Below are positions 1 to 64,000 of a stretch of 64,000 nucleotides of DNA, piece after piece. The translations under genes and the position numbers were made by a program. Source of the stretch: Bacteroidales bacterium (GTDB lineage Bacteria > Bacteroidota > Bacteroidia > Bacteroidales > UBA4417); assembly GCA_035403165.1 (NCBI GenBank), contig DAONEP010000007.1, positions 542-64,541 of the forward strand, read 5' to 3'. A model generated the notes under the pieces. The model did no database searches, was not told the DNA's origin, and saw only the letters and a list, made by a program, of their open reading frames with translations. The number at the start of each line of letters is the position of its first letter. Position 1 is the stretch's first letter.

Positions 1-98
1 TTACTATATTTTTAGTCTCTGTGACCATTTCTGCCCAAAACAAGATCTGTTTCAGCAGTTATAATGGATCCGGTAACCGGAAACCATGCATATGGTGA
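1..98 (+). CDS. 3' end of small signal-peptide-like ORF (module copy 1; 5' end outside window)
   Basis: Frame 3 reads ..LVSVTISAQNKICFSSYNGSGNRKPCIW*. It is homologous to the complete sORFs at 1574-1699 and 4049-4171. Confidence 0.3.
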   Translation, partial: TIFLVSVTISAQNKICFSSYNGSGNRKPCIW

Positions 99-223
99 TA
101 TAAGTACAAATACTTTTAAGCAGGATTATTCTCAATGGCGCAAGGCGGCAAATTTGAACAGGGTTTTATGGCAGGCGGATTCTCGTCATTATCAGGCTCT
201 GCGACCGCAGGAATTGATAATTA
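31..223 (+). repeat. Copy 1 of ~190-bp module (sORF 3' part + conserved toxin-ORF start)
   Basis: Blocks gcccaaaacaagatctgtttcagcagttat and atggc(g/a)caaggcggcaaatttgaacagggttttatggcag recur at 1629-1818 and 4101-4268. Confidence 0.85.
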
Positions 224-866
224 TGCAGCCGAAGTTGTCATTGGCACTGTTGCAGGCGGCACAGCCGCAGAAATCGGGGGCGGCAAATTTGCCAATGGGG
301 CTGTAACGGGGGCCTTTACAGTGATGTATAATCATTTAATGCATGATGCTTTTCTGAAACTTTCGATTAAAAATTTGGAAGAATATAAACAGATAGAAAA
401 TTATGGCAGAATGTATAATTCCAAAGCAGAAGCTGTAAAGAAAGCGGTGAATATTACATCTATGATCAAAAAGGAAACACAGATATTTTCCTTAATAGAT
501 AGTGATGGTAATAAAAGTTATTTTTTAGAAGCATTTATTAATAATGGTGAGGACAATGCCACTCCTACAAACCTTAGATGCCTAAAATCTGAGGGATATA
601 CATTGGTTGAAGAAGATCATTATTCAATCCGCGATTGTAGTGATTGTAGTTCACCTTCTTATTATACTGTTAGTAAAAATGATTTTATAGCTGCCCAAGA
701 TTACCAAGTTTCTGTTACACACCATACAATAGGATTAGGAAGTTGGACTATAGTTGGCCCAGTGTTTTTGACTTCATTTTTCTTTCCTGAAAATAGAGCT
801 GATTTTTGCAATCCTAAATATCGTACTGATTACTTTAATGCAAAATACGGAGCAAATAAACCATGA
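135..866 (+). CDS. Polymorphic-toxin-like protein: Gly-rich N-terminal region plus C-terminal domain of unknown family
   Basis: 243-aa ORF. The N-terminus carries two GGKF..G..(S/T)G.F glycine-zipper-like segments (GGKFEQGFMAGGFSSLSG, GGKFANGAVTGAFTVMYNH), as seen ahead of toxin tips in Rhs/CDI-type proteins. Its stop overlaps the next start (ATGA at 863-866). Confidence 0.55.
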   Translation: MAQGGKFEQGFMAGGFSSLSGSATAGIDNYAAEVVIGTVAGGTAAEIGGGKFANGAVTGAFTVMYNHLMHDAFLKLSIKNLEEYKQIENYGRMYNSKAEAVKKAVNITSMIKKETQIFSLIDSDGNKSYFLEAFINNGEDNATPTNLRCLKSEGYTLVEEDHYSIRDCSDCSSPSYYTVSKNDFIAAQDYQVSVTHHTIGLGSWTIVGPVFLTSFFFPENRADFCNPKYRTDYFNAKYGANKP

Positions 867-1534
867 AAAGATTCAAAATAATAGTTATTTTTTTAGTCTT
901 GTACTCAAATATTAGTTTGAGTCAGGAAAAAGTGATTGTTGAAAGTTTTGAACTGCAACAAATCTTCTCAAAATTTTTGGGCATGCCAAAATTTTCCCGA
1001 TGGAGCATTGGTCGTATAAATGCTATCAAAGTAATTACGGAAGACAATATGAACACATACAGTGTTTCCATAACCGGGATAAATCGGGATGAAGCTCTTT
1101 CAGCAGATACATATTATTATTATTTAATAGATAATACATACTTCTTTCTTCAAGAAGATGATAGAATTGAATTAAAACATTCAAAACATGATAGTCTATT
1201 ATTTAATCTATCAGCCGATGAGAAAAGGCTGTTCTTATATAAATTATTCAGAGGAGAAGGGGCAATTATTTCATTTCCGGTTTTAACATTATTTAAAGTA
1301 CATAAGAAGATACCGATTTTAAACCATCGAAAAGTAACCTATAATACATTTCATCCAATTGATCAGGTTCCGAAAAAATACTGGCCTATTTCACCACGTT
1401 TGTATTCAGATACACAGAGTATTTACGGTGGTTTTCTAGACAAACAAAACAACCCAAATGATGAATATCGAGATTTAATTAAAAAAGGAAGGTTTAAAAT
1501 TACTGTTCCTAAAACCGATAATAACAGAAAGTGA
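863..1534 (+). CDS. Exported immunity-like protein, paralog 1
   Basis: Signal peptide MKRFKIIVIFLVLYSNISLSQ. Translationally coupled to the toxin-like ORF. Shares motifs with the ORFs at 1989, 2636 and 3334 (NTYSVSI, FPVLTLFK, HPID..PKKYW). Confidence 0.6.
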   Translation: MKRFKIIVIFLVLYSNISLSQEKVIVESFELQQIFSKFLGMPKFSRWSIGRINAIKVITEDNMNTYSVSITGINRDEALSADTYYYYLIDNTYFFLQEDDRIELKHSKHDSLLFNLSADEKRLFLYKLFRGEGAIISFPVLTLFKVHKKIPILNHRKVTYNTFHPIDQVPKKYWPISPRLYSDTQSIYGGFLDKQNNPNDEYRDLIKKGRFKITVPKTDNNRK

Positions 1535-1573
1535 TAACAATATATATAACAACATAGAAAACAAAGAAAGTTT

Positions 1574-1699
1574 ATGAAAATAGAACATCTTATATTGATA
1601 GCATTGTCACCGTTACCTATTTTACACTCCGCCCAAAACAAGATCTGTTTCAGCAGTTATGATGGCTCATACAACCGAAAAACTAACCTGTTACATTAG
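1574..1699 (+). CDS. Small signal-peptide-like ORF (module copy 2, 41 aa)
   Basis: MKIEHLILIALSPLPILHSAQNKICFSSYDGSYNRKTNLLH*. The C-terminal 20 aa are conserved with the other two copies. It falls below the ORF-track size cutoff. Confidence 0.3.
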   Translation: MKIEHLILIALSPLPILHSAQNKICFSSYDGSYNRKTNLLH

Positions 1700-1818
1700 A
1701 TTACAGCATTTTAAGAAGATCATTTTCTATGGCACAAGGCGGCAAATTTGAACAGGGTTTTATGGCAGGCGGCCCTTCATCATTATCAGGCACTCTAACC
1801 GCCGGTATTGATCAATTG
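1629..1818 (+). repeat. Copy 2 of ~190-bp module
   Basis: Direct sequence similarity to 31-223 and 4101-4268. Confidence 0.85.
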
Positions 1819-1821
1819 TAA
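1729..1821 (+). pseudogene. Truncated toxin-ORF start (30 codons)
   Basis: MAQGGKFEQGFMAGGPSSLSGTLTAGIDQL*. Near-identical to the first 30 residues of the 135-866 ORF, then a stop. Confidence 0.6.
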
Positions 1822-1988
1822 CCAGGAGAATGAATAGTAAATTCTTCTAACTATCTTTGTCCTGTCGACGTCCATCCGGCCGGATTATGCATTCATTGGA
1901 ACAATAGGTCTTTCACTGAATCTGGAAGAAAATTATAAATATTGGCAGATTTAATTTTCGGATTTAAACTAAAACTGAAATAAAAAAA

Positions 1989-2618
1989 ATGAAAAGAGTC
2001 TTCCTATTACTTATGGTCTTATTTCAGTCTAAAGTATACTCCCAACCTATTTCTATAAACGAAACTGAGATAGATATAATAATTAGTCATCTTAATTTCA
2101 TTCTTGACAAAGAGCCTATTCTTTCAAACTTAAATACATTTTTCTTTAAGATTCAGAAAGAAGAAAAGACCAACGCTTACTCGGTCGCATTTGCAGATAT
2201 GAACATGGCAGATAAAGTGCCATTGCATAATGTCAAATGTTATAAAAACGGAAACAGAGTGTTTTATTTTGAAAATGATAGCAACATAAATATTGTTCGA
2301 AAAAACACCGGTGACATTATTGATCCTCAAACGATCAAGAGCATTACAGATGCTTCATTTAATCAGAATTCAATAAACGATGGGGTCTTACATTTCCCCT
2401 TTTTGTTTCTATATAAAATCAATAACCACAGAAAGGCTAACTATAAAGTATATCATCCGATAGAAACATCACCAACCAAATACTGGATAGTACGGGGAAA
2501 TGGCAAAGAAACCAGGATACCCATTTTAGAATTTTTGGATGGGAATGGTTTACCAAATGCTGACTACCTGAATTTTCTTAATCGTAATCAAGGCTCTTTC
2601 AGGATCAGGGAAAGATAA
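1989..2618 (+). CDS. Exported immunity-like protein, paralog 2
   Basis: Signal peptide MKRVFLLLMVLFQSKVYSQ. Motifs NAYSVAF, FPFLFLYK, HPIETSPTKYW match paralog 1. Confidence 0.55.
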   Translation: MKRVFLLLMVLFQSKVYSQPISINETEIDIIISHLNFILDKEPILSNLNTFFFKIQKEEKTNAYSVAFADMNMADKVPLHNVKCYKNGNRVFYFENDSNINIVRKNTGDIIDPQTIKSITDASFNQNSINDGVLHFPFLFLYKINNHRKANYKVYHPIETSPTKYWIVRGNGKETRIPILEFLDGNGLPNADYLNFLNRNQGSFRIRER

Positions 2619-2635
2619 ATCTAATACCTCAAAGC

Positions 2636-3187
2636 ATGAAAAGACTGATCATTGTTTTCGCAATTCAGATATCATCAGTATTGACATATGGACAATCACT
2701 GCTGCCGCTTTCATATATCAGCAACAAAGCAGAACTCTATTGCCAGGATCTCAGTCTTCAGGTGGATAACAACGCAGATCTAATGTGTAGAAAAGTATTA
2801 TATGTATCACTGTATGACTTTAAGAATGACACTTTTGCTATTTCTTTAGCAGCTATCTATAACCATCTCAGTCTTGATGTAAATAAAGCTGACTATTATT
2901 TTGAGTTTAATAATAAATGCATTGTTTTCAATTTCATTAATTGTGATGCAAAAAAAATCATGAGTAAAAGTGATTTTAAAAAACTAACCGCTATTCAAAG
3001 GACAAAAAGGAGAATTATTGAAAGCCATCTGCTTCCGGAAAACATTATCGCCGGTGGTGTTATTATACCGAGGATAATACTGATAAGTAAAAACCAGGCA
3101 CATGAATTAAGCCAGGAAACATATATTGATGTGGCTACCCTACCCGAGCAATTCATGATGTTTAGGATTAACGATACTCTTCACTAA
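2636..3187 (+). CDS. Exported immunity-like protein, divergent paralog 3
   Basis: Signal peptide MKRLIIVFAIQISSVLTYGQ. Weaker family resemblance (DTFAISLAAIYN, YYFEF). Confidence 0.45.
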   Translation: MKRLIIVFAIQISSVLTYGQSLLPLSYISNKAELYCQDLSLQVDNNADLMCRKVLYVSLYDFKNDTFAISLAAIYNHLSLDVNKADYYFEFNNKCIVFNFINCDAKKIMSKSDFKKLTAIQRTKRRIIESHLLPENIIAGGVIIPRIILISKNQAHELSQETYIDVATLPEQFMMFRINDTLH

Positions 3188-3333
3188 TCTTTTGAAGTGG
3201 ATACCTATGAATAATAATTTAGCATTCCGACAATCATTTGTACCATTGAATACAACAATGTTTGATAAATCAGATTATTTAAATAATTACAACTCTAGAC
3301 ATTATTCAAGACAGCGACGATAGAATCCATTCT

Positions 3334-3969
3334 ATGAAAAAAGTAATTCTGATCATCCTCGTTTTAATCTCAAATATTTGTCTCTGTCAGTCTGGTGACG
3401 GTTTGAGACTACTAAATACAATGATAGACAAATATTCGTATCTTAACGAAATAAGTTATGATCACCAAAGCAATGACCCCTGTGGATATATCAATAAATT
3501 CTCAAATATTGATAATCAAAGAATTAATGTTTCAATCTCTTCAGTAGTGTATTATGATGAAGTAATAGGAAATTACAATTCAGCTTATTTCTATCATGAC
3601 AAAATTTATTACTTACAATATAAAGACAACGATAGTTTGTTTTGTGGTGTTAACCTGAAACTTCTTGGTTCATCAAATAAATCTTATACAGATTCAATTT
3701 CAAGGGCGTTTTTGAGTGATTCAAAGACGGGTTGTGTTTATATTGTTTATTCTCCGTTTCTGACACTTTTTGAAATAAGTAAGAGTCGTAATTTTTACAA
3801 AATCTATTATGTCATTTATTACCCCGAGATTAGTTGTCCGGCTGTCCATCGAATAAAACGAAACTATGACCCGGCAGGAAAAAAATTTATTTGTAGGCCT
3901 GAAAATTTAAATAGCCGATTTAAAAGACTGATAGGAAAGAAGAAGCGATTTCAATATTTGAGACCATGA
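3334..3969 (+). CDS. Exported immunity-like protein, paralog 4
   Basis: Signal peptide MKKVILIILVLISNICLCQ. Motifs INVSISS, SPFLTLFEISK, YYPEISCP parallel paralogs 1 and 2. Confidence 0.55.
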   Translation: MKKVILIILVLISNICLCQSGDGLRLLNTMIDKYSYLNEISYDHQSNDPCGYINKFSNIDNQRINVSISSVVYYDEVIGNYNSAYFYHDKIYYLQYKDNDSLFCGVNLKLLGSSNKSYTDSISRAFLSDSKTGCVYIVYSPFLTLFEISKSRNFYKIYYVIYYPEISCPAVHRIKRNYDPAGKKFICRPENLNSRFKRLIGKKKRFQYLRP

Positions 3970-4048
3970 GTCATTTTTTCTATTCTCAAAATTCAGACTG
4001 AAGGATATAATAATAATTCATACTACATCAAAAATAAATCAAATTAAG

Positions 4049-4171
4049 ATGAATAAACGCTACTTTGGAATGATACTCTTTTTATTCTCATTCAACCTCT
4101 CCGCCCAAAACAAAATCTGTTTCAGCAGTTATGATGGCTCCGGTAACCGGAAAACTTACCTGTTAGATTAG
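4049..4171 (+). CDS. Small signal-peptide-like ORF (module copy 3, 40 aa)
   Basis: MNKRYFGMILFLFSFNLSAQNKICFSSYDGSGNRKTYLLD*. It falls below the ORF-track size cutoff. Confidence 0.3.
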   Translation: MNKRYFGMILFLFSFNLSAQNKICFSSYDGSGNRKTYLLD

Positions 4172-4268
4172 AAGTACAGCATTTTTAAGAGGATCATTTT
4201 CAATGGCACAAGGCGGCAAATTTGAACAGGGTTTTATGGCAGATGGATTCTCTTCATTATCAGGCTCT
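4101..4268 (+). repeat. Copy 3 of ~190-bp module
   Basis: Direct sequence similarity to 31-223 and 1629-1818. Confidence 0.85.
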
Positions 4269-4274
4269 ATATAA
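4203..4274 (+). pseudogene. Truncated toxin-ORF start (23 codons)
   Basis: MAQGGKFEQGFMADGFSSLSGSI*, followed by normal-GC DNA. Confidence 0.6.
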
Positions 4275-4817
4275 TAACGCTTGAATTACAATACATTAAA
4301 CCAGTTTTCACATTTCCCTGCAGCCGTGTTTTGCTTTCCGGCAGATTATCCCGGAAAATCTTTCCAAAAATTCAGTAAAAGGAAATTACCTTTTTATAAA
4401 AGCCTGATAAACAGGTAAAGGAAATGGTAATCCGGCTTATATTCAAAAGAACCAGCTGCCATAAAAAAACATGTTTGCTACTTTAAAATATCCTGTACTG
4501 GGATTTATAAGGATCCGGCTGCTGATCAGGCGCGAATGCAAAAAATGGCTCGTTGAACTGATTGGCTCCGACCTTCAGATCGAGGTTTACGAAGACGACT
4601 TTGTCCTTGACCGTCAATGACAAGGAATTGCTCTTTCGTAAGTCTCTAAAAAATCCTGATGGCGCCTTAAAACAGCGCCGGGGGAAGATTATGTTTAAGA
4701 TGAAATGCCGGAAACCCGGATTTCAGGAATATCACAGTTTATTTCACCGGAAAGAACTATCGCTCTCCCTGAGCAAAGTCTTTCTCCCGTATAGCTGCAT
4801 TGTCGCTCCCTCGTCTG

Positions 4818-6611
4818 CTACATCCTCTCCGGAACGTCAATTCCGAGCATCCACATCGCATTCCTGATAACATTGCCTGTTAAGTTGCATAATCCAAGGC
4901 GGAAATTGCGGGCCGGCGCGTTCTCTTCTTTTAAAATGGTAATATCGTGGTAAAAACGATTATATGCACCGGCCAGTTCATACACATAATTGGCAATAAC
5001 GGCAGGGCTGTGCATGTCGGCAGCCTGTGAAACCGTTGCCGGAAAATCGTGCAAAAGCCTCAGTGCTTCCTTTTCCTGCGGCAAAATTTCCGCACTCATT
5101 TCGAAACTGCCCCGGCTTTCCGGGTCAATGCCCAGCTTGACGGCATTACGCAATACCGATTGAATCCGGGCGTAAGTATATTGTACGAAAGGCCCTGTGT
5201 TTCCATTAAAATCGACCGATTCTTCAGGATTAAAAAGCATGTTCTTTTTCGGGTCGACTTTCAGGATGAAATATTTCAAGGCACCCAGCCCGATCGTCCG
5301 GTAAAGTTTTTCAGCTTCTTCGCCTTCGAAGGATTCCAGTTTGCCAAGTTCCCGGGCCATCCGTTCCGCCGTTTCGAACATCTCTTCCATCAGGTCGTCG
5401 GCATCTACCACCGTCCCTTCGCGCGATTTCATTTTACCATGCGGAAGTTCCACCATACCGTACGAAAGGTGGTATATTATATCGGCCCATTCACAGCCCA
5501 GGTGTTTCAGCACCAGCTTCAGCACATTGAAATGATACTCCTGTTCATTCCCGACCACGTAAATGAGTTGGGAAGGTTTATATTCCTCAAAACGCTGCTG
5601 GGCGGTTCCCATATCCTGCGTCATATAGACCGAAGTCCCGTCGCTTCGCAACAGCAGTTTCTCATCAAGCCCGTCGTTGGTCAGGTCAATCCACACCGAA
5701 TTATCATCCCGCTTTGCGAATACGCCTTTAACGACGCCTTCATTTACCAGTGATTTACCAAGAAGATATGTCTGCGATTCGTAATAGGTTTTATCGAATT
5801 CGATGCCAAGTGTTTTATAGGTAGCATCAAACCCTTCATATACCCAACGGTTCATCATTTCCCACAGCCGGATGGTTTCCGCATCGTGCGATTCCCATTT
5901 CCGCAACATCTCCTGCGCTTCGAGAATCAGCGGGGCCGTTCTGGCAGCTTCTTCGGGCGAGCAGCCGCCGGCAACCATCCCGGCAATTTCGGCTTTATAA
6001 TGCTTGTCAAAAACAACATAGTATTTGCCGACAAGGTGATCGCCTTTCATCCCCGATGATCCGGGAGTTTCGCCATTCCCCCACTTCTTCCATGCCAGCA
6101 TGCTTTTACAGATATGAATGCCCCGGTCATTAACCAGGTTGACGCGAACGACCGGCTTACCCGATGCCTTAAGAATCCTTGAGAGCGAAAAGCCCAGCAG
6201 GTTGTTCCTGATGTGGCCGAGATGTAATGGTTTATTGGTGTTGGGCGATGAAAATTCAACGACAACAGGCCGGCCGCCTGTTACTTCCGAAAATCCAAAA
6301 TCGGTCCGATCCCCGTTTTCATTCAGAAAATGCATCCAGTAACCTGCCTGAAGCGAAAGATTTAAAAAGCCTTTGATAACATTATACGAAGCTACTTCGG
6401 GCATATTGGCAACCAGATAATCTCCTATTTCGGTCGCCGTGGCTTCCGGCGACTTTCGTGAAACGCGGGTAAACTGGAATACGACGAGCGTAAAGTCGCC
6501 TTCAAATTCCCGGCGTGTCTTTTGCAACTGCACCGACGATGTTTCCGCCCTGGAGCCATAAAGTTTTTCAATGGCATCAATAACTTTATTTACAAGAATC
6601 GCTTCTATCAT
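4818..6611 (-). CDS. argS: Arginine--tRNA ligase
   Basis: HIGH-type motif PLHLGHIRNN and a typical ArgRS C-terminal ending (..VPERM). The start is trimmed to Met92 of the track ORF (MIEAILVNK; cat at 6609-6611). Confidence 0.9.
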   Translation of the reverse strand: MIEAILVNKVIDAIEKLYGSRAETSSVQLQKTRREFEGDFTLVVFQFTRVSRKSPEATATEIGDYLVANMPEVASYNVIKGFLNLSLQAGYWMHFLNENGDRTDFGFSEVTGGRPVVVEFSSPNTNKPLHLGHIRNNLLGFSLSRILKASGKPVVRVNLVNDRGIHICKSMLAWKKWGNGETPGSSGMKGDHLVGKYYVVFDKHYKAEIAGMVAGGCSPEEAARTAPLILEAQEMLRKWESHDAETIRLWEMMNRWVYEGFDATYKTLGIEFDKTYYESQTYLLGKSLVNEGVVKGVFAKRDDNSVWIDLTNDGLDEKLLLRSDGTSVYMTQDMGTAQQRFEEYKPSQLIYVVGNEQEYHFNVLKLVLKHLGCEWADIIYHLSYGMVELPHGKMKSREGTVVDADDLMEEMFETAERMARELGKLESFEGEEAEKLYRTIGLGALKYFILKVDPKKNMLFNPEESVDFNGNTGPFVQYTYARIQSVLRNAVKLGIDPESRGSFEMSAEILPQEKEALRLLHDFPATVSQAADMHSPAVIANYVYELAGAYNRFYHDITILKEENAPARNFRLGLCNLTGNVIRNAMWMLGIDVPERM

Positions 6612-6917
6612 TTTCCCGATAATTTCAGTGTTGCAAAAGTACTGTTTTTGAGCGATTGATCCCGTTACTAACCTGCTTATTGGGACTGTCTTACTTTCAC
6701 ATCTTACGCTATCAGTGGCATACAGCTTGCAGCAAATCGTTATGTTGCGCAAATAAAGGATTCTGACGGCCCGACATTTCATAAGCTTCATCACTCCTGA
6801 ATTTAAGAAAACCATAAATAATTTTGCCGGCAAGTTTAAACCACTAACTTTGTCACACGAAATTTGAATTACAGCAACTATCACATCAATAAATTTAACC
6901 CGTTAAATAAAAGTTTT

Positions 6918-8261
6918 ATGCGACGAAACGTAATTATCATCGGAGCAGCAGGACGTGACTTCCACAATTTCAACACGTTTTACAGGGGTAAGGCTGAATA
7001 CAATGTTGTAGCCTTTACTGCAGCCCAGATTCCCGACATCGACGGACGGAAATATCCCAAAGAACTGGCCGGTGCCGACCTCTATCCTGACGGCATTCCC
7101 ATTTTTGCTGAAGAAGATCTTCCGAAACTCATTAAAGACCATGATGTAGTTGATTGCGTATTCTCATACAGCGACCAGCCATACCAGAAAGTAATGGCCA
7201 AGAGCGCCCTGGTGAATGCCTGCGGAGCCAATTTTATACTACTGGGCCCCAGGGAAACCATGGTAAAAAGCACCAAACCGTTGATTGCTGTCGGTGCAAC
7301 CCGCACAGGATGCGGTAAGAGCCAGACATCGCGTCGTATCATTGAGATACTCATGGCAAAAGGCCTTAAAGTTGTTGCCGTTCGCCACCCGATGCCTTAT
7401 GGCGACCTGAATGCACAAAAAGTTCAGCGCTTTGCCAAAGTCGAAGACCTTGCCAAACACAAATGCACCATCGAAGAAATGGAAGAATACGAACCCCATG
7501 TGGTTCGCGGCAATGTGATTTATGCAGGCGTTGATTATGAAGCTATCCTCCGCGCCGCCGAAAACGATCCCGATGGATGCGACGTTATCCTCTGGGATGG
7601 CGGAAACAACGACTTCCCCTTCTATAAACCCGATCTTACCATCGGCGTAGCCGATCCTCACCGCCCGGGTGCCGAAGTTTCCTATTATCCCGGCGAAGTA
7701 GTTGCCCGCATGGCCGATGTTATCGTGATCAATAAAATTGATTCAGCCGACAATGCAAACATCCAGACCGTAAGGGATAATATTGCAAAGATAAATCCAA
7801 AAGCCAAAGTTATCGACGGAGCTTCACCGCTTACCGTAGACAAACCCGAACTCATCCGCGGAAAACGTGTGCTTGTTATTGAAGACGGCCCCACGCTCAC
7901 CCACGGCGAAATGAGAATTGGCGCCGGAACGGTTGCCGCCAACAAATACGGAGCTGCCGAACTCGTTGATCCGCGTCAATATGCAGTTGGCAAACTGGCC
8001 GAAACCTTCAGGATTTATCCGAATATCGGCACTTTGCTCCCGGCAATGGGATACGGCGAAGAACAAACCCGCGACCTTGAAAAGACCATCGCCAATACTC
8101 CCTGCGATGCCGTTGTGATTGCAACCCCCATTGACCTGAACCGTATCGTGAAGATCAACAAGCCCTGCGTTAAAGTCGGTTACGATTTACAGGAAATCGG
8201 CAAGCCCGACCTGAATGAAATCCTTGATGATTTTGTCGCAAAACATGGCTTAATAAAATAA
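6918..8261 (+). CDS. COG2403-type P-loop protein (family annotated as cyclic 2,3-diphosphoglycerate synthase / predicted GTPase)
   Basis: Rossmann-like start VIIIGAAGRD, P-loop GATRTGCGKS, and an NKID motif. The start is trimmed to ATG 6918 (MRRNVIIIG). Confidence 0.65.
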   Translation: MRRNVIIIGAAGRDFHNFNTFYRGKAEYNVVAFTAAQIPDIDGRKYPKELAGADLYPDGIPIFAEEDLPKLIKDHDVVDCVFSYSDQPYQKVMAKSALVNACGANFILLGPRETMVKSTKPLIAVGATRTGCGKSQTSRRIIEILMAKGLKVVAVRHPMPYGDLNAQKVQRFAKVEDLAKHKCTIEEMEEYEPHVVRGNVIYAGVDYEAILRAAENDPDGCDVILWDGGNNDFPFYKPDLTIGVADPHRPGAEVSYYPGEVVARMADVIVINKIDSADNANIQTVRDNIAKINPKAKVIDGASPLTVDKPELIRGKRVLVIEDGPTLTHGEMRIGAGTVAANKYGAAELVDPRQYAVGKLAETFRIYPNIGTLLPAMGYGEEQTRDLEKTIANTPCDAVVIATPIDLNRIVKINKPCVKVGYDLQEIGKPDLNEILDDFVAKHGLIK

Positions 8262-8274
8262 CCAAGCAAAAAAG

Positions 8275-8300
8275 AGCGGTCGACTGACCGCTTTTTTTTT
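8275..8300 (+). terminator. Rho-independent terminator
   Basis: Hairpin agcggtc-gact-gaccgct followed by a T9 run. Confidence 0.8.
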
Positions 8301-8376
8301 GCCAAAAAATCACCCGTTCCAGCAACAGAGAATAAGTTGAATAACTATCTTTAGAAACAAAAAACATCATTGACCT

Positions 8377-9285
8377 ATGAAAGGTAAAAGCCTGATATCC
8401 ATAACCGATTACACCAAGGACGAGTACCTGCAGATACTCAATACAGCAGCCGGTTTCGAAGCAAATCCCAACCAGAAAATCTTATCCGATAAGGTTGTTG
8501 CATCTTTGTTTTTCGAACCATCAACGCGTACCCGGCTTAGTTTTGAAACTGCGGCCAACCGTCTTGGCGCCCGTGTTGTTGGTTTCAGCGACGCCGGAAA
8601 CACCAGCGTGCAAAAAGGGGAATCGCTGAAGGACACCATTATTATGGTGAGCAGCTATGCCGATATCATCGTGATGCGTCACCCGCGCGAAGGCGCCGCC
8701 CGCTGGGCAAGCGAAGTATCGTCGGTGCCGGTTATCAACGCCGGTGACGGCGCCAACCAGCATCCTACCCAATGCCTCCTCGATCTGTACTCCATTATGC
8801 AAACCCAGGGCACCCTCAACAACCTGCAGATAGCCATGGTGGGGGACCTCAAATACGGACGCACGGTTCATTCACTGGTGCAGGCCATGTGCAATTTCAA
8901 CGCCACCTTCCATCTCGTTTCGCCGGAAGAACTCAAATTGCCCAGCGTGGTAAAAATGCACATCAAGGAAGCGAATCTGGAATACCACCAATATACCGAT
9001 CTCGCCGATGTGATTCCGATTGCCGATATCATCTATATGACCCGCATCCAAAAGGAAAGGTTCAGCGATCCCATCGAATATGAAAAAGTGAAGAACAGCT
9101 ACGTGCTTAACAAGGCAATGATCGCAGGATGCAAACCCAACATGAAAATCCTTCACCCCTTGCCCCGCGTGAACGAAATAAGTGAAGATGTTGACTCAAC
9201 CGAACAGGCCTATTATTTTAAACAAGCCGAAAACGGCGTTTATGTAAGGCAAGCTCTGCTGACGACCATCCTGGGTGCAAAATAA
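8377..9285 (+). CDS. pyrB: Aspartate carbamoyltransferase catalytic subunit
   Basis: Motifs FFEPSTRTRLSFE, HPTQ and HPLPR. Confidence 0.92.
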   Translation: MKGKSLISITDYTKDEYLQILNTAAGFEANPNQKILSDKVVASLFFEPSTRTRLSFETAANRLGARVVGFSDAGNTSVQKGESLKDTIIMVSSYADIIVMRHPREGAARWASEVSSVPVINAGDGANQHPTQCLLDLYSIMQTQGTLNNLQIAMVGDLKYGRTVHSLVQAMCNFNATFHLVSPEELKLPSVVKMHIKEANLEYHQYTDLADVIPIADIIYMTRIQKERFSDPIEYEKVKNSYVLNKAMIAGCKPNMKILHPLPRVNEISEDVDSTEQAYYFKQAENGVYVRQALLTTILGAK

Positions 9286-9317
9286 ATCCGGAACTAACGA
9301 TTTAAAGACTATTTACC

Positions 9318-9779
9318 ATGGATAAAGAAACCCGCGAATTAAAAGTTACGGCCATCGAAAACGGAACCGTAATCGACCATATTCCCGCCAACAATGTTTT
9401 CAAAGTCATCCGCATTCTGAACCTTGAAAACAATAATCACCAGGTATTGTTTGGCGATAATCTGGAAAGCAAGAAATACGGCAAAAAAGGGATCATCAAG
9501 GTAAGCAATACCTTTTTCGCTCCCGACGAAATCAATAAAATCGCCCTGGTCGCTCCTACCGCTACTCTGATTGTAATCAGGAATTTTAAAGTTGTAGAAA
9601 AGAAACAGGTGGAAGTACCCGACGAAATTGTAAAAATTGTAAAATGCTTCAACCCCGGTTGTATCACCAATCACGAGGATATAATCACCCGTTTCACGGT
9701 AATTGATAAAAATGATTTGAAGCTTAAATGCCGTTACTGCGAAAAAATAACCGCAAAAAATAATATCGTCTTCTTATAA
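9318..9779 (+). CDS. pyrI: Aspartate carbamoyltransferase regulatory subunit
   Basis: 153 aa, immediately downstream of pyrB. C-terminal Zn-type Cys pairs (CFNPGC .. CRYC). Confidence 0.88.
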   Translation: MDKETRELKVTAIENGTVIDHIPANNVFKVIRILNLENNNHQVLFGDNLESKKYGKKGIIKVSNTFFAPDEINKIALVAPTATLIVIRNFKVVEKKQVEVPDEIVKIVKCFNPGCITNHEDIITRFTVIDKNDLKLKCRYCEKITAKNNIVFL

Positions 9780-9840
9780 TGACCAAACTCAGATATCATT
9801 CTCAGAAAATTGATATCTTCTGAAGCTTAAAACCGTTGCT

Positions 9841-11088
9841 ATGAAAAACAATGTAGTTCTTGTACTGTTAGTCCTTGCTGCTACCACCGTACTGGCTCAA
9901 CAACCCAAAACCAACAAGGGAATTTTTAAAACTTACGAACCCGGATACTTCCAAAATACCATTCTTAAAGGCATCGAGGAATTCGAATCATCCAAAGAGG
10001 CCCCTCCTGCAAAAAAAACTTTCAAAGCCGACCCTTCGGATTATAACATTCCAACCGATAAAAACGCCTTCAAGCAATACTGGCACAACGAACCGGTTTC
10101 GCAGGCCAACACCAACACCTGCTGGTGCTTTTCCACCACCTCTTTCTTTGAATCGGAAATTTACCGCCTTACCGGTCAAAAAGTCCGTATTTCCGAGATG
10201 TTCACAGTTTATTATGAATATCTCGAAAGGGCCGAAGCATGGGTAAAGACACGGGGAAATATCTATTTCGGCGAAGGGTCCGAAGGTAACGCCGTGACTA
10301 AAATCTGGAAAAAATACGGCTGTGTTCCTTACGAAAGCTACACGGGGTATCTGCCGGGGCAAACTTTCTACAATCACCAGATAATGTTTGATGAGCTGAA
10401 ATCATACACCGAATTCGTGAAGAAAAACAATCTTTGGGATGAGGCATCTGTTTTAGCAAATTTCAGGGCGATCCTTGACCACTATATGGGCACCCCGCCC
10501 GAAACCGTAACTGTCAGCGGGAAAACAATGAGCCCAAAGGATTACATGAACAATGTGCTGAAATTCAAGCCCGATGATTACTGCGACGTACTGAGCTACA
10601 TGCAGCAGCCTTACTGGCAACAGGTCGAATATGAGGTTTCCGACAACTGGTGGCACAACAAGGATTATTATAATATTCCGCTTGACGATTACATGTCGGT
10701 AATAAAAAATGCCCTTAAAAAAGGCTACACGGTGGCCATCGGCGGAGATGTTTCAGAAGCCGGTTTTCTGGCCCGGGAAGCCAATGCCGCTGTTGTCCCC
10801 GCGTTTGATATTCCATCTTCAGCTATTGATGAAAACGCACGCCAGTTTCGTTTCAGTAACGAAACCACTACCGACGACCATGGAATGCACATCGTAGGAT
10901 ACCTCGAAAAAGATGGCACAACATGGTTCCTGGTCAAAGATTCAGGCGCCGGCAGCCGCACCGGTGGAAAAGAAAAGAACCTGAATTTTGGTTACTACTT
11001 TTTCCACGAAGACTATGTGAAGCTGAAGATGATGGACTGCATGGTTCATAAGGATATGATGAAAGAGTTTCTACCTAAATTCAAATAG
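9841..11088 (+). CDS. C1-family cysteine peptidase (aminopeptidase C/bleomycin-hydrolase-like), exported
   Basis: Signal peptide ..TTVLAQ. Catalytic Cys context QANTNTCWCFS and His context DDHGMHIVGY. Confidence 0.8.
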   Translation: MKNNVVLVLLVLAATTVLAQQPKTNKGIFKTYEPGYFQNTILKGIEEFESSKEAPPAKKTFKADPSDYNIPTDKNAFKQYWHNEPVSQANTNTCWCFSTTSFFESEIYRLTGQKVRISEMFTVYYEYLERAEAWVKTRGNIYFGEGSEGNAVTKIWKKYGCVPYESYTGYLPGQTFYNHQIMFDELKSYTEFVKKNNLWDEASVLANFRAILDHYMGTPPETVTVSGKTMSPKDYMNNVLKFKPDDYCDVLSYMQQPYWQQVEYEVSDNWWHNKDYYNIPLDDYMSVIKNALKKGYTVAIGGDVSEAGFLAREANAAVVPAFDIPSSAIDENARQFRFSNETTTDDHGMHIVGYLEKDGTTWFLVKDSGAGSRTGGKEKNLNFGYYFFHEDYVKLKMMDCMVHKDMMKEFLPKFK

Positions 11089-11134
11089 TTTGGAAGGTAT
11101 TCATATCTGTCAATACCAACAAACAAGAGGTGAA

Positions 11135-11630
11135 ACGGAGAATGGAGAATGGAGAACGGAAAACGGAGAACAGAATAAAAACGCTGGAAAGCAGGCCTCA
11201 AACCCTACCCCCTCCCACAGCCCAGCGCAAGGCAGGCAGGCCTGCCACCTGACGCACAGCCTTCCCAGGCAGGAATGTCTGAAACTCTGAAACCTTGAAA
11301 CCCTGCCGCCTCACTCACAATCCTCTGCAGGCAGGCAGGTCTGAAACGCTGAAACTCTGAAACCCTGCCGCCTCCCACAACCTTGCGCAAGGCAGGCAGG
11401 CCTGCCACCTGACGCACAGCCTTCCCAGGCAGGCAGGCCTGCCACCTGACGCACAGCCTTCCCAGGCAGGCAGGCCTGAAACACTGAAAGCCCACGAACA
11501 ACGAATCACAAAACACAAAACGCAGAACTCAAAACTCAAAACACAAAACGCCAACGGCTATCAGCTAATAGCAACTGGTCTCTCTCAAATTCCCTAATTC
11601 TCAAATTCTCAAATTCTCAAATTCTCTAAC
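11135..11630. repeat. Mosaic intergenic repeat region A
   Basis: Contains these tandem and repeated units:
- Heptamers acggaga/atggaga at 11135-11171.
- A 38-nt unit ccctgccgcctcccacaaccttgcgcaaggcaggcagg, 3 copies.
- A 33-nt unit cctgccacctgacgcacagccttcccaggcagg at 11241-11273, 11401-11433 and 11438-11470.
- ctgaaac runs.
- caaaaca/caaaact heptamers.
- Octamer tctcaaat, 6 copies, at 11583-11630. Confidence 0.9.
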
Positions 11631-11646
11631 CTCCCGCCCCAACTCC

Positions 11647-12390
11647 ATGCCTTATAGTTCAGCCCGCATCGAACATTATGCAGAACCGCCGGAAGGTTAT
11701 ATCAGGAAATTGATTGCAGAAGGAGAACACCAGCAGCTTGATTTCAAATTCGGAATTACCGATTCAAAAAAGATTGCCCGCACCCTGGCTGCATTTTCAA
11801 ATACCGACGGCGGCAGGTTGCTGGTCGGAGTAAAGGATAACGGCGCTATTGCCGGAGTGAGATCGGAAGAGGAGTATTATATGGTACAGGCGGCATCGGA
11901 CCTTTACACCCGCCCGATAGTACCATTCCAGGTTAAGGAATGGAGTATTGAAAAAAAAAGCGTTCTGGAAATTATCATATTGCCCGAAAAACAGCAGCTT
12001 GTCAAAGCGCCCGATAGAGAAGGCGATTACAAGGTATTTATCCGGGTAAACGATGAAAATCTTCCGGTAAACAGTGTTTGGCTTAAAGCCTGGCATATGA
12101 GGAATTCAGGGGAAGGTGTTGTGATTCATTATTCAGAAAAGGAAAAGCTGCTGTTAGACTTCCTCAGTAATAATCCGGGCATTACGCTGTCAAAGTATTG
12201 CCGTCTGGCTGAAATCCACCGGAAAACAGGTGAAAACATCCTGGCTTCCTTTGTTGCCATTGGTATGCTTGAAATGACCTTTTCCGAAACCGGAAATACA
12301 TACCGGCTATCCGATCAGTACCTTACACTCACGCCCGAACAACGTGAAGAAAAGATGATCACATTGTTGTCCAAACACATGAACCATTGA
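11647..12390 (+). CDS. AlbA_2 (divergent AAA/Schlafen-like) domain protein with C-terminal wHTH-like region
   Basis: The segment E..QLDFKF....KIARTLAAFSNTDGGRLLVGVKDNGAIAGV is typical of PF04326-type putative DNA-binding proteins. Confidence 0.65.
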   Translation: MPYSSARIEHYAEPPEGYIRKLIAEGEHQQLDFKFGITDSKKIARTLAAFSNTDGGRLLVGVKDNGAIAGVRSEEEYYMVQAASDLYTRPIVPFQVKEWSIEKKSVLEIIILPEKQQLVKAPDREGDYKVFIRVNDENLPVNSVWLKAWHMRNSGEGVVIHYSEKEKLLLDFLSNNPGITLSKYCRLAEIHRKTGENILASFVAIGMLEMTFSETGNTYRLSDQYLTLTPEQREEKMITLLSKHMNH

Positions 12391-12421
12391 CCTGACAGGG
12401 AAAATTACAGTACAGCCCGAA

Positions 12422-12790
12422 ATGAATACTACCCGATCTCTTATCAAAAGTTATCTGAATGCACAAAAAGGCATCATAAACGTCATGTCGCGGCAACGCA
12501 ATTTCGTCATTGAAATCACTATAACCATCCTGGTCATCGCTGCCGGATTCATCTTCAATATCAGCTTTGAAGAATGGTGTATTGTGCTTGTGTGCATAGC
12601 AATGGTTCTTTCATCGGAAGCCATGAATACGGCAATTGAAAAGATGGGGGACGCCATAGCGCCCGGTCATCATCCCCTCGTGGGCAAAGCCAAGGATGTT
12701 GCAGCCGGGGCTGTTTTGATTGCTTCACTAATCTCCGGGATCATCGGCATACTTATCTTTGTGCCAAAAATAATTATATTGATAAAATAA
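12422..12790 (+). CDS. dgkA: Diacylglycerol/undecaprenol kinase family membrane protein
   Basis: 122 aa with 3 TM segments. Motifs EAMNTAIE and KD.AAGAVL. Confidence 0.8.
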   Translation: MNTTRSLIKSYLNAQKGIINVMSRQRNFVIEITITILVIAAGFIFNISFEEWCIVLVCIAMVLSSEAMNTAIEKMGDAIAPGHHPLVGKAKDVAAGAVLIASLISGIIGILIFVPKIIILIK

Positions 12791-12816
12791 CAGCCTTCGG
12801 GCATAAACCTGAAATC

Positions 12817-13653
12817 ATGAAATTAATTGCTGACGGCGGATCAACAAAGACCGACTGGAGACTCCTGAACGAAGGGCGGGAATTCAAGCAGATACAAACG
12901 ACAGGGTTTAATCCATATCTTGTTTCTTCCGAGCAAATCGAAGATATTCTTTGGAAAGAACTACAACCATACATCGACAATACCGCGATCGCCGAAGTTT
13001 TTTACTATGGAGCAGGATGTTCCACGCCATTGAAAAATATGATCGTTGAAAGGGCTTTTGAAAAAGTGTTCTTTAATGCCGATCTTTATATCGATCATGA
13101 CCTGCTGGGCGCAGCCCGTGCATCATGCGGCACCAACGAAGGCATAGCCTGCATCCTGGGAACCGGTTCAAATTCCTGTTTATACAATGGGAGCGAAGTA
13201 ACCGATCACATCTTCTCACTGGGCTACTTTTTTGGTGATGAAGGCAGCGGCGCCTATATGGGTAAACAACTACTGACAACCTACCTCCACAACGAACTGC
13301 CACCCGACCTGGGGGAAAAATTCAGGGAAACCTATTCACTGACCAACGAGAACATTCTCGATGCCGTATACAACAAACCGGCTCCCAGCCGTTTCCTGGC
13401 TTCTTTCAGCCGGTTTATCAGCGACCATCGCCAGCACCCGTTTATTGATTCATTAATCCGGAACAACTTCAGGAATTTTTATACATACCAGGTATGTTGC
13501 TATCCCCGGCATAAGGAAGTCCCCGTCAATTTCGTTGGATCTGTTGCCTATCATTACCAGGATATTCTTCGCGAAACGGGCAATGAATTCGGAATAAAAT
13601 CAGGTAAGATTATCAAGGCGCCAATAGACGGGTTGGTAGAATATCATAGATAA
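12817..13653 (+). CDS. BadF/BadG/BcrA/BcrD-type ATPase (N-acetylglucosamine-kinase-like)
   Basis: N-terminal LIADGGSTKTDW and a GTGSNS phosphate-binding motif. Confidence 0.75.
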   Translation: MKLIADGGSTKTDWRLLNEGREFKQIQTTGFNPYLVSSEQIEDILWKELQPYIDNTAIAEVFYYGAGCSTPLKNMIVERAFEKVFFNADLYIDHDLLGAARASCGTNEGIACILGTGSNSCLYNGSEVTDHIFSLGYFFGDEGSGAYMGKQLLTTYLHNELPPDLGEKFRETYSLTNENILDAVYNKPAPSRFLASFSRFISDHRQHPFIDSLIRNNFRNFYTYQVCCYPRHKEVPVNFVGSVAYHYQDILRETGNEFGIKSGKIIKAPIDGLVEYHR

Positions 13654-13960
13654 AAAGTCAAAAGAAAAAGGGCAAAAGAAAAAGGGCAAAAGTTAGAGGG
13701 CAAGGAACAAGGAACTAGTAGCGAAGGAAAACGGAAGACGGAAGACGGAAAACTGAAAAGTTTACCTGATTCGGGATGGTCACGATACAACACTGGAACC
13801 CTGGAACCCTGCCCCCTCCCAAAGCCCTAAGCAAGCCAGGCAGATCTGAAACATTGAATCATTGAAACACAAGACATTGAAACTCTAGGATATAGACCAA
13901 TAGCTAACAGCCTGCCTGGGCTGGCTGTGCGTAAGAAGGCAGGCTAAAAGCTAACAGCCA
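13654..13960. repeat. Mosaic intergenic repeat region B (related to region A)
   Basis: Contains:
- Tandem aaaagggcaaaag, gacggaa and ctggaacc repeats.
- An X-like unit ccctgccccctcccaaagccctaagcaagccaggcag.
- cattgaa runs.
- An inverted copy of the 33-nt unit at 13911-13943, flanked by an 11-bp direct repeat agctaacagcc (13902-13912 and 13949-13959). Confidence 0.85.
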
Positions 13961-14012
13961 AAATTTACCCGGAAAAAGCAAATTGTCCAACTGTCGCAGG
14001 AAAACTCTATCT

Positions 14013-14525
14013 TTATTTCCCTCCCCTATCTGAAGGCTTGAATATCATCGACACTGAATTGATGCAATAGCGTATGCCGGTCGGCTCAGGGCCATCGTCA
14101 AATTTATGCCCGAGATGACCGCCGCATTGGGCACACATCACTTCGGTGCGTATCATTCCATGACTGATGTCCTCCCTGAATAGCAGATTGGCTGAATCGG
14201 CCGGTTTGAAAAAAGCAGGCCACCCGCATCCGGAATTATACTTCGAGGAGGAATGAAACAACAAGGCGCCGCATCCGGCGCAATAATAATCGCCTTCTTC
14301 GAAAAACCCGTCGTACTCGCCGGAAAAAGGCTTTTCAGTTCCCTTCCCACGCAGAATGTTAAATTGTACAGGCGTCAAAATCTTTCTCCATTCTGCTTCT
14401 GTTCTTTTTACTGTCATTTTTTCGGAAATGAAGTTTGATCCTTTATTCTTATAACTCTGACCACATGAATTCAGGCAAATCAATAAGCCTGAGAACAAGA
14501 GTGCGATACGTAATTTGTCAGGCAT
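14013..14525 (-). CDS. msrB: Peptide-methionine (R)-S-oxide reductase with N-terminal signal/lipoprotein-like segment
   Basis: Motifs CAGCGALLF..SGCGWPAFF and RTEVMCAQCGGHLGHKFDDGP. The start is trimmed to MPDKLRIALLFSGLLICLNSCGQ. Confidence 0.88.
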   Translation of the reverse strand: MPDKLRIALLFSGLLICLNSCGQSYKNKGSNFISEKMTVKRTEAEWRKILTPVQFNILRGKGTEKPFSGEYDGFFEEGDYYCAGCGALLFHSSSKYNSGCGWPAFFKPADSANLLFREDISHGMIRTEVMCAQCGGHLGHKFDDGPEPTGIRYCINSVSMIFKPSDRGGK

Positions 14526-14671
14526 TAGCCACCGGCAATTCGATCTCATGATCAGGAGATTACATATAACCTCTACCATAACAATCGACCGGCCATTTTG
14601 TTGATCCGTAATAATTAAAAACTATAAAATGCCGGAATCACTACCTTTGATTGCCACAATATGAAAACACG

Positions 14672-15148
14672 ATGGATACAGTCCTCATTGTTATTGCCGT
14701 AATCTTGTTAATTGTTGGGATAGCCGGTTGCATACTGCCCTTTTTACCCGGTCCGCCCTTGGCCTATGGAAGTCTGCTGTTGTTACAGTTTACAAGCAAG
14801 AAACCATTTTCCGAAGAATTTCTGGTTATATGGGCTGTAGTAACGTTGGCCGTAGTGCTGGCCGATTATTATATCCCGATTTGGGGCACTAAAAAATTTG
14901 GCGGGACCAAATCAGGCGTCTGGGGATCTACTATCGGGCTTGTGCTGGGAATATTTTTCTTCCCGCCGTTTGGAATCATTATCGGCCCTTTTCTCGGTGC
15001 GCTTATCGGCGAACTTATCAACAATCAGGATAGCAAAAAAGCCTTTCGCTCTGCTTTTGGTTCATTCATAGGTTTCATTGCCGGCACCGTCATGAAGTTG
15101 GGCATCAGCCTGGTTATGGGGTTTTATTTCATCAGGGCGGCCTGGTAA
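14672..15148 (+). CDS. DUF456 family membrane protein
   Basis: The pattern GPPLAYG .. YYIPIWGTKKFGGTKSGVWGS .. GPFLGALIGE. The start is set at ATG 14672. Confidence 0.7.
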   Translation: MDTVLIVIAVILLIVGIAGCILPFLPGPPLAYGSLLLLQFTSKKPFSEEFLVIWAVVTLAVVLADYYIPIWGTKKFGGTKSGVWGSTIGLVLGIFFFPPFGIIIGPFLGALIGELINNQDSKKAFRSAFGSFIGFIAGTVMKLGISLVMGFYFIRAAW

Positions 15149-15934
15149 AAATGCCACCGGGTGATCGGAGAAAATACCATCGGGATATATTACATCGGTA
15201 AGGAAAAGCCCTTTGGCCGGCACCGAATATCCTGCATTGCATCTGTTCCTGCTTTCAATGATCCGCCTCAGATCATCCGGGTTGAGTTTATGTCGTCCAA
15301 TATCAAGTAATGTACCGACAATCGCCCTTACCATATTCCGGAGAAAGCGGTCAGCCTGGATGGTGAAAACCAGTAGATTTCCATCCCGCTTCCATCCCGC
15401 TTCTATGATCCTGCAATTGTAGGTTTTCACCTGGGTATTGGTTTTACTGAAACATTCGAAATCGGTAAACTGTTTCAGCAACGTAGCAGCCTTGTTCATT
15501 GCCCCGACGTCCAGATCACCCCAGATATAATAAGCGCTGTTTTCCAGAAAAGGATCCTTTGCAAGCAGAATATTGTATTGGTATTCCCTGAGAACAGGAC
15601 TGAAACGGGCATGAGCCTCCGGCATTACCGGGAATATGCGTTGAACTGCAATTGAAAAAGGCATATACCGGTTGATTTTAAAAGTGATCTTATCCAGTTC
15701 CTCTTCGTTCAACGCGTCATGATAGTCAAAATGAGCATAAAATTTTTTCGCATGAACGCCCGTGTCCGTCCGGCCGCAACCTGTCAGGCGGCATGTTATT
15801 CCCCCGGCAAAGGCAAAGGCCTGCTCAAGGACCTGCTGAACGGAAGGCGCATTTTCCTGTTTTTGCCATCCATTGAAGCCCGAACCATTATAGGATAGCT
15901 TAACAAAGTACCTGAAAACCGGTGGAGAAATCAT
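15062..15934 (-). CDS. truA: tRNA pseudouridine(38-40) synthase
   Basis: Catalytic motif GCGRTDTGVHA. The ~40-aa C-terminal tail overlaps the convergent DUF456 gene. Confidence 0.88.
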   Translation of the reverse strand: MISPPVFRYFVKLSYNGSGFNGWQKQENAPSVQQVLEQAFAFAGGITCRLTGCGRTDTGVHAKKFYAHFDYHDALNEEELDKITFKINRYMPFSIAVQRIFPVMPEAHARFSPVLREYQYNILLAKDPFLENSAYYIWGDLDVGAMNKAATLLKQFTDFECFSKTNTQVKTYNCRIIEAGWKRDGNLLVFTIQADRFLRNMVRAIVGTLLDIGRHKLNPDDLRRIIESRNRCNAGYSVPAKGLFLTDVIYPDGIFSDHPVAFLPGRPDEIKPHNQADAQLHDGAGNETYE

Positions 15935-16124
15935 ATCAGCTTTGGTGAAATTGTAGTCAGTGCAAAAGTACCATTTTTAACCAGGTTAAGAATTTTTGTT
16001 TTTAAATTGGATTTCAATGAATTATAAATTTATTTTATCTGCATGTAATCCAAGCTGCACAAGCATTTCCTGCGTTTTTTTAGACTGAATATAAATTAAC
16101 TTTTTTTCATTAATATTTTTTCTA

Positions 16125-16142
16125 TTGTTAATCAACTAACAA
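16125..16142. promoter_or_regulatory. Rex/CRP-type palindromic operator candidate
   Basis: TTGTTAA-TCAA-CTAACAA, with half sites symmetric at 6 of 7 positions. It lies 85 bp upstream of the hydC1 ATG and 10 bp upstream of a TAATTTTG box. Confidence 0.45.
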
Positions 16143-16152
16143 TCGAAATCGC

Positions 16153-16160
16153 TAATTTTG
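16153..16160 (+). promoter_or_regulatory. Bacteroidetes-type -7 promoter box candidate
   Basis: TAATTTTG matches TAnnTTTG. It lies 67 bp upstream of the hydC1 start. Confidence 0.35.
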
Positions 16161-16226
16161 AGTCCAATCATTAATAAAATCAATTTTAATTCAACAACTG
16201 GAACAACTAAAATCTAGGAGGCCTAC

Positions 16227-16697
16227 ATGACAAACATTGAAAATTTCGTTCATGAACTAGCTGAGAAACACGGTCGCACCCGAAATGCCCTAATGCCGAT
16301 ACTTCAGGGTATTGTAGCCCGTGAAAAATTCCTATCGGAAGAAGCCATGATTGCGGTCGCCCGTGAGCTTGACCTTTCGGCAGCAGATGTTTATGGGACT
16401 GCTTCATTTTACACATTTCTGGATACGGTACCCCGAGGGAAGAACATTATCCGGGTATGCAAGACCATTTCGTGTCATATGCATAACAAGGATGAGATCA
16501 TTCAGACGCTGGAGGAACATCTGAAGTGCAAAGTCGGAGAAACAACATCAGATAAGAAATTTACGCTTCTTACTGCAAACTGTCTTGGCTGGTGCCATAA
16601 AGGGCCCGTCATGCTCGTAAATGATGATGTTTATCCCGAGCTTACTCCTCAGAAGGCCCTCGATATCATTCAGGAATACATAAAAAAATCAAATTAA
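16227..16697 (+). CDS. hydC: NuoE-like [2Fe-2S] subunit of [FeFe]-hydrogenase, set 1
   Basis: Thioredoxin-like ferredoxin pattern (CKTISCH .. NCLGWCHKGP). GGAGG RBS at 16216-16220. Confidence 0.85.
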   Translation: MTNIENFVHELAEKHGRTRNALMPILQGIVAREKFLSEEAMIAVARELDLSAADVYGTASFYTFLDTVPRGKNIIRVCKTISCHMHNKDEIIQTLEEHLKCKVGETTSDKKFTLLTANCLGWCHKGPVMLVNDDVYPELTPQKALDIIQEYIKKSN

Positions 16698-16726
16698 GCA
16701 CGTACTACGTATAACAAGATAAAGCT

Positions 16727-17896
16727 ATGGAACAAAAACACCTAAAACGAGTTGATCTGATCTTTGAATGGGACGAAAAGAACACGCCCATCAACGTACT
16801 TGATAAAACCCTGCAAAAAACTCCCGATGCCATAATACTCGAAATGATTGACTCGGGTTTGAAAGGCCGTGGTGGCGCCGGTTTCCCGACAGGATTGAAA
16901 TGGAAATTCACCCGCAACGAAGATTCCGATGTAAAATACGTAGTATGCAATGCCGATGAAGGCGAACCCGGCACGTTCAAAGACCGGGAAATTCTTGACC
17001 GTGTCCCTGAGAAAATTTTCGCCGGAATGGCCATTTGCGGTTATGTTATTGGAGCAAAGGAAGGTTATATTTACCTGCGGGCCGAATATAACTTTCTTCT
17101 CAAATCGTTACAGCAAAAACTGGATAAATTCAACCAGCAATTGAAAGAGCGCCAGGTTGATTTTACGATTTTCATGCGTTCAGGCAGCGGCGCTTATGTG
17201 TGTGGTGAAGAGAGCGCCCTTTTCGAAAGCATGGAAGGAAAACGCGGCGAACCCCGCAACAAGCCTCCCTATCCTACTGTTGCCGGTTATAACAGCAAAC
17301 CAACCGTCATTAACAACGTAGAAACGCTGGTATACACCTGTGAAATCTGTCGCATGGGTGCTGATAAATTTAAAGCGCTTGGAACAAGCGACTCCCGTGG
17401 TTCAAAAGTTTTTTCGGTATCGGGCGATACGACAAAACCCGGGATCTACGAACTTGAGCTGGGCATGCCTTTGCGCGATTTCATCGATGAATTTGGCGAT
17501 GAAGATGCAAAAGCCGTTCAGGTTGGAGGCGCATCCGGCCATTGCGTACCCCGTAAGAAATTCAACGATACCATCATTGGTTTCGAAGGAATTCCCACAG
17601 GAGGCTCGATGATGATCTTCAACTCCACCCGGTCGATGTATAACGTTCTTCATGATTATCTCGAATTTTTCAACGAAGAATCATGCGGCCAATGTACGCC
17701 TTGCCGTGTTGGCTGCCAGCAATTACTCAAAGGCATTGAAGCCGTTAAAAAAGGCGAACGCCCCCCTCAGTACCTCGAGGATCTCAAAAAGCTCACTCTT
17801 ACCATGAAGATTGCTGCCAAATGCGGCCTGGGACAATCGGTTGCCAACCCGTTTATTTCAATAGTTGACAACTTCAGGGAAGAGATCATCTACTAA
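16727..17896 (+). CDS. hydB: NuoF-like flavoprotein subunit, set 1, minimal form
   Basis: Motifs GRGGAGFPTGLKW, GAYVCGEESAL and ESCGQCTPCR. At 389 aa it has no N-terminal 2Fe-2S domain and no C-terminal CxxCxxCxxxCP motifs. Confidence 0.85.
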   Translation: MEQKHLKRVDLIFEWDEKNTPINVLDKTLQKTPDAIILEMIDSGLKGRGGAGFPTGLKWKFTRNEDSDVKYVVCNADEGEPGTFKDREILDRVPEKIFAGMAICGYVIGAKEGYIYLRAEYNFLLKSLQQKLDKFNQQLKERQVDFTIFMRSGSGAYVCGEESALFESMEGKRGEPRNKPPYPTVAGYNSKPTVINNVETLVYTCEICRMGADKFKALGTSDSRGSKVFSVSGDTTKPGIYELELGMPLRDFIDEFGDEDAKAVQVGGASGHCVPRKKFNDTIIGFEGIPTGGSMMIFNSTRSMYNVLHDYLEFFNEESCGQCTPCRVGCQQLLKGIEAVKKGERPPQYLEDLKKLTLTMKIAAKCGLGQSVANPFISIVDNFREEIIY

Positions 17897-17931
17897 TCAT
17901 TCATATCAAAAACGAAAAAGGAGATAATACC

Positions 17932-19725
17932 ATGAGTAAATATATGGTCAATCTTAAGATCAACAATATTCCTATCGCTGTAGAAGAAGGAACCACCATT
18001 CTGGATGCTGCGAAAAGGCTGAATTTCCACATCCCGACACTCTGTAACCATCCTGATCTGAGCGTTGCCGGAAACTGCCGCGTTTGCGTAGTCGAAATAA
18101 AAGGAGCCCGGCTTCTTGCTGCATCGTGCGCCACACCGGTCTCGGAAGGCATGGAGGTTTTTACAAACAGTGAAAAAGTCAGGATTGCCAGGAAACACGT
18201 TATAGAATTGTTGTTATCGGAACATAATGCCGATTGCACCAAATGCTTTAAAAACGGCAATTGCGAATTACAGGACCTGGCTTCCGAATACCGCTATGGC
18301 GACCATGTTTTCATCGACCTGGTTCCGTTTTCAAAAAAGTTCATCGATATTTCATCCCCCTCTATCACCAAAGATACAAGCAAATGTATCCGCTGCCAGC
18401 GTTGCGTACGCACATGCGCTGAACTTCAGGCCGTTAGCGCCCTGGCTGTGATAAACAAAGGCAGCCAACAAACCATCAGCACCTTCCTGAATAAACCGAT
18501 GAACGACGTGGTTTGCACCAACTGCGGACAATGTATCAACCGTTGCCCGACCGGCGCTTTATATGAACGCAACTATATTGAGGATGTCTGGAATGCAATC
18601 TATGATCCTAACAAATTTGTGGTAGTTCAGACTGCTCCTGCAACACGTGTTGCAGTTGGAGAGGATCTAGGCTTTGAACCCGGTAATCGCGTAACGGGGA
18701 AAATGGTTGCCGCCCTCAGGAAAATTGGATTTAATAAAGTGCTGGATACCGACTTCACCGCCGACCTAACCATCATGGAAGAAGGCACTGAATTACTGAC
18801 CCGCCTCAAAAAAGCAATTGTTGACAAGGACGAGACGGTAAAACTTCCTATGATGACATCCTGTTCACCAGGCTGGATAAAATTCCAGGAACACATGTTT
18901 CCGGAATTGCTGCCCAACCTTTCAACCTGCAAATCTCCGCAGCAAATGTTCGGCGCCCTGGCAAAAACTTACTATGCTGATAAGATCAACATAAAAGCCG
19001 AAAACATGGTTGTTGTATCCATCATGCCCTGCACGGCAAAGAAATTCGAGTGCAACCGTCCAGAAATGCGCGATAGCGGGTTCAAAGATGTCGACTATGT
19101 TCTCACTACGCGTGAGCTCGCTATGATGATCAAACAGGCAGGCATTGATTTTGAGAAACTGGAAGATCAGCAATACGACAGTATACTGGGCGAATCAACC
19201 GGAGCTGCCGTAATTTTCGGCGCTACCGGAGGCGTGATGGAAGCCGCCCTTCGAACTGCCTATGAAATCGTTACCGGGAATGAGGTTCCTTTCACAAATC
19301 TCAATATTAAACCGGTGCGCGGCATGGAAGGTGTAAAAGAAGCCTCTATCAAAATTAAAAATGCTAAACCGGAATGGAGTTTTCTTGAAGGCGTTGATGT
19401 AAATGTTGCCGTCGCACATGGTTTGGCCAATGCAAAACGGCTGATGGAAGCAGTCGAGAGCGGAAACACAAATTACCATTTCATTGAAATAATGGGATGC
19501 CCGGGCGGCTGCATCGGCGGTGGCGGACAACCAATTCCTACGTCCCCCGAAATCAGGCGCAAACGTGCTGAAGCGATTTATGAAGAAGACATGGGAATGC
19601 CAATCCGCAAATCGCATGAAAATCCTGAAGTAGCCGAAGTATACCAGGAGTATCTCGGACATCCATGCGGACACCAGTCACACGAACTTCTCCACACCCA
19701 TTATGTGGAACGCAAGAGGTTCTAA
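17932..19725 (+). CDS. hydA: [FeFe]-hydrogenase catalytic subunit, set 1
   Basis: N-terminal 2Fe-2S domain, a H/C cluster (HNADCTKCFKNGNC) and 2x[4Fe-4S]. H-cluster motifs are TSCSPGW (atypical), MPCTAKKFE and EIMGCPGGCIGGGGQP. Confidence 0.9.
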   Translation: MSKYMVNLKINNIPIAVEEGTTILDAAKRLNFHIPTLCNHPDLSVAGNCRVCVVEIKGARLLAASCATPVSEGMEVFTNSEKVRIARKHVIELLLSEHNADCTKCFKNGNCELQDLASEYRYGDHVFIDLVPFSKKFIDISSPSITKDTSKCIRCQRCVRTCAELQAVSALAVINKGSQQTISTFLNKPMNDVVCTNCGQCINRCPTGALYERNYIEDVWNAIYDPNKFVVVQTAPATRVAVGEDLGFEPGNRVTGKMVAALRKIGFNKVLDTDFTADLTIMEEGTELLTRLKKAIVDKDETVKLPMMTSCSPGWIKFQEHMFPELLPNLSTCKSPQQMFGALAKTYYADKINIKAENMVVVSIMPCTAKKFECNRPEMRDSGFKDVDYVLTTRELAMMIKQAGIDFEKLEDQQYDSILGESTGAAVIFGATGGVMEAALRTAYEIVTGNEVPFTNLNIKPVRGMEGVKEASIKIKNAKPEWSFLEGVDVNVAVAHGLANAKRLMEAVESGNTNYHFIEIMGCPGGCIGGGGQPIPTSPEIRRKRAEAIYEEDMGMPIRKSHENPEVAEVYQEYLGHPCGHQSHELLHTHYVERKRF

Positions 19726-19750
19726 AACTTTTGTCACCCTTGATCTCTAT

Positions 19751-19773
19751 GGCTGCCAATGGCAGCCTTTTTT
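19751..19773 (+). terminator. Rho-independent terminator after hydA set 1
   Basis: Hairpin ggctgcc-aat-ggcagcc followed by TTTTTT. Confidence 0.8.
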
Positions 19774-19846
19774 ATCGTCCGGATAGCAGACAGAAAGAGT
19801 TCCTGTTTGCTTCAAAACAGGCTATTTAGAAAGAATATAAATTTTA

Positions 19847-19881
19847 TTGTTAATTGATTAACATTGTGAATTTTTTCACAA
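19847..19881. promoter_or_regulatory. Two abutting Rex/CRP-type palindromic operator candidates
   Basis: TTGTTAA-TTGA-TTAACAT (19847-19864) and a perfect TTGTGAA-TTTT-TTCACAA (19864-19881). Confidence 0.55.
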
Positions 19882-19885
19882 TTAA

Positions 19886-19916
19886 TTTGTTAATCATTTT
19901 TATCGTAGTAATTTTG
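19886..19916 (+). promoter_or_regulatory. Bacteroidetes-type promoter candidate (-33 TTTG, -7 TAATTTTG)
   Basis: TTTG at 19886-19889 and TAATTTTG at 19909-19916, with 19-bp spacing. It is upstream of the DRTGG gene at 19995. Confidence 0.4.
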
Positions 19917-19994
19917 TGGTTTGAAAAAGATTCTTTTGAAAAAACACTAAAAAATTGTAATTTAGCCTGTTACCCAATAAAAATAATAAAGTCG

Positions 19995-20339
19995 ATGAAG
20001 CTCAGTGAAGTAGTTGAATTTCTAAATGCAAAGGTAGTATGCGGACATGATAACCTGTCGCGCGAAGTCTATCGTGCATTTGCATCCGACCTTATGAGCG
20101 ATGTACTGACCATCAACACACAGAACCTGCTGTTGTTGACCGGCCTTACCAATATCCAGACGATCAGGACTTCTGAAATGGCTGATGTCCTGAACATTGT
20201 TATCGTCAGGAATAAAAAGGCGACTTCCGAAATGATCGAAATAGCCAAAGAAATGGGTATGGTTATCCTCGAATGCGACTACTCGATGTACAAGACTTGC
20301 GGAATCTTGTTCTCCAAGGGATTAAACCCTGTTTATTAA
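19995..20339 (+). CDS. DRTGG domain protein 1
   Basis: 114 aa after trimming to MKLSEVVEFLNAKVVCG. The patterns ..ASDLMSDVL.. and ..LLLLTGLTN.. are typical of DRTGG domains. Confidence 0.7.
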   Translation: MKLSEVVEFLNAKVVCGHDNLSREVYRAFASDLMSDVLTINTQNLLLLTGLTNIQTIRTSEMADVLNIVIVRNKKATSEMIEIAKEMGMVILECDYSMYKTCGILFSKGLNPVY

Positions 20340-20352
20340 TTAACCATGGCCG

Positions 20353-20787
20353 GTGATGCATTTCGAATATTTTATCAACGGTGGTGATTTCAGTAAAGCC
20401 GGACAAGCTTCCAGCCATTTCAAAAAAGTGCTGCAACAACTAAATGTCGCACCTCAGATCATCAAAAGAATTGTCGTTGCGCTGTATGAAGCTGAAGTAA
20501 ATATTGTTGCACACGCGTTTGAAGGTAAAATAATTATTGAATTACAACCAGATTCGGTAGTAATGATGCTGACTGATAAAGGCCCGGGTATCCCTGATAT
20601 TGAAAAAGCCATGGAAATCGGTTATTCCACTGCATCGCCAAAAGTGCGCGAAATGGGATTCGGAGCAGGTATGGGTTTATCCAACATCAAGAACAACGCA
20701 GATCATCTGGAAATATCCAGCACTGTCGGAACCGGAACTACCGTTACAATTAAAGTTAACCTAAAAAGCGATCAATTAACAGACTAA
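20353..20787 (+). CDS. HATPase_c-only protein (RsbW/anti-sigma-type serine kinase-like)
   Basis: N-box-like EAEVNIVAHA, a G1-like DKGPGI and a G2-like GFGAGMGL. No DHp/HisKA domain is present. Confidence 0.7.
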   Translation: MMHFEYFINGGDFSKAGQASSHFKKVLQQLNVAPQIIKRIVVALYEAEVNIVAHAFEGKIIIELQPDSVVMMLTDKGPGIPDIEKAMEIGYSTASPKVREMGFGAGMGLSNIKNNADHLEISSTVGTGTTVTIKVNLKSDQLTD

Positions 20788-20809
20788 TACCTGACGGATC
20801 TCAATCATC

Positions 20810-22147
20810 ATGGCTATAAAGCATTTCCATCATGCGTTAAAAATAAAAACCGAAACCTGTTTCGGTTGTTCGCATTGTATGAAAGTGTGCCCGACCGAAG
20901 CGATCAGGATCCGGAATGGGAAAGCGATCTTTTTTGAGAACCGTTGTGTCGATTGCGGCGAGTGTTTTAAAGCCTGCCCGGTTCAGGCCATTTACATAGA
21001 TCAGGACGATTTCGACCGTATCAATTCATATGAATACCGGGTAGCTCTGATACCAGCGATTTTCATCGGACAGTTCTCCAGGAAATATTCGCTTGAGCAG
21101 ATATATTCCGCAATTTACGCTGCCGGATTCACCCACATTTTCGAAGTTGAACAAAGCACAGCCATCCTGAAGGACCAGATTAACAGGTATGCCGAAGATA
21201 ATCCTTCAAAAAAGCCCCTGATATCCTCCTTTTGTCCGGCTATTATCCGGCTAATCCAGGTACGGTTTCCTTCGCTGGTGGGAAATATCATGTCGCTCAA
21301 ACCGCCTCTTGATATTACTGCATTATACTGCCGCAAGAAATTGACTGATGAAGGCGTAAATCCTGCCCGGATCGGTGTTTTTTACATTACTCCCTGCGCC
21401 GCAAAAATTGCAGCTATTAAAAGCCCTGTGGGTGAAGACTATTCAATGATTACCGGAGTTATCAACATGGATTTCCTTTTCAACCGGGTTTATCGTTTCA
21501 TAAAAAACCTTACAGAAACAGATAAGGAGGCTATTCCGGTCAAACCATTATCGCCGGATGCAATGCGATGGTCGCTTACCCATGGCGAGGCAGATCATAT
21601 CCGGGGACGAAGCCTGGCCGTTGATGAAATCCATAATGTGATCGAATTCCTGGAGAAAGTTGAAAACGACCAGATAAAAAACATTGATTTCCTGGAATTG
21701 CGTGCCTGTGATGAAAGTTGTGCAGGCGGGGTTCTGTCAAATGCAAATCGGTTTCTGGTCAATGAGAGGCTGCGCAGCCCCAAATCAAGAGATACTGAGA
21801 CGGATAATAACTCAGCAAAAACTATTGAAGATTACCGGGAGTACCTTGATCGCCGCATCAACATACAAGAAATCAAACCGCGTTCGATCATGAAACTCGA
21901 CGACAATATGGAAGAAGCGATGCGGAAGATGGGAATGACTAAAGAGATCATGAACCTGCTGCCCGGAACCGACTGCGGAGTATGCGGAGCGCCATCATGC
22001 CAGGCTTTGGCGAATGATATTGTACTGGGCGATGCCGATATCCGTCAATGCATATTTATACAGAGAAGCCGGGAATCAACCGGAGAACTCTCATCACCCG
22101 ACTCTCTCAAATTGATGAAGGGTATTTGGGGAGAAGATAAATTTTAA
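20810..22147 (+). CDS. HydA-like Fe-S protein (2x[4Fe-4S] + degenerate H-domain + C-terminal CxxCxxxxC domain)
   Basis: Motifs CFGCSHCMKVCP and CVDCGECFKACP. H-cluster motif equivalents are SSFCPA, TPCAAK and ACDESCAGG. The C-terminus carries TDCGVCGAPSCQ. Confidence 0.8.
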   Translation: MAIKHFHHALKIKTETCFGCSHCMKVCPTEAIRIRNGKAIFFENRCVDCGECFKACPVQAIYIDQDDFDRINSYEYRVALIPAIFIGQFSRKYSLEQIYSAIYAAGFTHIFEVEQSTAILKDQINRYAEDNPSKKPLISSFCPAIIRLIQVRFPSLVGNIMSLKPPLDITALYCRKKLTDEGVNPARIGVFYITPCAAKIAAIKSPVGEDYSMITGVINMDFLFNRVYRFIKNLTETDKEAIPVKPLSPDAMRWSLTHGEADHIRGRSLAVDEIHNVIEFLEKVENDQIKNIDFLELRACDESCAGGVLSNANRFLVNERLRSPKSRDTETDNNSAKTIEDYREYLDRRINIQEIKPRSIMKLDDNMEEAMRKMGMTKEIMNLLPGTDCGVCGAPSCQALANDIVLGDADIRQCIFIQRSRESTGELSSPDSLKLMKGIWGEDKF

Positions 22148-22163
22148 TTCCAAAAAAACGCAC

Positions 22164-22496
22164 ATGAAAGTTGAAGAAATAATTAAAAAACTCAGCCTTA
22201 ATGCCTTCACCGGCAATAAGGGACTGGATCGTGACGTTCAGGGAGGATACACCTGCGACCTGTTAAGTGATGTAATGGGCCATTCAAAGGCCGGCCAGGT
22301 TTGGATTACTTTACAGACTCATAAAAATGTAATGGCTGTAGCATCACTCCGTGAACTTGCTGCCGTCATTATTGTAAACGGATTGACGCCTAATCCTGAT
22401 ATGCTGGAACAAGCTGAAGAAGAAAATATCCCTGTATTAGGCACCACGGAAAATGCCTTTGATGTTTCGGGAAAATTGTTTAAATTGCTGGGATAA
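22164..22496 (+). CDS. DRTGG domain protein 2
   Basis: 110 aa. Patterns ..GGYTCDLLSDVMG.. and ..VWITLQTHKN.. . Confidence 0.7.
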   Translation: MKVEEIIKKLSLNAFTGNKGLDRDVQGGYTCDLLSDVMGHSKAGQVWITLQTHKNVMAVASLRELAAVIIVNGLTPNPDMLEQAEEENIPVLGTTENAFDVSGKLFKLLG

Positions 22497-22501
22497 TAAA
22501 A

Positions 22502-23242
22502 ATGCCGATTTACAGGGCCGACCTTCACATACATACGGTTTTATCCCCATGCGGCGACCTGGGAATGAGTCCTGTAAATATCGTAACAGATGCCCGCAAT
22601 AAAAATCTGAACATACTCGGAATTACCGACCACAACTCGACGCTTCACTGCGGATTAATTAAAAAACTTGCTTCGGAACACGGGATCATGGTACTGCAGG
22701 GAGCCGAAGTTACAACCAAAGAAGAAATACATTGCCTTACGTTCTTTGAAACATCTGAAACGCTTTCGGCTTTTCAGCAATACCTCGAAGATCATCTGCC
22801 CCATTATCCGAATGATCCAGACAAATTCGGCTACCAGGTAGTTGTTGATTCGGAGGAGGAAATCATTCAAACCATTGAATGGCTTTTGATTTCCGCTATC
22901 GACCAAACCCTCGACGAGGTTGAAGCCACTGTGCATAAACTAGGCGGATTATTTATACCTGCCCACATCGACAAACCCTGCAACAGTCTTATCAGCCAGC
23001 TCGGATTCATTCCGCCAGCCCTGAAAGCTGACGGGTTTGAACTTTCGGCACATGCAAGGCCCGATAGCCTTCAGTTCCTCCTGAACGGTCATAAGCATGT
23101 TTCTTTGCTTCGCAACAGCGATGCCCACTATCTGGAACAGATCGGAACAGGAACCACTGATTTTGACATAGAAGAGCTTTCATTTAGCGAAATCAGAATG
23201 GCGCTGAGAAATGAGTCAAACCGAAGAACCTTCATCGCATGA
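22502..23242 (+). CDS. PHP-domain phosphoesterase
   Basis: ADLHIHTVLSPCGD, ITDHNS and a late DAH motif. Confidence 0.75.
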   Translation: MPIYRADLHIHTVLSPCGDLGMSPVNIVTDARNKNLNILGITDHNSTLHCGLIKKLASEHGIMVLQGAEVTTKEEIHCLTFFETSETLSAFQQYLEDHLPHYPNDPDKFGYQVVVDSEEEIIQTIEWLLISAIDQTLDEVEATVHKLGGLFIPAHIDKPCNSLISQLGFIPPALKADGFELSAHARPDSLQFLLNGHKHVSLLRNSDAHYLEQIGTGTTDFDIEELSFSEIRMALRNESNRRTFIA

Positions 23243-23787
23243 AAGACCTCTCGCTACATATCCTGGATATCATGCAGAACTCGCTGGTTGCCGGCGCTAA
23301 AGAGATCGGCGTGGAAATCACCGAGAATAAAGATGCCGATACCTATTCCATTTCGGTGAAAGATGACGGGAAAGGCATGAGTCCTGAGATGGCCCGCCAG
23401 GTTACCGATCCGTTTTTCACCACGCGGACTACCCGAAAAGTAGGATTGGGTATCCCTTTGCTGAAGGAAAATGCCGAACGCACCGGCGGAAGTTTTGATA
23501 TCATTTCGGCTGAAGGAGTAGGCACAACGATAAATGCCTGTTTCAAACTAAGACATGTCGATCGTCAGCCGCTGGGAGATATTGCCGGCGTCATAGTACT
23601 TACTGCGGCTTCATATCCGGCTGTAAGGTTCAGATACACACATACAACCCGTTTCGGCACTTATACCTTCGACACGAAAGAAGTTGCCGAAATTCTCGGG
23701 GAAACGCCGATTAACGATGCACAAATAATACATTTCCTGAAGGAGATGATCGTTGAAAACCTCGAAAGCATCAATTACACTCCGTAA
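23239..23787 (+). CDS. HATPase_c-only protein 2
   Basis: HILDIMQNSLVAGA, DDGKGM and GLGIPLL. The start overlaps the PHP gene stop (ATGA). Confidence 0.7.
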   Translation: MKDLSLHILDIMQNSLVAGAKEIGVEITENKDADTYSISVKDDGKGMSPEMARQVTDPFFTTRTTRKVGLGIPLLKENAERTGGSFDIISAEGVGTTINACFKLRHVDRQPLGDIAGVIVLTAASYPAVRFRYTHTTRFGTYTFDTKEVAEILGETPINDAQIIHFLKEMIVENLESINYTP

Positions 23788-23843
23788 TGGAGACAGAAAT
23801 ACTGGAAGAAAACTAAACATTAAACATTAACACGTTATATAAC

Positions 23844-24242
23844 ATGACAAAGATCAAATCACTGAACGACCTGAGGGCAATCAAGGCCAATGTTGAGGCC
23901 AAGATGAACCTCAGAGAACGAAGCGATGCACCCGAAAAATTAGTGCAGATAAAAGTTGCTATGGCAACCTGCGGTATAGCTTCGGGAGCAAAAATCATCA
24001 TGGATTACATGGTGAACGAACTCGATAAACGGCATATACCTGCAGTAGTCAGCCAGACAGGTTGTATGGGATATTGCTATGCCGAGCCTACCATCGAAGT
24101 AACCCTTCCCGGCAAGGAGCCTATTGTTTTCGGTTATGTTACCGAGAAGAAAGCCGACCAGATCATCGAAAAGTATATCATCAACGGTGAGCTTGTTGAA
24201 GGAATCATCCCGGTGAATTACGAAAGCATTGACAATAAGTAA
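23844..24242 (+). CDS. Thioredoxin-like [2Fe-2S] ferredoxin (HydD-like)
   Basis: VAMATCGIASGA .. GCMGYCYAEP. Confidence 0.75.
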   Translation: MTKIKSLNDLRAIKANVEAKMNLRERSDAPEKLVQIKVAMATCGIASGAKIIMDYMVNELDKRHIPAVVSQTGCMGYCYAEPTIEVTLPGKEPIVFGYVTEKKADQIIEKYIINGELVEGIIPVNYESIDNK

Positions 24243-24260
24243 AACTCAGGAGGAAAAAGT

Positions 24261-26054
24261 ATGGCAACATTTAAAATGCATTTGCTTGTTTGTGGCGGTA
24301 CTGGCTGTAGGGCTTCAGAAAGCGCAACCTTGTTCCAAAACCTTCGTGCAGGAATCATCCAGAAAGGATTGGAAAACGATGTCCAGGTGATTACGACCGG
24401 CTGTTTTGGGTTTTGCGAAAAAGGGCCTATTGTAAAAGTGTTACCCGACAACACGTTTTATACGATGGTCAAGCCCGAAGATGCAAACGAAATTATTGAA
24501 GAACATATTATAAAAGGCCGCAAGGTTCAGCGTTTGCTTTATGTAAATCCGGTTACCACTGAAAAAGTTTCCGATTCCAAACACATGGGTTTTTACCGGA
24601 AACAACTGCGTATAGCTCTTCGCAACTGCGGTTTCATTGATCCTGAAAATATTGAGGAAAGTATTGCACGCGAAGGTTATGCTGCACTCGGCAAATGCCT
24701 TACCGAAATGACCCCTGAACAGGTCATCGAAATGATAAAAAAGAGCGGTTTACGCGGACGCGGCGGCGGAGGTTTTCCCACTGGTCTGAAATGGGAAATC
24801 ACACGCGCGTCGAAAGCCGACCAAAAATACGTCGTATGTAATGCTGACGAAGGAGACCCCGGCGCTTTCATGGACCGTTCCATCCTGGAAGGCGACCCCC
24901 ATTCGGTGATCGAAGCTATGGCTATCTGCGGATACTGTATCCAGGCTACCAAAGGGCTGGTCTATATCCGTGCAGAATATCCCCTGGCCATCGAAAGGTT
25001 AAAAACCGCCATTAAACAAGCGCGCGAATATGGCCTGTTAGGAGAAGACATCATGGGCTCCGGTTTCAATTTTGACATTGAACTGCGTTACGGAGCCGGA
25101 GCATTTGTCTGCGGAGAAGAAACCGCCCTGATCCATTCTATGGAAGGTTTCCGCGGCGAGCCTACCGTTAAACCTCCTTTCCCCTCAGTATCGGGTTATC
25201 TGAAAAAGCCTACCAACGTCAATAATGTTGAAACCTTTGCCAACATTCCCGTAATTATCAATCGTGGAGCCGAATGGTTTTCCAGCATCGGGACCGAAAA
25301 ATCAAAAGGAACAAAAGTATTTGCCCTTGCCGGAAAAATCAACAATGTTGGCCTGATCGAAGTTCCAATGGGCATCACATTACGTGAAGTGATATACGAA
25401 ATCGGCGGCGGTATAAAAGACGGCAAAAAATTCAAAGCCGTTCAAACCGGCGGCCCTTCGGGCGGATGCCTCACCGAAAAGCACCTGGACACCCCAATCG
25501 ATTATGATAACCTGATTGCAGCCGGTTCAATGATGGGCTCAGGCGGTATGATTGTTATGGATGAAGATGACTGTATGGTTTCAGTCGCTAAATTTTATCT
25601 TGACTTTACCGTTGAAGAATCATGCGGAAAATGTTCTCCGTGCCGTATAGGAAATAAACGCCTGAATGAAATTCTCGAGAAGATATGTAAAGGGAACGGC
25701 ACCATGGAAGATATCGCGCTGCTCCGTAACCTCAGCAGTGTGGTAAAGGATACAGCCCTTTGCGGATTAGGACAAACATCACCCAATCCGGTTCTTTCAA
25801 CTCTCGATAATTTTTACGATGAATACCTGGCTCACATCGTTGATAAAAAATGTCCGAGCGGAAGGTGCAAAGCGTTGCTTCAGTATTTTATCGATCCCGA
25901 AAACTGTGTAGGATGCACTGCCTGCGCCCGTAATTGCCCTGTAAATGCAATTTCCGGTGAACGCAAAGGCGTTCATGTAATTGACTCCGCTACCTGTATC
26001 AAGTGCGGTGCCTGTATGGAAAAATGCAAGTTCAATGCAGTTTATATTAAATAA
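24261..26054 (+). CDS. hydB: NuoF-like flavoprotein subunit, set 2, full-length
   Basis: N-terminal 2Fe-2S domain (CGGTGC .. GCFGFCEKGP). Core motifs GRGGGGFPTGLKW and ESCGKCSPCR. Two C-terminal ferredoxin motifs (CVGCTACARNCP and CIKCGACMEKC). Confidence 0.9.
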   Translation: MATFKMHLLVCGGTGCRASESATLFQNLRAGIIQKGLENDVQVITTGCFGFCEKGPIVKVLPDNTFYTMVKPEDANEIIEEHIIKGRKVQRLLYVNPVTTEKVSDSKHMGFYRKQLRIALRNCGFIDPENIEESIAREGYAALGKCLTEMTPEQVIEMIKKSGLRGRGGGGFPTGLKWEITRASKADQKYVVCNADEGDPGAFMDRSILEGDPHSVIEAMAICGYCIQATKGLVYIRAEYPLAIERLKTAIKQAREYGLLGEDIMGSGFNFDIELRYGAGAFVCGEETALIHSMEGFRGEPTVKPPFPSVSGYLKKPTNVNNVETFANIPVIINRGAEWFSSIGTEKSKGTKVFALAGKINNVGLIEVPMGITLREVIYEIGGGIKDGKKFKAVQTGGPSGGCLTEKHLDTPIDYDNLIAAGSMMGSGGMIVMDEDDCMVSVAKFYLDFTVEESCGKCSPCRIGNKRLNEILEKICKGNGTMEDIALLRNLSSVVKDTALCGLGQTSPNPVLSTLDNFYDEYLAHIVDKKCPSGRCKALLQYFIDPENCVGCTACARNCPVNAISGERKGVHVIDSATCIKCGACMEKCKFNAVYIK

Positions 26055-26072
26055 CCAGTGGGAGAACGAAAC

Positions 26073-27842
26073 ATGGAAATGATCAATTTAACAATAGATA
26101 ATAAAAAGGTTCAGGTCAAAAAAGGTACCACCGTTTTGGATGCTGCCAAATCCGTTGGAATTAACATCCCTACCCTGTGCTATCTTCACCTTCACGACCT
26201 CGAAATCACCAACAAACCTGCAGGTTGCCGTATCTGCGTTGTTGAAGTTAAAGGCCGTCGTAACCTCGCTCCTGCCTGCGTTACCGAATGTACCGAAGGC
26301 ATGGAAGTGAATACACACAACATCCGTGTGTTGAATGCCCGTAAAACCGTGATGGAGCTCATTCTCAGCGACCATCCCACCGACTGCCTCGTATGCGCCA
26401 AAAGCGGCAACTGCGAATTGCAATCGCTTGCACACGAATTAGGGATCCGTCAGATACATTACGAAGGGGAACAATCGCACTATCGCAAGGACACCTCACC
26501 TTCCATCATCCGTGATGTGGATAAATGTATTATGTGCCGTCGTTGCGAAATGATGTGCAACGAAGTGCAGACAGTAGGCGTTCTTACGGCAGTAAACCGC
26601 GGATTTACATCAGTGGTGGCTCCCGCCTTCGAAATGAACCTCGATCACAGCGTATGTACATACTGCGGACAATGCGTTGCCGTATGCCCGACAGGAGCGC
26701 TCACCGAAGTTGACCACACCAATAGTGTTATCCGGGCTTTGGCCGATCCAACCAAGACGGTCATCGTGCAAACGGCTCCGGCTGTGCGTGCCGCATTGGG
26801 CGAAGAATTCGGCCTGGAACCCGGCACCCTGGTAACAGGAAAAATGGCTGCTGCTCTCAGGAGACTTGGATTTGATTATGTATTCGATACCGATTTTGCT
26901 GCCGACCTCACCATAATGGAAGAAGGCACAGAATTGCTCGACCGGTTAACGCGCCACTTAAATGGAGATAAAGATGTGAAGCTTCCTATCCTCACATCAT
27001 GCTGCCCGGGCTGGGTTAACTTCTTCGAACATCAGTTCCCCGACATGATCGATATCCCGTCGACAGCCCGTTCACCTCAGCAAATGTTCGGTTCCATTGC
27101 AAAGACATTCTTTGCTGAAAAATTGGGCATTAAAAGGGAAAATATGGTTGTAGTGTCCATCATGCCATGTCTGGCTAAGAAATTTGAATGCTCACGGGAT
27201 GAATTTAAGGTTGATGGCAATCCCGATGTAGACTTTTCACTTTCGACGCGTGAACTGGCCAATTTCATCAAGCAATCGAACATAGATTTCATCTCTCTCG
27301 AGGATGAAGATTTCGACCGTCCATTGGGAGAATCAACCGGCGCTGCTGTCATTTTCGGCGCTACCGGTGGTGTTATTGAAGCCGCTACCCGTACGGCCTA
27401 TGAAGTTTACACCGGTAAAAAACTTGAAAAAGTTGATTTCGAACAATTGCGCGGAATGGAATGGATCAGGAGCGCGACCGTAGACTTCGACGGCTTGCCC
27501 ATCAAAATCGGAATTGCACACGGACTGGGCAATGCCCGCAAACTCCTTGAACAAATTCGTGAAGGCAAAGCTGATTTCCATGCAATCGAAATCATGGCCT
27601 GCCCCGGTGGCTGCATCGGCGGCGGCGGTCAACCGCTTCATCATGGTGATTCATCCATCCTGAAAGCCCGTACAGCCGCTATCTATCGTGAAGATGAGAG
27701 CAAAGTCATCCGGAAATCGCACGAGAATCCCTATATCATTCAACTGTACGAAGAGTTCCTTGGCAAACCATGCAGCCATAAATCGCATCAGTTGTTGCAT
27801 ACCCATTATTTCGACAAGAGTAAACCAGTCGAAATTGAATAA
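26073..27842 (+). CDS. hydA: [FeFe]-hydrogenase catalytic subunit, set 2
   Basis: Canonical motifs TSCCPGW, MPCLAKKFE and EIMACPGGCIGGGGQP. The start is set at ATG 26073; the track ORF starts at GTG 26058. Confidence 0.9.
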   Translation: MEMINLTIDNKKVQVKKGTTVLDAAKSVGINIPTLCYLHLHDLEITNKPAGCRICVVEVKGRRNLAPACVTECTEGMEVNTHNIRVLNARKTVMELILSDHPTDCLVCAKSGNCELQSLAHELGIRQIHYEGEQSHYRKDTSPSIIRDVDKCIMCRRCEMMCNEVQTVGVLTAVNRGFTSVVAPAFEMNLDHSVCTYCGQCVAVCPTGALTEVDHTNSVIRALADPTKTVIVQTAPAVRAALGEEFGLEPGTLVTGKMAAALRRLGFDYVFDTDFAADLTIMEEGTELLDRLTRHLNGDKDVKLPILTSCCPGWVNFFEHQFPDMIDIPSTARSPQQMFGSIAKTFFAEKLGIKRENMVVVSIMPCLAKKFECSRDEFKVDGNPDVDFSLSTRELANFIKQSNIDFISLEDEDFDRPLGESTGAAVIFGATGGVIEAATRTAYEVYTGKKLEKVDFEQLRGMEWIRSATVDFDGLPIKIGIAHGLGNARKLLEQIREGKADFHAIEIMACPGGCIGGGGQPLHHGDSSILKARTAAIYREDESKVIRKSHENPYIIQLYEEFLGKPCSHKSHQLLHTHYFDKSKPVEIE

Positions 27843-27883
27843 GGGAAATTGAAGGATATCAAAACCGATTAAAAAGATTCACT

Positions 27884-28369
27884 ATGGCTAGCATAAATAT
27901 CAAACTCAGTGATCAGAAAATTGCCCAATTGCAGGCAATTTGCAAGGAATTTAACAATGACAAAGGTGAACTCATCAATGTGCTGCACAAAGCTCAGCAC
28001 CTTTTCGGGTATTTGCCTGCCGAAGTCCAGGAAATTATTGCTAAAGAACTGAAGACTTCGGTTGCACACGTTTATGGCGTTGTTTCTTTCTACTCATTCT
28101 TCACAATGACTCCAAAAGGCGAACATCCCATTAGCATTTGCCTGGGTACAGCCTGCTACGTGAGGGGCGCCGAAAAGGTCCTTGACGAATTCAAACGGAT
28201 TCTCAAAGTCAAAGTCGGCGAAACTACCGAAGACGGCAAGTTCTCGTTAAGTTGCCTTCGTTGCGTTGGCGCCTGCGGATTAGCACCGGTTGTCATGATT
28301 GGTGAAAAAGTATACGGGCGTGTATCTCCCGACGGTGTAAAAAGCATTCTTGACGACTACACCAAGTAA
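27884..28369 (+). CDS. hydC: NuoE-like [2Fe-2S] subunit, set 2
   Basis: CLGTACYVRGA .. CLRCVGACGLAP. Confidence 0.85.
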   Translation: MASINIKLSDQKIAQLQAICKEFNNDKGELINVLHKAQHLFGYLPAEVQEIIAKELKTSVAHVYGVVSFYSFFTMTPKGEHPISICLGTACYVRGAEKVLDEFKRILKVKVGETTEDGKFSLSCLRCVGACGLAPVVMIGEKVYGRVSPDGVKSILDDYTK

Positions 28370-28421
28370 ACCGTTCTCTTCTAAAGATCATTCCGGGTTA
28401 AACCGGATGATTAATAAAGCA

Positions 28422-28452
28422 AAACTGCCTCTCAACAAGGCAGTTTTTTTTT
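28422..28452 (+). terminator. Rho-independent terminator after hydrogenase operon 2
   Basis: Hairpin aaactgcc-tctcaaca-aggcagttt followed by a T-run. Confidence 0.75.
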
Positions 28453-28560
28453 GCCAAATGCATAATAACCAACAATAAAGTTATAGTTTGAAGAATATTT
28501 TTTAGTCATAGGAAAGACGCTTTGCTTATATTTGCTCATTATCATAAAAAAGTTTCCATT

Positions 28561-30285
28561 ATGGTACCCACTGGCAACGACTACAGCGAGCAAACAAACG
28601 ACATCCGGCAACTTGCAAATGAAAATGAAGCACTGAAAGCCGAGATAGAAAAACTGCGCCATTTCGAAACGCTGGCTAAAGAAGCTGAAAACATTCATGC
28701 GCTGGCCGAGAAAGCCAACCGTATCAAGAGCGACTTCCTCTCCATGATGAGTCACGAAATTCGTACACCGATGAATGGAATTGTCGGGATGACCAGCCTT
28801 TTACTCGACACCAAAGTAACACCGGAACAGCGCAATTACCTGGAAACATTGCGTGTGAGCGCTGATAACCTGATGGGGATTATTAACGATATTCTCGATT
28901 TCTCAAAAATCGAATCGGATAAAATGGTGCTTGAGGAAAGCAATTTCGAATTGCGTCATTGCATAGAAGAAGCCCTTGATGTATATGCCCCAAAGGCTAT
29001 CGAAAAAGGCGTCGATTTACTGTACATGCTGCAACCCGATGTTGCCCCCTTCCTGATTGGTGACATGAAACGGCTGAAGCAGATCCTTGGAAACCTGGTG
29101 AACAATGCCATCAAATTCACCGATGAGGGCGAGATATTTATCTCAGCCGAGAAATCCGGAATGCAGGACGATTACTGTGAAATCTTGTTCTCAGTGAAGG
29201 ACAGCGGCATAGGCATCACAAAGGAAAAACTGGATACTATTTTTGAAGCTTTCACCCAGGGCGAATCATTCCTGAACAGGCGTTATGGCGGGACCGGTCT
29301 GGGACTATCCATTGCCAAGCACCTTGTCGGACTTATGGGCGGACGTATGTGGGCCGAAAGCGCCCCGGGCAAAGGTTCAACATTTTACTTCACCGTAAAA
29401 TTAAAACCTGCCGAAACAGGAACTACCAAGCTATACATCCGGGGGCAAATTCCGGAACTGAGAAACAGCCGTGTACTCGTGGTCGACAATGATCCCGCTT
29501 CACGCCAGATATTCTCAGCCCAGTTTGACGCCTGGGGGATGAGAGCTTACACTGCAACTACCGGTAAGGAAGCGTTGAGAATTATTGATGATCAGGACAG
29601 TTACTTCGACCTCGGCCTTATTGACCTTCACCTCCCTGAAATGTCGGGTGTAGAATTGGCTAAGAGCATCCGGGATATCCCATTCAAAGGTGATTTCCCG
29701 TTTATTCTTCTCTCATCCATCGGGAAAGTCACCGATCTTCCCCAAGGGCTTTTTGACGCCCAGATGACCAAACCCGTCAAACTTGCAGAGCTTTTTGAAT
29801 ATATTCTGAGTGTGATCTCCGAATCCCGTGACCGCCGGGCAACAGTTGCCGATCATAATTTTGATAAAAAACTCTCCGATAAACTGCCGTTAAATATTCT
29901 TCTGGCTGAAGATAACGTTACAAACCAGGAACTGGTGGTAACCCTCATGAAAAAGATGGGTTATAATGTAGATGCAGTTGAAAACGGGAGGAAAGTGCTC
30001 GAAATCATGGAAGACAAGCCTTACGACATCATTCTGATGGATGTCCAGATGCCGGTAATGAACGGGACTGAAGCCACTGCTGCGATCATTGAAAAATACC
30101 CTGAACCTGATCGTCCTTACATCATAGCCATCACAGCCAACGCCATGCCTGGCGACCGGGAGCGTTTCCTCGAATGCGGCATGGTCGACTACCTGTCGAA
30201 ACCTATCCGGTTCAAAGATGTGCAGGATGTGCTTATCCGCTGGGGAAGGAAAAGGATGATGCTAAAGAAGGAACAGGAAAGTTAA
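28561..30285 (+). CDS. Hybrid histidine kinase with two receiver domains, no TM or sensor domain
   Basis: Coiled-coil N-terminus, H-box [14 protein letters not shown] box [10 protein letters not shown] boxes DSGIGI and GGTGLGLSI. Two REC domains follow (VVDND.., LLAEDN..). The start is trimmed to ATG 28561. Confidence 0.85.
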
Positions 30286-30307
30286 AGGTTCCCATACGAG
30301 AAAAAAG

Positions 30308-30332
30308 AAGCTGCCGATCGGCAGCTTTTTTT
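30308..30332 (+). terminator. Rho-independent terminator
   Basis: Hairpin aagctgcc-gatc-ggcagctt followed by a T-run. Confidence 0.8.
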
Positions 30333-30380
30333 GGCAGATCAGACTTTATAAAGAATCGGCATTGGCCTTTGCCCCTAGCT

Positions 30381-31052
30381 GTCCTGAGTCTGTGACTCAG
30401 GACAATAATTAAACCGGATGAATTTCCAACAATCCCTTCCCTTTGCCTGCATAATCTCTAGCACTGCTGTATAGATAGTCTTCAGGTTTTTCAACCAATC
30501 CGGATTCAACCGGATTGTTATGTATATAATTCATTTTTTGCCAGGTAAAACCGACCGAAAACAATTCTTTAGGCTGATTATCCTGTCGCCAAAATTGGTA
30601 AATGCTGTTTCTGCTGTTTTTTTCTCCCTGCGTTTTAAAAATCTGCAACATCCATTCTTTTCTGCTTTCGTTCTTGTTTTCAGAAATTGCTTTTATGATT
30701 TGCTTGCTTGTAAATTTCTTGAAATCACGCAGTATATCACTTGTGTCTTCATTTTTGGCCGACACAACCAAATGCAGATGATTGCTCATAAGGCACCAAC
30801 CATGTATATACAGACCTCTTTCCTGCTGGCAATGCCGCAGACTATCCAGTATTATATCACAGTAAGCTTTTCTGGTAAACACATCAACCCACTCCACTAC
30901 GGCAAATGTTATAAAATGGATGCCTTCCTGATTCCGGATTTTATAACCTCCTGCTGACATCTGATATAATGTTGAAATTAAGCTAATTTACAAAAAACAG
31001 AAACAAAATTTGGAATAAAATTTATAGGTATCCGTAGTCGCAGACTACGGAT
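30381..31052 (-). mobile_element. IS200/RAYT-like unit: Y1 transposase gene bracketed by two hairpins
   Basis: gtcctgagtc-tgt-gactcaggac lies at 30381-30403, 5 nt (30404-30408) past the transposase stop. atccgtagtc-gca-gactacggat lies at 31030-31052, 69 nt (30961-31029) upstream of the start. Total span is 672 bp. Confidence 0.5.
30409..30960 (-). CDS. Y1 (HUH) transposase, IS200-like / REP-associated tyrosine transposase type
   Basis: HUH motif SNHLHLVV. N-terminal HFITFAVVEWVDVFTR. C-terminal Tyr context YLYSSARDY. Confidence 0.8.
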   Translation of the reverse strand: MSAGGYKIRNQEGIHFITFAVVEWVDVFTRKAYCDIILDSLRHCQQERGLYIHGWCLMSNHLHLVVSAKNEDTSDILRDFKKFTSKQIIKAISENKNESRKEWMLQIFKTQGEKNSRNSIYQFWRQDNQPKELFSVGFTWQKMNYIHNNPVESGLVEKPEDYLYSSARDYAGKGKGLLEIHPV

Positions 31053-31262
31053 AGCATCTTTTTTTTTGGAACCCCTTCCCATGGCTTGTTTCCTGTCTTC
31101 GAAAAATTCACAGTATATGACTTCCCATGGCCTGTACCTGATCGTCCAGCCCTTGGTCCCTAGGTAGTTGTGCGAATAAAAACGTTCTATCAAATCCGAT
31201 GTAAATCCTATATAGATCTTATCATTGCGACACGAATACAGAATATATACGACATATCCCAT
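30978..31262 (-). CDS. GIY-YIG nuclease family protein (C-terminal tail probably altered)
   Basis: YVVYILYS..KIYIGFTSDLIERFYSHN. The last ~25 codons read through the hairpin at 31030-31052. Confidence 0.65.
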   Translation of the reverse strand: MGYVVYILYSCRNDKIYIGFTSDLIERFYSHNYLGTKGWTIRYRPWEVIYCEFFEDRKQAMGRGSKKKDAIRSLRLRIPINFIPNFVSVFCKLA

Positions 31263-31265
31263 AAC

Positions 31266-31290
31266 GAAAAAAGCTGCCTTGTGGCAGCCT
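31266..31290 (-). terminator. Rho-independent terminator downstream of tRNA(CAT)
   Basis: On the minus strand: aggctgcc-acaa-ggcagctt followed by TTTTTT. Confidence 0.7.
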
Positions 31291-31298
31291 TGGTTTTG

Positions 31299-31372
31299 TA
31301 GCGGGATCGAGAATTGAACTCGAGACCTCCGGGTTATGAATCCGACGCTCTAACCAACTGAGCTACCCCGCC
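31299..31372 (-). tRNA. tRNA with CAT anticodon (Met/fMet/Ile2 identity unresolved)
   Basis: The minus strand reads GGCGGGGTAGCTCAGTTGGTTAGAGCGTCGGATTCATAACCCGGAGGTCTCGAGTTCAATTCTCGATCCCGCTA. It has a D-arm GCTC/GAGC, a perfect T-arm TCGAG/CTCGA with a TTCAATT loop, and a CAT anticodon. Confidence 0.85.
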
Positions 31373-31436
31373 TCTATGATTTTATTTTCAATTCCTCACT
31401 GTTGAACACGAGTCTGTCCCTCTCCGACGGACGGAT

Positions 31437-31473
31437 ATGAATCCGACGCTCTAACCAACGGAGCTACCCCGCC
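31437..31473 (-). pseudogene. Duplicated 5' half of the tRNA(CAT) gene
   Basis: 37 nt match positions 1 to the anticodon of the intact gene, with one mismatch. No matching T-arm or acceptor 3' strand follows. Confidence 0.7.
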
Positions 31474-31528
31474 AACAGGGGTGCAAAATTAGGACTTTTT
31501 CCTTAAAATAAAAGGCCTTTGATAATTT

Positions 31529-32698
31529 TTACCTTATTTCTTCGACAGTGAGCTTGTAATCAATTCCAAACTCACGTAAACCATTCAGGAAAAACGTAAC
31601 GCATTTTTCGTCGTTGGCCAGATATTCAGGTGCAGAAACGCCTTTATCGGTGTACATGCCATTAGCAATAAGCCGCACAGCCATAACAGCAGCATATCCG
31701 GTAGTCCTGGCCATGGAATGTATCTGCGTTTCCGGATCATAGGTATCGAACAGGTCATATGTGTACCTGTAATGTTTGCTACCCTTGTAACCTTCGGCAA
31801 TGATATGCATTATTGTAAGGTCTTCCTCGCCTTCTTTGAACCGAAGAATTGGAAACAATAATTTCGAAGTAACATCTATCGGGCGGATCATATTCCCTGC
31901 CACATTGATAGGTTGACAACCGAAGAACCCGGCATCGCGCAATACTTCAATTTTATAAAGGTGGCCTGGATAACGAAGCGTTTTTTCGACCATATCGGGA
32001 ACCTTCAAGTTTAAGATCAAGGACCTTAAACCATCCGTATTGAAAGCTTCCAGCGTACCGATTCCCTCAATTTCAATATTTTCAACATCAGATAAAGCTG
32101 GTTTTACAACCAAATGGCCATTCTTCACGAAGCGTGCTGGCCGGGTATACTCTTCGATTACATCAATGGGTGAAAAAACAGCTTTGTATTCAAATGGCCA
32201 GGAATGACGCCGCGGTAATCCCCCAACATAAATTTTCAAACTTTCGGGCTTATCCAATTGCCTGCATGCATAGGCAGCCAGCAGATTACTTGTTCCCGGC
32301 GCCAATCCCATATCGCAGATAGCCGTAACCCCTTTTTCTTTAGCAAGTTCATCAACCTCAAGGAAGTTTTCTTCCTGAAATGAGAAATCCACAATATCCT
32401 TACCAGCCTCGACGCAGGCCCTTAACACCATATTACCCAGATATCCCGGTACAGCACTCACAACCAGCCCGTAACCTGCCACCAATTTCCTGACACGCTT
32501 TGCATCCGATAAATCAATCCGAAGGGTAGTAACCTTGTACTTTGATGATATCTTGTCGAGGACTGTTGGATCAATATCGACAATTGTTACACTAAAATTC
32601 GGGTCTTCAGATAATTTTGCCGCAACCGGGCCGCCGACCAGCCCGGCACCTAATACAATAATTCTTAATGATTTGCTTTTCGTTTCTTTAGCATTCAT
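31529..32698 (-). CDS. Saccharopine dehydrogenase family oxidoreductase
   Basis: N-terminal Rossmann motif RIIVLGAGLVGG. The 389-aa length and overall pattern fit the Sacchrp_dh family. Confidence 0.7.
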   Translation of the reverse strand: MNAKETKSKSLRIIVLGAGLVGGPVAAKLSEDPNFSVTIVDIDPTVLDKISSKYKVTTLRIDLSDAKRVRKLVAGYGLVVSAVPGYLGNMVLRACVEAGKDIVDFSFQEENFLEVDELAKEKGVTAICDMGLAPGTSNLLAAYACRQLDKPESLKIYVGGLPRRHSWPFEYKAVFSPIDVIEEYTRPARFVKNGHLVVKPALSDVENIEIEGIGTLEAFNTDGLRSLILNLKVPDMVEKTLRYPGHLYKIEVLRDAGFFGCQPINVAGNMIRPIDVTSKLLFPILRFKEGEEDLTIMHIIAEGYKGSKHYRYTYDLFDTYDPETQIHSMARTTGYAAVMAVRLIANGMYTDKGVSAPEYLANDEKCVTFFLNGLREFGIDYKLTVEEIR

Positions 32699-32735
32699 GA
32701 TCGGAAATGTTAGTTATCTAAGTTGCTTTAAGTAT

Positions 32736-33695
32736 TTAGTATGTTTTTGGGGGTGAATTCTTGCCTGAGTAACGGATCAGATTCCCCGGAAACCGTCTTT
32801 GCTGTGAGAAAACCACACCTGCCATTACGAGTATCATTCCTATCACTTTTGAACCGGTAAACTCTTCTGAAAGAAGGAAATAAGAGGCTATCCCGGTAAA
32901 AACGGGAATAAGGTTCGAAAAAACATTGGCGCGTATTATCCCTAAATCCCTGATAGATACTATATAAAACAGGTATGCCAGGGTTGATGCGAAGAATGCC
33001 AGCTCCACCAGGGCTATCAATGCTGAAACAGGAGGCCTTATGGACAGAAACTGTTTCAGGTCGAATATCAGAAAGAATGGAAGAAAGTACACCGCACCGA
33101 TAATGTTTTGCATTGCAATAATGATGAATACCGGATAATTATCAGCAAGTTTCCTGATGACCAGCGAATAGCCGACGGCTGAAAAGACAGCAAAAAAAAG
33201 CAATCCGACACCGGCAGGTGAAGCATTCAGTGAAAGGTCTGGATTTATTAACATTACAACGATACCGGTCATAGAAATGATAATACCGGCAATGGTATTT
33301 CCTGACACTTTTTCTTTGAACGTATAATATGCTGCAATCGGGGCAAAAAGGGGTATTGTTGCAATGATCACCGACGAAATTGTCGATGAAACCTTTGTAA
33401 GGCCGAAACTTTCGCCCATGAAATAGCAGAAAGGCTGAGTAAATGCAAGTAACAGGAACCATTTGATATCGCTGCTACGGATGGCTGTGTTTATATGCGA
33501 CAGCTTTATATACAGCATCAATAAACTGCCTGAAATCAGCAGCCGCAGGAATATTATGGTGATAGGCCCGTAAAAACCGCAAATCTGTTTGAACCAAACA
33601 AACGACATTCCCCAGAAGAGCATCGCAATAACTGCGAAGACTACCGGACGGGAGCCTTTTACCTGCACTTTCCCTGGTGAATTAACGAGCGGCAT
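32736..33695 (-). CDS. DMT (EamA) family transporter
   Basis: About 10 hydrophobic segments with the internal duplication typical of EamA. Confidence 0.7.
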   Translation of the reverse strand: MPLVNSPGKVQVKGSRPVVFAVIAMLFWGMSFVWFKQICGFYGPITIIFLRLLISGSLLMLYIKLSHINTAIRSSDIKWFLLLAFTQPFCYFMGESFGLTKVSSTISSVIIATIPLFAPIAAYYTFKEKVSGNTIAGIIISMTGIVVMLINPDLSLNASPAGVGLLFFAVFSAVGYSLVIRKLADNYPVFIIIAMQNIIGAVYFLPFFLIFDLKQFLSIRPPVSALIALVELAFFASTLAYLFYIVSIRDLGIIRANVFSNLIPVFTGIASYFLLSEEFTGSKVIGMILVMAGVVFSQQRRFPGNLIRYSGKNSPPKTY

Positions 33696-33784
33696 AAGAA
33701 TAATATGAGATATACAGTATGCTGAATGTCGTCAGGAATTACTATGTGCCTGGCAGGAATACCCAAACACCCCTGTTATCCGAC

Positions 33785-34771
33785 TCATTCAATTCCGGAA
33801 AAATGTTTCATAAACTGTACCCTTTCATAGGCTACCGGGTTTATTGCATTACCTATACTCATCTTTCCGATGAAATCGCTGGTTGACGTATAATGATGTT
33901 TATCCATCCATTGCTCCAGTTCCCTTATCATTTTCCCGATATGCATGCTGCCATTTTTGTATACTGCACTAACGACTTCTACGGCCTTTGCCCCCGCCAG
34001 CATCATTCTGATCATTCCTCCGGCATCATGAACACCGGTTGTACCAGCCAGATCGCAGCGTATCTTATCCGACAGGACAGCTATCCAACGCAGAGGCATA
34101 TAAATCTCTTCCGGTGAACTTAGTAAATGAGTTGCTTTAATTTCCAGATTCTCAATATCAATATCCGGCGAAAAAAACCGGTTGAACAGTACAAGTCCTT
34201 TAGCCCCGGCCCAGCTAAGTTTCTGTGCCGAATGTGCCAGCCCTGAAAAATAAGAGCTGATTTTCAGGGCGACAGGTATCGATAACTGTTTCACAACCCG
34301 GTCGAGTATTTCAAAATATGTTTTTTCATACTGCCCCGGTGCAATACCCGGATCCGACGGTAATACGAACAGATTTAATTCAAGGGCATCGGCGCCTGCA
34401 TCCTGAATCTTACGGGCAAAATTTGTCCATTCTGCTGCGGTCGCGCAATTGATACTGGCTATAATGGGAATTTTAACCGAATCCTTACATCCGCGAATAA
34501 GGGTGAGGTATTTTTCAATACTATTGGCCCGGCTGAAGTTGCTGATATAATCGAAGGCTTCAGGATACTGGTTGTCCGATTCACCGGAACCCATTGTCCG
34601 GTCAATTTCATGCATGATTTGCTCTTCGAAAAGCGATTTGAGCACAACCGCACCAGCGCCCTGCTTTTCGTACTCAATAATATTTTCGAGCGAACCGGTC
34701 AGCCCTGAGCTTCCTATGATCATCGGGCTTTTCAGATGCAATCCAAGGTACTTTGTACTAATATCTGCCAT
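33785..34771 (-). CDS. Dihydroorotate dehydrogenase-like TIM-barrel protein
   Basis: The segments YLGLHLKSPMIIGSSGLTG .. GAGAVVLKSLFEEQ .. GADALELN follow the class-1 DHOD-like pattern. Confidence 0.7.
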   Translation of the reverse strand: MADISTKYLGLHLKSPMIIGSSGLTGSLENIIEYEKQGAGAVVLKSLFEEQIMHEIDRTMGSGESDNQYPEAFDYISNFSRANSIEKYLTLIRGCKDSVKIPIIASINCATAAEWTNFARKIQDAGADALELNLFVLPSDPGIAPGQYEKTYFEILDRVVKQLSIPVALKISSYFSGLAHSAQKLSWAGAKGLVLFNRFFSPDIDIENLEIKATHLLSSPEEIYMPLRWIAVLSDKIRCDLAGTTGVHDAGGMIRMMLAGAKAVEVVSAVYKNGSMHIGKMIRELEQWMDKHHYTSTSDFIGKMSIGNAINPVAYERVQFMKHFSGIE

Positions 34772-35068
34772 TGTACTGATTTTTAAGTTTATACCTGATC
34801 AACCGCTCCCGTTATCCGGACAGGAAGCATCCCATCTAAAGCTGCTTCACGATACCCGGAATACTTTGTACATACCGGAAGTAAAAATATCAATTATTCT
34901 AAATTGATTGGATGGCTATCTTATCAATAATTCGATTATTTGATGTTTAATCACTTTTTTAACGAAAAGAAATATTGCTTCAGAAATACGCCTTTTATCC
35001 TACGCGTACATAAGGCTGACCAGAAAGTAAGACCCCGGATATCGACAGACCAACGAAATGATTTTCTG

Positions 35069-36688
35069 TCAGTTTGCCAATGTAAGCTTACGAAACAGGG
35101 ATTCATTCTGAATAACCTGAACAGCCTGTTTCAGGTCGTCATCATCCTTACCGATCACTTCGAAATAGGCACTCACATTGTACAGGTTTCGTGCAAGCAA
35201 GCCTTTCAGAACGCTTGTAATTTGTTTGCCCGAAATTTCAAGGCCCTTGTCATCGCGCGGCAACGCATTTTTCGAACCAAATTCCACAAAATCGTTCAGC
35301 AACTCCTGATCTTTCCTGAATCCTTTCATAAAAGATGAGATATCGGGATAAGTACGAAGCAACTCTTTCCGGTTTGCATCCACATATTGCATGATAAAAT
35401 CATTCAATACGCCTTTGCGTAACGCATCCGTGTAATACAGTGAAAAAAATGAAGTATCAATCGGAACGAAAATATCAGGCATGATACCGCCGCCGCCATA
35501 TACAAGCCGCTTGTTATGTGTGAAGTATCTCAATGAATCGGGAAATTTAATACTGTCGGAATGAACAAGTTCGCCGTGCTTGAAACGGTTGTAAACTTCA
35601 GCATAATATTCGTCGGAACCTGGCGTATATGGTTTCTGAATGCACCTCCCCGAAGGCGTATAGTAGCGTGCCGTAGTCAGTCGGACCATCGAACTGTCGG
35701 GCAGCATGAAAGGACGCTGCACCAATCCTTTTCCGAAAGAGCGGCGCCCGATTATAATACCGCGGTCCCAATCCTGGACGGCGCCTGAAACTATTTCGCT
35801 GGCCGAAGCAGAGGCTTCATCAATGATAATCACCAGTTTTCCTGTTTCGAAAACGCCCTGGCTCGTAGAGTTAAAATCCTGACGGGGACTGCTTATGCCT
35901 TCGGTATATACGATGAGTTTGTTAGCTGACAGGAACTGATCTGCCAGTTCAAAGGCAATATCAAGATAACCGCCGGTATTGTTCCTGAGGTCAAGAATGA
36001 GGTCTTTCATCCCTCTTTTCTTGAGTTCAGCGACTGCCTCTACAAATTCATCTTTCGAGGTGCGGGCAAAACGTGAAAGTTTCACATAGCCGATTTCGTC
36101 GGTAACCATATAGGTAGCGTCAATGCTGTTGAGAGGAATTTTATCACGGACGATGGTGTAATCAATGATATCCTTTCGGTTCTTTCGGTAGATGCCGATG
36201 TTTACCTTGGTACCCCGTGGTCCGCGAAGCCTGTCGAAAACATATTGGTTGTTGATTTTGCTGCCTACGGCATCTTCCCCGTTGATTTTCACGATCTTAT
36301 CGCCAGCCTGTATACCTAATTTTTCCGAGGGCCCGCCAACTACCGGAGATACGACGACAATGGTATCATGATAAATCTGGAACTGCACCCCGATTCCATC
36401 AAAATTGCCTTGCAGTGGTTCATTGGTACGCTGTACTTCATCCTTGGGAATGTATACCGAATGCGGGTCAAGATCTTTAAGAACCTGGATAATGGCCTGC
36501 TCTGTCAGGTTTGACTCGTCAACATCTTCTACGTAGAAGTAACTGATGAGTTGCATCAAGGTAGCATATTTCTGCGTCGTTTCTTTCTGGTCGCTCATCC
36601 TGTTTGAATATTGCGCATTAAGTGCGACAGGCAACACGATCATCATTAACACCGCCAATATCTTTCGGAAAAGAAGATCTGATTTCAT
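35069..36688 (-). CDS. S41 family C-terminal processing peptidase
   Basis: PDZ region (GIQAGDKIVKING), RNNTGG, and the serine context SASASEI. The start is trimmed to MKSDLLFRKILAVLMM (signal peptide). Confidence 0.85.
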   Translation of the reverse strand: MKSDLLFRKILAVLMMIVLPVALNAQYSNRMSDQKETTQKYATLMQLISYFYVEDVDESNLTEQAIIQVLKDLDPHSVYIPKDEVQRTNEPLQGNFDGIGVQFQIYHDTIVVVSPVVGGPSEKLGIQAGDKIVKINGEDAVGSKINNQYVFDRLRGPRGTKVNIGIYRKNRKDIIDYTIVRDKIPLNSIDATYMVTDEIGYVKLSRFARTSKDEFVEAVAELKKRGMKDLILDLRNNTGGYLDIAFELADQFLSANKLIVYTEGISSPRQDFNSTSQGVFETGKLVIIIDEASASASEIVSGAVQDWDRGIIIGRRSFGKGLVQRPFMLPDSSMVRLTTARYYTPSGRCIQKPYTPGSDEYYAEVYNRFKHGELVHSDSIKFPDSLRYFTHNKRLVYGGGGIMPDIFVPIDTSFFSLYYTDALRKGVLNDFIMQYVDANRKELLRTYPDISSFMKGFRKDQELLNDFVEFGSKNALPRDDKGLEISGKQITSVLKGLLARNLYNVSAYFEVIGKDDDDLKQAVQVIQNESLFRKLTLAN

Positions 36689-36900
36689 GTTGAAGATTTG
36701 GATTAGATTACTATGAAGTTTCAAAATTACCACAATTAATCGACCGGATATTTGATCGGGGCAATATTGATTTTCGTTTAACAATTTTTATCGAAAACCC
36801 GCCGGCCTGATCCCACGATTGAAAGAATTTCCCTGACACATTGGCATTTATTAACATTCGGCCTTACCTTTGAATACCTTGCGTCAGTAATCACATCTCT

Positions 36901-37644
36901 ATGACAGAACTACCGGAAAAACAGAAAATACAAAAGAGCCTGGTTGTCCCTATTATTTTGCTGGGAATGATCTGGGGCATCAAATTATTTGAAATTATCT
37001 TTCAAACCGACTTTTCGGATTTCGGGATTCTGCCGCAAACCTTAACAGGACTTCGCGGTATCATTTTTTCCCCTCTGTTGCATGCCGATGCATCCCACGC
37101 CTTTGCCAACACCCTTCCGCTTTTTATCCTAACGACTGCCTTATATTATTACTATGGCCGGCTGGCAAACCGCATCCTGATCCTCTCCTGGCTGATTACG
37201 GGTTTTTGGGTTTGGGCCTTTGCTAAGAATACAGGGTATCATATTGGCGCTTCAGGAATTGTATATGCCCTTGCTGCCTTTCATTTCACCAGCGGCCTGC
37301 TTCGGCGAGAGCCACGGATGATGGCTTTTTCACTGCTGGTTGTTTTCCTTTATGGCGGACTTGTTTGGGGCCTCTATCCGGATTTCTATCCCGAGAAGAA
37401 TATTTCCTGGCAGTCGCACCTGCTTGGATCTTTGGCGGGTATAATCCTGGCGTTTTTCTACCGGCAGAATGGGCCGCAACGAAAAAAATACTCCTGGGAA
37501 GATGAGGAAGACGAGGACGACGACGGGGAGTTACCTGATGATGAAAACCAGGATCCGGCTATTGATAAAGAAACAACCGCCGGATCTGATCCAACGGTTG
37601 TCTATCATTTGCGACAGCGGCAGCATCATGAAGATCAATTCTGA
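36901..37644 (+). CDS. Rhomboid family intramembrane serine protease with acidic C-terminal tail
   Basis: GASG motif (HIGASGIVYAL), a downstream His (SHLLGSLAG), and about 6 TM segments. Confidence 0.75.
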   Translation: MTELPEKQKIQKSLVVPIILLGMIWGIKLFEIIFQTDFSDFGILPQTLTGLRGIIFSPLLHADASHAFANTLPLFILTTALYYYYGRLANRILILSWLITGFWVWAFAKNTGYHIGASGIVYALAAFHFTSGLLRREPRMMAFSLLVVFLYGGLVWGLYPDFYPEKNISWQSHLLGSLAGIILAFFYRQNGPQRKKYSWEDEEDEDDDGELPDDENQDPAIDKETTAGSDPTVVYHLRQRQHHEDQF

Positions 37645-37678
37645 CTGTCCCGTAATGGTCTGTACGGCGGAATAATTC

Positions 37679-39016
37679 TCAATCCCTGCCGTGCATCATG
37701 TAAAGAAGTTTCTTTGAAAGGAAAAACACACTGACTCCAAGAATTATCACGAATGCGGCTATGCCGCCAAAAATAAGTCCCGGCCCCAGTGTTTCGATAA
37801 AGCTGGCCAATACGCCACCCAGCAAATGCGCGATAAAAGTCGGGAGGAACCAGACACCCATGAACATCGAAACCATATGGGCCGGCGCCAGTTTCGTAAC
37901 CATGGACAAACCAATGGGGGATAGCATCAACTCACCGAAAGTATGAAAAAGGTAAGCCACCAGCAGCCATAACATGCTTGCTTTAGCCGTTCCGGTATTA
38001 AGTTGGGCTACTGCGCCAAGCATAATCACGAAACCGATCCCGAGAAAAATCATTCCCATTCCCATCTTTACCGGAGTTGAAGGATTTTTGCCAATTCTTG
38101 CCAGTTTCATCCATAAGGCAGAAAACACAAATCCAAGCCCGAAGACAAGCAACGGATTTAAACTTTGGAACCAGGGTGTAGGAATGGTAAAATTGCCAAT
38201 TGTCCGGTTTATTGATTCTTCGGTAAATACGGTCATCGAACTGCCGGCCTGTTCAAAGCCTGTCCAGAAAAAGGTAACAAAGAAAAACAGGGTGAAGATA
38301 ACAGCAATCCTGTCTTTTTCTTCTTTTGAAAGAGCTATTTTCTCCCCGGCCTTTCCTGCTTTTTCCTGTTTTACGACCACAGACTTTCCAATATTCCCAA
38401 GCATTTTAGGGGCCATCATCCAATATATCAGCATGCTGATGAGCACAGCACCCCCGGCAACAATAAAACCGGCACGGTAACCATATTCAACGGCAATCCA
38501 GCCACAAAGCAACGGAGCGAAGAATACCGACCCGTTGAACAATTGGTAGTAAAGAGTAAATGCATTATCACGGCGAGGATCGCCCTGTTCGTATAATTCG
38601 CCGATCATGGTAACCACTGTAGGCTTGAAGAAACCATTACCTACAGCCATCAGGGTTAGCCCGCTTATGAATGGGACCAGGCTGTTGTCAAGCGAGAGGA
38701 CAATAAGACCTGCCGCAATCAGGATTCCTCCGATTGTAGCCGACCTCCGTTTCCCGATGAGCCGGTCGGCAATGATACCCCCGAAAAACGGGAATCCGTA
38801 ACACAGCGCGTTAAATGTCCCGTAAACAAGACCGGATGTACTTTTCGAAAATGCCATCCCGGGTAAGGCTTCCGAGACGCCGGCTATCATGTATAGCATC
38901 AGCAATGCCCGCATACCGTAGTATGCAAATCTTTCGCCCGCAGCAGTGGCACTCAACAGATACAATGCCGGCGGATGTCCTTTGCGCACTTGCGCCGTTT
39001 CAGTTATTTCAGCCAT
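37679..39016 (-). CDS. POT/PTR2 family di/tripeptide transporter
   Basis: The ERFAYYGMRALL signature and about 12-14 TM segments. Confidence 0.85.
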   Translation of the reverse strand: MAEITETAQVRKGHPPALYLLSATAAGERFAYYGMRALLMLYMIAGVSEALPGMAFSKSTSGLVYGTFNALCYGFPFFGGIIADRLIGKRRSATIGGILIAAGLIVLSLDNSLVPFISGLTLMAVGNGFFKPTVVTMIGELYEQGDPRRDNAFTLYYQLFNGSVFFAPLLCGWIAVEYGYRAGFIVAGGAVLISMLIYWMMAPKMLGNIGKSVVVKQEKAGKAGEKIALSKEEKDRIAVIFTLFFFVTFFWTGFEQAGSSMTVFTEESINRTIGNFTIPTPWFQSLNPLLVFGLGFVFSALWMKLARIGKNPSTPVKMGMGMIFLGIGFVIMLGAVAQLNTGTAKASMLWLLVAYLFHTFGELMLSPIGLSMVTKLAPAHMVSMFMGVWFLPTFIAHLLGGVLASFIETLGPGLIFGGIAAFVIILGVSVFFLSKKLLYMMHGRD

Positions 39017-39102
39017 ATAAGTTTTTTATTGGCCAAAAATATCAAAATATTCCTGATTTCAGGGAGCTCCGTTTCAGTTAATATCCCCCGGAATTCTGCA
39101 CG

Positions 39103-40476
39103 CTACTGACGCTTTTTCCTGATTAATACCAGCAATGAAATAAAAATGAAGAATATCCCGATGAAAATGATCAGCCTTTCCATTGAAAACCAGGAACCTG
39201 AAACAGGAATTTTCTGATCGGATCCCGTTTTTTGAGATACCGCAATAAGTTTCGATGTATCGGCATCGGTTTTAAAACGCGAATAAAGATCAGAGTATAG
39301 ATTCTGGAAGCTATCGGCTGTTTTAAAAGAAGAAATTGCCGAATAGGCTTTTACCAGTTTTGAATAATTATCCAGTATCTCTGTCGTAGCGCCAATTGAA
39401 TCGGCAATCTTCAGGCTTTGCATGAAATAACCGATTGCCTTATTGAATTCCTTTTGCCACAGCAAATTGTCGCCTATGCAGGTCAAGGTAGCAGCCACCG
39501 TGCGCTTGTCATCAATCGATTCATTAATTTTCAGGACCTGCATGAGTTGTTCGTTGGCTTTGAAATAATTACCCTGGGCTTTGTTGATTTCGGCTAAGTT
39601 CGTCAGGGCCTGGGCGATGTTTTCCTGGTCATCGATTTCTTCACTTACTATGAGTGAAAGGTTAAGATACGGAAGCGCTTCCGCGTATTCATTTTTCACG
39701 ATATAAGCATTGCCGATGTTGTTCATCAGCAAGGCCCTTTTATATTCATTACTATCTCTCTCGGCCAGGTGTAAGGCTTCAAAATAATACTTCAAAGCCT
39801 TGTCCGGTTCCGAAAGTGCTACATAAATCACACCCAGTGTATTAAGCTTATCAATAAGGCCTGAGACATACTTGAACTTTCGGTCAATCGGGATTTGTTC
39901 ATTCAACAATTTTACGGCCAGCGCATACTTTCCCTGGTACTTATATATACCCGCAATATTATTGATAGTGATTGATGCGCCTTCTTCATCGCCAAGTTTC
40001 CTGTCGGCCTCTACCGACTGATAGAAATAATCAATGGCTTCGTCATATTTGCCTGTTTCGCTGCATATCACCCCAATATTGTTTAAGCAGGCCGACACCC
40101 CGACAATATCGCTTACCGAACGAAAAATCGGAAGCGCCAGGTGATAGTAGCGGAGGGCAGAATCGTACGATGCCAGAAACAGATAAGCATTCCCGATATT
40201 TTTATAGGCTAGGGCCAATCCCGGTTTGTCGTTTATTTTCATAGCCAGCCTCCTGGCATCATCGGCATAGCGAAACGACTGTTTCCTGTCCTTGTCCCTT
40301 ACCGATTTTGACAACTCATTCAGAACATAAACTTTTTGAGCCCCTGAAACCTGCGGAAGTTTTTTCTTTAGTTGCGATTCGCTTTCATCCTGCGCAGTTC
40401 CCGGATATGATAACGAAACCAGCAATACCAGCAATGCAGGAAGGAATATCTTACGAAGTATATCTGATCTGTTCAT
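39103..40476 (-). CDS. TPR-repeat protein with signal peptide and C-terminal TM anchor
   Basis: Repeated ..NIGN.Y...G.Y..A..Y...AL.. units. C-terminal hydrophobic helix followed by KKRQ. Confidence 0.75.
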   Translation of the reverse strand: MNRSDILRKIFLPALLVLLVSLSYPGTAQDESESQLKKKLPQVSGAQKVYVLNELSKSVRDKDRKQSFRYADDARRLAMKINDKPGLALAYKNIGNAYLFLASYDSALRYYHLALPIFRSVSDIVGVSACLNNIGVICSETGKYDEAIDYFYQSVEADRKLGDEEGASITINNIAGIYKYQGKYALAVKLLNEQIPIDRKFKYVSGLIDKLNTLGVIYVALSEPDKALKYYFEALHLAERDSNEYKRALLMNNIGNAYIVKNEYAEALPYLNLSLIVSEEIDDQENIAQALTNLAEINKAQGNYFKANEQLMQVLKINESIDDKRTVAATLTCIGDNLLWQKEFNKAIGYFMQSLKIADSIGATTEILDNYSKLVKAYSAISSFKTADSFQNLYSDLYSRFKTDADTSKLIAVSQKTGSDQKIPVSGSWFSMERLIIFIGIFFIFISLLVLIRKKRQ

Positions 40477-40479
40477 AGC

Positions 40480-41412
40480 TTATTCCAGGGCAAGATAGTA
40501 TTTTATTTTGTTAAACAAGTCTGAATGAACCAGGGGAAGTTGAGCGACCTGATCAATCGAAGTATATTTACCGCCGATGATCCTCCTGTCGACGATGGCT
40601 TTTGCCAGGTAATAGTCAAAGTACGGGTGTTTCCGTAATTCTTCGGTAGTGACGGCATTCAGGTTTATCTTTTTGATATTCGAAGGGTCGGCTTTGCAAT
40701 ATCTGACAACTTTTTCATAACGGGCTGAATCAAAACCGTATACCTCGAGTAACTGTGATGTGGAATAGAATCCGCCCAGCAGCGTCCTGAATTTGATGAT
40801 CCTGCGGGCAAACGACGGCCCTACCCCGTTTAAAGTCACTAAAGTGGCCGAATCAGCCGAATTTAAATCCACTATGGTCAATTTGGCATATGACGCTTCC
40901 GGATTTCGCGTACCGGCCCTTTTCGTTGGGTATTCACGTTCGGGAATTGTGATGTATGGCGCCAGAACTTCATACTGCGACCGGCTGATCCCGTATATTT
41001 TCTGCAAGTCTTCCTTTTTAAAAAACTTTCCGCCTTTTGAGGTATAATTTGTAATGATTTTGACCTGCCACTCTTTCAGTCCCAGCCGGCGCCAGTTTTC
41101 AGGCGTCATCTCGTTGGGATTGAACGGGAAAGGGGTCAGTTCCTGTTCGGCGATTGAACGGTCGACATGTTCAAAATCAATCTTATGGCCCGGACTCTCC
41201 CCGGAATTATCGGCGTTGTAAACAAGGGATTTTTCAAATGCTGCGATCTCTTTTTCAAACGATTTAAAATCTGCGTTTTCCGTTTTACGGTTATGCCTTA
41301 GAAAAGCCGGGACAAAAAAGAGCACAATAAGAACGGCGCCCAGAATCACAATACTCGTGCGTTCGGCACGGTTGAAATCGAAATAGTCCTGAATCTGTTT
41401 AAACATTCGCAA
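40480..41412 (-). CDS. Helix-hairpin-helix (ComEA-like) domain protein, N-terminal TM
   Basis: DLNSADSATLVTLNGVGPSFARRI and a second HhH-like segment (NLNAVTTEELRKHPY). Confidence 0.65.
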   Translation of the reverse strand: MRMFKQIQDYFDFNRAERTSIVILGAVLIVLFFVPAFLRHNRKTENADFKSFEKEIAAFEKSLVYNADNSGESPGHKIDFEHVDRSIAEQELTPFPFNPNEMTPENWRRLGLKEWQVKIITNYTSKGGKFFKKEDLQKIYGISRSQYEVLAPYITIPEREYPTKRAGTRNPEASYAKLTIVDLNSADSATLVTLNGVGPSFARRIIKFRTLLGGFYSTSQLLEVYGFDSARYEKVVRYCKADPSNIKKINLNAVTTEELRKHPYFDYYLAKAIVDRRIIGGKYTSIDQVAQLPLVHSDLFNKIKYYLALE

Positions 41413-41470
41413 AATAGATTAAAACACGACTAATCTTTTCAAAAAAATGATCAGGTCCGTCTTGTAAGCA

Positions 41471-42910
41471 TCATCCACAATTTTCAAAGGCGGGTGAAAA
41501 CTTTCTCCAGAGGAAATAAACCGGTATACCGGTCAAAACAATGAGTAATCCAGGCCAGGTATATACCGGCCTGTAGATAAGCAGGATCATCATGATCAGT
41601 ATGGCTGAAGCCATGTAAATAACCGGAACAACAGGGTACCCGAATGCCTTGTAAGGCCTTTCCGCATCGGGTTTTGTCTTGCGCAACCTGAAAATTCCGG
41701 CAATGGTCAGAACATAAAAGATCAGAACCGCAAAAACCACATAATCCAGCAGGTTTGAGTAAGTGCCGGACAGGCATAACAGGGAAGCCCAAACCGCCTG
41801 AATAACGAGGGCTTTGCCTGGCACTCCGAATCTGTTCAATTCCCCTGTCTGCCTGAAGAATAATTTGTCATTAGCCATGGCATAATAAACCCTGGCGCCT
41901 GAAAGGATCAATCCGTTATTACAGCCGAAAGTGGAAATCACTACGAAACCCGCCATGAGGATGGAAGCCAACGGCCCAAACAGCGCGTAAATCATGGCGC
42001 TTCCCAGCCTGTCGTTTACGGCGTATTGCATGCCAAGATCGGAGACCGATTGCCCGCCGGAATTCCCGCGGAGAGGCAACGCATTGAGATAAGCAAAATT
42101 CGCCAGCAGGTAAAGCACCGTGACTATGATGACGCCCAACGCCAGACTTACGGGAATATTCCGTTTGGGATTTTTCACCTCCCCGGCGGCAAAAGTGATG
42201 TTGTTCCATGCATCCGACGAAAACAACGAACCCACCATGGCAACACCTATGGCTGCAATAAGCGCCCATCCTGAAAGGGCTTCACCCGTCGCCGATTGCG
42301 GTTTCCAGAAAAAAGAGGCGTTTGCCTGGATAGCTGCCGTATTCCGCACCACAAAAAGTCCGAGGAGAATGAAAGCCAGCAGTAAAACCGCTTTCAATAC
42401 GGTAAAAATATTCTGGACCCATTTTCCGTTGCGTATGCCGAGAAGATTGTTGCAGGTGAGTATCAAAATGGATCCGATGGCTAGTACATGGACGGCGCTT
42501 ACCTTAACAATTCGCAGGTCAAGAAGTATATTCTTTTCTGAAAACCAGGGAACCAGTACTCCGAAAAATTTCGCAAATGCCATACCTACCGCTGCAATTG
42601 TACCCGTTTGTATGACCAGAAAAAATGTCCATCCATATAAAAAGCCGCTTAAGGGATTAAAAGCTTCGCGCAGGTAAACATACTGCCCTCCTGCTTTGGG
42701 CATCATGGAGGCCAGTTCGCCGTAACTCAATGCAGCGGCAATGGTCATAACGCCGGTAATAGCCCAGGCTACAAGCAGCCATCCCGGTGAACCGAGATTA
42801 CGGGACATCTCGGCACTTACGATAAAAATCCCCGATCCTATCATTGAACCGGCAACAATAGCTGTTGAATCGATCAGGTTCAGGCTTTTACGGAATCCGG
42901 TCTGTTCCAT
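41471..42910 (-). CDS. APC family amino acid permease
   Basis: 12 TM segments and an N-terminal IVAGSMIGSGIF motif. Confidence 0.8.
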   Translation of the reverse strand: MEQTGFRKSLNLIDSTAIVAGSMIGSGIFIVSAEMSRNLGSPGWLLVAWAITGVMTIAAALSYGELASMMPKAGGQYVYLREAFNPLSGFLYGWTFFLVIQTGTIAAVGMAFAKFFGVLVPWFSEKNILLDLRIVKVSAVHVLAIGSILILTCNNLLGIRNGKWVQNIFTVLKAVLLLAFILLGLFVVRNTAAIQANASFFWKPQSATGEALSGWALIAAIGVAMVGSLFSSDAWNNITFAAGEVKNPKRNIPVSLALGVIIVTVLYLLANFAYLNALPLRGNSGGQSVSDLGMQYAVNDRLGSAMIYALFGPLASILMAGFVVISTFGCNNGLILSGARVYYAMANDKLFFRQTGELNRFGVPGKALVIQAVWASLLCLSGTYSNLLDYVVFAVLIFYVLTIAGIFRLRKTKPDAERPYKAFGYPVVPVIYMASAILIMMILLIYRPVYTWPGLLIVLTGIPVYFLWRKFSPAFENCG

Positions 42911-42945
42911 AACATCATTTTTTTGCCCTTAATGGTTGCGAGGGA

Positions 42946-43074
42946 TTATTCTTCTTCATAGGAATCAGGTTCCCCTTTCTTATCGCTGCGAAGAACTTTC
43001 ACAAAGAAATAAACCGTCAGAAACGTAATCGCAAATTCGGAGATGATCATGAACAAAAGGGCTGTTGTATTCAT
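42946..43074 (-). CDS. Small single-TM protein (42 aa), possible NSS transporter small subunit
   Basis: MNTTALLFMIISEFAITFLTVYFFVKVLRSDKKGEPDSYEEE*. It starts 58 bp downstream of the NSS gene stop on the same strand. It is absent from the ORF track because it is under 60 aa. Confidence 0.45.
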   Translation of the reverse strand: MNTTALLFMIISEFAITFLTVYFFVKVLRSDKKGEPDSYEEE

Positions 43075-43132
43075 AGGTTGCATAATTTTATCTTTAACGT
43101 TACCAATTAATTAACGGGGCTGCATAATGGTT

Positions 43133-44956
43133 TCAACATATCCCCGATTTTTTTCTTTTGCGGAAGGCCATATAAACCAGTACTCCAATCACCACAAAAA
43201 CGCTCAATAAAAGGATGCGGGCCAGGTCAATATAAAATACTCTGTTCACAACACTTCCGGTGTACAGCACATCGCCGGTATGTAAAAAGTCACCGCAATG
43301 CACTGCCGGAATATCACGATCCATGATTTTATAACGGAGCGGCGTTTTTATCCCCCCGGCCGTATCGGTGACACAGATGTATTTTGAACCATTGAGGACG
43401 TATACCGAGTCGACCTGTCCGTCACGTTCGGCAAAAAATTTATCCGAGAAGTATGATTTATTAGGGCCGATTCCCTGGTGCTTTAATTGGCCAATAATAC
43501 TTTCATTATGCAATTTCCATCCTTTCAGGCTTATCCTGTTCCATTCGTCGTTTGCCGGCCTGACAAGGGAGCCTAGAAATACGGCCAGGAGCATGAAGGG
43601 CGTAATCCATTTGATAATGTATCTGTATACAACGGGAATTTTGATATCAGCGCCATGGGTAATCTCCTTCCATCCCTTTTTCATTCCGAAAACCCATGAG
43701 AATAATATCATTTCAAATGTCGCAAACAATACCAGTGAAACTGTTCCCGCCCAGTAATCATATTCGTCGAGCACTCCCTGCTGGAAGAACAACACGGTAG
43801 GCAAGCCAAGTACTAGGACAGCCACGCCGAAAGCCAATGCCGAACTTTTTCGTTTCCAGTTAAACTCATCCATCAGGAACGACATCACCGGCGTTCCCAT
43901 TGCCAGCGAGCTTGTGATCCCGGCAAAGAACAGCAAACCAAAGAATGCAATACCTGCCATTGCCGACAGCAACGTTCCCCACTGGGCAAAAAGGTACGGC
44001 ATAATACGGAAACCAAGCCCGAGGCCGCCAAGCCGGGTCAGTTCCACCACTTTATCAATACCGAAATAACCTATTGAAATAGGGATGATGATGGCGCTCC
44101 CCAGCACCACTTCTACAAATTCATTCATCCAGCCTGCCGACATGGCGTTCAGGGCAATATCGTCTTTATGCTTAACATATGAGGCATAACATTGTACCGA
44201 CCCTTGTCCCAGCGAGAGCGTGAAGAATATCTGGCCGGCAGCCGCCAGCCATACCTTGGGATTGGTGAGGGAAGTAAAATCGGGTGTCCAAAGAAAATTC
44301 AGCCCTACTGTGCCGTCAAAAGCAGCGCCCATGCTTCCGGCTTTCAGCGTAATCCCCCTGACTGCCAGAAAAACCCCGAACACAATAAGCAACGGCACTC
44401 CGATTTTTGCAACCTTTTCAACGCCGCCACTCAATCCGCGGCAAAGCACCCACACATTTAATGCAAGGCAAAGCACAAAGAACACTATGGCTTCAAACGG
44501 GATTCCCGTTGTAGTTGTGCTGATATCGACATAGTTATTGAAAAATTCGGCAACGCCATGCTGGTCCAGATGATTGAACGATCCGATAGCGGAATGTATC
44601 GTATAACTCAGCGTCCAGCTCTCGATATAACAATAATATGAAGCAATGGCTATGTTTGAAAAAATTCCGAAAACCCCTATATATTTCCAAAACCACCGGT
44701 TGCCCATCCTGTTAAAAGTCAACGGGGTGGTGTGATGCCCGAACTGACCACCATATCGGCCGGTAGCCCATTCAACGAATAACAGGGGAACGCCAAGCAG
44801 AAGAAAACATACAAGGTAAGGGATAATGAAAGCCCCTCCCCCGTTTTGAACAGCCTGCATCGGAAAACGTAAGAAATTTCCCAGCCCAACTGCATTGCCT
44901 GCCATAGCAAGAATAAGCCCTACGCGGGTTCCCCATGATTCTTTGTTTGTACTCAT
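43133..44956 (-). CDS. Sodium-dependent NSS (SNF) family transporter with C-terminal extension
   Basis: The N-terminal signature W..R.G..LA.AG.AVGLGNFLRFP. Confidence 0.88.
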   Translation of the reverse strand: MSTNKESWGTRVGLILAMAGNAVGLGNFLRFPMQAVQNGGGAFIIPYLVCFLLLGVPLLFVEWATGRYGGQFGHHTTPLTFNRMGNRWFWKYIGVFGIFSNIAIASYYCYIESWTLSYTIHSAIGSFNHLDQHGVAEFFNNYVDISTTTTGIPFEAIVFFVLCLALNVWVLCRGLSGGVEKVAKIGVPLLIVFGVFLAVRGITLKAGSMGAAFDGTVGLNFLWTPDFTSLTNPKVWLAAAGQIFFTLSLGQGSVQCYASYVKHKDDIALNAMSAGWMNEFVEVVLGSAIIIPISIGYFGIDKVVELTRLGGLGLGFRIMPYLFAQWGTLLSAMAGIAFFGLLFFAGITSSLAMGTPVMSFLMDEFNWKRKSSALAFGVAVLVLGLPTVLFFQQGVLDEYDYWAGTVSLVLFATFEMILFSWVFGMKKGWKEITHGADIKIPVVYRYIIKWITPFMLLAVFLGSLVRPANDEWNRISLKGWKLHNESIIGQLKHQGIGPNKSYFSDKFFAERDGQVDSVYVLNGSKYICVTDTAGGIKTPLRYKIMDRDIPAVHCGDFLHTGDVLYTGSVVNRVFYIDLARILLLSVFVVIGVLVYMAFRKRKKSGIC

Positions 44957-45030
44957 TTTTAGTTAATCGTTATTAGTTTTTATTTAGTGTTGACCTGAGT
45001 TATGTGAAAATTCAATTTCAGCAGACAATA

Positions 45031-46302
45031 TCAGCTATTTCTCAACAGCGCATTGCCGATACCGCACGAAAGGCATTTTTTTAAATCGCAGTATTGTGTT
45101 TTCAGTTCTATCAGGGCTTGTGACTGTGCTGCCGATGCAATGCCAATTCCCAGATTGCTCCACCGCTTTGTGATTGAGTTTTGCTCTGCATTTATTTCAC
45201 CAAGCAATTCCACAGGTTTCGCCATGAGGCCTGCATTGCCTTTATGCCGGCCATACACAAACAACAGCGGCGCAACCAGATTGATAATTAACAGGTTAAT
45301 CGAATCGGCGCCCAACGTTTTTCGCCTCGCCTGTGCAACCTTATCGAAGACATAATGATTTTTCCAATAGGCTGAGGCTTCACTTTTGAATAAGAGGGCA
45401 TAGGAAGAAATATCCCCTGCTTCAATCGTTTTCGAAAACAGCCCGTTGGAGTGATGAATAATGGAAGCAAACTGGGCCAGCCGCAACGTTGGGAAATTGC
45501 CGGGATGCAAGCGTGAAAACCGCCACACTTTTCCATCCATCGGTTTTAATGAAAACTTCGATTTCAGGAATTTGTACTCCTGCTGCAGACGGACAGGATA
45601 TTCGTCGGAGAAATTTCCTTTCAGCAGGCCGGCCTGACCGAAAACCATGGCTTCTACCTGGAAAAGGTCGTCCGCATGCTTTTGAAGGTATGAATAAGGC
45701 AGGTTTCCGGCCAGAATTCCGAAGGCTTCGTTGTTAAGTTTAAAGCCCATATTGCGCGCCAACAGGCGATAAAAAACCTCGTTATAATTATGATCCGATG
45801 CCAGCAGCAATTCCTCAACGAAGGAAGATTTCCGTTCCAGTCGCCCGACGAGCAGCCTTTCAAGCCAGGCCGTTTTCACAAATTCATCCACGCCGGCCAC
45901 CATACTTTCGCATGGGATCCAGCTTCGCGAAGCCATAAAATAAAGGTATTTTTTCCAGATATGTTCTTCAATCCTGCCCGAAAGTTCCAGCGTGGGAATC
46001 ATCTCACCGCTTGCCCGGTAAACCTGCTGGTCGTTGTGCCATACCACATGTAAAATAATATTATCGTAGTTCCGGTCTTGCTGGTGCTTATGCCGGTACC
46101 ATTCCGAAGCCTGAACATGCACTTCAACATTACCTGCCCAAACCGTATCCCCGATTTGAATACGGGCATTGAAAAAGTCAGGCCCGGCATCGGTGTTATG
46201 TATCCCGGGGTGTATCACATCAAGGGTTTCACCGGTAGCAAGGCGCAGCCCGGCGCCATAGAGCCTGAATTGCCAGATGTAATGAAGAAAATCCTCAGTC
46301 AT
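45031..46302 (-). CDS. DUF2851 family protein
   Basis: The start MTEDFLHYIWQFRLY is typical of DUF2851. Trimmed from the track ORF. Confidence 0.7.
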   Translation of the reverse strand: MTEDFLHYIWQFRLYGAGLRLATGETLDVIHPGIHNTDAGPDFFNARIQIGDTVWAGNVEVHVQASEWYRHKHQQDRNYDNIILHVVWHNDQQVYRASGEMIPTLELSGRIEEHIWKKYLYFMASRSWIPCESMVAGVDEFVKTAWLERLLVGRLERKSSFVEELLLASDHNYNEVFYRLLARNMGFKLNNEAFGILAGNLPYSYLQKHADDLFQVEAMVFGQAGLLKGNFSDEYPVRLQQEYKFLKSKFSLKPMDGKVWRFSRLHPGNFPTLRLAQFASIIHHSNGLFSKTIEAGDISSYALLFKSEASAYWKNHYVFDKVAQARRKTLGADSINLLIINLVAPLLFVYGRHKGNAGLMAKPVELLGEINAEQNSITKRWSNLGIGIASAAQSQALIELKTQYCDLKKCLSCGIGNALLRNS

Positions 46303-46440
46303 AGGGCTGTTTTTCGATCGGAAAGATATTAAGAAATTGATTTCAATCAATTTATCGTTCCCGATTTTTCAAAAAAAACAGCAATAATTTTTATATGATG
46401 GAAATAATGGACACTTCCAAATCCGGAAATAAGAGGAAAA

Positions 46441-47160
46441 TTATCTGCCGGCATTCACAAGAACGCCGTCAGCCATTACCGGGACAGCCCCGGAAGTATC
46501 CATTCGGAAACAATAGTTCAGGTCATCGGAAAGGCCTTTGTTTAACAGGCGCTGATAATGGGACGATTGCTTTGCAAACCCTTCCGGGCCGGGTTCGGCA
46601 TTTTTCCACAAGAACATGGCAACACGCGTGGCATCGCAGGATGTAGTGAAGTTTTTATTTGCCATGAGTCGGCTTGCCAACGCTCCGGCACACATAGCAT
46701 CTTCGAGGCTGAATGTGTTTTTCCAGCCCGAGCACAGAATCAGGAGGTTTTTGCCCTTATTTTCGATCCAGCGTGACACGGCCGACAGGTTTGAGAACGA
46801 TGCCGCTACCAGCAAATCAGCCTGTTTCCCGGTTTCAATGGCCCGGGTGCCATTGGTTGTTGAATACACCAGCTTTTCGGCTACCTTTTCGGCACGAAGA
46901 AAAGCAACAGGTGAATTCCCGAAGTCGGCAAAATCAAGTTTGTTGCCCTCGCGTTCGGCTGCAACCACACATCCTTTTTCCTTATAACTGCGGGCCTCCT
47001 CAAGGGTCGCCACGGGAAGAATGGACCGGAAGCCCCGGTCAAATGCGGCGCAGAAGGCCGTTGTCGCCCTGAGTACATCAATCACAACAACAATGTGATT
47101 TCCCTGCATCATACGCGCGGGGAAAAGAAGGGGGCTGAAACAGGTTTCGATTGAAAGCAT
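46441..47160 (-). CDS. 2-phosphosulfolactate phosphatase (ComB) family protein
   Basis: VVVIDVLRATT motif and 239-aa length. Confidence 0.7.
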   Translation of the reverse strand: MLSIETCFSPLLFPARMMQGNHIVVVIDVLRATTAFCAAFDRGFRSILPVATLEEARSYKEKGCVVAAEREGNKLDFADFGNSPVAFLRAEKVAEKLVYSTTNGTRAIETGKQADLLVAASFSNLSAVSRWIENKGKNLLILCSGWKNTFSLEDAMCAGALASRLMANKNFTTSCDATRVAMFLWKNAEPGPEGFAKQSSHYQRLLNKGLSDDLNYCFRMDTSGAVPVMADGVLVNAGR

Positions 47161-47323
47161 ACTCTTAGGGATTTATAACGGCCTGATTCATAAAACAGTT
47201 AAAATTAATTTGTTATGATGCGGTTAAACATCTGTTTAGCCCAGCGCAGCCATTCTGTCACAAAGGTACAACCGGTATTGTCGGTTACCGGCTGGCATCC
47301 GGAAGTAAACCGGGTACAAAGAT

Positions 47324-47357
47324 TAAAAAAACCGGACTGCCTGTGCAAGCCCGGTTC
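47324..47357 (-). terminator. Probable terminator of gcvT
   Basis: On the minus strand: aaccgg..ccggtt hairpin followed by T7. Confidence 0.5.
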
Positions 47358-47376
47358 TCTATAATGCATTCCGCTG

Positions 47377-48468
47377 TTATTCAGGTTTATAAAAAGGAGG
47401 ACGTACCACTTTTGCTTTCAGGGCTTTATCGCGGACGCTGATAAAAATTTCAGATCCTTCTTTCGAGAAGGCAACCGGAACATAAGCCATTCCGACAGCT
47501 TTTTTAACGCTTGGGCCCATTGTACCGCTGGTAACAACGCCTATTTTCTGATTTGCGGCATCAACCACATCGTATCCATGGCGGGGAACGCCTTTATCAA
47601 TCAATTCGAAACCGACAAGTTTACGACGCAATCCATTGGCTTTCAGATCGAGCATAAACTGTTTATCGATAAAATTTTTCTCATCGGTAAATTTAGTGAT
47701 CCAACCGAGGCCTGCTTCCAGCGGAGAAGTGGTATCATCAATATCATTACCGTAAAGCATGAAACCCATTTCGAGGCGAAGTGTATCGCGGGCTGCCAGA
47801 CCGATGGGCTTAATGCCGAATTCTTCACCAGCCGCCATAACAGCATTCCAGATGGTAACAGCTTCTTTGTTGGGGAAATATATTTCGCATCCGCCCGAAC
47901 CCGTATAACCGGTCGTGGAGAAGATCACATCCTTAATCCCGGCAAATTCGAGCACCTTGAAAGTATAGTATTCCATATCAGTGACTACCGTATCCGTCAG
48001 CTTTTGCATAGCTTTCAGTGCCAACGGGCCCTGAATGGCAAGCTGGGAAATTTCTTCGGAAGCGTTAACCAGTTCTGCACCAATTGTATTCCGGCTAACC
48101 AGCCAGTTCCAATCTTTATCAACATTTGCGGCATTTACCACAAGCAGGTACTTTTCATCGCCGAATTTATAAACCAGAAGGTCGTCGACTATTCCGCCTT
48201 TGCCGTTTGGAAAACATGAATACTGAACCTTTCCATTCCAGAGTTTTGAAGCATCATTGGAGGTAACATATTGAACAAATTCAAATGCTTTTGGCCCTTT
48301 AACCCAGATCTCGCCCATGTGCGAAACGTCGAACACCCCGAGTTTATGACGGACTGTTTCATGCTCTTCATTGATACCCGAATATTGAACAGGCATATAG
48401 TAGCCTGCGAATTCAACCATTTTTGCGCCCAGCGATTCATGTACCGCCGACAATGCTGTTTTCTTCAT
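47377..48468 (-). CDS. gcvT: Glycine cleavage system aminomethyltransferase
   Basis: The segments [16 protein letters not shown]...G.FDVSHMGE and the 363-aa length. Confidence 0.9.
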
Positions 48469-48643
48469 GATATATTATGTTAATTTCATTTAAGTGAATT
48501 TGCAAAGATAATGAAAGCCAAATTCCGGCGTTCAAAAATAATTCGCAAATCCAATAAATTTCTAAAGATAATTTAAAATTATGAATAGAAATTTCAACCA
48601 TTCTTGCGAATGTAAAATTTATACTTTTGTAAAAATTTTCGGA

Positions 48644-49633
48644 ATGCTTAAAATTGGTGTTATTGGCGCAGGCCATCTGGGTAAAATTCATATCCGCTGC
48701 TTAAAATCTATTCCCGAATTTACAATTACAGGCTTTTATGACAATGATGAAGATAATTGCAGGGCTGTTGAAACGGAATTCGGCATCCCCTGTTTTGGAA
48801 ACATTGATTCTCTGATTGATTCAAGTGACGCCATTGACATAGTGACCCCCACCCTTTCGCACTTTGAATATGCAGCCGGGGCTTTGAAAAAGTTCAGGCA
48901 CGTGTTTATTGAAAAACCAATTGTCACCACGCCGCAGGAAGCGCTGAAGCTCATGGATATCGCTTCTGAAGCCAATGCAAAAGTTCAGGTTGGTCATGTG
49001 GAAAGATTTAATCCTGCCTTTACGGCTGCTTTGCCATTCATCGACAAGCCTATGTTCATTGAAACGCACCGGCTGGCGGGTTTGCATAACCGCGGCACCG
49101 ATGTCCCCGTGATCCTTGACCTGATGATTCACGATATAGATATTGTCCTTCACACCGTGAAAGCCAATATCAGGAAACTCAGCGCCAGCGGCGTAGCTGT
49201 CGTTAACAGCACTCCCGATATCGCCAATGCGCGGCTTGAATTTGATAACGGCTGTGTCGCCAACCTGACTGCGAGCCGTATCTCAATGAAAAACATGCGC
49301 AAAACCAGGTTCTTTCAACGGGATGCCTATATAACAGTAGATTTCCTGAATAAAGAAACCAGGATAGTCCGGCTGAAAGACCTCAACGGTAAAGAACCTG
49401 ACCCGCTACTGCCTGTGATCACACCTGCCGACAGCAAAACGGAAAAGCAGGTCATCTTCGAGACGCCGGCCATCGAACCGGTCAATGCCATCGAAACCGA
49501 ATTAAGAAGTTTCGCGAGATCCATCCTTCAGAATACCCATCCGGCCGTTTCGATCCTCGACGGTTATAACGCCTTAAAAGTTGCTTATCAGATACTTGAA
49601 AAAGTCGAAAAATCATTAAGCTATCTGGAATAG
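48644..49633 (+). CDS. Gfo/Idh/MocA family oxidoreductase
   Basis: N-terminal MLKIGVIGAGHLGKIH Rossmann motif and an EKP motif (FIEKPI). Confidence 0.8.
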   Translation: MLKIGVIGAGHLGKIHIRCLKSIPEFTITGFYDNDEDNCRAVETEFGIPCFGNIDSLIDSSDAIDIVTPTLSHFEYAAGALKKFRHVFIEKPIVTTPQEALKLMDIASEANAKVQVGHVERFNPAFTAALPFIDKPMFIETHRLAGLHNRGTDVPVILDLMIHDIDIVLHTVKANIRKLSASGVAVVNSTPDIANARLEFDNGCVANLTASRISMKNMRKTRFFQRDAYITVDFLNKETRIVRLKDLNGKEPDPLLPVITPADSKTEKQVIFETPAIEPVNAIETELRSFARSILQNTHPAVSILDGYNALKVAYQILEKVEKSLSYLE

Positions 49634-49718
49634 TTTTTCGAAAAAGTTTTTCCTCTCAAAGCAATAAGGTTATTCATTTCATCGTTCACACACTATTAGT
49701 AAAGGAATTTGCCCGGGC

Positions 49719-50612
49719 ATGAATTTTCGTTATCTCACTCACATTTTTTGCACCCTCTTCTTTGTCACGTCACTCACGATGATGACTTCATGCGATAAGA
49801 CCGATGATGAAGATATTCCTTCCTATATTTCAATTGATTCGATCAGCCTGAACTCACAGTATCAGCAGGGTACTTCATCCCATAAAATCACTGATGCATG
49901 GGTTTATGTCAACAACAAGCTGATCGGGGCTTTTGAATTACCGGATACCATTCCCGTACTGGCTTCCGGGCCATCCAAGGTAGTGATATATCCCGGCGTC
50001 AGAATGAATGGCGTTGCCAGTACCAGAATCCCATACCCGTTCTATAATTTTATCACTTATAATCCGGTTAATCTTGTTCGTGAGAAGGTTTACCCCCTGG
50101 GAAAAATTACAGCGACCTACAACAGCGAAACCGTGGTTGCCTGGAATGAAGATTTTGAAAGCAACAATTTTTCGATTGACACCACACAGAATACCGATGT
50201 TAAACTGATACGGACCAACGACGAGGATAAAGTCTTTAAATATCCCGATGAAACCTCGCACTATTCAGCATTGGCAGAATTCACAGGCGATTCAACCGTT
50301 TTTGAAAGTGTAAGCCATTCCTCTTTCGAACTCCCCCAGGATGGCACAGCCGTTTTCCTGGAATTGAATTATAAAACCAACACACCGCTAACGATCGGCG
50401 TTTACGGGCGCACTGCTACCTATACCGAACAACAGGCTGTTTTTGTTCTTAATCCGAATACCGCATGGAACAAAATATATATTAACCTGACGCCCACCGT
50501 CACTTATCTGAGCGCATGCTACGACTTTCGTATATATTTTAAAGCCATGAAAAGCGAGGATATAGACCAAGCCGAGATTCTGCTCGATAATATCAAATTG
50601 CTGCACTTCTGA
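49719..50612 (+). CDS. Hypothetical lipoprotein
   Basis: Hydrophobic N-terminus ending ..LTMMTSCDK. No recognisable catalytic motif. Confidence 0.5.
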   Translation: MNFRYLTHIFCTLFFVTSLTMMTSCDKTDDEDIPSYISIDSISLNSQYQQGTSSHKITDAWVYVNNKLIGAFELPDTIPVLASGPSKVVIYPGVRMNGVASTRIPYPFYNFITYNPVNLVREKVYPLGKITATYNSETVVAWNEDFESNNFSIDTTQNTDVKLIRTNDEDKVFKYPDETSHYSALAEFTGDSTVFESVSHSSFELPQDGTAVFLELNYKTNTPLTIGVYGRTATYTEQQAVFVLNPNTAWNKIYINLTPTVTYLSACYDFRIYFKAMKSEDIDQAEILLDNIKLLHF

Positions 50613-50625
50613 AATTGAATTGCTT

Positions 50626-52038
50626 ATGAATAAAAAGCTACAAACTGCAAAATACATTCTCGCCGACTTTACATCAGCAGTTCTAGCCTGGAGTTTGTTT
50701 TTTATTTACCGGAAGTCTGTAGAAAACCCCGATACTGACATACTGAACTTAGTACTCAACGACCGTAACTTTTATTTCGGGATCACCTTCATTCCTCTTT
50801 TCTGGCTGTTCCTGTATGCCATAACAGGTTCATACCATCGCGTAACGCGTAAGGCGCGCATGCGCGAACTTGGACAAACGTTGCTTGTTACCCTTATCGG
50901 CATCATCATCATTTTTTTCGCCTTCATCCTTGACGATGTGATTGTAAGCTACCGTACTTATTATCAATCGTTCATCACCATTTTCAGCCTGCAATTCTTT
51001 TTTACCTTCCTGTTCAGATACATTCTCACCTCATCAACCCTTTATAAACTGCGTCACCGGAAAATCGGTTTCAGGACGATTATTGTCGGCAGCAACGGGA
51101 ATGCCATCTCAATTTATAACGAAATTGAAAGCCAGGTAAAATCATCGGGAAACCAGTTTGTTGGTTTTGTTCATGCCGTGGAATACCCCAGTTACAAACT
51201 TGAGAAATATATTCCCCATCTCGGGCATTACAGTGATTTACGGACGCTCATCAAAACGATGAAAATTGATGATGTGATCATCGCCATCGAACGTTCCGAA
51301 CATAGAACCATTGAAAAGATTATTTCGGAAATAGAAGACAGCGATGTATTCATAAAAGTTATACCCGACATGCAAGACTTTCTATTGGGGACCGTCAAGA
51401 CGACCTCAATCTATCAAACGCCCCTCATCCAGATTTCTTTTGACTTTATGCCTCCCTGGCAGTTGGCATTAAAACGGATGCTGGATATAGTTTTATCTGC
51501 ACTGGTTATTATTTGTCTTCTTCCGGTTTACATCTTTTGTGCAATCGGTGTGAAATTATCATCCAAAGGGCCGATATTTTATTCCCAGGAACGAATCGGC
51601 GTCAATGGCAGGAGTTTTATGATCCCGAAATTCCGGTCGATGTATGTTAATGCCGAGCAGGGGACCCCGATGCTTTCGTCGAAAGACGACAACCGGGTCA
51701 CTCCTTTCGGACGGTTTATACGAAAGTACCGTCTGGATGAGATTCCTCAGTTTTTTTCAGTCCTGAAAGGTGATATGTCACTGGTGGGCCCTCGTCCCGA
51801 AAGACAATATTTCATCGAGAAAATTACACAGCGCGCACCACACTATCGTTTGCTGCTGAAAGTAAAACCGGGGATCACATCATGGGGCCAGGTAAAATAC
51901 GGATACGCCGAAAATGTTGACCAGATGATTGAACGACTGAAATTCGACATCCTTTACCTGGAAAACATGTCGCTGGCCATGGATTTCAAAATCATGGCAT
52001 ATACGCTGCTTACGGTAATGAAAGGCAGCGGCCAGTAA
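50626..52038 (+). CDS. Polyprenyl-phosphate glycosyl-1-phosphate transferase (bacterial sugar transferase, WbaP/EpsB-like)
   Basis: N-terminal TM block. C-terminal domain with KFRSM, DE.PQ and GDMSLVGPRPE. Confidence 0.85.
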   Translation: MNKKLQTAKYILADFTSAVLAWSLFFIYRKSVENPDTDILNLVLNDRNFYFGITFIPLFWLFLYAITGSYHRVTRKARMRELGQTLLVTLIGIIIIFFAFILDDVIVSYRTYYQSFITIFSLQFFFTFLFRYILTSSTLYKLRHRKIGFRTIIVGSNGNAISIYNEIESQVKSSGNQFVGFVHAVEYPSYKLEKYIPHLGHYSDLRTLIKTMKIDDVIIAIERSEHRTIEKIISEIEDSDVFIKVIPDMQDFLLGTVKTTSIYQTPLIQISFDFMPPWQLALKRMLDIVLSALVIICLLPVYIFCAIGVKLSSKGPIFYSQERIGVNGRSFMIPKFRSMYVNAEQGTPMLSSKDDNRVTPFGRFIRKYRLDEIPQFFSVLKGDMSLVGPRPERQYFIEKITQRAPHYRLLLKVKPGITSWGQVKYGYAENVDQMIERLKFDILYLENMSLAMDFKIMAYTLLTVMKGSGQ

Positions 52039-52399
52039 TATCGGCGCCTGGGCGGCCGCAAAATCCGATCATATCCCAGCCTCATCCATTTGCGAATGGA
52101 AAACCAGGAAATTTATCAATAACAGCCTTTTACGGTTGCGGCTTTACTGTACCCGTTTACCCCGCTCTTACTGCCGGCCATTAAAAATAATGAAATCGCC
52201 ATTTCCACTGCCCCTTCATCGAACATTTGCCGGAATTGATACCCGCGTGTCAAGACAGTAAACTTTTTTAACAATTTTCTTTGTTTCCAGCCTGTAATGT
52301 ATTATCTTTGATAATAATAAAACTTTCCTGATTTATATTACAACAATAATACTTGTAGTACCGTGAAGAAACCATTTGTTCACATTAAAACAGATAATC

Positions 52400-53386
52400 A
52401 TGAAAACCAGGTTTTTACTCTGTTTGGTACTGCTCTTCACAGGATTATATCTGACCCAATCCTGCGGCCCCCGGAAAAAAGTACCGGTAATCGGATTAAT
52501 GATGGATCAGTTCAACGTTGAGCGTTGGGCAAAGGACACTACATTCTTCATCAATGCCGTCAAGCAATTGGACGGAAAAGTCATATGTGTGACAGCCAAC
52601 GGCGACGCAGAAAAACAACTGGAGCAGGCAAAAATGTTGATTGACAAAGATGTCGACATACTTGTCATAGTGCCGGTGGATGTTAACAAAGCCGCCAAAA
52701 TTGTTGAAGCCGCCAAAAAAGCCTCTATACCAGTCATCTCTTACGACAGGCTGATCCAAAATTCTTTTGTTGATTACTACATCTCATTCGACAATGTCAA
52801 AGTTGGGGAACTGCAGGCTGATTATATCAGAAAAAGGATGGGAAAAGGTAATATAGCCCTGATAGGCGGCCCTGTTTCTGATCAGAATTCATTCTTTCTC
52901 CGGTTTGGCCAACTGGGCGTTCTGGAGCCGTATATCGAAAGAGGCGATATAAAAATTGTGCATGATAAGTATGTGAAAGCATGGTCTTTTATGGAAGGAT
53001 ACCGGGAAGCAGCAGAATGTTTGAAAAATTCAAAAGTTGATGCCATAATTGCCGGCAACGATTTACTTGCCAGGGGGGTCATCAAAGCTTTGGAGGAAAA
53101 AGGGCTGGCCGGTAAAGTATTAGTTATTGGTCAGGATGCTGATTCAGAAGCCTGTGAAAATATCATTAAAGGGTATCAGACCGCTTCAATCTATAAACCC
53201 ATCGAGGATATTGCCGGGAATGCAGCCAAACTTGCCGTTGATATAGCGAGCGGCATACCTGTGATACATGCAACGATTACAACAAATAACGGATTAAGGA
53301 ATGTTCCTTCATTTTTATTAACCCCCACGCTGGTCAATAAAGGGAATATAAATCTGCAGGTACAAACCAAACAGGGAACCAGATAA
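52400..53386 (+). CDS. Periplasmic sugar-binding (PBP type I) lipoprotein
   Basis: Lipobox ..LTQSCG. Overall resemblance to XylF/RbsB-type proteins (VISYDRLI, GGP.SD.N). Confidence 0.7.
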   Translation: MKTRFLLCLVLLFTGLYLTQSCGPRKKVPVIGLMMDQFNVERWAKDTTFFINAVKQLDGKVICVTANGDAEKQLEQAKMLIDKDVDILVIVPVDVNKAAKIVEAAKKASIPVISYDRLIQNSFVDYYISFDNVKVGELQADYIRKRMGKGNIALIGGPVSDQNSFFLRFGQLGVLEPYIERGDIKIVHDKYVKAWSFMEGYREAAECLKNSKVDAIIAGNDLLARGVIKALEEKGLAGKVLVIGQDADSEACENIIKGYQTASIYKPIEDIAGNAAKLAVDIASGIPVIHATITTNNGLRNVPSFLLTPTLVNKGNINLQVQTKQGTR

Positions 53387-53507
53387 GCCGATACCCTCTC
53401 GTAAGGCAGCAGGAGAAAAGCCAATCCTCCCGTTCCGTATATCAGGTTGCGCCATAACTGTTCCCATCGCCCCTGAATAGCGTTATCCGGAAGGCCTAAG
53501 CTCCGGT

Positions 53508-54107
53508 TCAGATGGTTCCGTTCTCGATCATCAGCACTATACGTTCGATGTCTGCATCATCGTGAAGAGGATCGTATTTCACTTTCAGGTTGTAACCAAA
53601 AATACGTGCAAACGATTGCCAGAAAAATGCCTGGAAACGGCCGCGGAAATCTTTAACAATATCATAGGATGAATTGCCTGTTTGTCTGTCGACAAGTTTC
53701 AGCAGAATTTTCCCCTGCGTAAACGTCAATGCTTTAAGTTCTTCCCCAAACTGATCCTGCAGTTCATCTTCAGCCTGCTTCATCATGGCTTTGCGCGTTC
53801 GTTCGCTTTCAACAGCAACAATTTTCCTGCTGTACTCATCAAACTTGATTCCGGCCAGTTTGGCATAAGGCCATGTCTTCTTCACATTATAAACCAGCCT
53901 GTTCCATCTTCTGGCTTCAGCAGAATTCCGAAACGAAATCCTTCCCCACACATAACATTCATCCAGATAAATGATGGGAACAGTATCATTATCAATGATG
54001 ATAGCCGAACAATGAATACCTTTTTCGTCGCGCGGGTTCAGAATTGACTGTGCAACCAACCATCCTGGCATCAGTAACAGCAAACCGATCAGTGTTTTCC
54101 TCAACAT
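53508..54107 (-). CDS. DUF4294 family protein
   Basis: Signal peptide. The ..RLVYNVKKTWPYAKLA.. and ..LTFTQGKILLKLVDRQTG.. pattern is typical of DUF4294. Confidence 0.65.
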   Translation of the reverse strand: MLRKTLIGLLLLMPGWLVAQSILNPRDEKGIHCSAIIIDNDTVPIIYLDECYVWGRISFRNSAEARRWNRLVYNVKKTWPYAKLAGIKFDEYSRKIVAVESERTRKAMMKQAEDELQDQFGEELKALTFTQGKILLKLVDRQTGNSSYDIVKDFRGRFQAFFWQSFARIFGYNLKVKYDPLHDDADIERIVLMIENGTI

Positions 54108-54565
54108 GAGTTTTTTCTTACAGCCGTTTCAATAATTATGCCAACCACACAACAGCAGTGATCCGCTTAAAAGCCGGTTTCCCAGGTACCGGTCAGCATT
54201 ATCAGCTACATCGGGGTATGACATCATGATAACGCATGATGATGCAAAATTAGTGCAATCCGGTCGCATTATGTTCGGCCGGAAAAAGGTATCGGCGAGC
54301 GTTCAGAAAATATGTGCCTGATATATCAGATGCAGATAAATCGCATTTTGTGAATTCTTTGTGCCTGACTGCAACAGAAATGATTTTACAATTTCGCGGC
54401 TAATCCATTCATCCTAAATTTCCGAGTAGCGCCTGAAAATCGCAAGAAATTTCACAGAGCAGGCGGTAATTCTGCCATATACAGATACGATCCGGATACC
54501 AGATGAAAGAAATATGATCAATCAATGCTTACCGATGAAGCAGCGCACCGGAGAGAAAAATGGTA

Positions 54566-55804
54566 TCAGGCTACCTTAAGACGTGCAATATTGGCTTTAC
54601 TGAGTTTTTCATCGGCATAGTCACGGGTGATAACCAACTCCGAATGCTTTGTCCCGGAAGGTGATTCAAACATGGCATCGGTAAGGATAGCCTCCAGGAT
54701 CGAGCGCAAGCCGCGGGCGCCTGTCCGGAATTCGATGGCCTTATCAACAATATAATCAAACACTTCGGGTTTGAAGACCAGTTTGATATTATCCATTTCA
54801 AAAAGCTTGGTAAACTGTTTTATCAAGGCATTCTTTGGTTCCGTCAGAATCCGGACCAGTACTTCCTTGGTAAGCGGATGGAGATATGTTACAACCGGGA
54901 ACCTTCCGACTAGTTCAGGGATCAGCCCGAATGCTTTCAGATCAGGAGGCGCAACATATTGCAGTAAATTGCTTTTATCTATAAATTCACGTTCACGGTC
55001 GGTGTTGTAGCCAATGATATTTGTCTGCATGCGGTTGGCTATTTTCTTTTCAATACCGTCGAAGGCTCCACCCGAAATGAACAGTATATTTTGCGTATTC
55101 ACTGCGATCATCTTCTGTTCCGGGTGCTTGCGGCCTCCTTGCGGCGGCACATTTACTTCAGCGCCTTCTAATAATTTGAGCAGCGCTTGCTGAACGCCTT
55201 CGCCTGAAACATCGCGGGTTATGGATGGGTTATCGCTCTTTCTGGAAATTTTGTCTATCTCGTCGATGAAAACAATTCCTCTCTCAGCAGCACTTACGTT
55301 GTAATCGGCAGCCTGCAAAAGGCGGGTAAGGATGCTTTCTACATCTTCACCTACATAACCGGCTTCGGTAAGCACCGTGGCATCGGCAATACAGAACGGC
55401 ACTTGCAGCATCTTCGCAATGGACCGGGCCAGCAGGGTTTTTCCCGTGCCGGTTTCGCCAACCAGGATTATGTTGGATTTTTCAATTTCCACATCATCCT
55501 TGCTTTTTGATGAGGCGTGGTTAATACGCTTGTAATGGTTGTAAACAGCAACAGCCAGGATTCGTTTTGCCTCATCCTGCCCGATCACGTATTGATCGAG
55601 ATAGGCTTTTATCTCACCCGGCTTAGGCGTATCGAACCGCTGAAAGTTTTTATGCTTGTTGCCATGCGCCATCTCTTCGTTCATGATTTCGCGGGCCTGT
55701 TCGATGCAAAAATCACAAATATGAGCTTCAAGCCCTGCTATAAGCATATTTGTATCATGCTTGGGCCTGCCGCAAAATGAGCAACGTTCTTCTCGTTTGT
55801 TCAT
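54566..55804 (-). CDS. clpX: ATP-dependent Clp protease ATP-binding subunit
   Basis: N-terminal zinc finger CSFCGR .. CDFC, Walker A GETGTGKT, and IVFIDEIDK. Confidence 0.95.
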
Positions 55805-55943
55805 AGCTCTGATAATGAAAACTTTTAAGTATTAATTCCGGTAGAATGAAAAGGTGACCCTATTGCCTCTTCCGGATTACAAAATTACGAAAAGTCAGAA
55901 TGGAAAGTAACTGTTATTCAGCCTGTTTCCATTCCCGCAATTT

Positions 55944-56612
55944 TTATTGATGGTCACGCACCAGAATTTCATCGATCATGCCGTAGGCCTTTGCTTCTTC
56001 GCTGGTCATCCAGTAATCGCGGTCTGCATCTTTTTCAATTTTCTTGAAAACCTGGCCACTGTGACGGGCGATGATCTCGTAAAGTTCTTTTTTAAGTTTC
56101 AGGATTTCACGCGTGGTGATCTCGATATCCGAAGCAGGACCTTCGGCTCCGCCCATAGGCTGATGAATGAGTATGCGCGAATGAGGCAAGGCTGTCCGTT
56201 TGCCTTTTTGACCGGCACAAAGCAGCACAGCGCCCATCGAAGCAGCCATTCCTGTACAAATAGTGGCTACATCAGGCTGAATGTACTGCATCGTGTCATA
56301 AATACCCAACCCCGCATATACGGAACCGCCGGGCGTATTCAGGTATATCTGTATATCGCGTTTTGAATCAACCGATTCAAGGAACAGCAATTGCGCCTGG
56401 ATTATATTTGCCACGTAGTCATCAATCGGAACGCCGAGAAAAATAATGCGGTCCATCATAAGGCGTGAAAACACGTCCATGGTCGCTATGTTTAGTTGAC
56501 GCTCCTCAATGATAGTGGGCGAGATATAATTATTGGCAACCGAGGTATAACGGTGCAATGATAAACTGCTGATTCCCCGGTCCTTTATAGCATATTTACG
56601 AAATTCGTCCAT
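55944..56612 (-). CDS. clpP: ATP-dependent Clp protease proteolytic subunit
   Basis: Catalytic Ser context GMAASMGA and the His context RILIHQP. Confidence 0.93.
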   Translation of the reverse strand: MDEFRKYAIKDRGISSLSLHRYTSVANNYISPTIIEERQLNIATMDVFSRLMMDRIIFLGVPIDDYVANIIQAQLLFLESVDSKRDIQIYLNTPGGSVYAGLGIYDTMQYIQPDVATICTGMAASMGAVLLCAGQKGKRTALPHSRILIHQPMGGAEGPASDIEITTREILKLKKELYEIIARHSGQVFKKIEKDADRDYWMTSEEAKAYGMIDEILVRDHQ

Positions 56613-56772
56613 GGTATAGTGGTTATGATTTTTGGTTATAGGTTTTCTGTTTTCGGTTGCCAGTTAACAGTTTACGGTTAACAGCTCCAGGTTCGCGATT
56701 TTAAATTTCACTGATCAGAGTAGTATCCAATAAACCTGTTGACATCATTCACCGGCAAGGGTATTCATTCTC

Positions 56773-58134
56773 TTAATGCCTGGCTGCATCTAAAGTAAGA
56801 AAATCCTCGTAACTCACCTCTTTTTCAACGAGCGTCACTTTCCCTTTGACAAGGGCTGCGATTTTTTTATCGTAGAGTGAATCCAGCAGGTGACGGGATT
56901 CGTTTTCATTGTTTTCAACGAAATTCCTGGCCATAGCTTCAAGTCTTTCCATCAGGCCCGGATTGAGTTCCATTCCCCGCCATCCCGGCAGATAGTAATC
57001 TTTAACTGCATCCTTCAACTCCTGGTCGCTGACATCAATGCCGTATTCCTTGATTATCTTATTCTCGATCAACTGCCATTTCATGGCGACAGTATATTTT
57101 TCGTAATCTTTTTCGAGTTCTTCGGCACTGAGTTTGCCTTCATTGCTTTCGATCAGCCAGCGTTTCATAAACACGTCAGGAAGCTGCATCGGGGTAATTT
57201 CCAATAATTTATCCTGCACGGTATGCATGAATAAATGGTCGCTGTTGTCGAGAAAAGCTTTCTCCGAATCGTTACGAACCTCTTCACGGAACATTTTTTC
57301 ATCCGTCACGCCTTTCCCGGGGAAAATCTTTTCATAAAACTCCTCGTTGAGAGCAGCCGGTTCAACACGGGTAACTTCGGTAATTGTAAAACGAAAATCA
57401 GATTCAAGGTTCACTGCTTTCTTTGAATCGATGCCGAGCATGGCCGCTACTTCGGTAAGGTTGTTAATGGCTTTTACAGGATTGAAATCGATGCTTTCGC
57501 CGGGTTTCCTGCCAAGGAACAATTTACGGGTTTCCTCATCGCCTATAGCTGAAAGCAGCATTCGTGATTCATTGGTGATACCGCCTTCGGCAAGAGAACC
57601 ATTTGCATCCAGTTCTTCAAATTTACCGAACATCGAATCTTTTTCCTCAACCGACTCAGCCTTTATGAATGATCCGTTTCGCTGACGCAGGTCGTCGATG
57701 TATCCGTCTACCATTTTATCATCCGCTTTGATCACATGGTAATCGATGGTTAGGCTGTCATCAATTTTCAGGTCAAACTCGGGTGAAAGCCCCAGGTCAA
57801 AATAAAACTCAATATCCTTATCTTCCTTCCAGTCGAAAGGCTCGGTACGATCGGTATTGGGAAGCGGCTGGCCGAGGATGGCAATCTTCTCATCCTTGAT
57901 ATACTGGGTAAGCTTTTCGGTAAGAATTTTATTAATTTCATCGGCAAATACTGCGCTTCCGTACAATTTTTTTATCATCCCAAAGGGAACATGCCCCGGC
58001 CTGAAACCCGGAATGTTGGCTTTACGCTGATAATCCTTCAGTACCTGATTTACGTCTTCATTATAGTCCGAAGGGCCTAAAACTATCTTAACTGTTGCGG
58101 TGAGTTCACCGGTATTTTCGCGGGTGATTTCCAT
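56773..58134 (-). CDS. tig: Trigger factor
   Basis: Ribosome-binding motif GFRPGHVP, 453 aa, and the conserved tig-clpP-clpX order. Confidence 0.9.
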   Translation of the reverse strand: MEITRENTGELTATVKIVLGPSDYNEDVNQVLKDYQRKANIPGFRPGHVPFGMIKKLYGSAVFADEINKILTEKLTQYIKDEKIAILGQPLPNTDRTEPFDWKEDKDIEFYFDLGLSPEFDLKIDDSLTIDYHVIKADDKMVDGYIDDLRQRNGSFIKAESVEEKDSMFGKFEELDANGSLAEGGITNESRMLLSAIGDEETRKLFLGRKPGESIDFNPVKAINNLTEVAAMLGIDSKKAVNLESDFRFTITEVTRVEPAALNEEFYEKIFPGKGVTDEKMFREEVRNDSEKAFLDNSDHLFMHTVQDKLLEITPMQLPDVFMKRWLIESNEGKLSAEELEKDYEKYTVAMKWQLIENKIIKEYGIDVSDQELKDAVKDYYLPGWRGMELNPGLMERLEAMARNFVENNENESRHLLDSLYDKKIAALVKGKVTLVEKEVSYEDFLTLDAARH

Positions 58135-58362
58135 GAAGTAATTTTTATGCTGTTTATTTAAATATACACCTGTTATTCAAAGAGATACATCAAATAGCAC
58201 CTCATAATTTTTTCGAGGTGCAAAGGTAGCTTTATTTTATGAAAAGGCAAATAGCCATAAATGCGATTGTTAGCCTTCCATTTTGACAGATTAATCCGGC
58301 TCCTTATCTGAACATATTTCAGGGTAAAATGTTTTCTAAGAAAATCAGTAACAAACTTTTTA

Positions 58363-59007
58363 ATGAAAAGCATTTTCCTTGTTTCATTAATCCCTTTGCT
58401 TGGAATGTGTGCACCTAATAAGCCTTTTCATGACACTTCACAGGAGATGAATCAGCGTCCGGTGAAACAACAGAAAACCGATACAGCAACTTTTGGCGCC
58501 GGTTGTTTCTGGTGTACCGAAGCCGTCTTCAGCCAGCTTGACGGTGTAATATCCGTTACATCCGGTTACAGCGGGGGAACCATGAAGAATCCGTCCTATG
58601 ATGAAGTTTGCACAGGATTGACAGGCCATGCCGAAGTTGCCCGGATAATTTTTGATACTACCCGCATTAGTTATGATGAATTATTACAGGTATTCTGGGC
58701 CATGCACGATCCTACTTCAGTAAACCGGCAAGGCGCAGACCAGGGCCCGCAGTACCGTTCGGTGGTCTTTTTTCATAATGAAGGCCAGCGCCTGAAAGCC
58801 ATTGAGCAAATAGCAGCAATTGACGATGCCGGTATCTATGACAGGCCCATTGTTACTGAAATCAGTCCGGCCGGTGCATTTTACCCGGCCGAAGAATATC
58901 ACCGGGATTATTACAATCTGAATCCAGGCGCCCCTTATTGTCAAATTGTCATTCAGCCCAAAACAGAAAAGATCAGGAAACTGTTCGCTGAAAAGCTAAA
59001 AAAATGA
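58363..59007 (+). CDS. msrA: Peptide-methionine (S)-S-oxide reductase with N-terminal hydrophobic leader
   Basis: The GAGCFWCTEAVF active-site motif, preceded by about 45 aa including MKSIFLVSLIPLLGMC. Confidence 0.9.
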   Translation: MKSIFLVSLIPLLGMCAPNKPFHDTSQEMNQRPVKQQKTDTATFGAGCFWCTEAVFSQLDGVISVTSGYSGGTMKNPSYDEVCTGLTGHAEVARIIFDTTRISYDELLQVFWAMHDPTSVNRQGADQGPQYRSVVFFHNEGQRLKAIEQIAAIDDAGIYDRPIVTEISPAGAFYPAEEYHRDYYNLNPGAPYCQIVIQPKTEKIRKLFAEKLKK

Positions 59008-59188
59008 GTTAAAGCATCTGAAAGTTGAATTGAATATCCTAAAAATTCAATCTGCCGGCCTGACCAGAAAAGCCGGATGGCTTAAATAGAACCGGATCAG
59101 CCTGTTCAAAAAACCTTTCCCCTGTTGACTGTAAGCGGCATCAGACAAAAAAGCGGAGGTAAGAAATTATTTTCCTTCCTCCGCAAAT

Positions 59189-59208
59189 AAAAAAACCGTC
59201 ATTGACGG
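59189..59208 (-). terminator. Terminator downstream of tRNA-Leu
   Basis: On the minus strand: ccgtca-a-tgacgg followed by T7. Confidence 0.65.
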
Positions 59209-59218
59209 AAAAAATTTG

Positions 59219-59300
59219 TGCGGATGAAGGGACTCGAACCCATACGCCTTTCGGCACCAGATCCTAAGTCTGGCGCGGCTACCAATTACGCCACATCCGC
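59219..59300 (-). tRNA. tRNA-Leu (TAG anticodon)
   Basis: The minus strand reads GCGGATGTGGCGTAATTGGTAGCCGCGCCAGACTTAGGATCTGGTGCCGAAAGGCGTATGGGTTCGAGTCCCTTCATCCGCA. It has a long variable arm, a GGTTCGAGTCC T-arm, and acceptor GCGGATG/CATCCGC. Confidence 0.9.
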
Positions 59301-59354
59301 AAAAGGGCAATAGCGCTGCAAAGATACAGCACTTTTTCAACCCGGCAAGTTTTT

Positions 59355-59852
59355 CTATCTGACGGCGACAGCCGATTCATAGTCAGGTTCCTGCGCAATT
59401 TCCGGGACAAGTTCATGATAAACAACCTTCCCGCCCTCATCAATTACAACCACGGCCCGGGCCATCAACCCGCGAAGCGGGCCATCGGTCATCATTACGC
59501 CATATGATTTACCGAAGTTGTTGCTTCGGAATTCCGATGCGGTGACTACATTTTTAATTCCTTCGGTTGTGCAGAATCGGCTGTGGGCAAAAGGGAGGTC
59601 CTTTGAAATACAAACCACCACCGTATTGGGCAACCGGGCAGCTTCAACATTGAAACGCCTGACGGAAGCAGCACAGACAGCCGTGTCGAGACTGGGGAAA
59701 ATATTCAGGATCACCCGTTTCCCTGATAAATCTTCCAGTTTAAGATCGGAGAGATCACTTTTGACCAGTTCAAACGATGGGGCTTTGCTTCCCACTACCG
59801 GCAAATCGCCGAAGGTATTGACCGGATTTCCTTTAAATTTTGTTACAGACAT
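59355..59852 (-). CDS. tpx: Thiol peroxidase
   Basis: PSLDTAVCA peroxidatic Cys context and 165-aa length. Confidence 0.88.
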   Translation of the reverse strand: MSVTKFKGNPVNTFGDLPVVGSKAPSFELVKSDLSDLKLEDLSGKRVILNIFPSLDTAVCAASVRRFNVEAARLPNTVVVCISKDLPFAHSRFCTTEGIKNVVTASEFRSNNFGKSYGVMMTDGPLRGLMARAVVVIDEGGKVVYHELVPEIAQEPDYESAVAVR

Positions 59853-60060
59853 ATCACAAGGTTATGGTGAAAGGAATAATGTTTGTTTTTGGAGGCTGAA
59901 AAATTATGACGATGAGGCTAAACTGCTTCTGATAAGAATCATGGCAGGATCATCGCCGGATGATCTAAGTAAACCAATCAACGATGGTTTTGTTCGTTTC
60001 TGTTGCAAGATACAACAAAAAACGGGATAATCTTCTGCAAATTACTGCCGTAACGCCAGC

Positions 60061-63006
60061 TTAATCAGGGCTAAGGATGGCATTATACACGGCCTGCTGA
60101 ATCCGCGTACGAATATTAAGCCGGGTAAGTTTCTGATTCTCTGCATCAGGGTTAACTCTGTTCGACAGGAAGACGATAATAATGTCCGATTCCGGATCGG
60201 CCCACACATAGGTGCCCGTGAACCCGGTGTGCCCGAAACTCTTTTCAGAAGCTGCCGGGCATGCCGGCCCTTCCGCCATCCGGTCGAGTTGAGGCTTATC
60301 AAATCCAAGTCCCCGGCGGTTCCCGGGAAATTGCTGCGAGGTGAAAAGCTCGACCGTAGCGCTGTCGATGTATCTTCGCCCGGCATATTCCCCATGTTGC
60401 AGCAACATCCTGAACAATACTGCCAGATCGTTGGCATTGCCAAACAAACCCGCATGCCCGGCAACGCCCCCCAGCATTGCGGCAGCCTGATCATGTACAT
60501 ACCCATGAATCAGTTGATGACGAAAAACCATATCCTCTTCGGTCGGAGCAATCCGGTCAAGGCTATATTTTTCCAACGGCTTGTAAGTCATATCCAGGCA
60601 TAAAGGCTGATAAAAATTCTGCGTCGTATAATCGTCGAGCGATTGCCTTGTAATTTTTTCAATTGTTTTGCCGATCAGGATAAAACCAAGATCGCTGTAT
60701 TTATATTCTTTTTTGGGCAACAATTCCGACCGGATGATAGTATCAATGATCACCTGGGGATAATCACTGCTTAAAAAAAGGCTATCGGCAACTCTTACGG
60801 CAAAGCTGTCTGACTCCGTCCTGCTATAATAAACAGGATCCGGCATTCCGTCTTTCAGGGTATATTTATAGAACGGTATCCACTCTTTAAGCCTCGCCTG
60901 GTGAGCCAATATATCTTTGATCTGGAGTCCGTGCTTATTGGTTCGGGAAAGGGCCGGAAAATATTTTGACAGCGGCTTGTTGATATCAAACTGTCTCCTG
61001 TCGTAAAGCTGCATAACCGAAATGGTGGTGGCGGCAACTTTGGTAATACTGGCCAGGTCGTACAAGTCGGAATTGACGACTTTCCTTATCCCAGAATAAT
61101 CCTGAAACCCGAATGATTTCTGATAGATCACACTATTTCCTTTACTCACCAGAACCTGGCATCCCGGGTAAGCTTTGTTGCGGATGCCATCCATAACAAT
61201 GCTGTCGATCGCTGCCAGTTTCGAGGACGATACGCCTGCGCTTTCGGGCAATGAATATTTCAACCTGAGGCCTGATTCGCTTTTCAGCCCTGTATTAACA
61301 GCATAATCAGCCGAAGCGGTAACTGGTATTTTTCCCTTTGCCCCTATAGCGCCAAAAATCACCTGGGCCGAGACATCGTGTATAACCGGATTGTCCTGAT
61401 ACGATATTAAGACGGCTTTCGCATCGCTTATCTTTTTAAACCTGCCGACACTGTATGGAAGGCTAAAGAGGTCAAGTATTACCGGTTTAATGCTCATCAG
61501 GGTATCGGCAAGTGCAGCAGTAATGTCGCTGATGCCAAAGCCCCGGGCGGGCGAAGGATGCGTGTTCATTACAGCAATAATCAGGAGTTGGTAAGGTTCC
61601 AGTTGTCTTAATAATTCCGAAACCTCTTCTTGTGTCGCTTCACGCGGACAGTAAAAATGATCGGCATGGGCATACATGTCGAGCCTGTCTTCGAAATCTC
61701 CGGGAACTGCATTTCCGATAGTCAGGCATGCGATCCTGAATATGTTGGGTTTCAGCACCGGGATTATTTCCCGTTCATTTTTAAGGAGCGTTACACTGTT
61801 TTCATACAACCGCCGATTTAGCAGGTTCGCTTCGGCCGTGTTTAAATCGTTAAACAGATTATCTGTCCGGACGAATGTTGCTGACCGGTCTCGAATGCCA
61901 AAATCGTACTTAGCCCTGAGAATCCGCTTGCATCTCATTTCGATCAGTCCGGAAGAAAGCCATCCGCTGTCGATAGCCGTTCTGATTGCCGTGACCGCCA
62001 TAGGAACTGACTGAGAAAGCAGCAGGACATCGTTTCCTGCAAGCAGGGCTTTCACCTCGGCATCTCCCGGGCCTGCATAATCGACCACGCCTTTCATATC
62101 CAATGCATCGGTAAAGATCAGCCCCTGAAAATTCATCTCCTTTCTCAGTACCGAATCAATGACCACCGAAGAGAGTGATGCCGGCAATCCCGATGTAGAA
62201 TCGATGGCCGGAACATACAAGTGGCCGACCATGATGCCATCAATATCCTGCTGAAGGGTCCGGAATGGTTTCATATCAACGGCTTTAAGCGTTTCAGCCG
62301 AATGCTGGATAACCGGGAGGGCTAGATGGGAATCGGTATCGGTATCGCCGTGGCCGGGAAAATGCTTCGCCACCGTTAAAACCGATTTGCCAAGTCCCCT
62401 GTTAAAACTTCCAGCCCTCAGGATTACGCTTTCCGCATCTTCACCATAAGAACGGATATTGATAATCGGATTAGCCGGGTTGCTGTTTATGTCAACTACA
62501 GGGGCAAAATCAATGTGTACTCCAAGTCTTTTAAGCTGCAGCCCCGTCTGATATCCGCACGCTGCAATCAGGGCCGTATCGGTGATGGCGCCAAGGGTCA
62601 TAGCGCGGGCATACGAAATGGTGCTGTCGAGGCGCATTCCCAGGCCCCACTCAGCATCCATCGAAATGAACATGGGTGTTTTGGCAAGCGATTGATAATA
62701 ATTGGTAAGCATAGCCTGCCTGACCGGTCCGCCCTGAAAAAAACAGAGTCCGCCAAGGTTATATTGTTTTATCAGGTTAGCTACCATGCGGTATTCAGCC
62801 GTATCGCCTGTTGATTTGGCACGGATCATCATCAATTGCCCGATGCGCTCTTCGTCGGATAAGGCATTATACACCGAGTCAACCCATAGCTGAGCTTTTC
62901 CAGGTTCGTTCCCCGAATATTTCTGAGCAACAAGGTTAAGGCATAACAACATCGACACCATCAGCAACAAACCATTTCTACTCTTATGTAATTTACTAAC
63001 TATCAT
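60061..63006 (-). CDS. Fusion protein: GH3 (NagZ-like beta-N-acetylhexosaminidase) N-terminal domain + serine beta-lactamase-like domain
   Basis: GH3 motif KHFPGHGDTDTDSH. SxxK motif LASITKV in the C-terminal half. Signal peptide. The start is trimmed to ATG 63006. Confidence 0.8.
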   Translation of the reverse strand: MIVSKLHKSRNGLLLMVSMLLCLNLVAQKYSGNEPGKAQLWVDSVYNALSDEERIGQLMMIRAKSTGDTAEYRMVANLIKQYNLGGLCFFQGGPVRQAMLTNYYQSLAKTPMFISMDAEWGLGMRLDSTISYARAMTLGAITDTALIAACGYQTGLQLKRLGVHIDFAPVVDINSNPANPIINIRSYGEDAESVILRAGSFNRGLGKSVLTVAKHFPGHGDTDTDSHLALPVIQHSAETLKAVDMKPFRTLQQDIDGIMVGHLYVPAIDSTSGLPASLSSVVIDSVLRKEMNFQGLIFTDALDMKGVVDYAGPGDAEVKALLAGNDVLLLSQSVPMAVTAIRTAIDSGWLSSGLIEMRCKRILRAKYDFGIRDRSATFVRTDNLFNDLNTAEANLLNRRLYENSVTLLKNEREIIPVLKPNIFRIACLTIGNAVPGDFEDRLDMYAHADHFYCPREATQEEVSELLRQLEPYQLLIIAVMNTHPSPARGFGISDITAALADTLMSIKPVILDLFSLPYSVGRFKKISDAKAVLISYQDNPVIHDVSAQVIFGAIGAKGKIPVTASADYAVNTGLKSESGLRLKYSLPESAGVSSSKLAAIDSIVMDGIRNKAYPGCQVLVSKGNSVIYQKSFGFQDYSGIRKVVNSDLYDLASITKVAATTISVMQLYDRRQFDINKPLSKYFPALSRTNKHGLQIKDILAHQARLKEWIPFYKYTLKDGMPDPVYYSRTESDSFAVRVADSLFLSSDYPQVIIDTIIRSELLPKKEYKYSDLGFILIGKTIEKITRQSLDDYTTQNFYQPLCLDMTYKPLEKYSLDRIAPTEEDMVFRHQLIHGYVHDQAAAMLGGVAGHAGLFGNANDLAVLFRMLLQHGEYAGRRYIDSATVELFTSQQFPGNRRGLGFDKPQLDRMAEGPACPAASEKSFGHTGFTGTYVWADPESDIIIVFLSNRVNPDAENQKLTRLNIRTRIQQAVYNAILSPD

Positions 63007-63239
63007 TGTTTTGAAAAATTTAGCAGACAAGATGAATGTTTTTCAAAGATGCAGTTTTCCTGCGAAAAAATGAATATAAAATATTTACATCTGAAATCCG
63101 GGCATAATCTGCCGGTATTGACCCCGTTATCAGACGGCCCGTCATTCATGATCTTCACTCAATTTCGGAAAGCAGACAAAATCAACGGAAATTTTTAGAA
63201 TATTTGCAATTCTTTAACGTTATTATAAAAACAATCACA

Positions 63240-64000
63240 ATGAGGCGTAACACTGCGAAAATCTCCCGGAACCTATTCATTCTAATTTGCCTCATTGCAT
63301 TATCAGGAACTGCGCTCGCCCAAAAGCAACCTGCTCCCAAGCCGAAAGTTCCTCCCACAACCCGCATCCTGTTCATTTTCGATGCATCGCAAAGCATGCT
63401 CGGACGATGGCAAAGCGATACCAAATTCAACATCGCCAAGCGGATCATGAGCGAATTGCTGGATAGCCTTGGTTCAGTTCAGAACATTCAGCTTGGTTTA
63501 CGCGTATACGGGCATCAGAGCCATTTCCCGCCGCAAAACTGCAAGGATACAAAACTTGAAGTGCCTTTCGGACCCGACAACGCCGCAAAAATTAAAGCAA
63601 AGCTCCGGGCTGTCTCACCCCGCGGGACTACTCCCCTGGCCTATTCGCTGGAACAGTCAACCACCGATTTTCCCCCTTGTACCAACTGCCGCAATATCGT
63701 TGTGCTGATTACCGACGGCATTGAAGAATGCAGCGGCGACCCTTGCGCCGTTTCGCACATGCTGCAGAAAAACGGGATCATCCTGAAGCCCTTCATCATC
63801 GGGATCGGGCAGGATTTCAACAAAGCCTTCAATTGCGTGGGAAGTTATTTCGATGCAACTACCGAAAAAGACTTCAAAAAGGCTCTGGACGTTGTTATCT
63901 CACAGGCGCTTAACTCAACTACAGCGCAGGTTAACCTGCTGGATGCTTCAGGAAGGCCCACCGAAACGGATGTCCCTATGACCTTTTACGACGCGGCTTC
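63240..64000 (+). CDS. vWA domain protein (3' end outside window)
   Basis: MRRNTAKISRNLFILICLIALSGTALAQ signal, then a MIDAS-like motif ILFIFDASQSM and ..VVLITDGIEE. The frame stays open to the window edge and is not in the ORF track. Confidence 0.7.
   Translation, partial: MRRNTAKISRNLFILICLIALSGTALAQKQPAPKPKVPPTTRILFIFDASQSMLGRWQSDTKFNIAKRIMSELLDSLGSVQNIQLGLRVYGHQSHFPPQNCKDTKLEVPFGPDNAAKIKAKLRAVSPRGTTPLAYSLEQSTTDFPPCTNCRNIVVLITDGIEECSGDPCAVSHMLQKNGIILKPFIIGIGQDFNKAFNCVGSYFDATTEKDFKKALDVVISQALNSTTAQVNLLDASGRPTETDVPMTFYDAA

Follow-up and report, generated by a model that had tools for sequence, protein, structure and literature searches.

At its left end, the 64,000-nt stretch of DNA analysed here (the window), from an uncultured Lentimicrobiaceae-like member of Bacteroidales, carries a low-G+C island whose listed ORFs all lie on the plus strand. 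The computed G+C content is 0.332 at 1-4268 and 0.453 at 4470-64000, and the lowest value of any equal-length stretch elsewhere in the window is 0.427, confirming the low-G+C island described in an earlier note on this sequence. The island layout is 99.93-100% identical across three independent assemblies and is therefore not a misassembly. Its right-hand edge is an AT-rich spacer (4269-4469) with no counterpart in relatives. The conserved flank starts at 4470, and relatives share 4470-4626 as well as argS (4818-6884, minus strand); comparison of their argS neighbourhoods found nothing shared to the left of 4470, and the island is absent there. On the other side, all nine public contigs stop in an IS (DUF4372 transposase) about 0.6-0.9 kb upstream of the window; the DUF4372 transposase gene on this upstream side is seen in L001, and the 5' side holds an IS4-type transposase fragment. 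No Rhs/SpvB gene was found in the remaining 60 kb of the window.

An ORF of 243 amino acids (135-866, plus strand) is predicted to encode an orphan Rhs C-terminal toxin, with linker sequence in residues 1-70 and an uncharacterised toxin domain in residues ~71-243. As previously noted, its TGA overlaps the next ATG (ATGA, 863-866). The same linker and toxin family form the C-terminus of a full-length 2,199-aa protein in locus L004 (blastp 1e-32), and a 2,235-aa protein (P0136) carries the toxin domain at residues 2087-2224. [quoted passage not shown] The N-terminal 70 residues are also found on short proteins with other toxin domains (Tae4, VanY/M15, M91 and DUF4258). Together with two truncated stubs described below, they match full-length proteins of L004, L005 and L095, in the linker region between Rhs core end and toxin. 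Conserved residues of the toxin domain are E114, H162, S180, D183, T195, H196, G202 and W204. Searches with this domain gave no significant Pfam, NCBIfam or PDB sequence match. The best Foldseek matches were JAMM1, AMSH and Rpn11 (probability up to 0.93, TM 0.52, none with E ≤ 1e-3), candidate residues of a motif like that of JAB domains (deaminase-like alpha/beta fold, E … HxH … S … D) are conserved (E114, H162-x-S164, S180-x-x-D183 and H196), and an hhalign alignment with a canonical-JAB toxin covers the linker only. The toxin family is tiny and unannotated, and the fold matches give a faint hint of a JAB-like fold. Housekeeping homologs, which the earlier note would have counted against a toxin array, were not found for the island proteins.

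The toxin ORF is followed by a gene for a 223-aa protein with a signal peptide (863-1534), which we presume from gene order and homology to be its cognate immunity gene: its start overlaps the toxin stop, and at three independent loci genes of its family come after members of this toxin family, with three such pairs in L004 and two in L005. Two further plus-strand genes with signal peptides are orphan members of the same family. One encodes 209 residues (1989-2618; E 1e-11 against the 223-aa protein, E 1e-12 against L004 12301-12957) and the other 211 residues (3334-3969; BLAST E 2e-5 against the 223-aa protein, E 5e-29 against L004 13748-14374, a gene overlapping toxin P0020). A 183-aa protein with a signal peptide (2636-3187) has no BLAST match and aligns with the family profile in hhalign at E 1.4e-3 and 17% probability; it may be a divergent family member or the product of an unrelated immunity gene. 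The claim of four exported paralogs thus stands for the signal-peptide-like starts, present in all four, and for clear paralogy in three, being marginal for the 183-aa protein. A fifth paralog, 5'-truncated, lies just upstream of window position 1; the 211-aa protein matches the truncated paralog upstream of the window at E 5e-28.

A module of ~190 bp is present in three direct copies, at about 9-223, 1600-1821 and 4079-4274. The repeat search of the window resolved two three-copy families, 29-102/1627-1700/4099-4172 and 115-218/1709-1812/4183-4286, each with 72-89% identity to the reference copies. Two 30-nt module probes had three exact occurrences each in the 64-kb window, all within the array, where none was expected (100 shuffles). 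Repeat search and probe counts both support the three direct copies reported earlier; the left limits then given were wrong, as the copies begin further left, within a mini-ORF 40-42 codons long that encodes a signal peptide (…SAQNKICFSSYDGSGNRK…). The mini-ORF of copy 1, whose left half occupies 1-108, begins 30 nt to the left of window position 1 and runs to a stop at 98 (ending in …TISAQNKICFSSYNGSGNRKPCIW). Copy 2 (1574-1821) consists of a mini-ORF (1574-1699) and a stub (1729-1821) whose toxin is deleted, and copy 3 (4049-4274), the last element of the array, of a mini-ORF (4049-4171) and a stub (4203-4274); the ORF coordinates agree with the 30 and 23 codons previously given for the two stubs. 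The copies are mutually 74-88% identical and their perfect blocks span just 18-34 nt, so they are a poor substrate for RecA-dependent tip switching. Conservation of their cores exceeds chance, and this holds for the dead stubs as well (34-nt invariant run, P = 0.0006).

In relatives, the simple locus consists of a tail-fibre-like gene followed by the gene for a ~2,200-aa Rhs-type protein, an immunity gene and acc, and one 19.5-kb contig shows its main rhs, imm and acc genes. Full-length acc encodes 142 residues with a signal peptide and a Por_Secre_tail domain (PF18962, E 1e-8; TIGR04183, E 3e-14); the full-length proteins P0121-P0123 begin with …AQNKICFSSYDGSGNRQT… and carry this domain. The large protein has a signal peptide, SpvB, beta-propeller and RHS architecture, and its C-terminal part runs from the Rhs core end through a hydrophobic Gly-rich stretch and a constant linker (GGKFEQGF…GGGKFANGAVTGAF..MH) to the variable toxin. 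Full-length relatives carry the core end (…NNPLSMIDPTGH), and the variable part begins ~190 aa later, after …NHLMH. The DPxG motif is absent from the orphans of the window, and PxxxxDPxGL does not mark the constant/variable boundary; this boundary is shifted in the subfamily, which is no argument against an Rhs parent. To the right of the AQN codons L094 is 99.9% identical to L008, and to their left the two are unrelated, which places a natural crossover exactly at the left core.

By sequence comparison, the module is a chimera, in which ~40 codons from the start of acc run into ~80 codons from the end of the constant linker. The left half is a 5' fragment of this T9SS-CTD gene: 32-108 in copy 1 matches L008 1782-1860 with 81% identity (blastn), the acc part of copy 3 (4103-4155) matches L008 acc with 90.6% over 53 nt, and the 16-residue AQNKICFSSYDGSGNR in the mini-ORFs of copies 2 and 3 is matched exactly in P0121-P0123, copy 1 having N for D. 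All three mini-ORFs of the window stop at 40-42 codons without a CTD and are gene fragments, not T9SS substrates. The right half corresponds to the 3' portion of the constant linker that precedes the toxin (…FSMAQGGKFEQGF…GGGKFANGAVTGAF..MH). In copy 1, the right half and its continuation (118-344; …AGLFSMAQGGKFEQGF…GGGKFANGAVTGAFTVMYNHLMH) match L008 305-531 with 77% identity, and the linker part of copy 3 (4189-4266) matches the L008 constant region with 89.7% over 78 nt (blastn). Both halves match coding genes in a frame-consistent manner (E 1e-15 and 2e-25). The joint in copy 1 (104-118), where acc homology gives way to Rhs constant-region homology, is a 10-nt microhomology, AAAGyACAGC, and the breakpoint is visible in a six-way DNA alignment (A4), in which acc reads GCA AAA AGC ACA GCA and the constant region CAA AGT ACA GCT CAT GCA in identical codon phase. 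The earlier note had taken the constant segment to be neither Rhs-derived nor part of a described family; in fact, its right half is Rhs post-core linker and its left half the 5' end of acc. The fused joint is also present at a second locus (L012/L013), there too after an immunity-family gene, and a joint-specific pattern had a single occurrence in the JGI metagenome collection and none among 185,579 species genomes.

Since the module joins Rhs linker to acc, the island can be read as an orphan Rhs-CT/immunity array. Very probably, it forms the distal portion of a polymorphic-toxin locus of the Rhs type, made of orphan C-terminal toxin/immunity cassettes that were exchanged around a joint born by duplication or insertion. 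The homology of the 243-aa ORF to the C-termini of the 2,199- and 2,235-aa Rhs-type proteins and the position of its homologs in downstream arrays bear out the rhs/cdi-style orphan toxin-immunity array first proposed for this DNA. A single illegitimate recombination event would have created the joint, either in a tandem duplication of linker 3' end, toxin, immunity gene and acc 5' end, whose novel joint it would be, or in a homology-facilitated illegitimate insertion, of which it would mark the right-hand end; an illegitimate-displacement model has been described (PMC5361080). Homologous recombination at the two conserved cores may then have spread the joint and swapped cassettes between joints, and two of the three toxin tips would have been lost later while the matching immunity genes were retained. 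That the array ends in a fused joint and not in full-length acc requires a further deletion under either formation model.

The joint could instead be a deletion scar, in which an L004-like ancestor (acc, rhs, imm) lost, through one illegitimate deletion, everything from acc codon ~43 to the linker, including the Rhs delivery body, and the remaining acc 5' end, linker 3' end, toxin and immunity gene were amplified, leaving a decayed locus that serves as an immunity reservoir only. The acc homolog of L004 directly precedes the 2,199-aa rhs gene instead of following it, so such an origin is possible; the lack of a visible delivery gene in this genome, the loss of two of the three toxins and the IS that has struck the array also fit. 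However, both halves have their closest relatives (about 90% nucleotide identity) in the L008/L097 locus type, with acc downstream of imm, and an immunity-family gene precedes every fused joint, including that of L012, as duplication or insertion predicts. Three joints with different cassettes would moreover need added amplification and exchange, and we regard the deletion as unlikely.

Considerably less probable is an array like the acquired interbacterial defence clusters termed rAID-1 (bioRxiv 10.1101/471110), that is, an integron-like row of orphan immunity genes whose module is recognised by a site-specific recombinase and whose toxin fragments are passengers. Low G+C, co-directional and mostly immunity-like genes and intergenic repeats are rAID-1 features; the island, at 33.2% G+C and with all genes on the plus strand, falls within the definition of at least two co-directional downstream genes and G+C of 41% or less, and core conservation exceeds the neutral expectation. 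Yet no XerD-like recombinase is visible, the IS4-type transposase fragment sitting on the 5' side, where the contigs end; the repeat is made up of two recognisable gene fragments meeting at a microhomology and is not an attC-like element; there is no significant inverted repeat inside the module; and an intact toxin ORF with its linker is kept. That the module is the end of an IS or MITE with an incidental coding resemblance, which the earlier note had named as a possible refutation, hardly deserves credence despite the transposases nearby (DUF4372 upstream in L001 and a 425-aa transposase beside the L013 joint), given the in-frame matches of both halves, the absence of terminal inverted repeats in or around the module, the confinement of the three window copies to the array, the rarity of the joint pattern in the collections searched and the same joint in L012 without an adjacent IS.

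An orphan Rhs-CT/immunity array is closest to the rhs-CT orphans of Salmonella Typhimurium and Dickeya dadantii (Poole 2011, PMC3150448; Koskiniemi 2014, PMC3967940), where tips without a delivery part likewise keep a piece of the constant region, each tip fragment is followed by an immunity gene, and the proposed role is that of an immunity reservoir and a source of new tips via recombination. In the window, however, the kept piece is linker ~190 aa past the core end and not core upstream of PxxxxDPxGL, and the three orphans share one chimeric joint including the 5' end of a neighbouring gene, whereas those breakpoints are independent. The homology extends over about 80-220 nt at 75-90%, compared with 522 bp at 95% in Salmonella (PMC3967940). 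Delivery is predicted to depend on a Sec signal peptide and an SpvB/beta-propeller/RHS protein (TcB-TcC-like), not on T6SS-PAAR, and the immunity proteins are predicted to be exported. The T6SS orphan immunity arrays of Vibrio cholerae (Kirchberger 2017, PMC5361080) are similarly rows of orphan immunity genes in which an effector 3' remnant occasionally survives, and the model for them pairs one homologous anchor with an illegitimate joint by which the old module is displaced downstream. Delivery system and phylum differ, and in the window the illegitimate joint is readable at the nucleotide level, lies at a microhomology and is repeated. The AID/rAID-1 clusters of gut Bacteroidales (Ross et al. 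2019, bioRxiv 10.1101/471110) are from the same order and share the low-GC co-directional orphan immunity arrays and the intergenic repeats; in the window no recombinase was found, the repeats consist of gene fragments, one toxin tip has been kept, and the toxins are Rhs-borne instead of T6SS effectors. The main genes of relatives resemble TcdB/TcaC-type polymorphic toxins (Zhang et al. 2012, PMC3482391) in their signal peptide, SpvB, integrin-like beta-propeller, RHS repeats and C-terminal toxin. That description includes standalone cassettes as well as Tox-JAB-1, which is Bacteroidetes-only and RHS-linked and has an immunity protein with a signal peptide (PMC3482391). In comparison with Tox-JAB, the toxin domain of the window lacks a Pfam match, has H-x-S where JAB has H-x-H, and gives a weak fold match.

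Because the IS interrupts the upstream side, the main rhs gene of this genome is out of view, and the array may therefore be a stranded remnant lacking a delivery partner. The signal-peptide proteins would act as exported immunity proteins that protect against the toxins of relatives. The intact 243-aa tip would not be deliverable alone and could be a reserve, to be loaded onto a delivery protein by recombination in the linker of the main rhs gene; both orphan modules and loading by recombination are established features of Rhs and CDI systems (PMC3150448, PMC3967940). The island represents a known kind of system, and its module is a recombination scar whose origin is unusually legible.

The module occurs three times in the first 4.3 kb of the window, always in direct orientation, and a repeat search of the window resolved each copy into two blocks (29-102 and 115-218 in copy 1, 1627-1700 and 1709-1812 in copy 2, 4099-4172 and 4183-4286 in copy 3). 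Two 30-nt probes, one per block, gave exactly 3 occurrences in 64 kb and none in 100 shuffles. Each copy ends with an ATG followed by codons for MAQGGKFEQGFMA(G/D)G..SSLSG. Copy 1 continues into an ORF of 243 codons (135-866), whose stop overlaps the next start (ATGA at 863-866), and a stop codon follows after 30 codons in copy 2 and after 23 codons in copy 3. The start of each copy falls within a mini-ORF of 40-42 codons, overlooked in the earlier note, which encodes a signal peptide followed by SAQNKICFSSYDGSGNRK. The G+C content is 33.2% in 1-4268 and 45.3% in the remainder of the window, where no stretch of the same size falls below 42.7%, and the array layout is 99.93-100% identical across three independent assemblies. 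The repeat search, probe counts, ORF calls, G+C content and three assemblies thus bear out the earlier description of an AT-rich island with three module copies, one of them with a complete ORF. Between the copies are four ORFs whose N-termini resemble signal peptides. They had been taken for four paralogs, and this holds for three; the similarity of the 183-aa exported protein to the others is marginal (hhalign E 1.4e-3, probability 17%).

Window positions 1-5000 had no match in Rfam, and no toxin or immunity remnants were detectable 3' of the stubs in copies 2 and 3. Shuffled sequences scored as well as the island in a scan for sigma-70 promoters and terminators, a model unsuited to Bacteroidota. 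The Bacteroidetes-type -7 promoter motif TAnnTTTG has a single plus-strand occurrence in the island (1852-1859), right after stub 2 and 137 nt 5' of the three consecutive orphan immunity-like genes; it may tentatively point to a separate promoter for them.

A database search with the 243-aa protein returned 118 matches, the majority of which share only its first ~70 residues. The C-terminal domains of the matches differ and include Tae4, VanY/M15, M91 and DUF4258; a common N-terminus with differing C-terminal domains is, at the level of sequence, a polymorphic-toxin signature. In longer matches, the end of the Rhs core (…GRFLSADP…NRYAY.NNPL..DPSGY) precedes the stretch common to the 243-aa protein. 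Two sets of homologs on long contigs form short-gene arrays directly downstream of proteins of 2,199 and 2,218 aa with SpvB, FG-GAP, TcdB_toxin_midN, DUF6443 and RHS_repeat domains. The C-terminus of the large protein on one related contig (L004) consists, in order, of the core end, a hydrophobic Gly-rich stretch, HGIKGGLFSFVQGGKFEQGF…GGGKFANGAVTGSF..MLH and a toxin of the same family as that of the window (blastp 1e-32). This order, together with the homolog arrays and the position of the core end, identifies the right half of the module as the 3' end of the constant pre-toxin linker of Rhs proteins. The boundary between constant and variable parts in this subfamily is placed ~190 residues past the DPxG core end. 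The earlier note had read the architecture correctly as an rhs/cdi-style orphan toxin-immunity array, the homolog arrays being located downstream of full-length Rhs-type genes, but what it described as a very short, unrecognised and non-Rhs constant segment is actually this linker end. We therefore regard the island, as judged from its sequence, as an orphan Rhs toxin/immunity array, a well-described class. Other toxins on the same linker, namely the main toxin of contig L097 (8294-8836) and the database proteins P0041 and P0064, have canonical JAB motifs (E … HTH-x6-S-x-x-D) and weak matches to Prok-JAB and DUF4329 (E about 0.01-0.02).

The putative toxin domain of the window (residues ~71-243) has conserved E114, H162, S180, D183, T195, H196, G202 and W204, and its AlphaFold2 model has a confident core (mean pLDDT 73). 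A Foldseek search of PDB with this model gave no match at E ≤ 1e-3; the top matches by probability, all sub-threshold, were JAB/MPN metalloproteases, with Pyrococcus JAMM1 at a probability of 0.93 and a target TM of 0.52; cytidine deaminases came next. Nothing significant was found in Pfam or NCBIfam for the toxin and the four exported proteins, or in a PDB sequence profile search with the toxin, and profile searches with the toxin domain alone retrieved no annotated relative. When the window toxin family was compared with the canonical-JAB toxin of L097 by hhalign, the linker alone was aligned. The family comprises 15 proteins in a word-index search and 20 representatives or clusters among 1.84 billion in an exhaustive HMMER search; one of these 20 is a 2,235-aa protein with the domain at its end. 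Our low-confidence guess is that the toxin could be a divergent JAB-like hydrolase acting outside the cytoplasm, the sole pointer to this compartment being the signal peptides that the immunity family carries.

The left half of the module has a different source. In L004, the rhs gene is immediately preceded by a gene for a 147-aa protein that has a Por_Secre_tail domain and starts with …AQTICFGYDLAGNR, and a profile search identified full-length T9SS-CTD proteins of 142-143 aa starting with …FAQNKICFSSYDGSGNRQTRAYCAKST. Over 16 residues the full-length proteins are identical to the mini-ORF products of copies 2 and 3, while that of copy 1 has one difference (N for D). By this match, the left half of the module is assigned to the start of a neighbouring gene, which we call acc. 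Five members of the acc family were found (139-147 aa; for example L097 9521-9949, L008 1729-2157 and L004 2125-2568), and their products start with a signal peptide, continue with a ~45-aa segment in which a single YD-repeat-like motif (ICFxYDxxGNR) and two Cys residues occur, and end in a T9SS sorting domain. T9SS substrate genes have already been noted near Bacteroidetes polymorphic toxins (PMC7073777). In both locus types acc adjoins the big rhs gene, downstream in L097 and upstream in L004. L097, a complete 19.5-kb contig, shows a simple locus with, in order, a tail-fibre-like gene, a main rhs gene (2,193 aa), a 198-aa signal-peptide gene, acc, a T9SS cargo gene and housekeeping genes. 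The DNA of window 4103-4155 is 90.6% identical to acc of this type of simple locus, and that of window 4189-4266 is 89.7% identical to its rhs linker. A reading of the mini-ORF as the N-terminus of a big Rhs protein was rejected, with no match to it in the large genes of L004 and L005. The gene upstream of the main rhs gene (L097 970-2196; L004 499-2106) is conserved, with 55% identity over the C-terminal 212 aa, and its product has no Pfam match but contains repeated IGIG…P…L.V.GD motifs that recall tail fibres; a possible role in these Rhs systems is that of an accessory or receptor-binding partner.

A six-way alignment makes the switch from acc to linker visible in each module. At the joint acc reads GCA AAA AGC ACA GCA (A K S T A) and the linker reads CAA AGT ACA GCT CAT GCA (Q S T A H A), and the switch lies inside AAAGyACAGC, a 10-nt microhomology common to both genes in the same codon phase. 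The identical joint is present in all three window copies and in the related contigs L012 and L013 and therefore had a single origin. The mini-ORF still shares its frame with the toxin ORF in copy 1 (window 21-137) and in L012 (8597-8760), where only TGA and TAA separate them (…GNRKPCIW*YKYKYF*AGLFSMAQGGKF); in copies 2 and 3 the frames differ. Together with the codon phase of the parental microhomology, the common frame suggests that the original joint may have encoded an in-frame signal-peptide-linker-toxin fusion that was inactivated later.

One illegitimate exchange between acc and the linker, with acc downstream of the presumed immunity gene imm as in L097, would give exactly this joint, and an immunity-family gene precedes every fused joint, as the exchange model predicts. 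The joint could be the novel junction of a tandem duplication of a linker 3' - toxin - imm - acc 5' unit. Equally, it could mark the right-hand boundary of a homology-facilitated illegitimate insertion, as has been proposed for arrays in Vibrio (PMC5361080). That the module is instead part of an IS or MITE is rejected by the repeat search, the probe counts and scans for the joint-specific pattern, which occurs in one other JGI metagenome contig and in 0 of 185,579 species genomes, so that the fusion is lineage-restricted rather than a mobile repeat. At the second locus (L012 7826-9859 and L013) the fused joint is 92.8% identical to copy 1; the linker ORF there is frameshifted, the toxin is gone, and the next genes encode a TPR lipoprotein and a truncated imm211-like protein. 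L013 differs in that a 425-aa transposase gene takes the place of the upstream immunity-like gene.

The sequence preceding the window contains a fifth immunity paralog that lacks its 5' end (L001 326-724) and the start of the DUF4372 (IS4-type) transposase gene that truncates it (L001 3-206, minus strand, 583-786 nt upstream of window position 1; PF14294, E 9e-21). Every public contig ends there, L001-L003 all within this transposase gene, and the main rhs gene of the genome is therefore out of view; none is present in the other 60 kb of the window. An IS110-family transposase gene is inserted within the L004 orphan array (L004 10861-11874), and this gene together with the IS elements in L001 and L013 shows that IS elements often hit arrays of this kind. 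By its ArgS sequence, which is 78-81% identical to those of the nearest MAGs, the organism belongs among uncultured Lentimicrobiaceae/Bacteroidales. In these MAGs synteny is retained for argS, a 157-nt element (window 4470-4626) and the gene that follows, and island genes are absent beside argS; the right end of the island lies between 4268 and 4470. The 157-nt element, the first non-island sequence, is 81-83% conserved in three related MAGs, where it occupies the corresponding position downstream of argS; a 49-aa ORF was called over it (4471-4620), and Rfam gave no match to it.

Signs of exchange are also seen at the conserved cores. Contig L094 is 99.9% identical to L008 rightwards from the AQN codons; directly left of these codons its sequence bears no relation to L008 and instead resembles L012. 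In P0121 and P0123, both full-length acc proteins, the mature parts are identical and the signal peptides unrelated. The three window modules are 74-88% identical overall, yet contain invariant blocks of 34 nt and 18+11 nt (permutation P = 0.0006 and 0.0036, respectively), although two copies are dead stubs. In the L005 array, by contrast, the linker remnants of the orphans begin at differing points, suggesting independent breakpoints. It is conceivable, although we consider it rather doubtful, that the linker core (…CAAGGCGGCAAATTTGAACAGGGTTTTATGGCAG) serves as the left arm and the acc 5' core (GCCCAAAACAARATCTGTTTCAGCAGTTAT) as a dedicated right arm for a two-armed exchange of Rhs-tip cassettes in this Bacteroidota lineage. 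Such exchange would account for the invariant cores in dead stubs, for the unrelated signal peptides on identical acc mature parts and for the same joint at a second locus, and any toxin-immunity cassette between the arms would be swappable, or could be concatenated head to tail via the fused joint.

The array follows the same logic as rhs and cdi orphan modules (PMC3150448) and as the Salmonella system, where recombination after a duplication transfers the orphan tip to the main gene (PMC3967940). The window's relatives have the delivery architecture of the TcdB/TcaC class of Zhang et al., who also list standalone cassettes and Bacteroidetes RHS-linked Tox-JAB toxins with exported immunity proteins (PMC3482391). 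With rAID-1 clusters the island has low G+C, co-directional genes and repeats in common. Those clusters are defined by a recombinase, which would be sought on the 5' side of the island, where the contigs end, and their repeats are not gene fragments. The island differs from classical orphan arrays in its shifted constant/variable boundary, in a common chimeric joint containing the 5' end of a neighbour, in homology that is short and diverged, and in putative immunity proteins that are predicted to be exported.

Orphan toxin/immunity arrays are common, and their construction is mostly inferred. Here the illegitimate joint that probably founded an array is readable base by base, down to the two parental genes, the 10-nt microhomology between them and their common codon phase. 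While the island is otherwise an ordinary example of its class, what stands out concerns mechanism: joint and crossover record array assembly. Together with the natural crossover at a conserved core in a related contig, the joint provides a concrete, testable example for duplication and displacement models. The array also offers new candidates, namely a toxin family that is very small and unannotated and a family of exported immunity proteins; they belong to the SpvB/beta-propeller/RHS systems of anaerobic-digester Bacteroidales.

What the first reader, a model, noticed from the sequence alone, without database searches (positions are those of the whole stretch)
19995..23787. Six-gene kinase/phosphatase/Fe-S module embedded at the head of the hydrogenase operon, with no DNA-binding output
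The gene order is DRTGG - HATPase_c-only - HydA-like Fe-S protein - DRTGG - PHP phosphoesterase - HATPase_c-only. Gaps are 5-22 bp and one junction is an ATGA overlap. hydD-hydB-hydA-hydC follow on the same strand, and no terminator is visible until 28422.

The composition is two GHKL-type ATPases lacking a DHp domain, one phosphoesterase, two small DRTGG proteins and one redox-cofactor protein. It reads like a partner-switching or Ser/Thr phosphorylation circuit in which the DRTGG proteins could be the phospho-substrates and the Fe-S protein the H2 or redox sensor. No HTH or sigma-factor gene is present, so the output may be post-translational control of the hydrogenase itself. Gene sets of this kind are seen near hydrogenases in thermophilic Firmicutes and Thermotogae, but to my knowledge their mechanism has not been worked out.
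Basis: partly seen in the sequence, partly recalled or inferred. Interest (0 to 1): 0.7.

Follow-up and report, generated by a model that had tools for sequence, protein, structure and literature searches.

The report
Hydrogen-sensor gene cassette heading a hydrogenase operon
The six genes are real and form the widely conserved but biochemically uncharacterised accessory cassette of a "group D" putative hydrogen-sensing [FeFe] hydrogenase, and gene fusions in other genomes now point to which of these proteins dock onto the sensor.

Summary
Six co-oriented genes (19995-23787) open a 10-gene unit that ends in hydD-hydB-hydA-hydC. The unit is bounded by terminators at 19751 and 28421.

The "HydA-like Fe-S protein" is a recognised class: a group D (M2e) putative sensory [FeFe] hydrogenase, like TamHydS. 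Published work already places such genes upstream of bifurcating hydrogenases, next to a "histidine kinase-like ATPase". As of 2026 its partners and signalling mechanism were still reported as unknown.

What this analysis adds:
- In 160 related loci from Bacteroidota, Bacillota, WOR-3, Muiribacteriota and others, the order DRTGG1 - SpoIIAB-like kinase - HydS - DRTGG2 - PHP - (CA-like ATPase) is almost invariant.
- The cassette splits into two separable sub-modules, [D1-K1-HydS] and [D2-PHP-K2].
- K2 travels with hydD/hydB/hydA.
- 11 of 150 HydS cluster representatives are natural fusions: HydS-DRTGG2, DRTGG1-HydS and K1-HydS. DRTGG2 sits where group C sensors carry PAS.

The ATP-binding motifs of both GHKL proteins and the metal site of PHP are conserved. 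No DNA-binding gene is conserved nearby.

A partner-switching-like, ATP-dependent H2 signalling circuit is the best reading, but phosphorylation, the substrate and the output are inferred only. The window comes from Bacteroidales, not from a thermophile.

The parts
16227..16697 (+). hydC' (NuoE-like 2Fe-2S subunit) of a separate upstream hydrogenase operon
   Evidence: Pfam 2Fe-2S_thioredx, 1.4e-46; NuoE/HoxE-type NCBIfam hits.
16727..17896 (+). hydB' (short NuoF-like subunit, 389 aa, lacking the N-terminal 2Fe-2S and C-terminal 2x[4Fe-4S] domains)
   Evidence: Only Complex1_51K and NADH_4Fe-4S domains were found. A set with the same short HydB' is conserved upstream of the cassette in L001-L004, L008-L010 and L042, and on the opposite strand in L025.
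17932..19725 (+). hydA' ([FeFe] hydrogenase, group A)
   Evidence: NCBIfam FeFe_hydrog_A6 scores 890 bits against a cut-off of 765. It is 51% identical to the downstream HydA. Its L1 motif is TSCSPGW, as in A. woodii HydA1, PDB 7q4v.
19751..19767 (+). Intrinsic-terminator-like hairpin ending the upstream operon
   Evidence: GGCTGCCAATGGCAGCC followed by TTTTTT; 7 pairs, 6 of them G-C.
19886..19916 (+). Bacteroidetes-type promoter-like motif (TTTG-N19-TAATTTTG), about 80 bp upstream of the first gene
   Evidence: Pattern match. This is weak on its own: 5 matches in the window against 3.0 expected by chance.
19995..20339 (+). D1: DRTGG-domain protein paired with K1
   Evidence: Pfam DRTGG and PucR-like hits. 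Present with HydS in 73 of 76 loci, with a median gap of 2 bp to K1. Fused to K1 in L051 and L061, and to the N-terminus of HydS in P0189 and P0225. Invariant or nearly invariant residues: D32, S35, T49, Q55, R58, T59.
20353..20787 (+). K1: SpoIIAB/RsbW-like GHKL ATPase / serine-kinase-like protein
   Evidence: HATPase_c_2 at 5.2e-12. NCBIfam spIIAB at 1.1e-16, below its cut-off. The best PDB match is anti-sigma F factor SpoIIAB (1til, 1l0o), colinear over residues 29-137. The N-box (E46, N50, H54), G1 (D75xGPG) and G2 (G102-L109) are at least 95% conserved. Fused to HydS in P0149.
20810..22147 (+). HydS: group D (M2e) putative sensory [FeFe] hydrogenase
   Evidence: Domains are 2x Fer4 + Fe_hyd_lg_C + PF04060. 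H-cluster cysteines are C142 (SSFCP), C196 (TPCAAK), and C300 and C304 (RACDESCAGG). The C-terminal Cx2Cx4Cx16C motif uses C389, C392, C397 and C414. All are invariant or nearly so across the family. There is no PAS domain. These features match the published description of M2e/TamHydS.
22164..22496 (+). D2: DRTGG-domain protein paired with PHP
   Evidence: Pfam DRTGG and Hpr_kinase_N. The AF2 model has pLDDT 91. It matches the DRTGG domains of CBS-pyrophosphatase (3l2b, TM 0.73) and AF1212 (2ioj, TM 0.80), and the HprK/P N-terminal domain. D2 is always present or absent together with PHP (71 of 78 loci), with a median gap of 0. It is fused to the C-terminus of HydS in 8 cluster representatives. 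S35, L34, T49 and N55 are invariant.
22502..23242 (+). PHP-family metal-dependent phosphoesterase
   Evidence: Pfam PHP and PHP_C. Residues D7, H9, H11, D43, H44, N45, E69, E74 and H77 are at least 95% conserved, and there is an unusual conserved LSPCGD motif containing C17. The nearest relatives are the PHP domains of TrlF and CehA/McbA and of Endonuclease Q.
23239..23787 (+). K2: histidine-kinase CA-domain-like ATPase with a ~75-aa C-terminal alpha/beta extension and no DHp
   Evidence: HATPase_c at 1.9e-15. N14, S15, D42xGxG46 and G69xG71 are conserved. The AF2 model has pLDDT 88.9. Foldseek matches the CA domains of WalK and ZraS over about 100 columns, and MutL, PMS2 and TopoVI-B over about 200 columns. 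It overlaps PHP by ATGA; the median PHP-K2 gap in 40 loci is -4. K2 lies next to hydD in 50 loci and between hydC and hydD in Bacillota (C. thermocellum Cthe_0339).
23844..24242 (+). hydD: small thioredoxin-like ferredoxin-fold protein with an incomplete cysteine set
   Evidence: Weak 2Fe-2S_thioredx and fdxn_Clost hits. Only three semi-conserved Cys (C43, C74, C78); the fourth ligand position is S or A.
24261..26054 (+). hydB: full-length NuoF-like subunit (2Fe-2S + FMN/NADH + 4Fe-4S + 2x[4Fe-4S])
   Evidence: Pfam and NCBIfam hits.
26058..27842 (+). hydA: catalytic [FeFe] hydrogenase, group A
   Evidence: NCBIfam FeFe_hydrog_A6 scores 919 bits against a cut-off of 765. Its L1 motif is TSCCPGW.
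27884..28369 (+). hydC: NuoE/HoxE-like 2Fe-2S subunit
   Evidence: Pfam 2Fe-2S_thioredx at 3.3e-50.
28421..28447 (+). Terminator-like hairpin ending the 10-gene unit
   Evidence: 10-pair stem followed by a T run.

Best explanation
The six genes are the signalling cassette of a group D (M2e) putative H2-sensing [FeFe] hydrogenase, HydS. They are transcribed together with the HydABC-type hydrogenase that they most likely regulate.

The cassette has two separable sub-modules. One is a sensor sub-module: DRTGG-1, the SpoIIAB-like GHKL kinase K1, and HydS. The other is a relay sub-module: DRTGG-2, the PHP phosphoesterase, and the CA-domain-like ATPase K2.

Proposed mechanism:
1. HydS binds or slowly turns over H2 at its H-cluster.
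2. D1, K1 and D2 dock directly on HydS. D2 occupies the position after the C-terminal [4Fe-4S] domain, where group C sensors carry a PAS domain.
3. The H2-dependent state of HydS changes what K1 does with ATP, either serine phosphorylation or partner choice as in SpoIIAB/RsbW/RsbT.
4. The signal passes to D2-PHP-K2, with PHP resetting the phosphorylated state.
5. K2 is genomically tied to hydD/hydB/hydA and acts on the hydrogenase complex or on its expression.

Shown: gene content, intact ATP and metal sites, near-invariant synteny across phyla, the two sub-modules, and the fusions.

Inferred: H2 sensing in vivo, any phosphorylation, which protein is phosphorylated (the invariant Ser35 of the DRTGG proteins is a candidate), and the output.
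For: **HydS is a group D member.** Domains and cysteine motifs are. They match the published definition and the properties of TamHydS: low turnover, high H2 affinity and H2-induced structural change (PMC8163306, PMC13104023).

**Synteny.** The order D1-K1-S-D2-P is conserved in nearly all of 80 genome loci from Bacteroidota, Bacillota, WOR-3, Muiribacteriota, Spirochaetota and Syntrophorhabdus. Counts:
- D1 present in 73 of 76 loci
- K1 in 74 of 76
- D2 and PHP in 71 of 78, always together
- K2 in 54 of 68
- a HydA-type gene within 10 kb in 34 of 48
- median gaps of -4 to 11 bp within the cassette

**K2-centred reciprocal scan.** This gives the same D2-P-K2 trio. It also finds stand-alone D2-P-K2 operons and the permuted order D2-P-K2-D1-K1-S.

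**Rosetta-stone fusions.** 8 HydS-D2-type, 2 D1-type-HydS and 1 K1-HydS among 150 cluster representatives. D1-K1 is fused in L051 and L061.

**K1.** It aligns colinearly with SpoIIAB, and E46, N50, H54 and the G1 and G2 boxes are at least 95% conserved.

**K2 and PHP.** K2's ATP-binding residues are conserved and its model is confident. The PHP metal ligands are conserved.

**DRTGG proteins.** D2 has the DRTGG fold. Ser35 is invariant in both DRTGG paralogues and lies in a loop.

**K2 location.** K2 lies between hydC and hydD in Bacillota, including C. thermocellum Cthe_0338-0342.

**Precedent.** Group C sensory hydrogenases sit next to Ser/Thr kinases and phosphatases, and deletions have regulatory phenotypes (PMC5707799).
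Against: - There is no biochemical or genetic datum on any of the five accessory proteins; literature searches found none.
- The DRTGG Ser35 motif is retained in loci that lack K1 and PHP nearby (L060, L078). It may therefore be structural or an HydS-contact motif rather than a phosphosite.
- The closest relatives of the PHP protein are nucleases and phosphodiesterases, not protein phosphatases.
- The full-length K2 model also resembles GHL clamp ATPases such as MutL and TopoVI-B, so K2 may not be a kinase.
- TamHydS's C-terminal cluster is not reduced by H2. Signal transfer through that domain, where D2 is fused, cannot be a simple redox relay.
- 14 of 48 fully flanked loci have no hydrogenase within 10 kb, and the sub-modules can be unlinked. 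Control may therefore act in trans or on other targets.
- Genetic work on the group C sensor locus (hfs) shows transcript-level effects, on adhE.
Confidence: 0.45

Rival explanations
1. The sensor and cassette are the same, but the output is transcriptional and acts in trans. K1 (SpoIIAB/RsbW-like) or K2 would sequester or phosphorylate a regulator or sigma factor encoded elsewhere, and this would set expression of the hyd operon and of fermentation genes.
For: - K1 is most similar to an anti-sigma factor kinase.
- The cassette and its sub-modules often stand alone among housekeeping genes.
- Deleting hfsA or hfsB, genes of the group C sensor locus, changes adhE transcript levels.
- Land et al. 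report an AraC-type regulator next to TamHydS.
Against: - No DNA-binding or sigma gene is conserved beside the cassette in 160 loci from several phyla.
- K2 is embedded inside the hydrogenase structural genes, between hydC and hydD, in Bacillota.
- Whether the source genome encodes any sigma factor that K1 could bind was not examined here.
Confidence: 0.25
2. Nucleotide- or metabolite-based regulation rather than protein phosphorylation. The DRTGG domains would act as ligand-responsive dimerisation modules, as in the regulatory insert of CBS-pyrophosphatases. PHP would hydrolyse a nucleotide or phosphodiester signal. The GHKL proteins would act as ATP-driven clamps or switches.
For: - D2's best structural matches are the regulatory DRTGG domain of CBS-PPase and the HprK/P N-terminal domain.
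- The PHP protein is nearest to phosphodiesterase and nuclease PHP domains.
- The full-length K2 model resembles MutL and TopoVI-B GHL ATPases.
- Ser35 is kept where no kinase is nearby.
Against: - No nucleotide cyclase or synthetase is part of the cassette.
- K1 is clearly of the protein-kinase (SpoIIAB) type.
- K2's ATP-lid sequence (PFFTTRxxxxVGLG) is of histidine-kinase type.
Confidence: 0.12
3. Not a regulator. HydS would be a low-activity catalytic or electron-input subunit, and the small proteins would be assembly, repair or maturation factors of the HydABC complex.
For: - TamHydS does catalyse reversible H+/H2 conversion, at low rates.
- The genes are co-transcribed with the structural genes.
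- GHKL ATPases include chaperones.
Against: - The family lacks the proton-transfer cysteine of catalytic enzymes: the motif is SSxCP.
- The composition is kinase-like + phosphoesterase + small adaptor domains, which is typical of signalling.
- The cassette occurs without any adjacent hydrogenase in 14 of 48 loci, and other HydABC sets in the same loci lack it.
- From my own knowledge, purified HydABC(D) enzymes (T. maritima, A. woodii, C. subterraneus) contain no such subunits.
Confidence: 0.08

Closest known systems
Group D (M2e) putative sensory [FeFe] hydrogenase, e.g. TamHydS of Thermoanaerobacter mathranii; loci TTE0887, Cthe_0335, Csac_1857, Athe_1292
   Same: - Same domain plan: 2x[4Fe-4S] + H-domain + C-terminal Cx2Cx4Cx16C, with no PAS.
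- No proton-relay cysteine, and Thr in place of Met353.
- Encoded upstream of a trimeric HydABC with a 'histidine kinase-like ATPase' in between.
   Different: - The host is a Bacteroidales organism.
- The gene order ends K2-hydD-hydB-hydA-hydC instead of hydC-K2-hydD-hydB-hydA.
- A second hydrogenase with a short HydB' lies directly upstream.
- I found no paper describing the accessory DRTGG and PHP proteins or the fusions.
Group C (M2f) sensory [FeFe] hydrogenase systems (R. albus HydS; Thermoanaerobacterium hfsABCD; T. maritima TM1420-1422)
   Same: - H-cluster sensor with a C-terminal [4Fe-4S] domain.
- Next to a Ser/Thr-kinase-type GHKL protein and a phosphatase.
- Encoded near bifurcating hydrogenases.
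- A regulatory phenotype is shown genetically for hfs.
   Different: - Group C has a PAS domain fused after the C-terminal cluster. Here a separate DRTGG protein follows HydS, and in some genomes it is fused at that position.
- From my own knowledge, the group C phosphatase is of the PP2C type. Here it is a PHP protein.
Partner-switching modules (SpoIIAA/SpoIIAB/SpoIIE; RsbR/S-RsbT-RsbU-RsbV-RsbW-SigB)
   Same: - K1 is a SpoIIAB-sized, SpoIIAB-like GHKL protein with identical N-box residues E46, N50 and H54.
- The gene order small adaptor - kinase - target resembles spoIIAA-spoIIAB-sigF.
- Two adaptors, two GHKL proteins and one phosphatase mirror the two-tier sigB cascade.
   Different: - No STAS domain, no PP2C and no sigma factor. 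DRTGG and PHP take those places.
- K2 is of the histidine-kinase CA type, not RsbW-like.
[NiFe] regulatory hydrogenase HoxBC-HoxJ-HoxA of Cupriavidus necator
   Same: A low-activity hydrogenase is thought to form a complex with a GHKL kinase and report H2 (background cited).
   Different: - Unrelated metal centre.
- HoxJ is a full histidine kinase with PAS and DHp, and HoxA is a DNA-binding response regulator. None of these is present here.
DRTGG domains of CBS-pyrophosphatase regulatory inserts and the N-terminal domain of HPr kinase/phosphorylase
   Same: Same fold: TM 0.73-0.80. They are regulatory or oligomerisation modules attached to phosphoryl-transfer enzymes.
   Different: - Here the domains are stand-alone ~110-aa proteins.
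- They carry a family-specific signature D32-L-[LM]-S35-[D]-V plus T49 in place of the name-giving DRTGG motif.

Membership tests
Group D (M2e) [FeFe] hydrogenase (HydS) | H-domain with the four H-cluster cysteines (motifs L1, L2, L3) | tested here: met
   C142 (SSFCP), C196 (TPCAAK), and C300 and C304 (RACDESCAGG) are invariant or nearly invariant in a 26-sequence family alignment. Fe_hyd_lg_C scores 4.5e-21.
Group D (M2e) [FeFe] hydrogenase (HydS) | [quoted passage not shown] | tested here: met
   Fer4 dicluster hits over residues 8-62. C17, C23, C27, C46, C49, C52 and C56 are invariant.
Group D (M2e) [FeFe] hydrogenase (HydS) | C-terminal Cx2Cx4Cx16C motif and no PAS domain | tested here: met
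   C389-x2-C392-x4-C397-x16-C414 is invariant. PF04060 scores 5.6e-12, and there is no PAS hit.
Group D (M2e) [FeFe] hydrogenase (HydS) | Proton-relay Cys (CpI C299) absent; Met353 replaced by Ser/Thr | tested here: met
   Phe141 precedes the ligand Cys (the family consensus is SSxCP). Thr195 is present in the TPC motif. The criterion is taken from PMC8163306.
Group D (M2e) [FeFe] hydrogenase (HydS) | Binds an H-cluster, low turnover, high H2 affinity | not testable with these tools
   Biochemical data exist only for TamHydS.
Partner-switching module (SpoIIAB/RsbW kinase + STAS antagonist + PP2C phosphatase) | SpoIIAB/RsbW-type GHKL serine kinase | tested here: inconclusive
   For K1, HATPase_c_2 is above its Pfam cut-off. 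The spIIAB NCBIfam model scores 61 bits against a cut-off of 135. The best PDB hit is SpoIIAB, with N-box, G1 and G2 conserved. Kinase activity was not tested.
Partner-switching module (SpoIIAB/RsbW kinase + STAS antagonist + PP2C phosphatase) | STAS-domain antagonist that is phosphorylated | tested here: not met
   No STAS hit in any cassette protein. The small proteins have the DRTGG fold.
Partner-switching module (SpoIIAB/RsbW kinase + STAS antagonist + PP2C phosphatase) | PP2C (SpoIIE/RsbU) phosphatase and a sigma-factor or equivalent output partner | tested here: not met
   The only phosphoesterase is of the PHP family. No sigma or other conserved output gene is found in 160 loci.
Two-component system | Histidine kinase with DHp/HisKA domain plus receiver-domain response regulator | tested here: not met
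   K1 and K2 have only the ATPase domain. The hybrid kinase at 28522-30285 lies beyond the terminator, and no comparable gene follows hydC in close relatives.
Group C (M2f) sensory hydrogenase system | PAS domain fused C-terminal to the sensor's extra [4Fe-4S] domain | tested here: not met
   No PAS domain in HydS. A DRTGG domain occupies that position in the fused relatives.
DRTGG domain family (PF07085) | Sequence match and alpha/beta DRTGG fold | tested here: met
   D2 scores 31.0 bits against a cut-off of 25.2. D1 scores 23.5 bits, just below it. D1 and D2 are homologous (E = 5e-12). The D2 model matches 3l2b, 2ioj and 1ko7. The literal D-R-T-G-G residues are not conserved.
PHP phosphoesterase family (PF02811) | HxH, DH, E and H metal-binding motifs | tested here: met
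   PHP scores 27.7 bits against a cut-off of 26.4, and PHP_C 27.8 against 21.3. D7, H9, H11, D43, H44, E69 and H77 are at least 95% conserved, and the C-terminal IPAH and SDAH motifs are 80% or more conserved. The substrate is unknown.

The most novel reading that the evidence does not exclude
The cassette is a previously undescribed type of partner-switching / phospho-relay circuit. DRTGG proteins would replace STAS, a PHP enzyme would replace PP2C, and two DHp-less GHKL proteins would act in two tiers. A PAS-less [FeFe] H2 sensor (HydS) would hold D1, K1 and D2 in one complex. Through D2-PHP-K2 it would switch the electron-bifurcating hydrogenase itself on, off or in direction, post-translationally via HydD/HydB. 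This would give fermenters a direct H2-pressure feedback on bifurcation without any transcription factor.
Probability: 0.22. Interest if true: 0.85.

Novelty: new member of a known kind. Interest (0 to 1): 0.6.

Why it matters
H2 partial pressure decides how anaerobic fermenters and syntrophs split electrons between H2, ethanol, lactate and other products. How bacteria sense H2 with [FeFe]-type sensors is still unresolved. For group D sensors, which lack a PAS domain, the most recent biochemical paper (2026) states that the interaction partners and the signalling mechanism are unknown.

The comparative data here name concrete candidates:
- D1, K1 and D2 as direct partners of HydS.
- D2-PHP-K2 as a separable relay tied to hydD/hydB/hydA.
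- Precise residues to mutate: Ser35 and Thr49 of the DRTGG proteins, the K1 N-box, PHP His9/His11, and Cys17.

The data also show that the system is widespread in Bacteroidota from gut, sludge and sediment, not only in thermophilic Firmicutes. If the output turns out to be post-translational control of an electron-bifurcating enzyme, that would be a new regulatory principle and a handle for engineering H2 and ethanol yields.

Tried and rejected
- **Genome scan with a 26-sequence HydS alignment.** I repeated it with 10 sequences.
- **Iterated family HMMs.** The first version timed out in MAFFT. The second let paralogues merge: D1 with D2, K1 with K2, and HydS with HydA. I replaced it with best-scoring-family assignment.
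- **Literature searches.** 'DRTGG' plus 'hydrogenase' gave two irrelevant papers. Searches for M2e + PHP + kinase, for locus tags and for HydS + kinase + phosphatase found no study of the accessory proteins.
- **Thermotoga.** I suspected that TM1420-1423 was the same cassette. The literature classes TM1420-1422 as group C (M2f), so I rejected this.
- **Conserved transcription factor or alternative target.** I scanned immediate upstream and downstream neighbours in 30 proteins from loci with and without an adjacent hydrogenase. They were unrelated genes: Germane, SPOR, HydG-like radical SAM, GltD-like, ValRS, helicase, MatE, FolD and PanC.
- **Known RNA element in the 5' leader.** Rfam found only two tRNAs in the whole window.
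- **Aligning the Ser35 motif to solved DRTGG domains.** A profile search of PDB gave only a marginal HprK hit. Whether Ser35 is generic to DRTGG domains therefore remains open.
- **The TSCSPGW L1 motif of the upstream HydA'.** It looked at first like a lost cluster ligand. It is shared by 34 of 58 HydA in the loci and by the solved, active A. woodii HydA1, so I rejected it as an anomaly.
- **Multimer modelling of pairs.** This was not possible with the tools.

Full report
**1. Observation**

- D1: 19995-20339, 114 aa. The ATG start gives the length typical of homologues.
- K1: 20353-20787, 144 aa.
- The Fe-S protein: 20810-22147, 445 aa.
- D2: 22164-22496, 110 aa.
- PHP: 22502-23242, 246 aa.
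- K2: 23239-23787, 182 aa.

The junctions are 13, 22, 16 and 5 bp, plus a 4-bp ATGA overlap.

Pfam confirms the domain calls.
- D1: DRTGG, 23.5 bits against a cut-off of 25.2, plus a PucR-like hit.
- K1: HATPase_c_2 and HATPase_c.
- Fe-S protein: two Fer4 motifs + Fe_hyd_lg_C + PF04060 'FeS'.
- D2: DRTGG, 31 bits, plus Hpr_kinase_N.
- PHP protein: PHP + PHP_C.
- K2: HATPase_c.
- No HisKA/DHp, receiver, HTH or sigma domain is present.

hydD, hydB, hydA and hydC follow. A terminator-like hairpin closes the unit at 28421-28447.

Two things were missed.
- A second trimeric hydrogenase set lies directly upstream: hydC' (16227-16697), a short hydB' of 389 aa (16727-17896) and hydA' (17932-19725). 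It ends in a strong terminator (19751-19767). A Bacteroidetes-type promoter motif follows at 19886-19916 (weak statistically).
- The six genes therefore head their own 10-gene unit, but the cassette sits between two hydrogenases.

**2. What the central protein is**

The 445-aa protein has these features:
- eight N-terminal cysteines forming two [4Fe-4S] motifs;
- the four H-cluster cysteines, in SSFC142P, TPC196AAK and RAC300DESC304AGG;
- a C-terminal C389-x2-C392-x4-C397-x16-C414 motif;
- no PAS domain;
- no cysteine at the proton-relay position;
- Thr where catalytic enzymes have Met353.

This is the published definition of the M2e subclass, or group D, of [FeFe] hydrogenases. Its only characterised member is TamHydS of Thermoanaerobacter mathranii. 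TamHydS shows low turnover, high H2 affinity and CO tolerance, and it is 'hypothesised' to be a sensor (PMC8163306).

Earlier comparative papers already listed M2e genes upstream of bifurcating hydrogenases: TTE0887, Cthe_0335, Csac_1857, Athe_1292 and Teth39_1463. [quoted passage not shown] In C. thermocellum, Cthe_0339 inside the hydrogenase operon is the 'histidine kinase' (PMC3990059).

[quoted passage not shown] It states that identification of the interaction partners is still needed (PMC13104023).

The core of the finding is therefore a known kind of locus whose mechanism is an acknowledged open question. I found no paper that discusses the DRTGG or PHP proteins of these loci.

**3. Source organism**

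The closest HydS relatives (58-79% identity) are from Bacteroidales, Bacteroidota and Lentimicrobium metagenome-assembled genomes. The best genome locus is L001, a Bacteroidales MAG. It shares the whole arrangement, including the upstream hydC'B'A' and further upstream genes. The window is thus from a mesophilic-type Bacteroidales organism, not a thermophilic Firmicute or Thermotoga. Thermotoga's TM1420-1422 sensor is classed as group C, with PAS.

**4. Comparative genomics, HydS-centred**

I kept 80 loci with 10-kb flanks. L001-L044 are mostly Bacteroidota. L045-L080 are Bacillota/Clostridia, WOR-3, Muiribacteriota, Spirochaetaceae and Syntrophorhabdus.

I called ORFs and assigned them to ten family HMMs seeded from the window proteins. 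The order D1-K1-HydS-D2-PHP is almost invariant.

Counts restricted to loci with enough flank:

| Component | Loci with it |
|---|---|
| D1 | 73 of 76 (plus two D1-K1 fusions counted as K1) |
| K1 | 74 of 76 |
| D2 | 71 of 78 |
| PHP | 71 of 78, always together with D2 |
| Small K2 | 54 of 68 |
| HydA-type gene within 10 kb | 34 of 48 |

Median gaps are 2 bp (D1-K1), 11 (K1-HydS), 2.5 (HydS-D2), 0 (D2-PHP) and -4 (PHP-K2).

The tail of the operon differs by phylum. In Bacteroidota it is K2-hydD-hydB-hydA-hydC. In Bacillota it is hydC-K2-hydD-hydB-hydA.

Variants are informative.
- D1-K1-HydS alone: L017, L018, L027, L029.
- D1-HydS without K1: Anaerosolibacter, L060 and L078.
- K1-HydS without D1: L068.
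- Permuted order D2-PHP-K2-D1-K1-HydS: L024, L026, L031.
- K2 staying with hydC/hydD/hydB/hydA on the opposite strand: L062.

Other HydABC sets in the same loci, including the window's upstream set, lack K2 and hydD.

**5. Comparative genomics, K2-centred**

K2 homologues are very numerous and uniformly about 181 aa: at least 7949 clusters with E <= 1e-10. A metagenome scan seeded with K2 gave 80 further loci. Counts:
- PHP lies just upstream in 54 of 68 loci.
- D2 lies within 1.8 kb in 51 of 57.
- hydD lies directly downstream in 37 of 67.
- HydS lies within 9 kb in 21 of 29 well-flanked loci.

Several loci carry a stand-alone D2-PHP-K2 (or PHP-D2-K2) operon among housekeeping genes such as MatE, FolD and PanC. 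Seven show D2-PHP-K2 in front of D1-K1-HydS.

The cassette therefore consists of two separable sub-modules, [D1-K1-HydS] and [D2-PHP-K2]. The occupancy is nested: K2 occurs less often than D2+PHP, which occur less often than D1+K1. K2 is the element most tightly tied to hydD and the hydrogenase.

**6. Rosetta-stone fusions**

Among the 150 best 50%-identity cluster representatives of the HydS family, 11 are fusions.
- Eight carry a D2-type DRTGG domain directly after the C-terminal [4Fe-4S] domain: P0135, P0142, P0203, P0206, P0212, P0227, P0258, P0259.
- Two carry a D1-type DRTGG domain at the N-terminus: P0189, P0225.
- One carries K1 at the N-terminus: P0149.

D1 and K1 are fused in L051 and L061. 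Each fusion joins immediate gene neighbours in the same order as in the operon.

This is the strongest evidence obtainable here that D1, K1 and D2 act in physical contact with HydS. It also shows that D2 takes the place that PAS occupies in group C sensors.

**7. The accessory proteins**

- **K1.** It aligns colinearly (residues 29-137) with the anti-sigma F factor and serine kinase SpoIIAB, its best PDB match. It keeps E46, N50 and H54, the G1 box D75xGPGI and the G2 box G102FGAGMGL at 95% or more across phyla.
- **K2.** It is related to NtrB/ZraS/WalK-type catalytic (CA) domains. N14, S15, D42xGxG46 and G69xG71 are conserved. The AF2 model is confident (pLDDT 88.9, pTM 0.84). It shows a disordered ATP lid and a C-terminal alpha/beta extension. 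Foldseek matches CA domains over about 100 columns (rmsd 2.5-3 Å). It matches MutL, PMS2 and TopoVI-B N-terminal regions over about 200 columns, but at rmsd about 8 Å. K2 may therefore be a kinase or a clamp-type ATPase.
- **D1 and D2.** They are paralogues (24% identity, E = 5e-12). The D2 model (pLDDT 91.1) has the DRTGG fold of the CBS-pyrophosphatase regulatory insert (3l2b, TM 0.73), of AF1212 (2ioj, TM 0.80) and of the HprK/P N-terminal domain. Both paralogues share a signature D32-L-[LM]-S35-[D]-V plus T49. Ser35 is invariant: 75 of 75 in D1 and 72 of 72 in D2. In the model it lies in a lower-confidence loop after strand 29-32. That makes Ser35 a candidate phosphosite. However, it is also kept in D1 of loci with no kinase or phosphatase nearby.
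- **PHP.** It keeps its metal ligands and has an unusual conserved Cys17 in LSPCGD. Its nearest relatives are the PHP domains of TrlF/Ppl-type proteins, CehA/McbA and Endonuclease Q. These are phosphodiesterases rather than known protein phosphatases.
- **HydD.** It has only three semi-conserved cysteines. It may be an adaptor rather than an electron carrier.

Public annotations of D2 homologues read 'serine kinase', 'predicted transcriptional regulator' or 'DRTGG domain-containing protein'. K2 homologues are named 'ATP-binding protein' or 'anti-sigma regulatory factor'. The first two names given to D2 are not supported by its fold.

**8. Output**

No DNA-binding or sigma-factor gene is conserved upstream or downstream of the cassette in any phylum. 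Rfam finds no known RNA element in the leader. The hybrid histidine kinase at 28522-30285 lies beyond the terminator. Beside it are an IS200-like transposase gene and a small ORF with a GIY-YIG-like N-terminal sequence. No comparable gene follows hydC in close relatives.

Whether the output is post-translational remains inference.
- In favour: K2 is embedded among the structural genes and adjacent to hydD.
- Against: the sub-modules can be unlinked from any hydrogenase, and deletions in the group C sensor locus (hfsA, hfsB) change transcript levels.

**9. Most likely mechanism**

HydS reports H2 (or the redox poise set by H2) through a conformational change. [quoted passage not shown]

D1, K1 and D2 sit on HydS. 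K1, like SpoIIAB/RsbW/RsbT, uses ATP to phosphorylate a small partner or to switch partners. D2-PHP-K2 relays and resets the signal. K2 acts at HydD/HydABC.

The composition is two small adaptors, two DHp-less GHKL proteins and one phosphoesterase. The gene order is adaptor-kinase-target. Both parallel the spoIIA and sigB operons, with DRTGG in place of STAS and PHP in place of PP2C.

| Claim | Probability |
|---|---|
| This is the group D sensor cassette | about 0.9 |
| It is regulatory rather than catalytic or assembly-related | 0.7-0.8 |
| The specific two-tier ATP-dependent relay acting on HydABC | about 0.45 as the leading model |
| DRTGG proteins as phospho-substrates | about 0.3 |

**10. 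Novelty and interest**

The locus is a new (Bacteroidales) member of a known kind of locus: group D HydS upstream of HydABC. The kind itself is uncharacterised. The accessory DRTGG, PHP and GHKL set, its two-sub-module structure and the fusions are, as far as the searchable literature shows, undescribed. They turn the open question 'who are HydS's partners?' into a short list of direct experiments.

That justifies moderate-to-high interest (0.6). The claim that this is a new signalling mechanism stays in the 'novel case' with a probability of about 0.2.

Noticed in passing
window 16227-19725: A second trimeric [FeFe] hydrogenase operon (hydC'-hydB'-hydA') lies directly upstream. Its HydB' is only 389 aa, with no N-terminal 2Fe-2S and no C-terminal 2x[4Fe-4S] domain. 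From my own knowledge, this resembles the beta subunits reported for non-bifurcating NADH-dependent hydrogenases. The pair 'short-HydB hydrogenase + sensor cassette + full HydABC' is conserved in L001-L004, L008-L010, L042, L085, L091 and L111.
   Followed up: partly
window 17932-19725 vs 26058-27842: The two HydA paralogues (51% identical) differ in the L1 H-cluster motif: TSCSPGW upstream and TSCCPGW downstream. TSCSPGW is also found in 34 of 58 HydA in related loci and in the solved A. woodii HydA1 (7q4v). It is therefore a normal variant, but its functional meaning is not clear to me.
   Followed up: partly
window 23844-24242 (hydD) and homologues in L001-L080: HydD has only three semi-conserved cysteines (C43, C74, C78). 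The fourth ligand position of the thioredoxin-like [2Fe-2S] fold is Ser or Ala, and some homologues lose further cysteines. It may not bind a normal cluster. It is almost always adjacent to K2 (50 loci).
   Followed up: partly
window 28522-31372: Beyond the operon terminator lie a hybrid histidine kinase (HisKA + HATPase + two receiver domains, 28522-30285), an IS200-like Y1 transposase gene (30409-30960, - strand), a small ORF with a GIY-YIG-like N-terminal sequence (30978-31262, - strand; judged by eye, not scanned) and a tRNA (31299-31372, - strand). In close relatives, differently sized genes on the opposite strand follow hydC, which suggests a local insertion.
   Followed up: partly
window 1-4000: G+C is 0.32-0.34 in the first 4 kb, against 0.43-0.48 in the rest of the window. 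This may be foreign or otherwise distinct DNA.
   Followed up: no
L036-L040, L130 (Prolixibacteraceae/Sunxiuqinia-type loci), just upstream of D1 on the opposite strand: A conserved, divergently transcribed pair lies here: a 309-aa protein, which has PAS domains in L036 (the only copy scanned), and a ~393-aa protein. It could be a lineage-specific additional regulator of the cassette.
   Followed up: partly
L073 7954-11037 and L075 (same position): In two Bacillota MAGs the cassette, which lacks K2 and an adjacent hydrogenase, is followed by a protein of about 1030 aa. In L073 it is a 7TM-GAF-GGDEF-EAL protein; the L075 counterpart was not scanned. This is a possible link to c-di-GMP signalling, or it may be coincidence.
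   Followed up: no
L054 2499-3890; same position in L066 (not scanned): In the Muiribacteriota locus L054, a radical-SAM + BATS protein lies immediately upstream of D1 (gap 25 bp). It is a HydG/HydE-like maturase candidate. L066 has a 463-aa ORF at the same position (gap 41 bp).
   Followed up: no
homologues of window 22164-22496 and 23239-23787 in public databases: D2 homologues are variously annotated 'serine kinase', 'serine kinase of HPr protein' or 'predicted transcriptional regulator'. K2 homologues are annotated 'anti-sigma regulatory factor' or 'signal transduction histidine kinase'. The kinase and regulator names given to D2 are not supported by its domain content. This may explain confusing descriptions of these loci in the literature.
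   Followed up: partly
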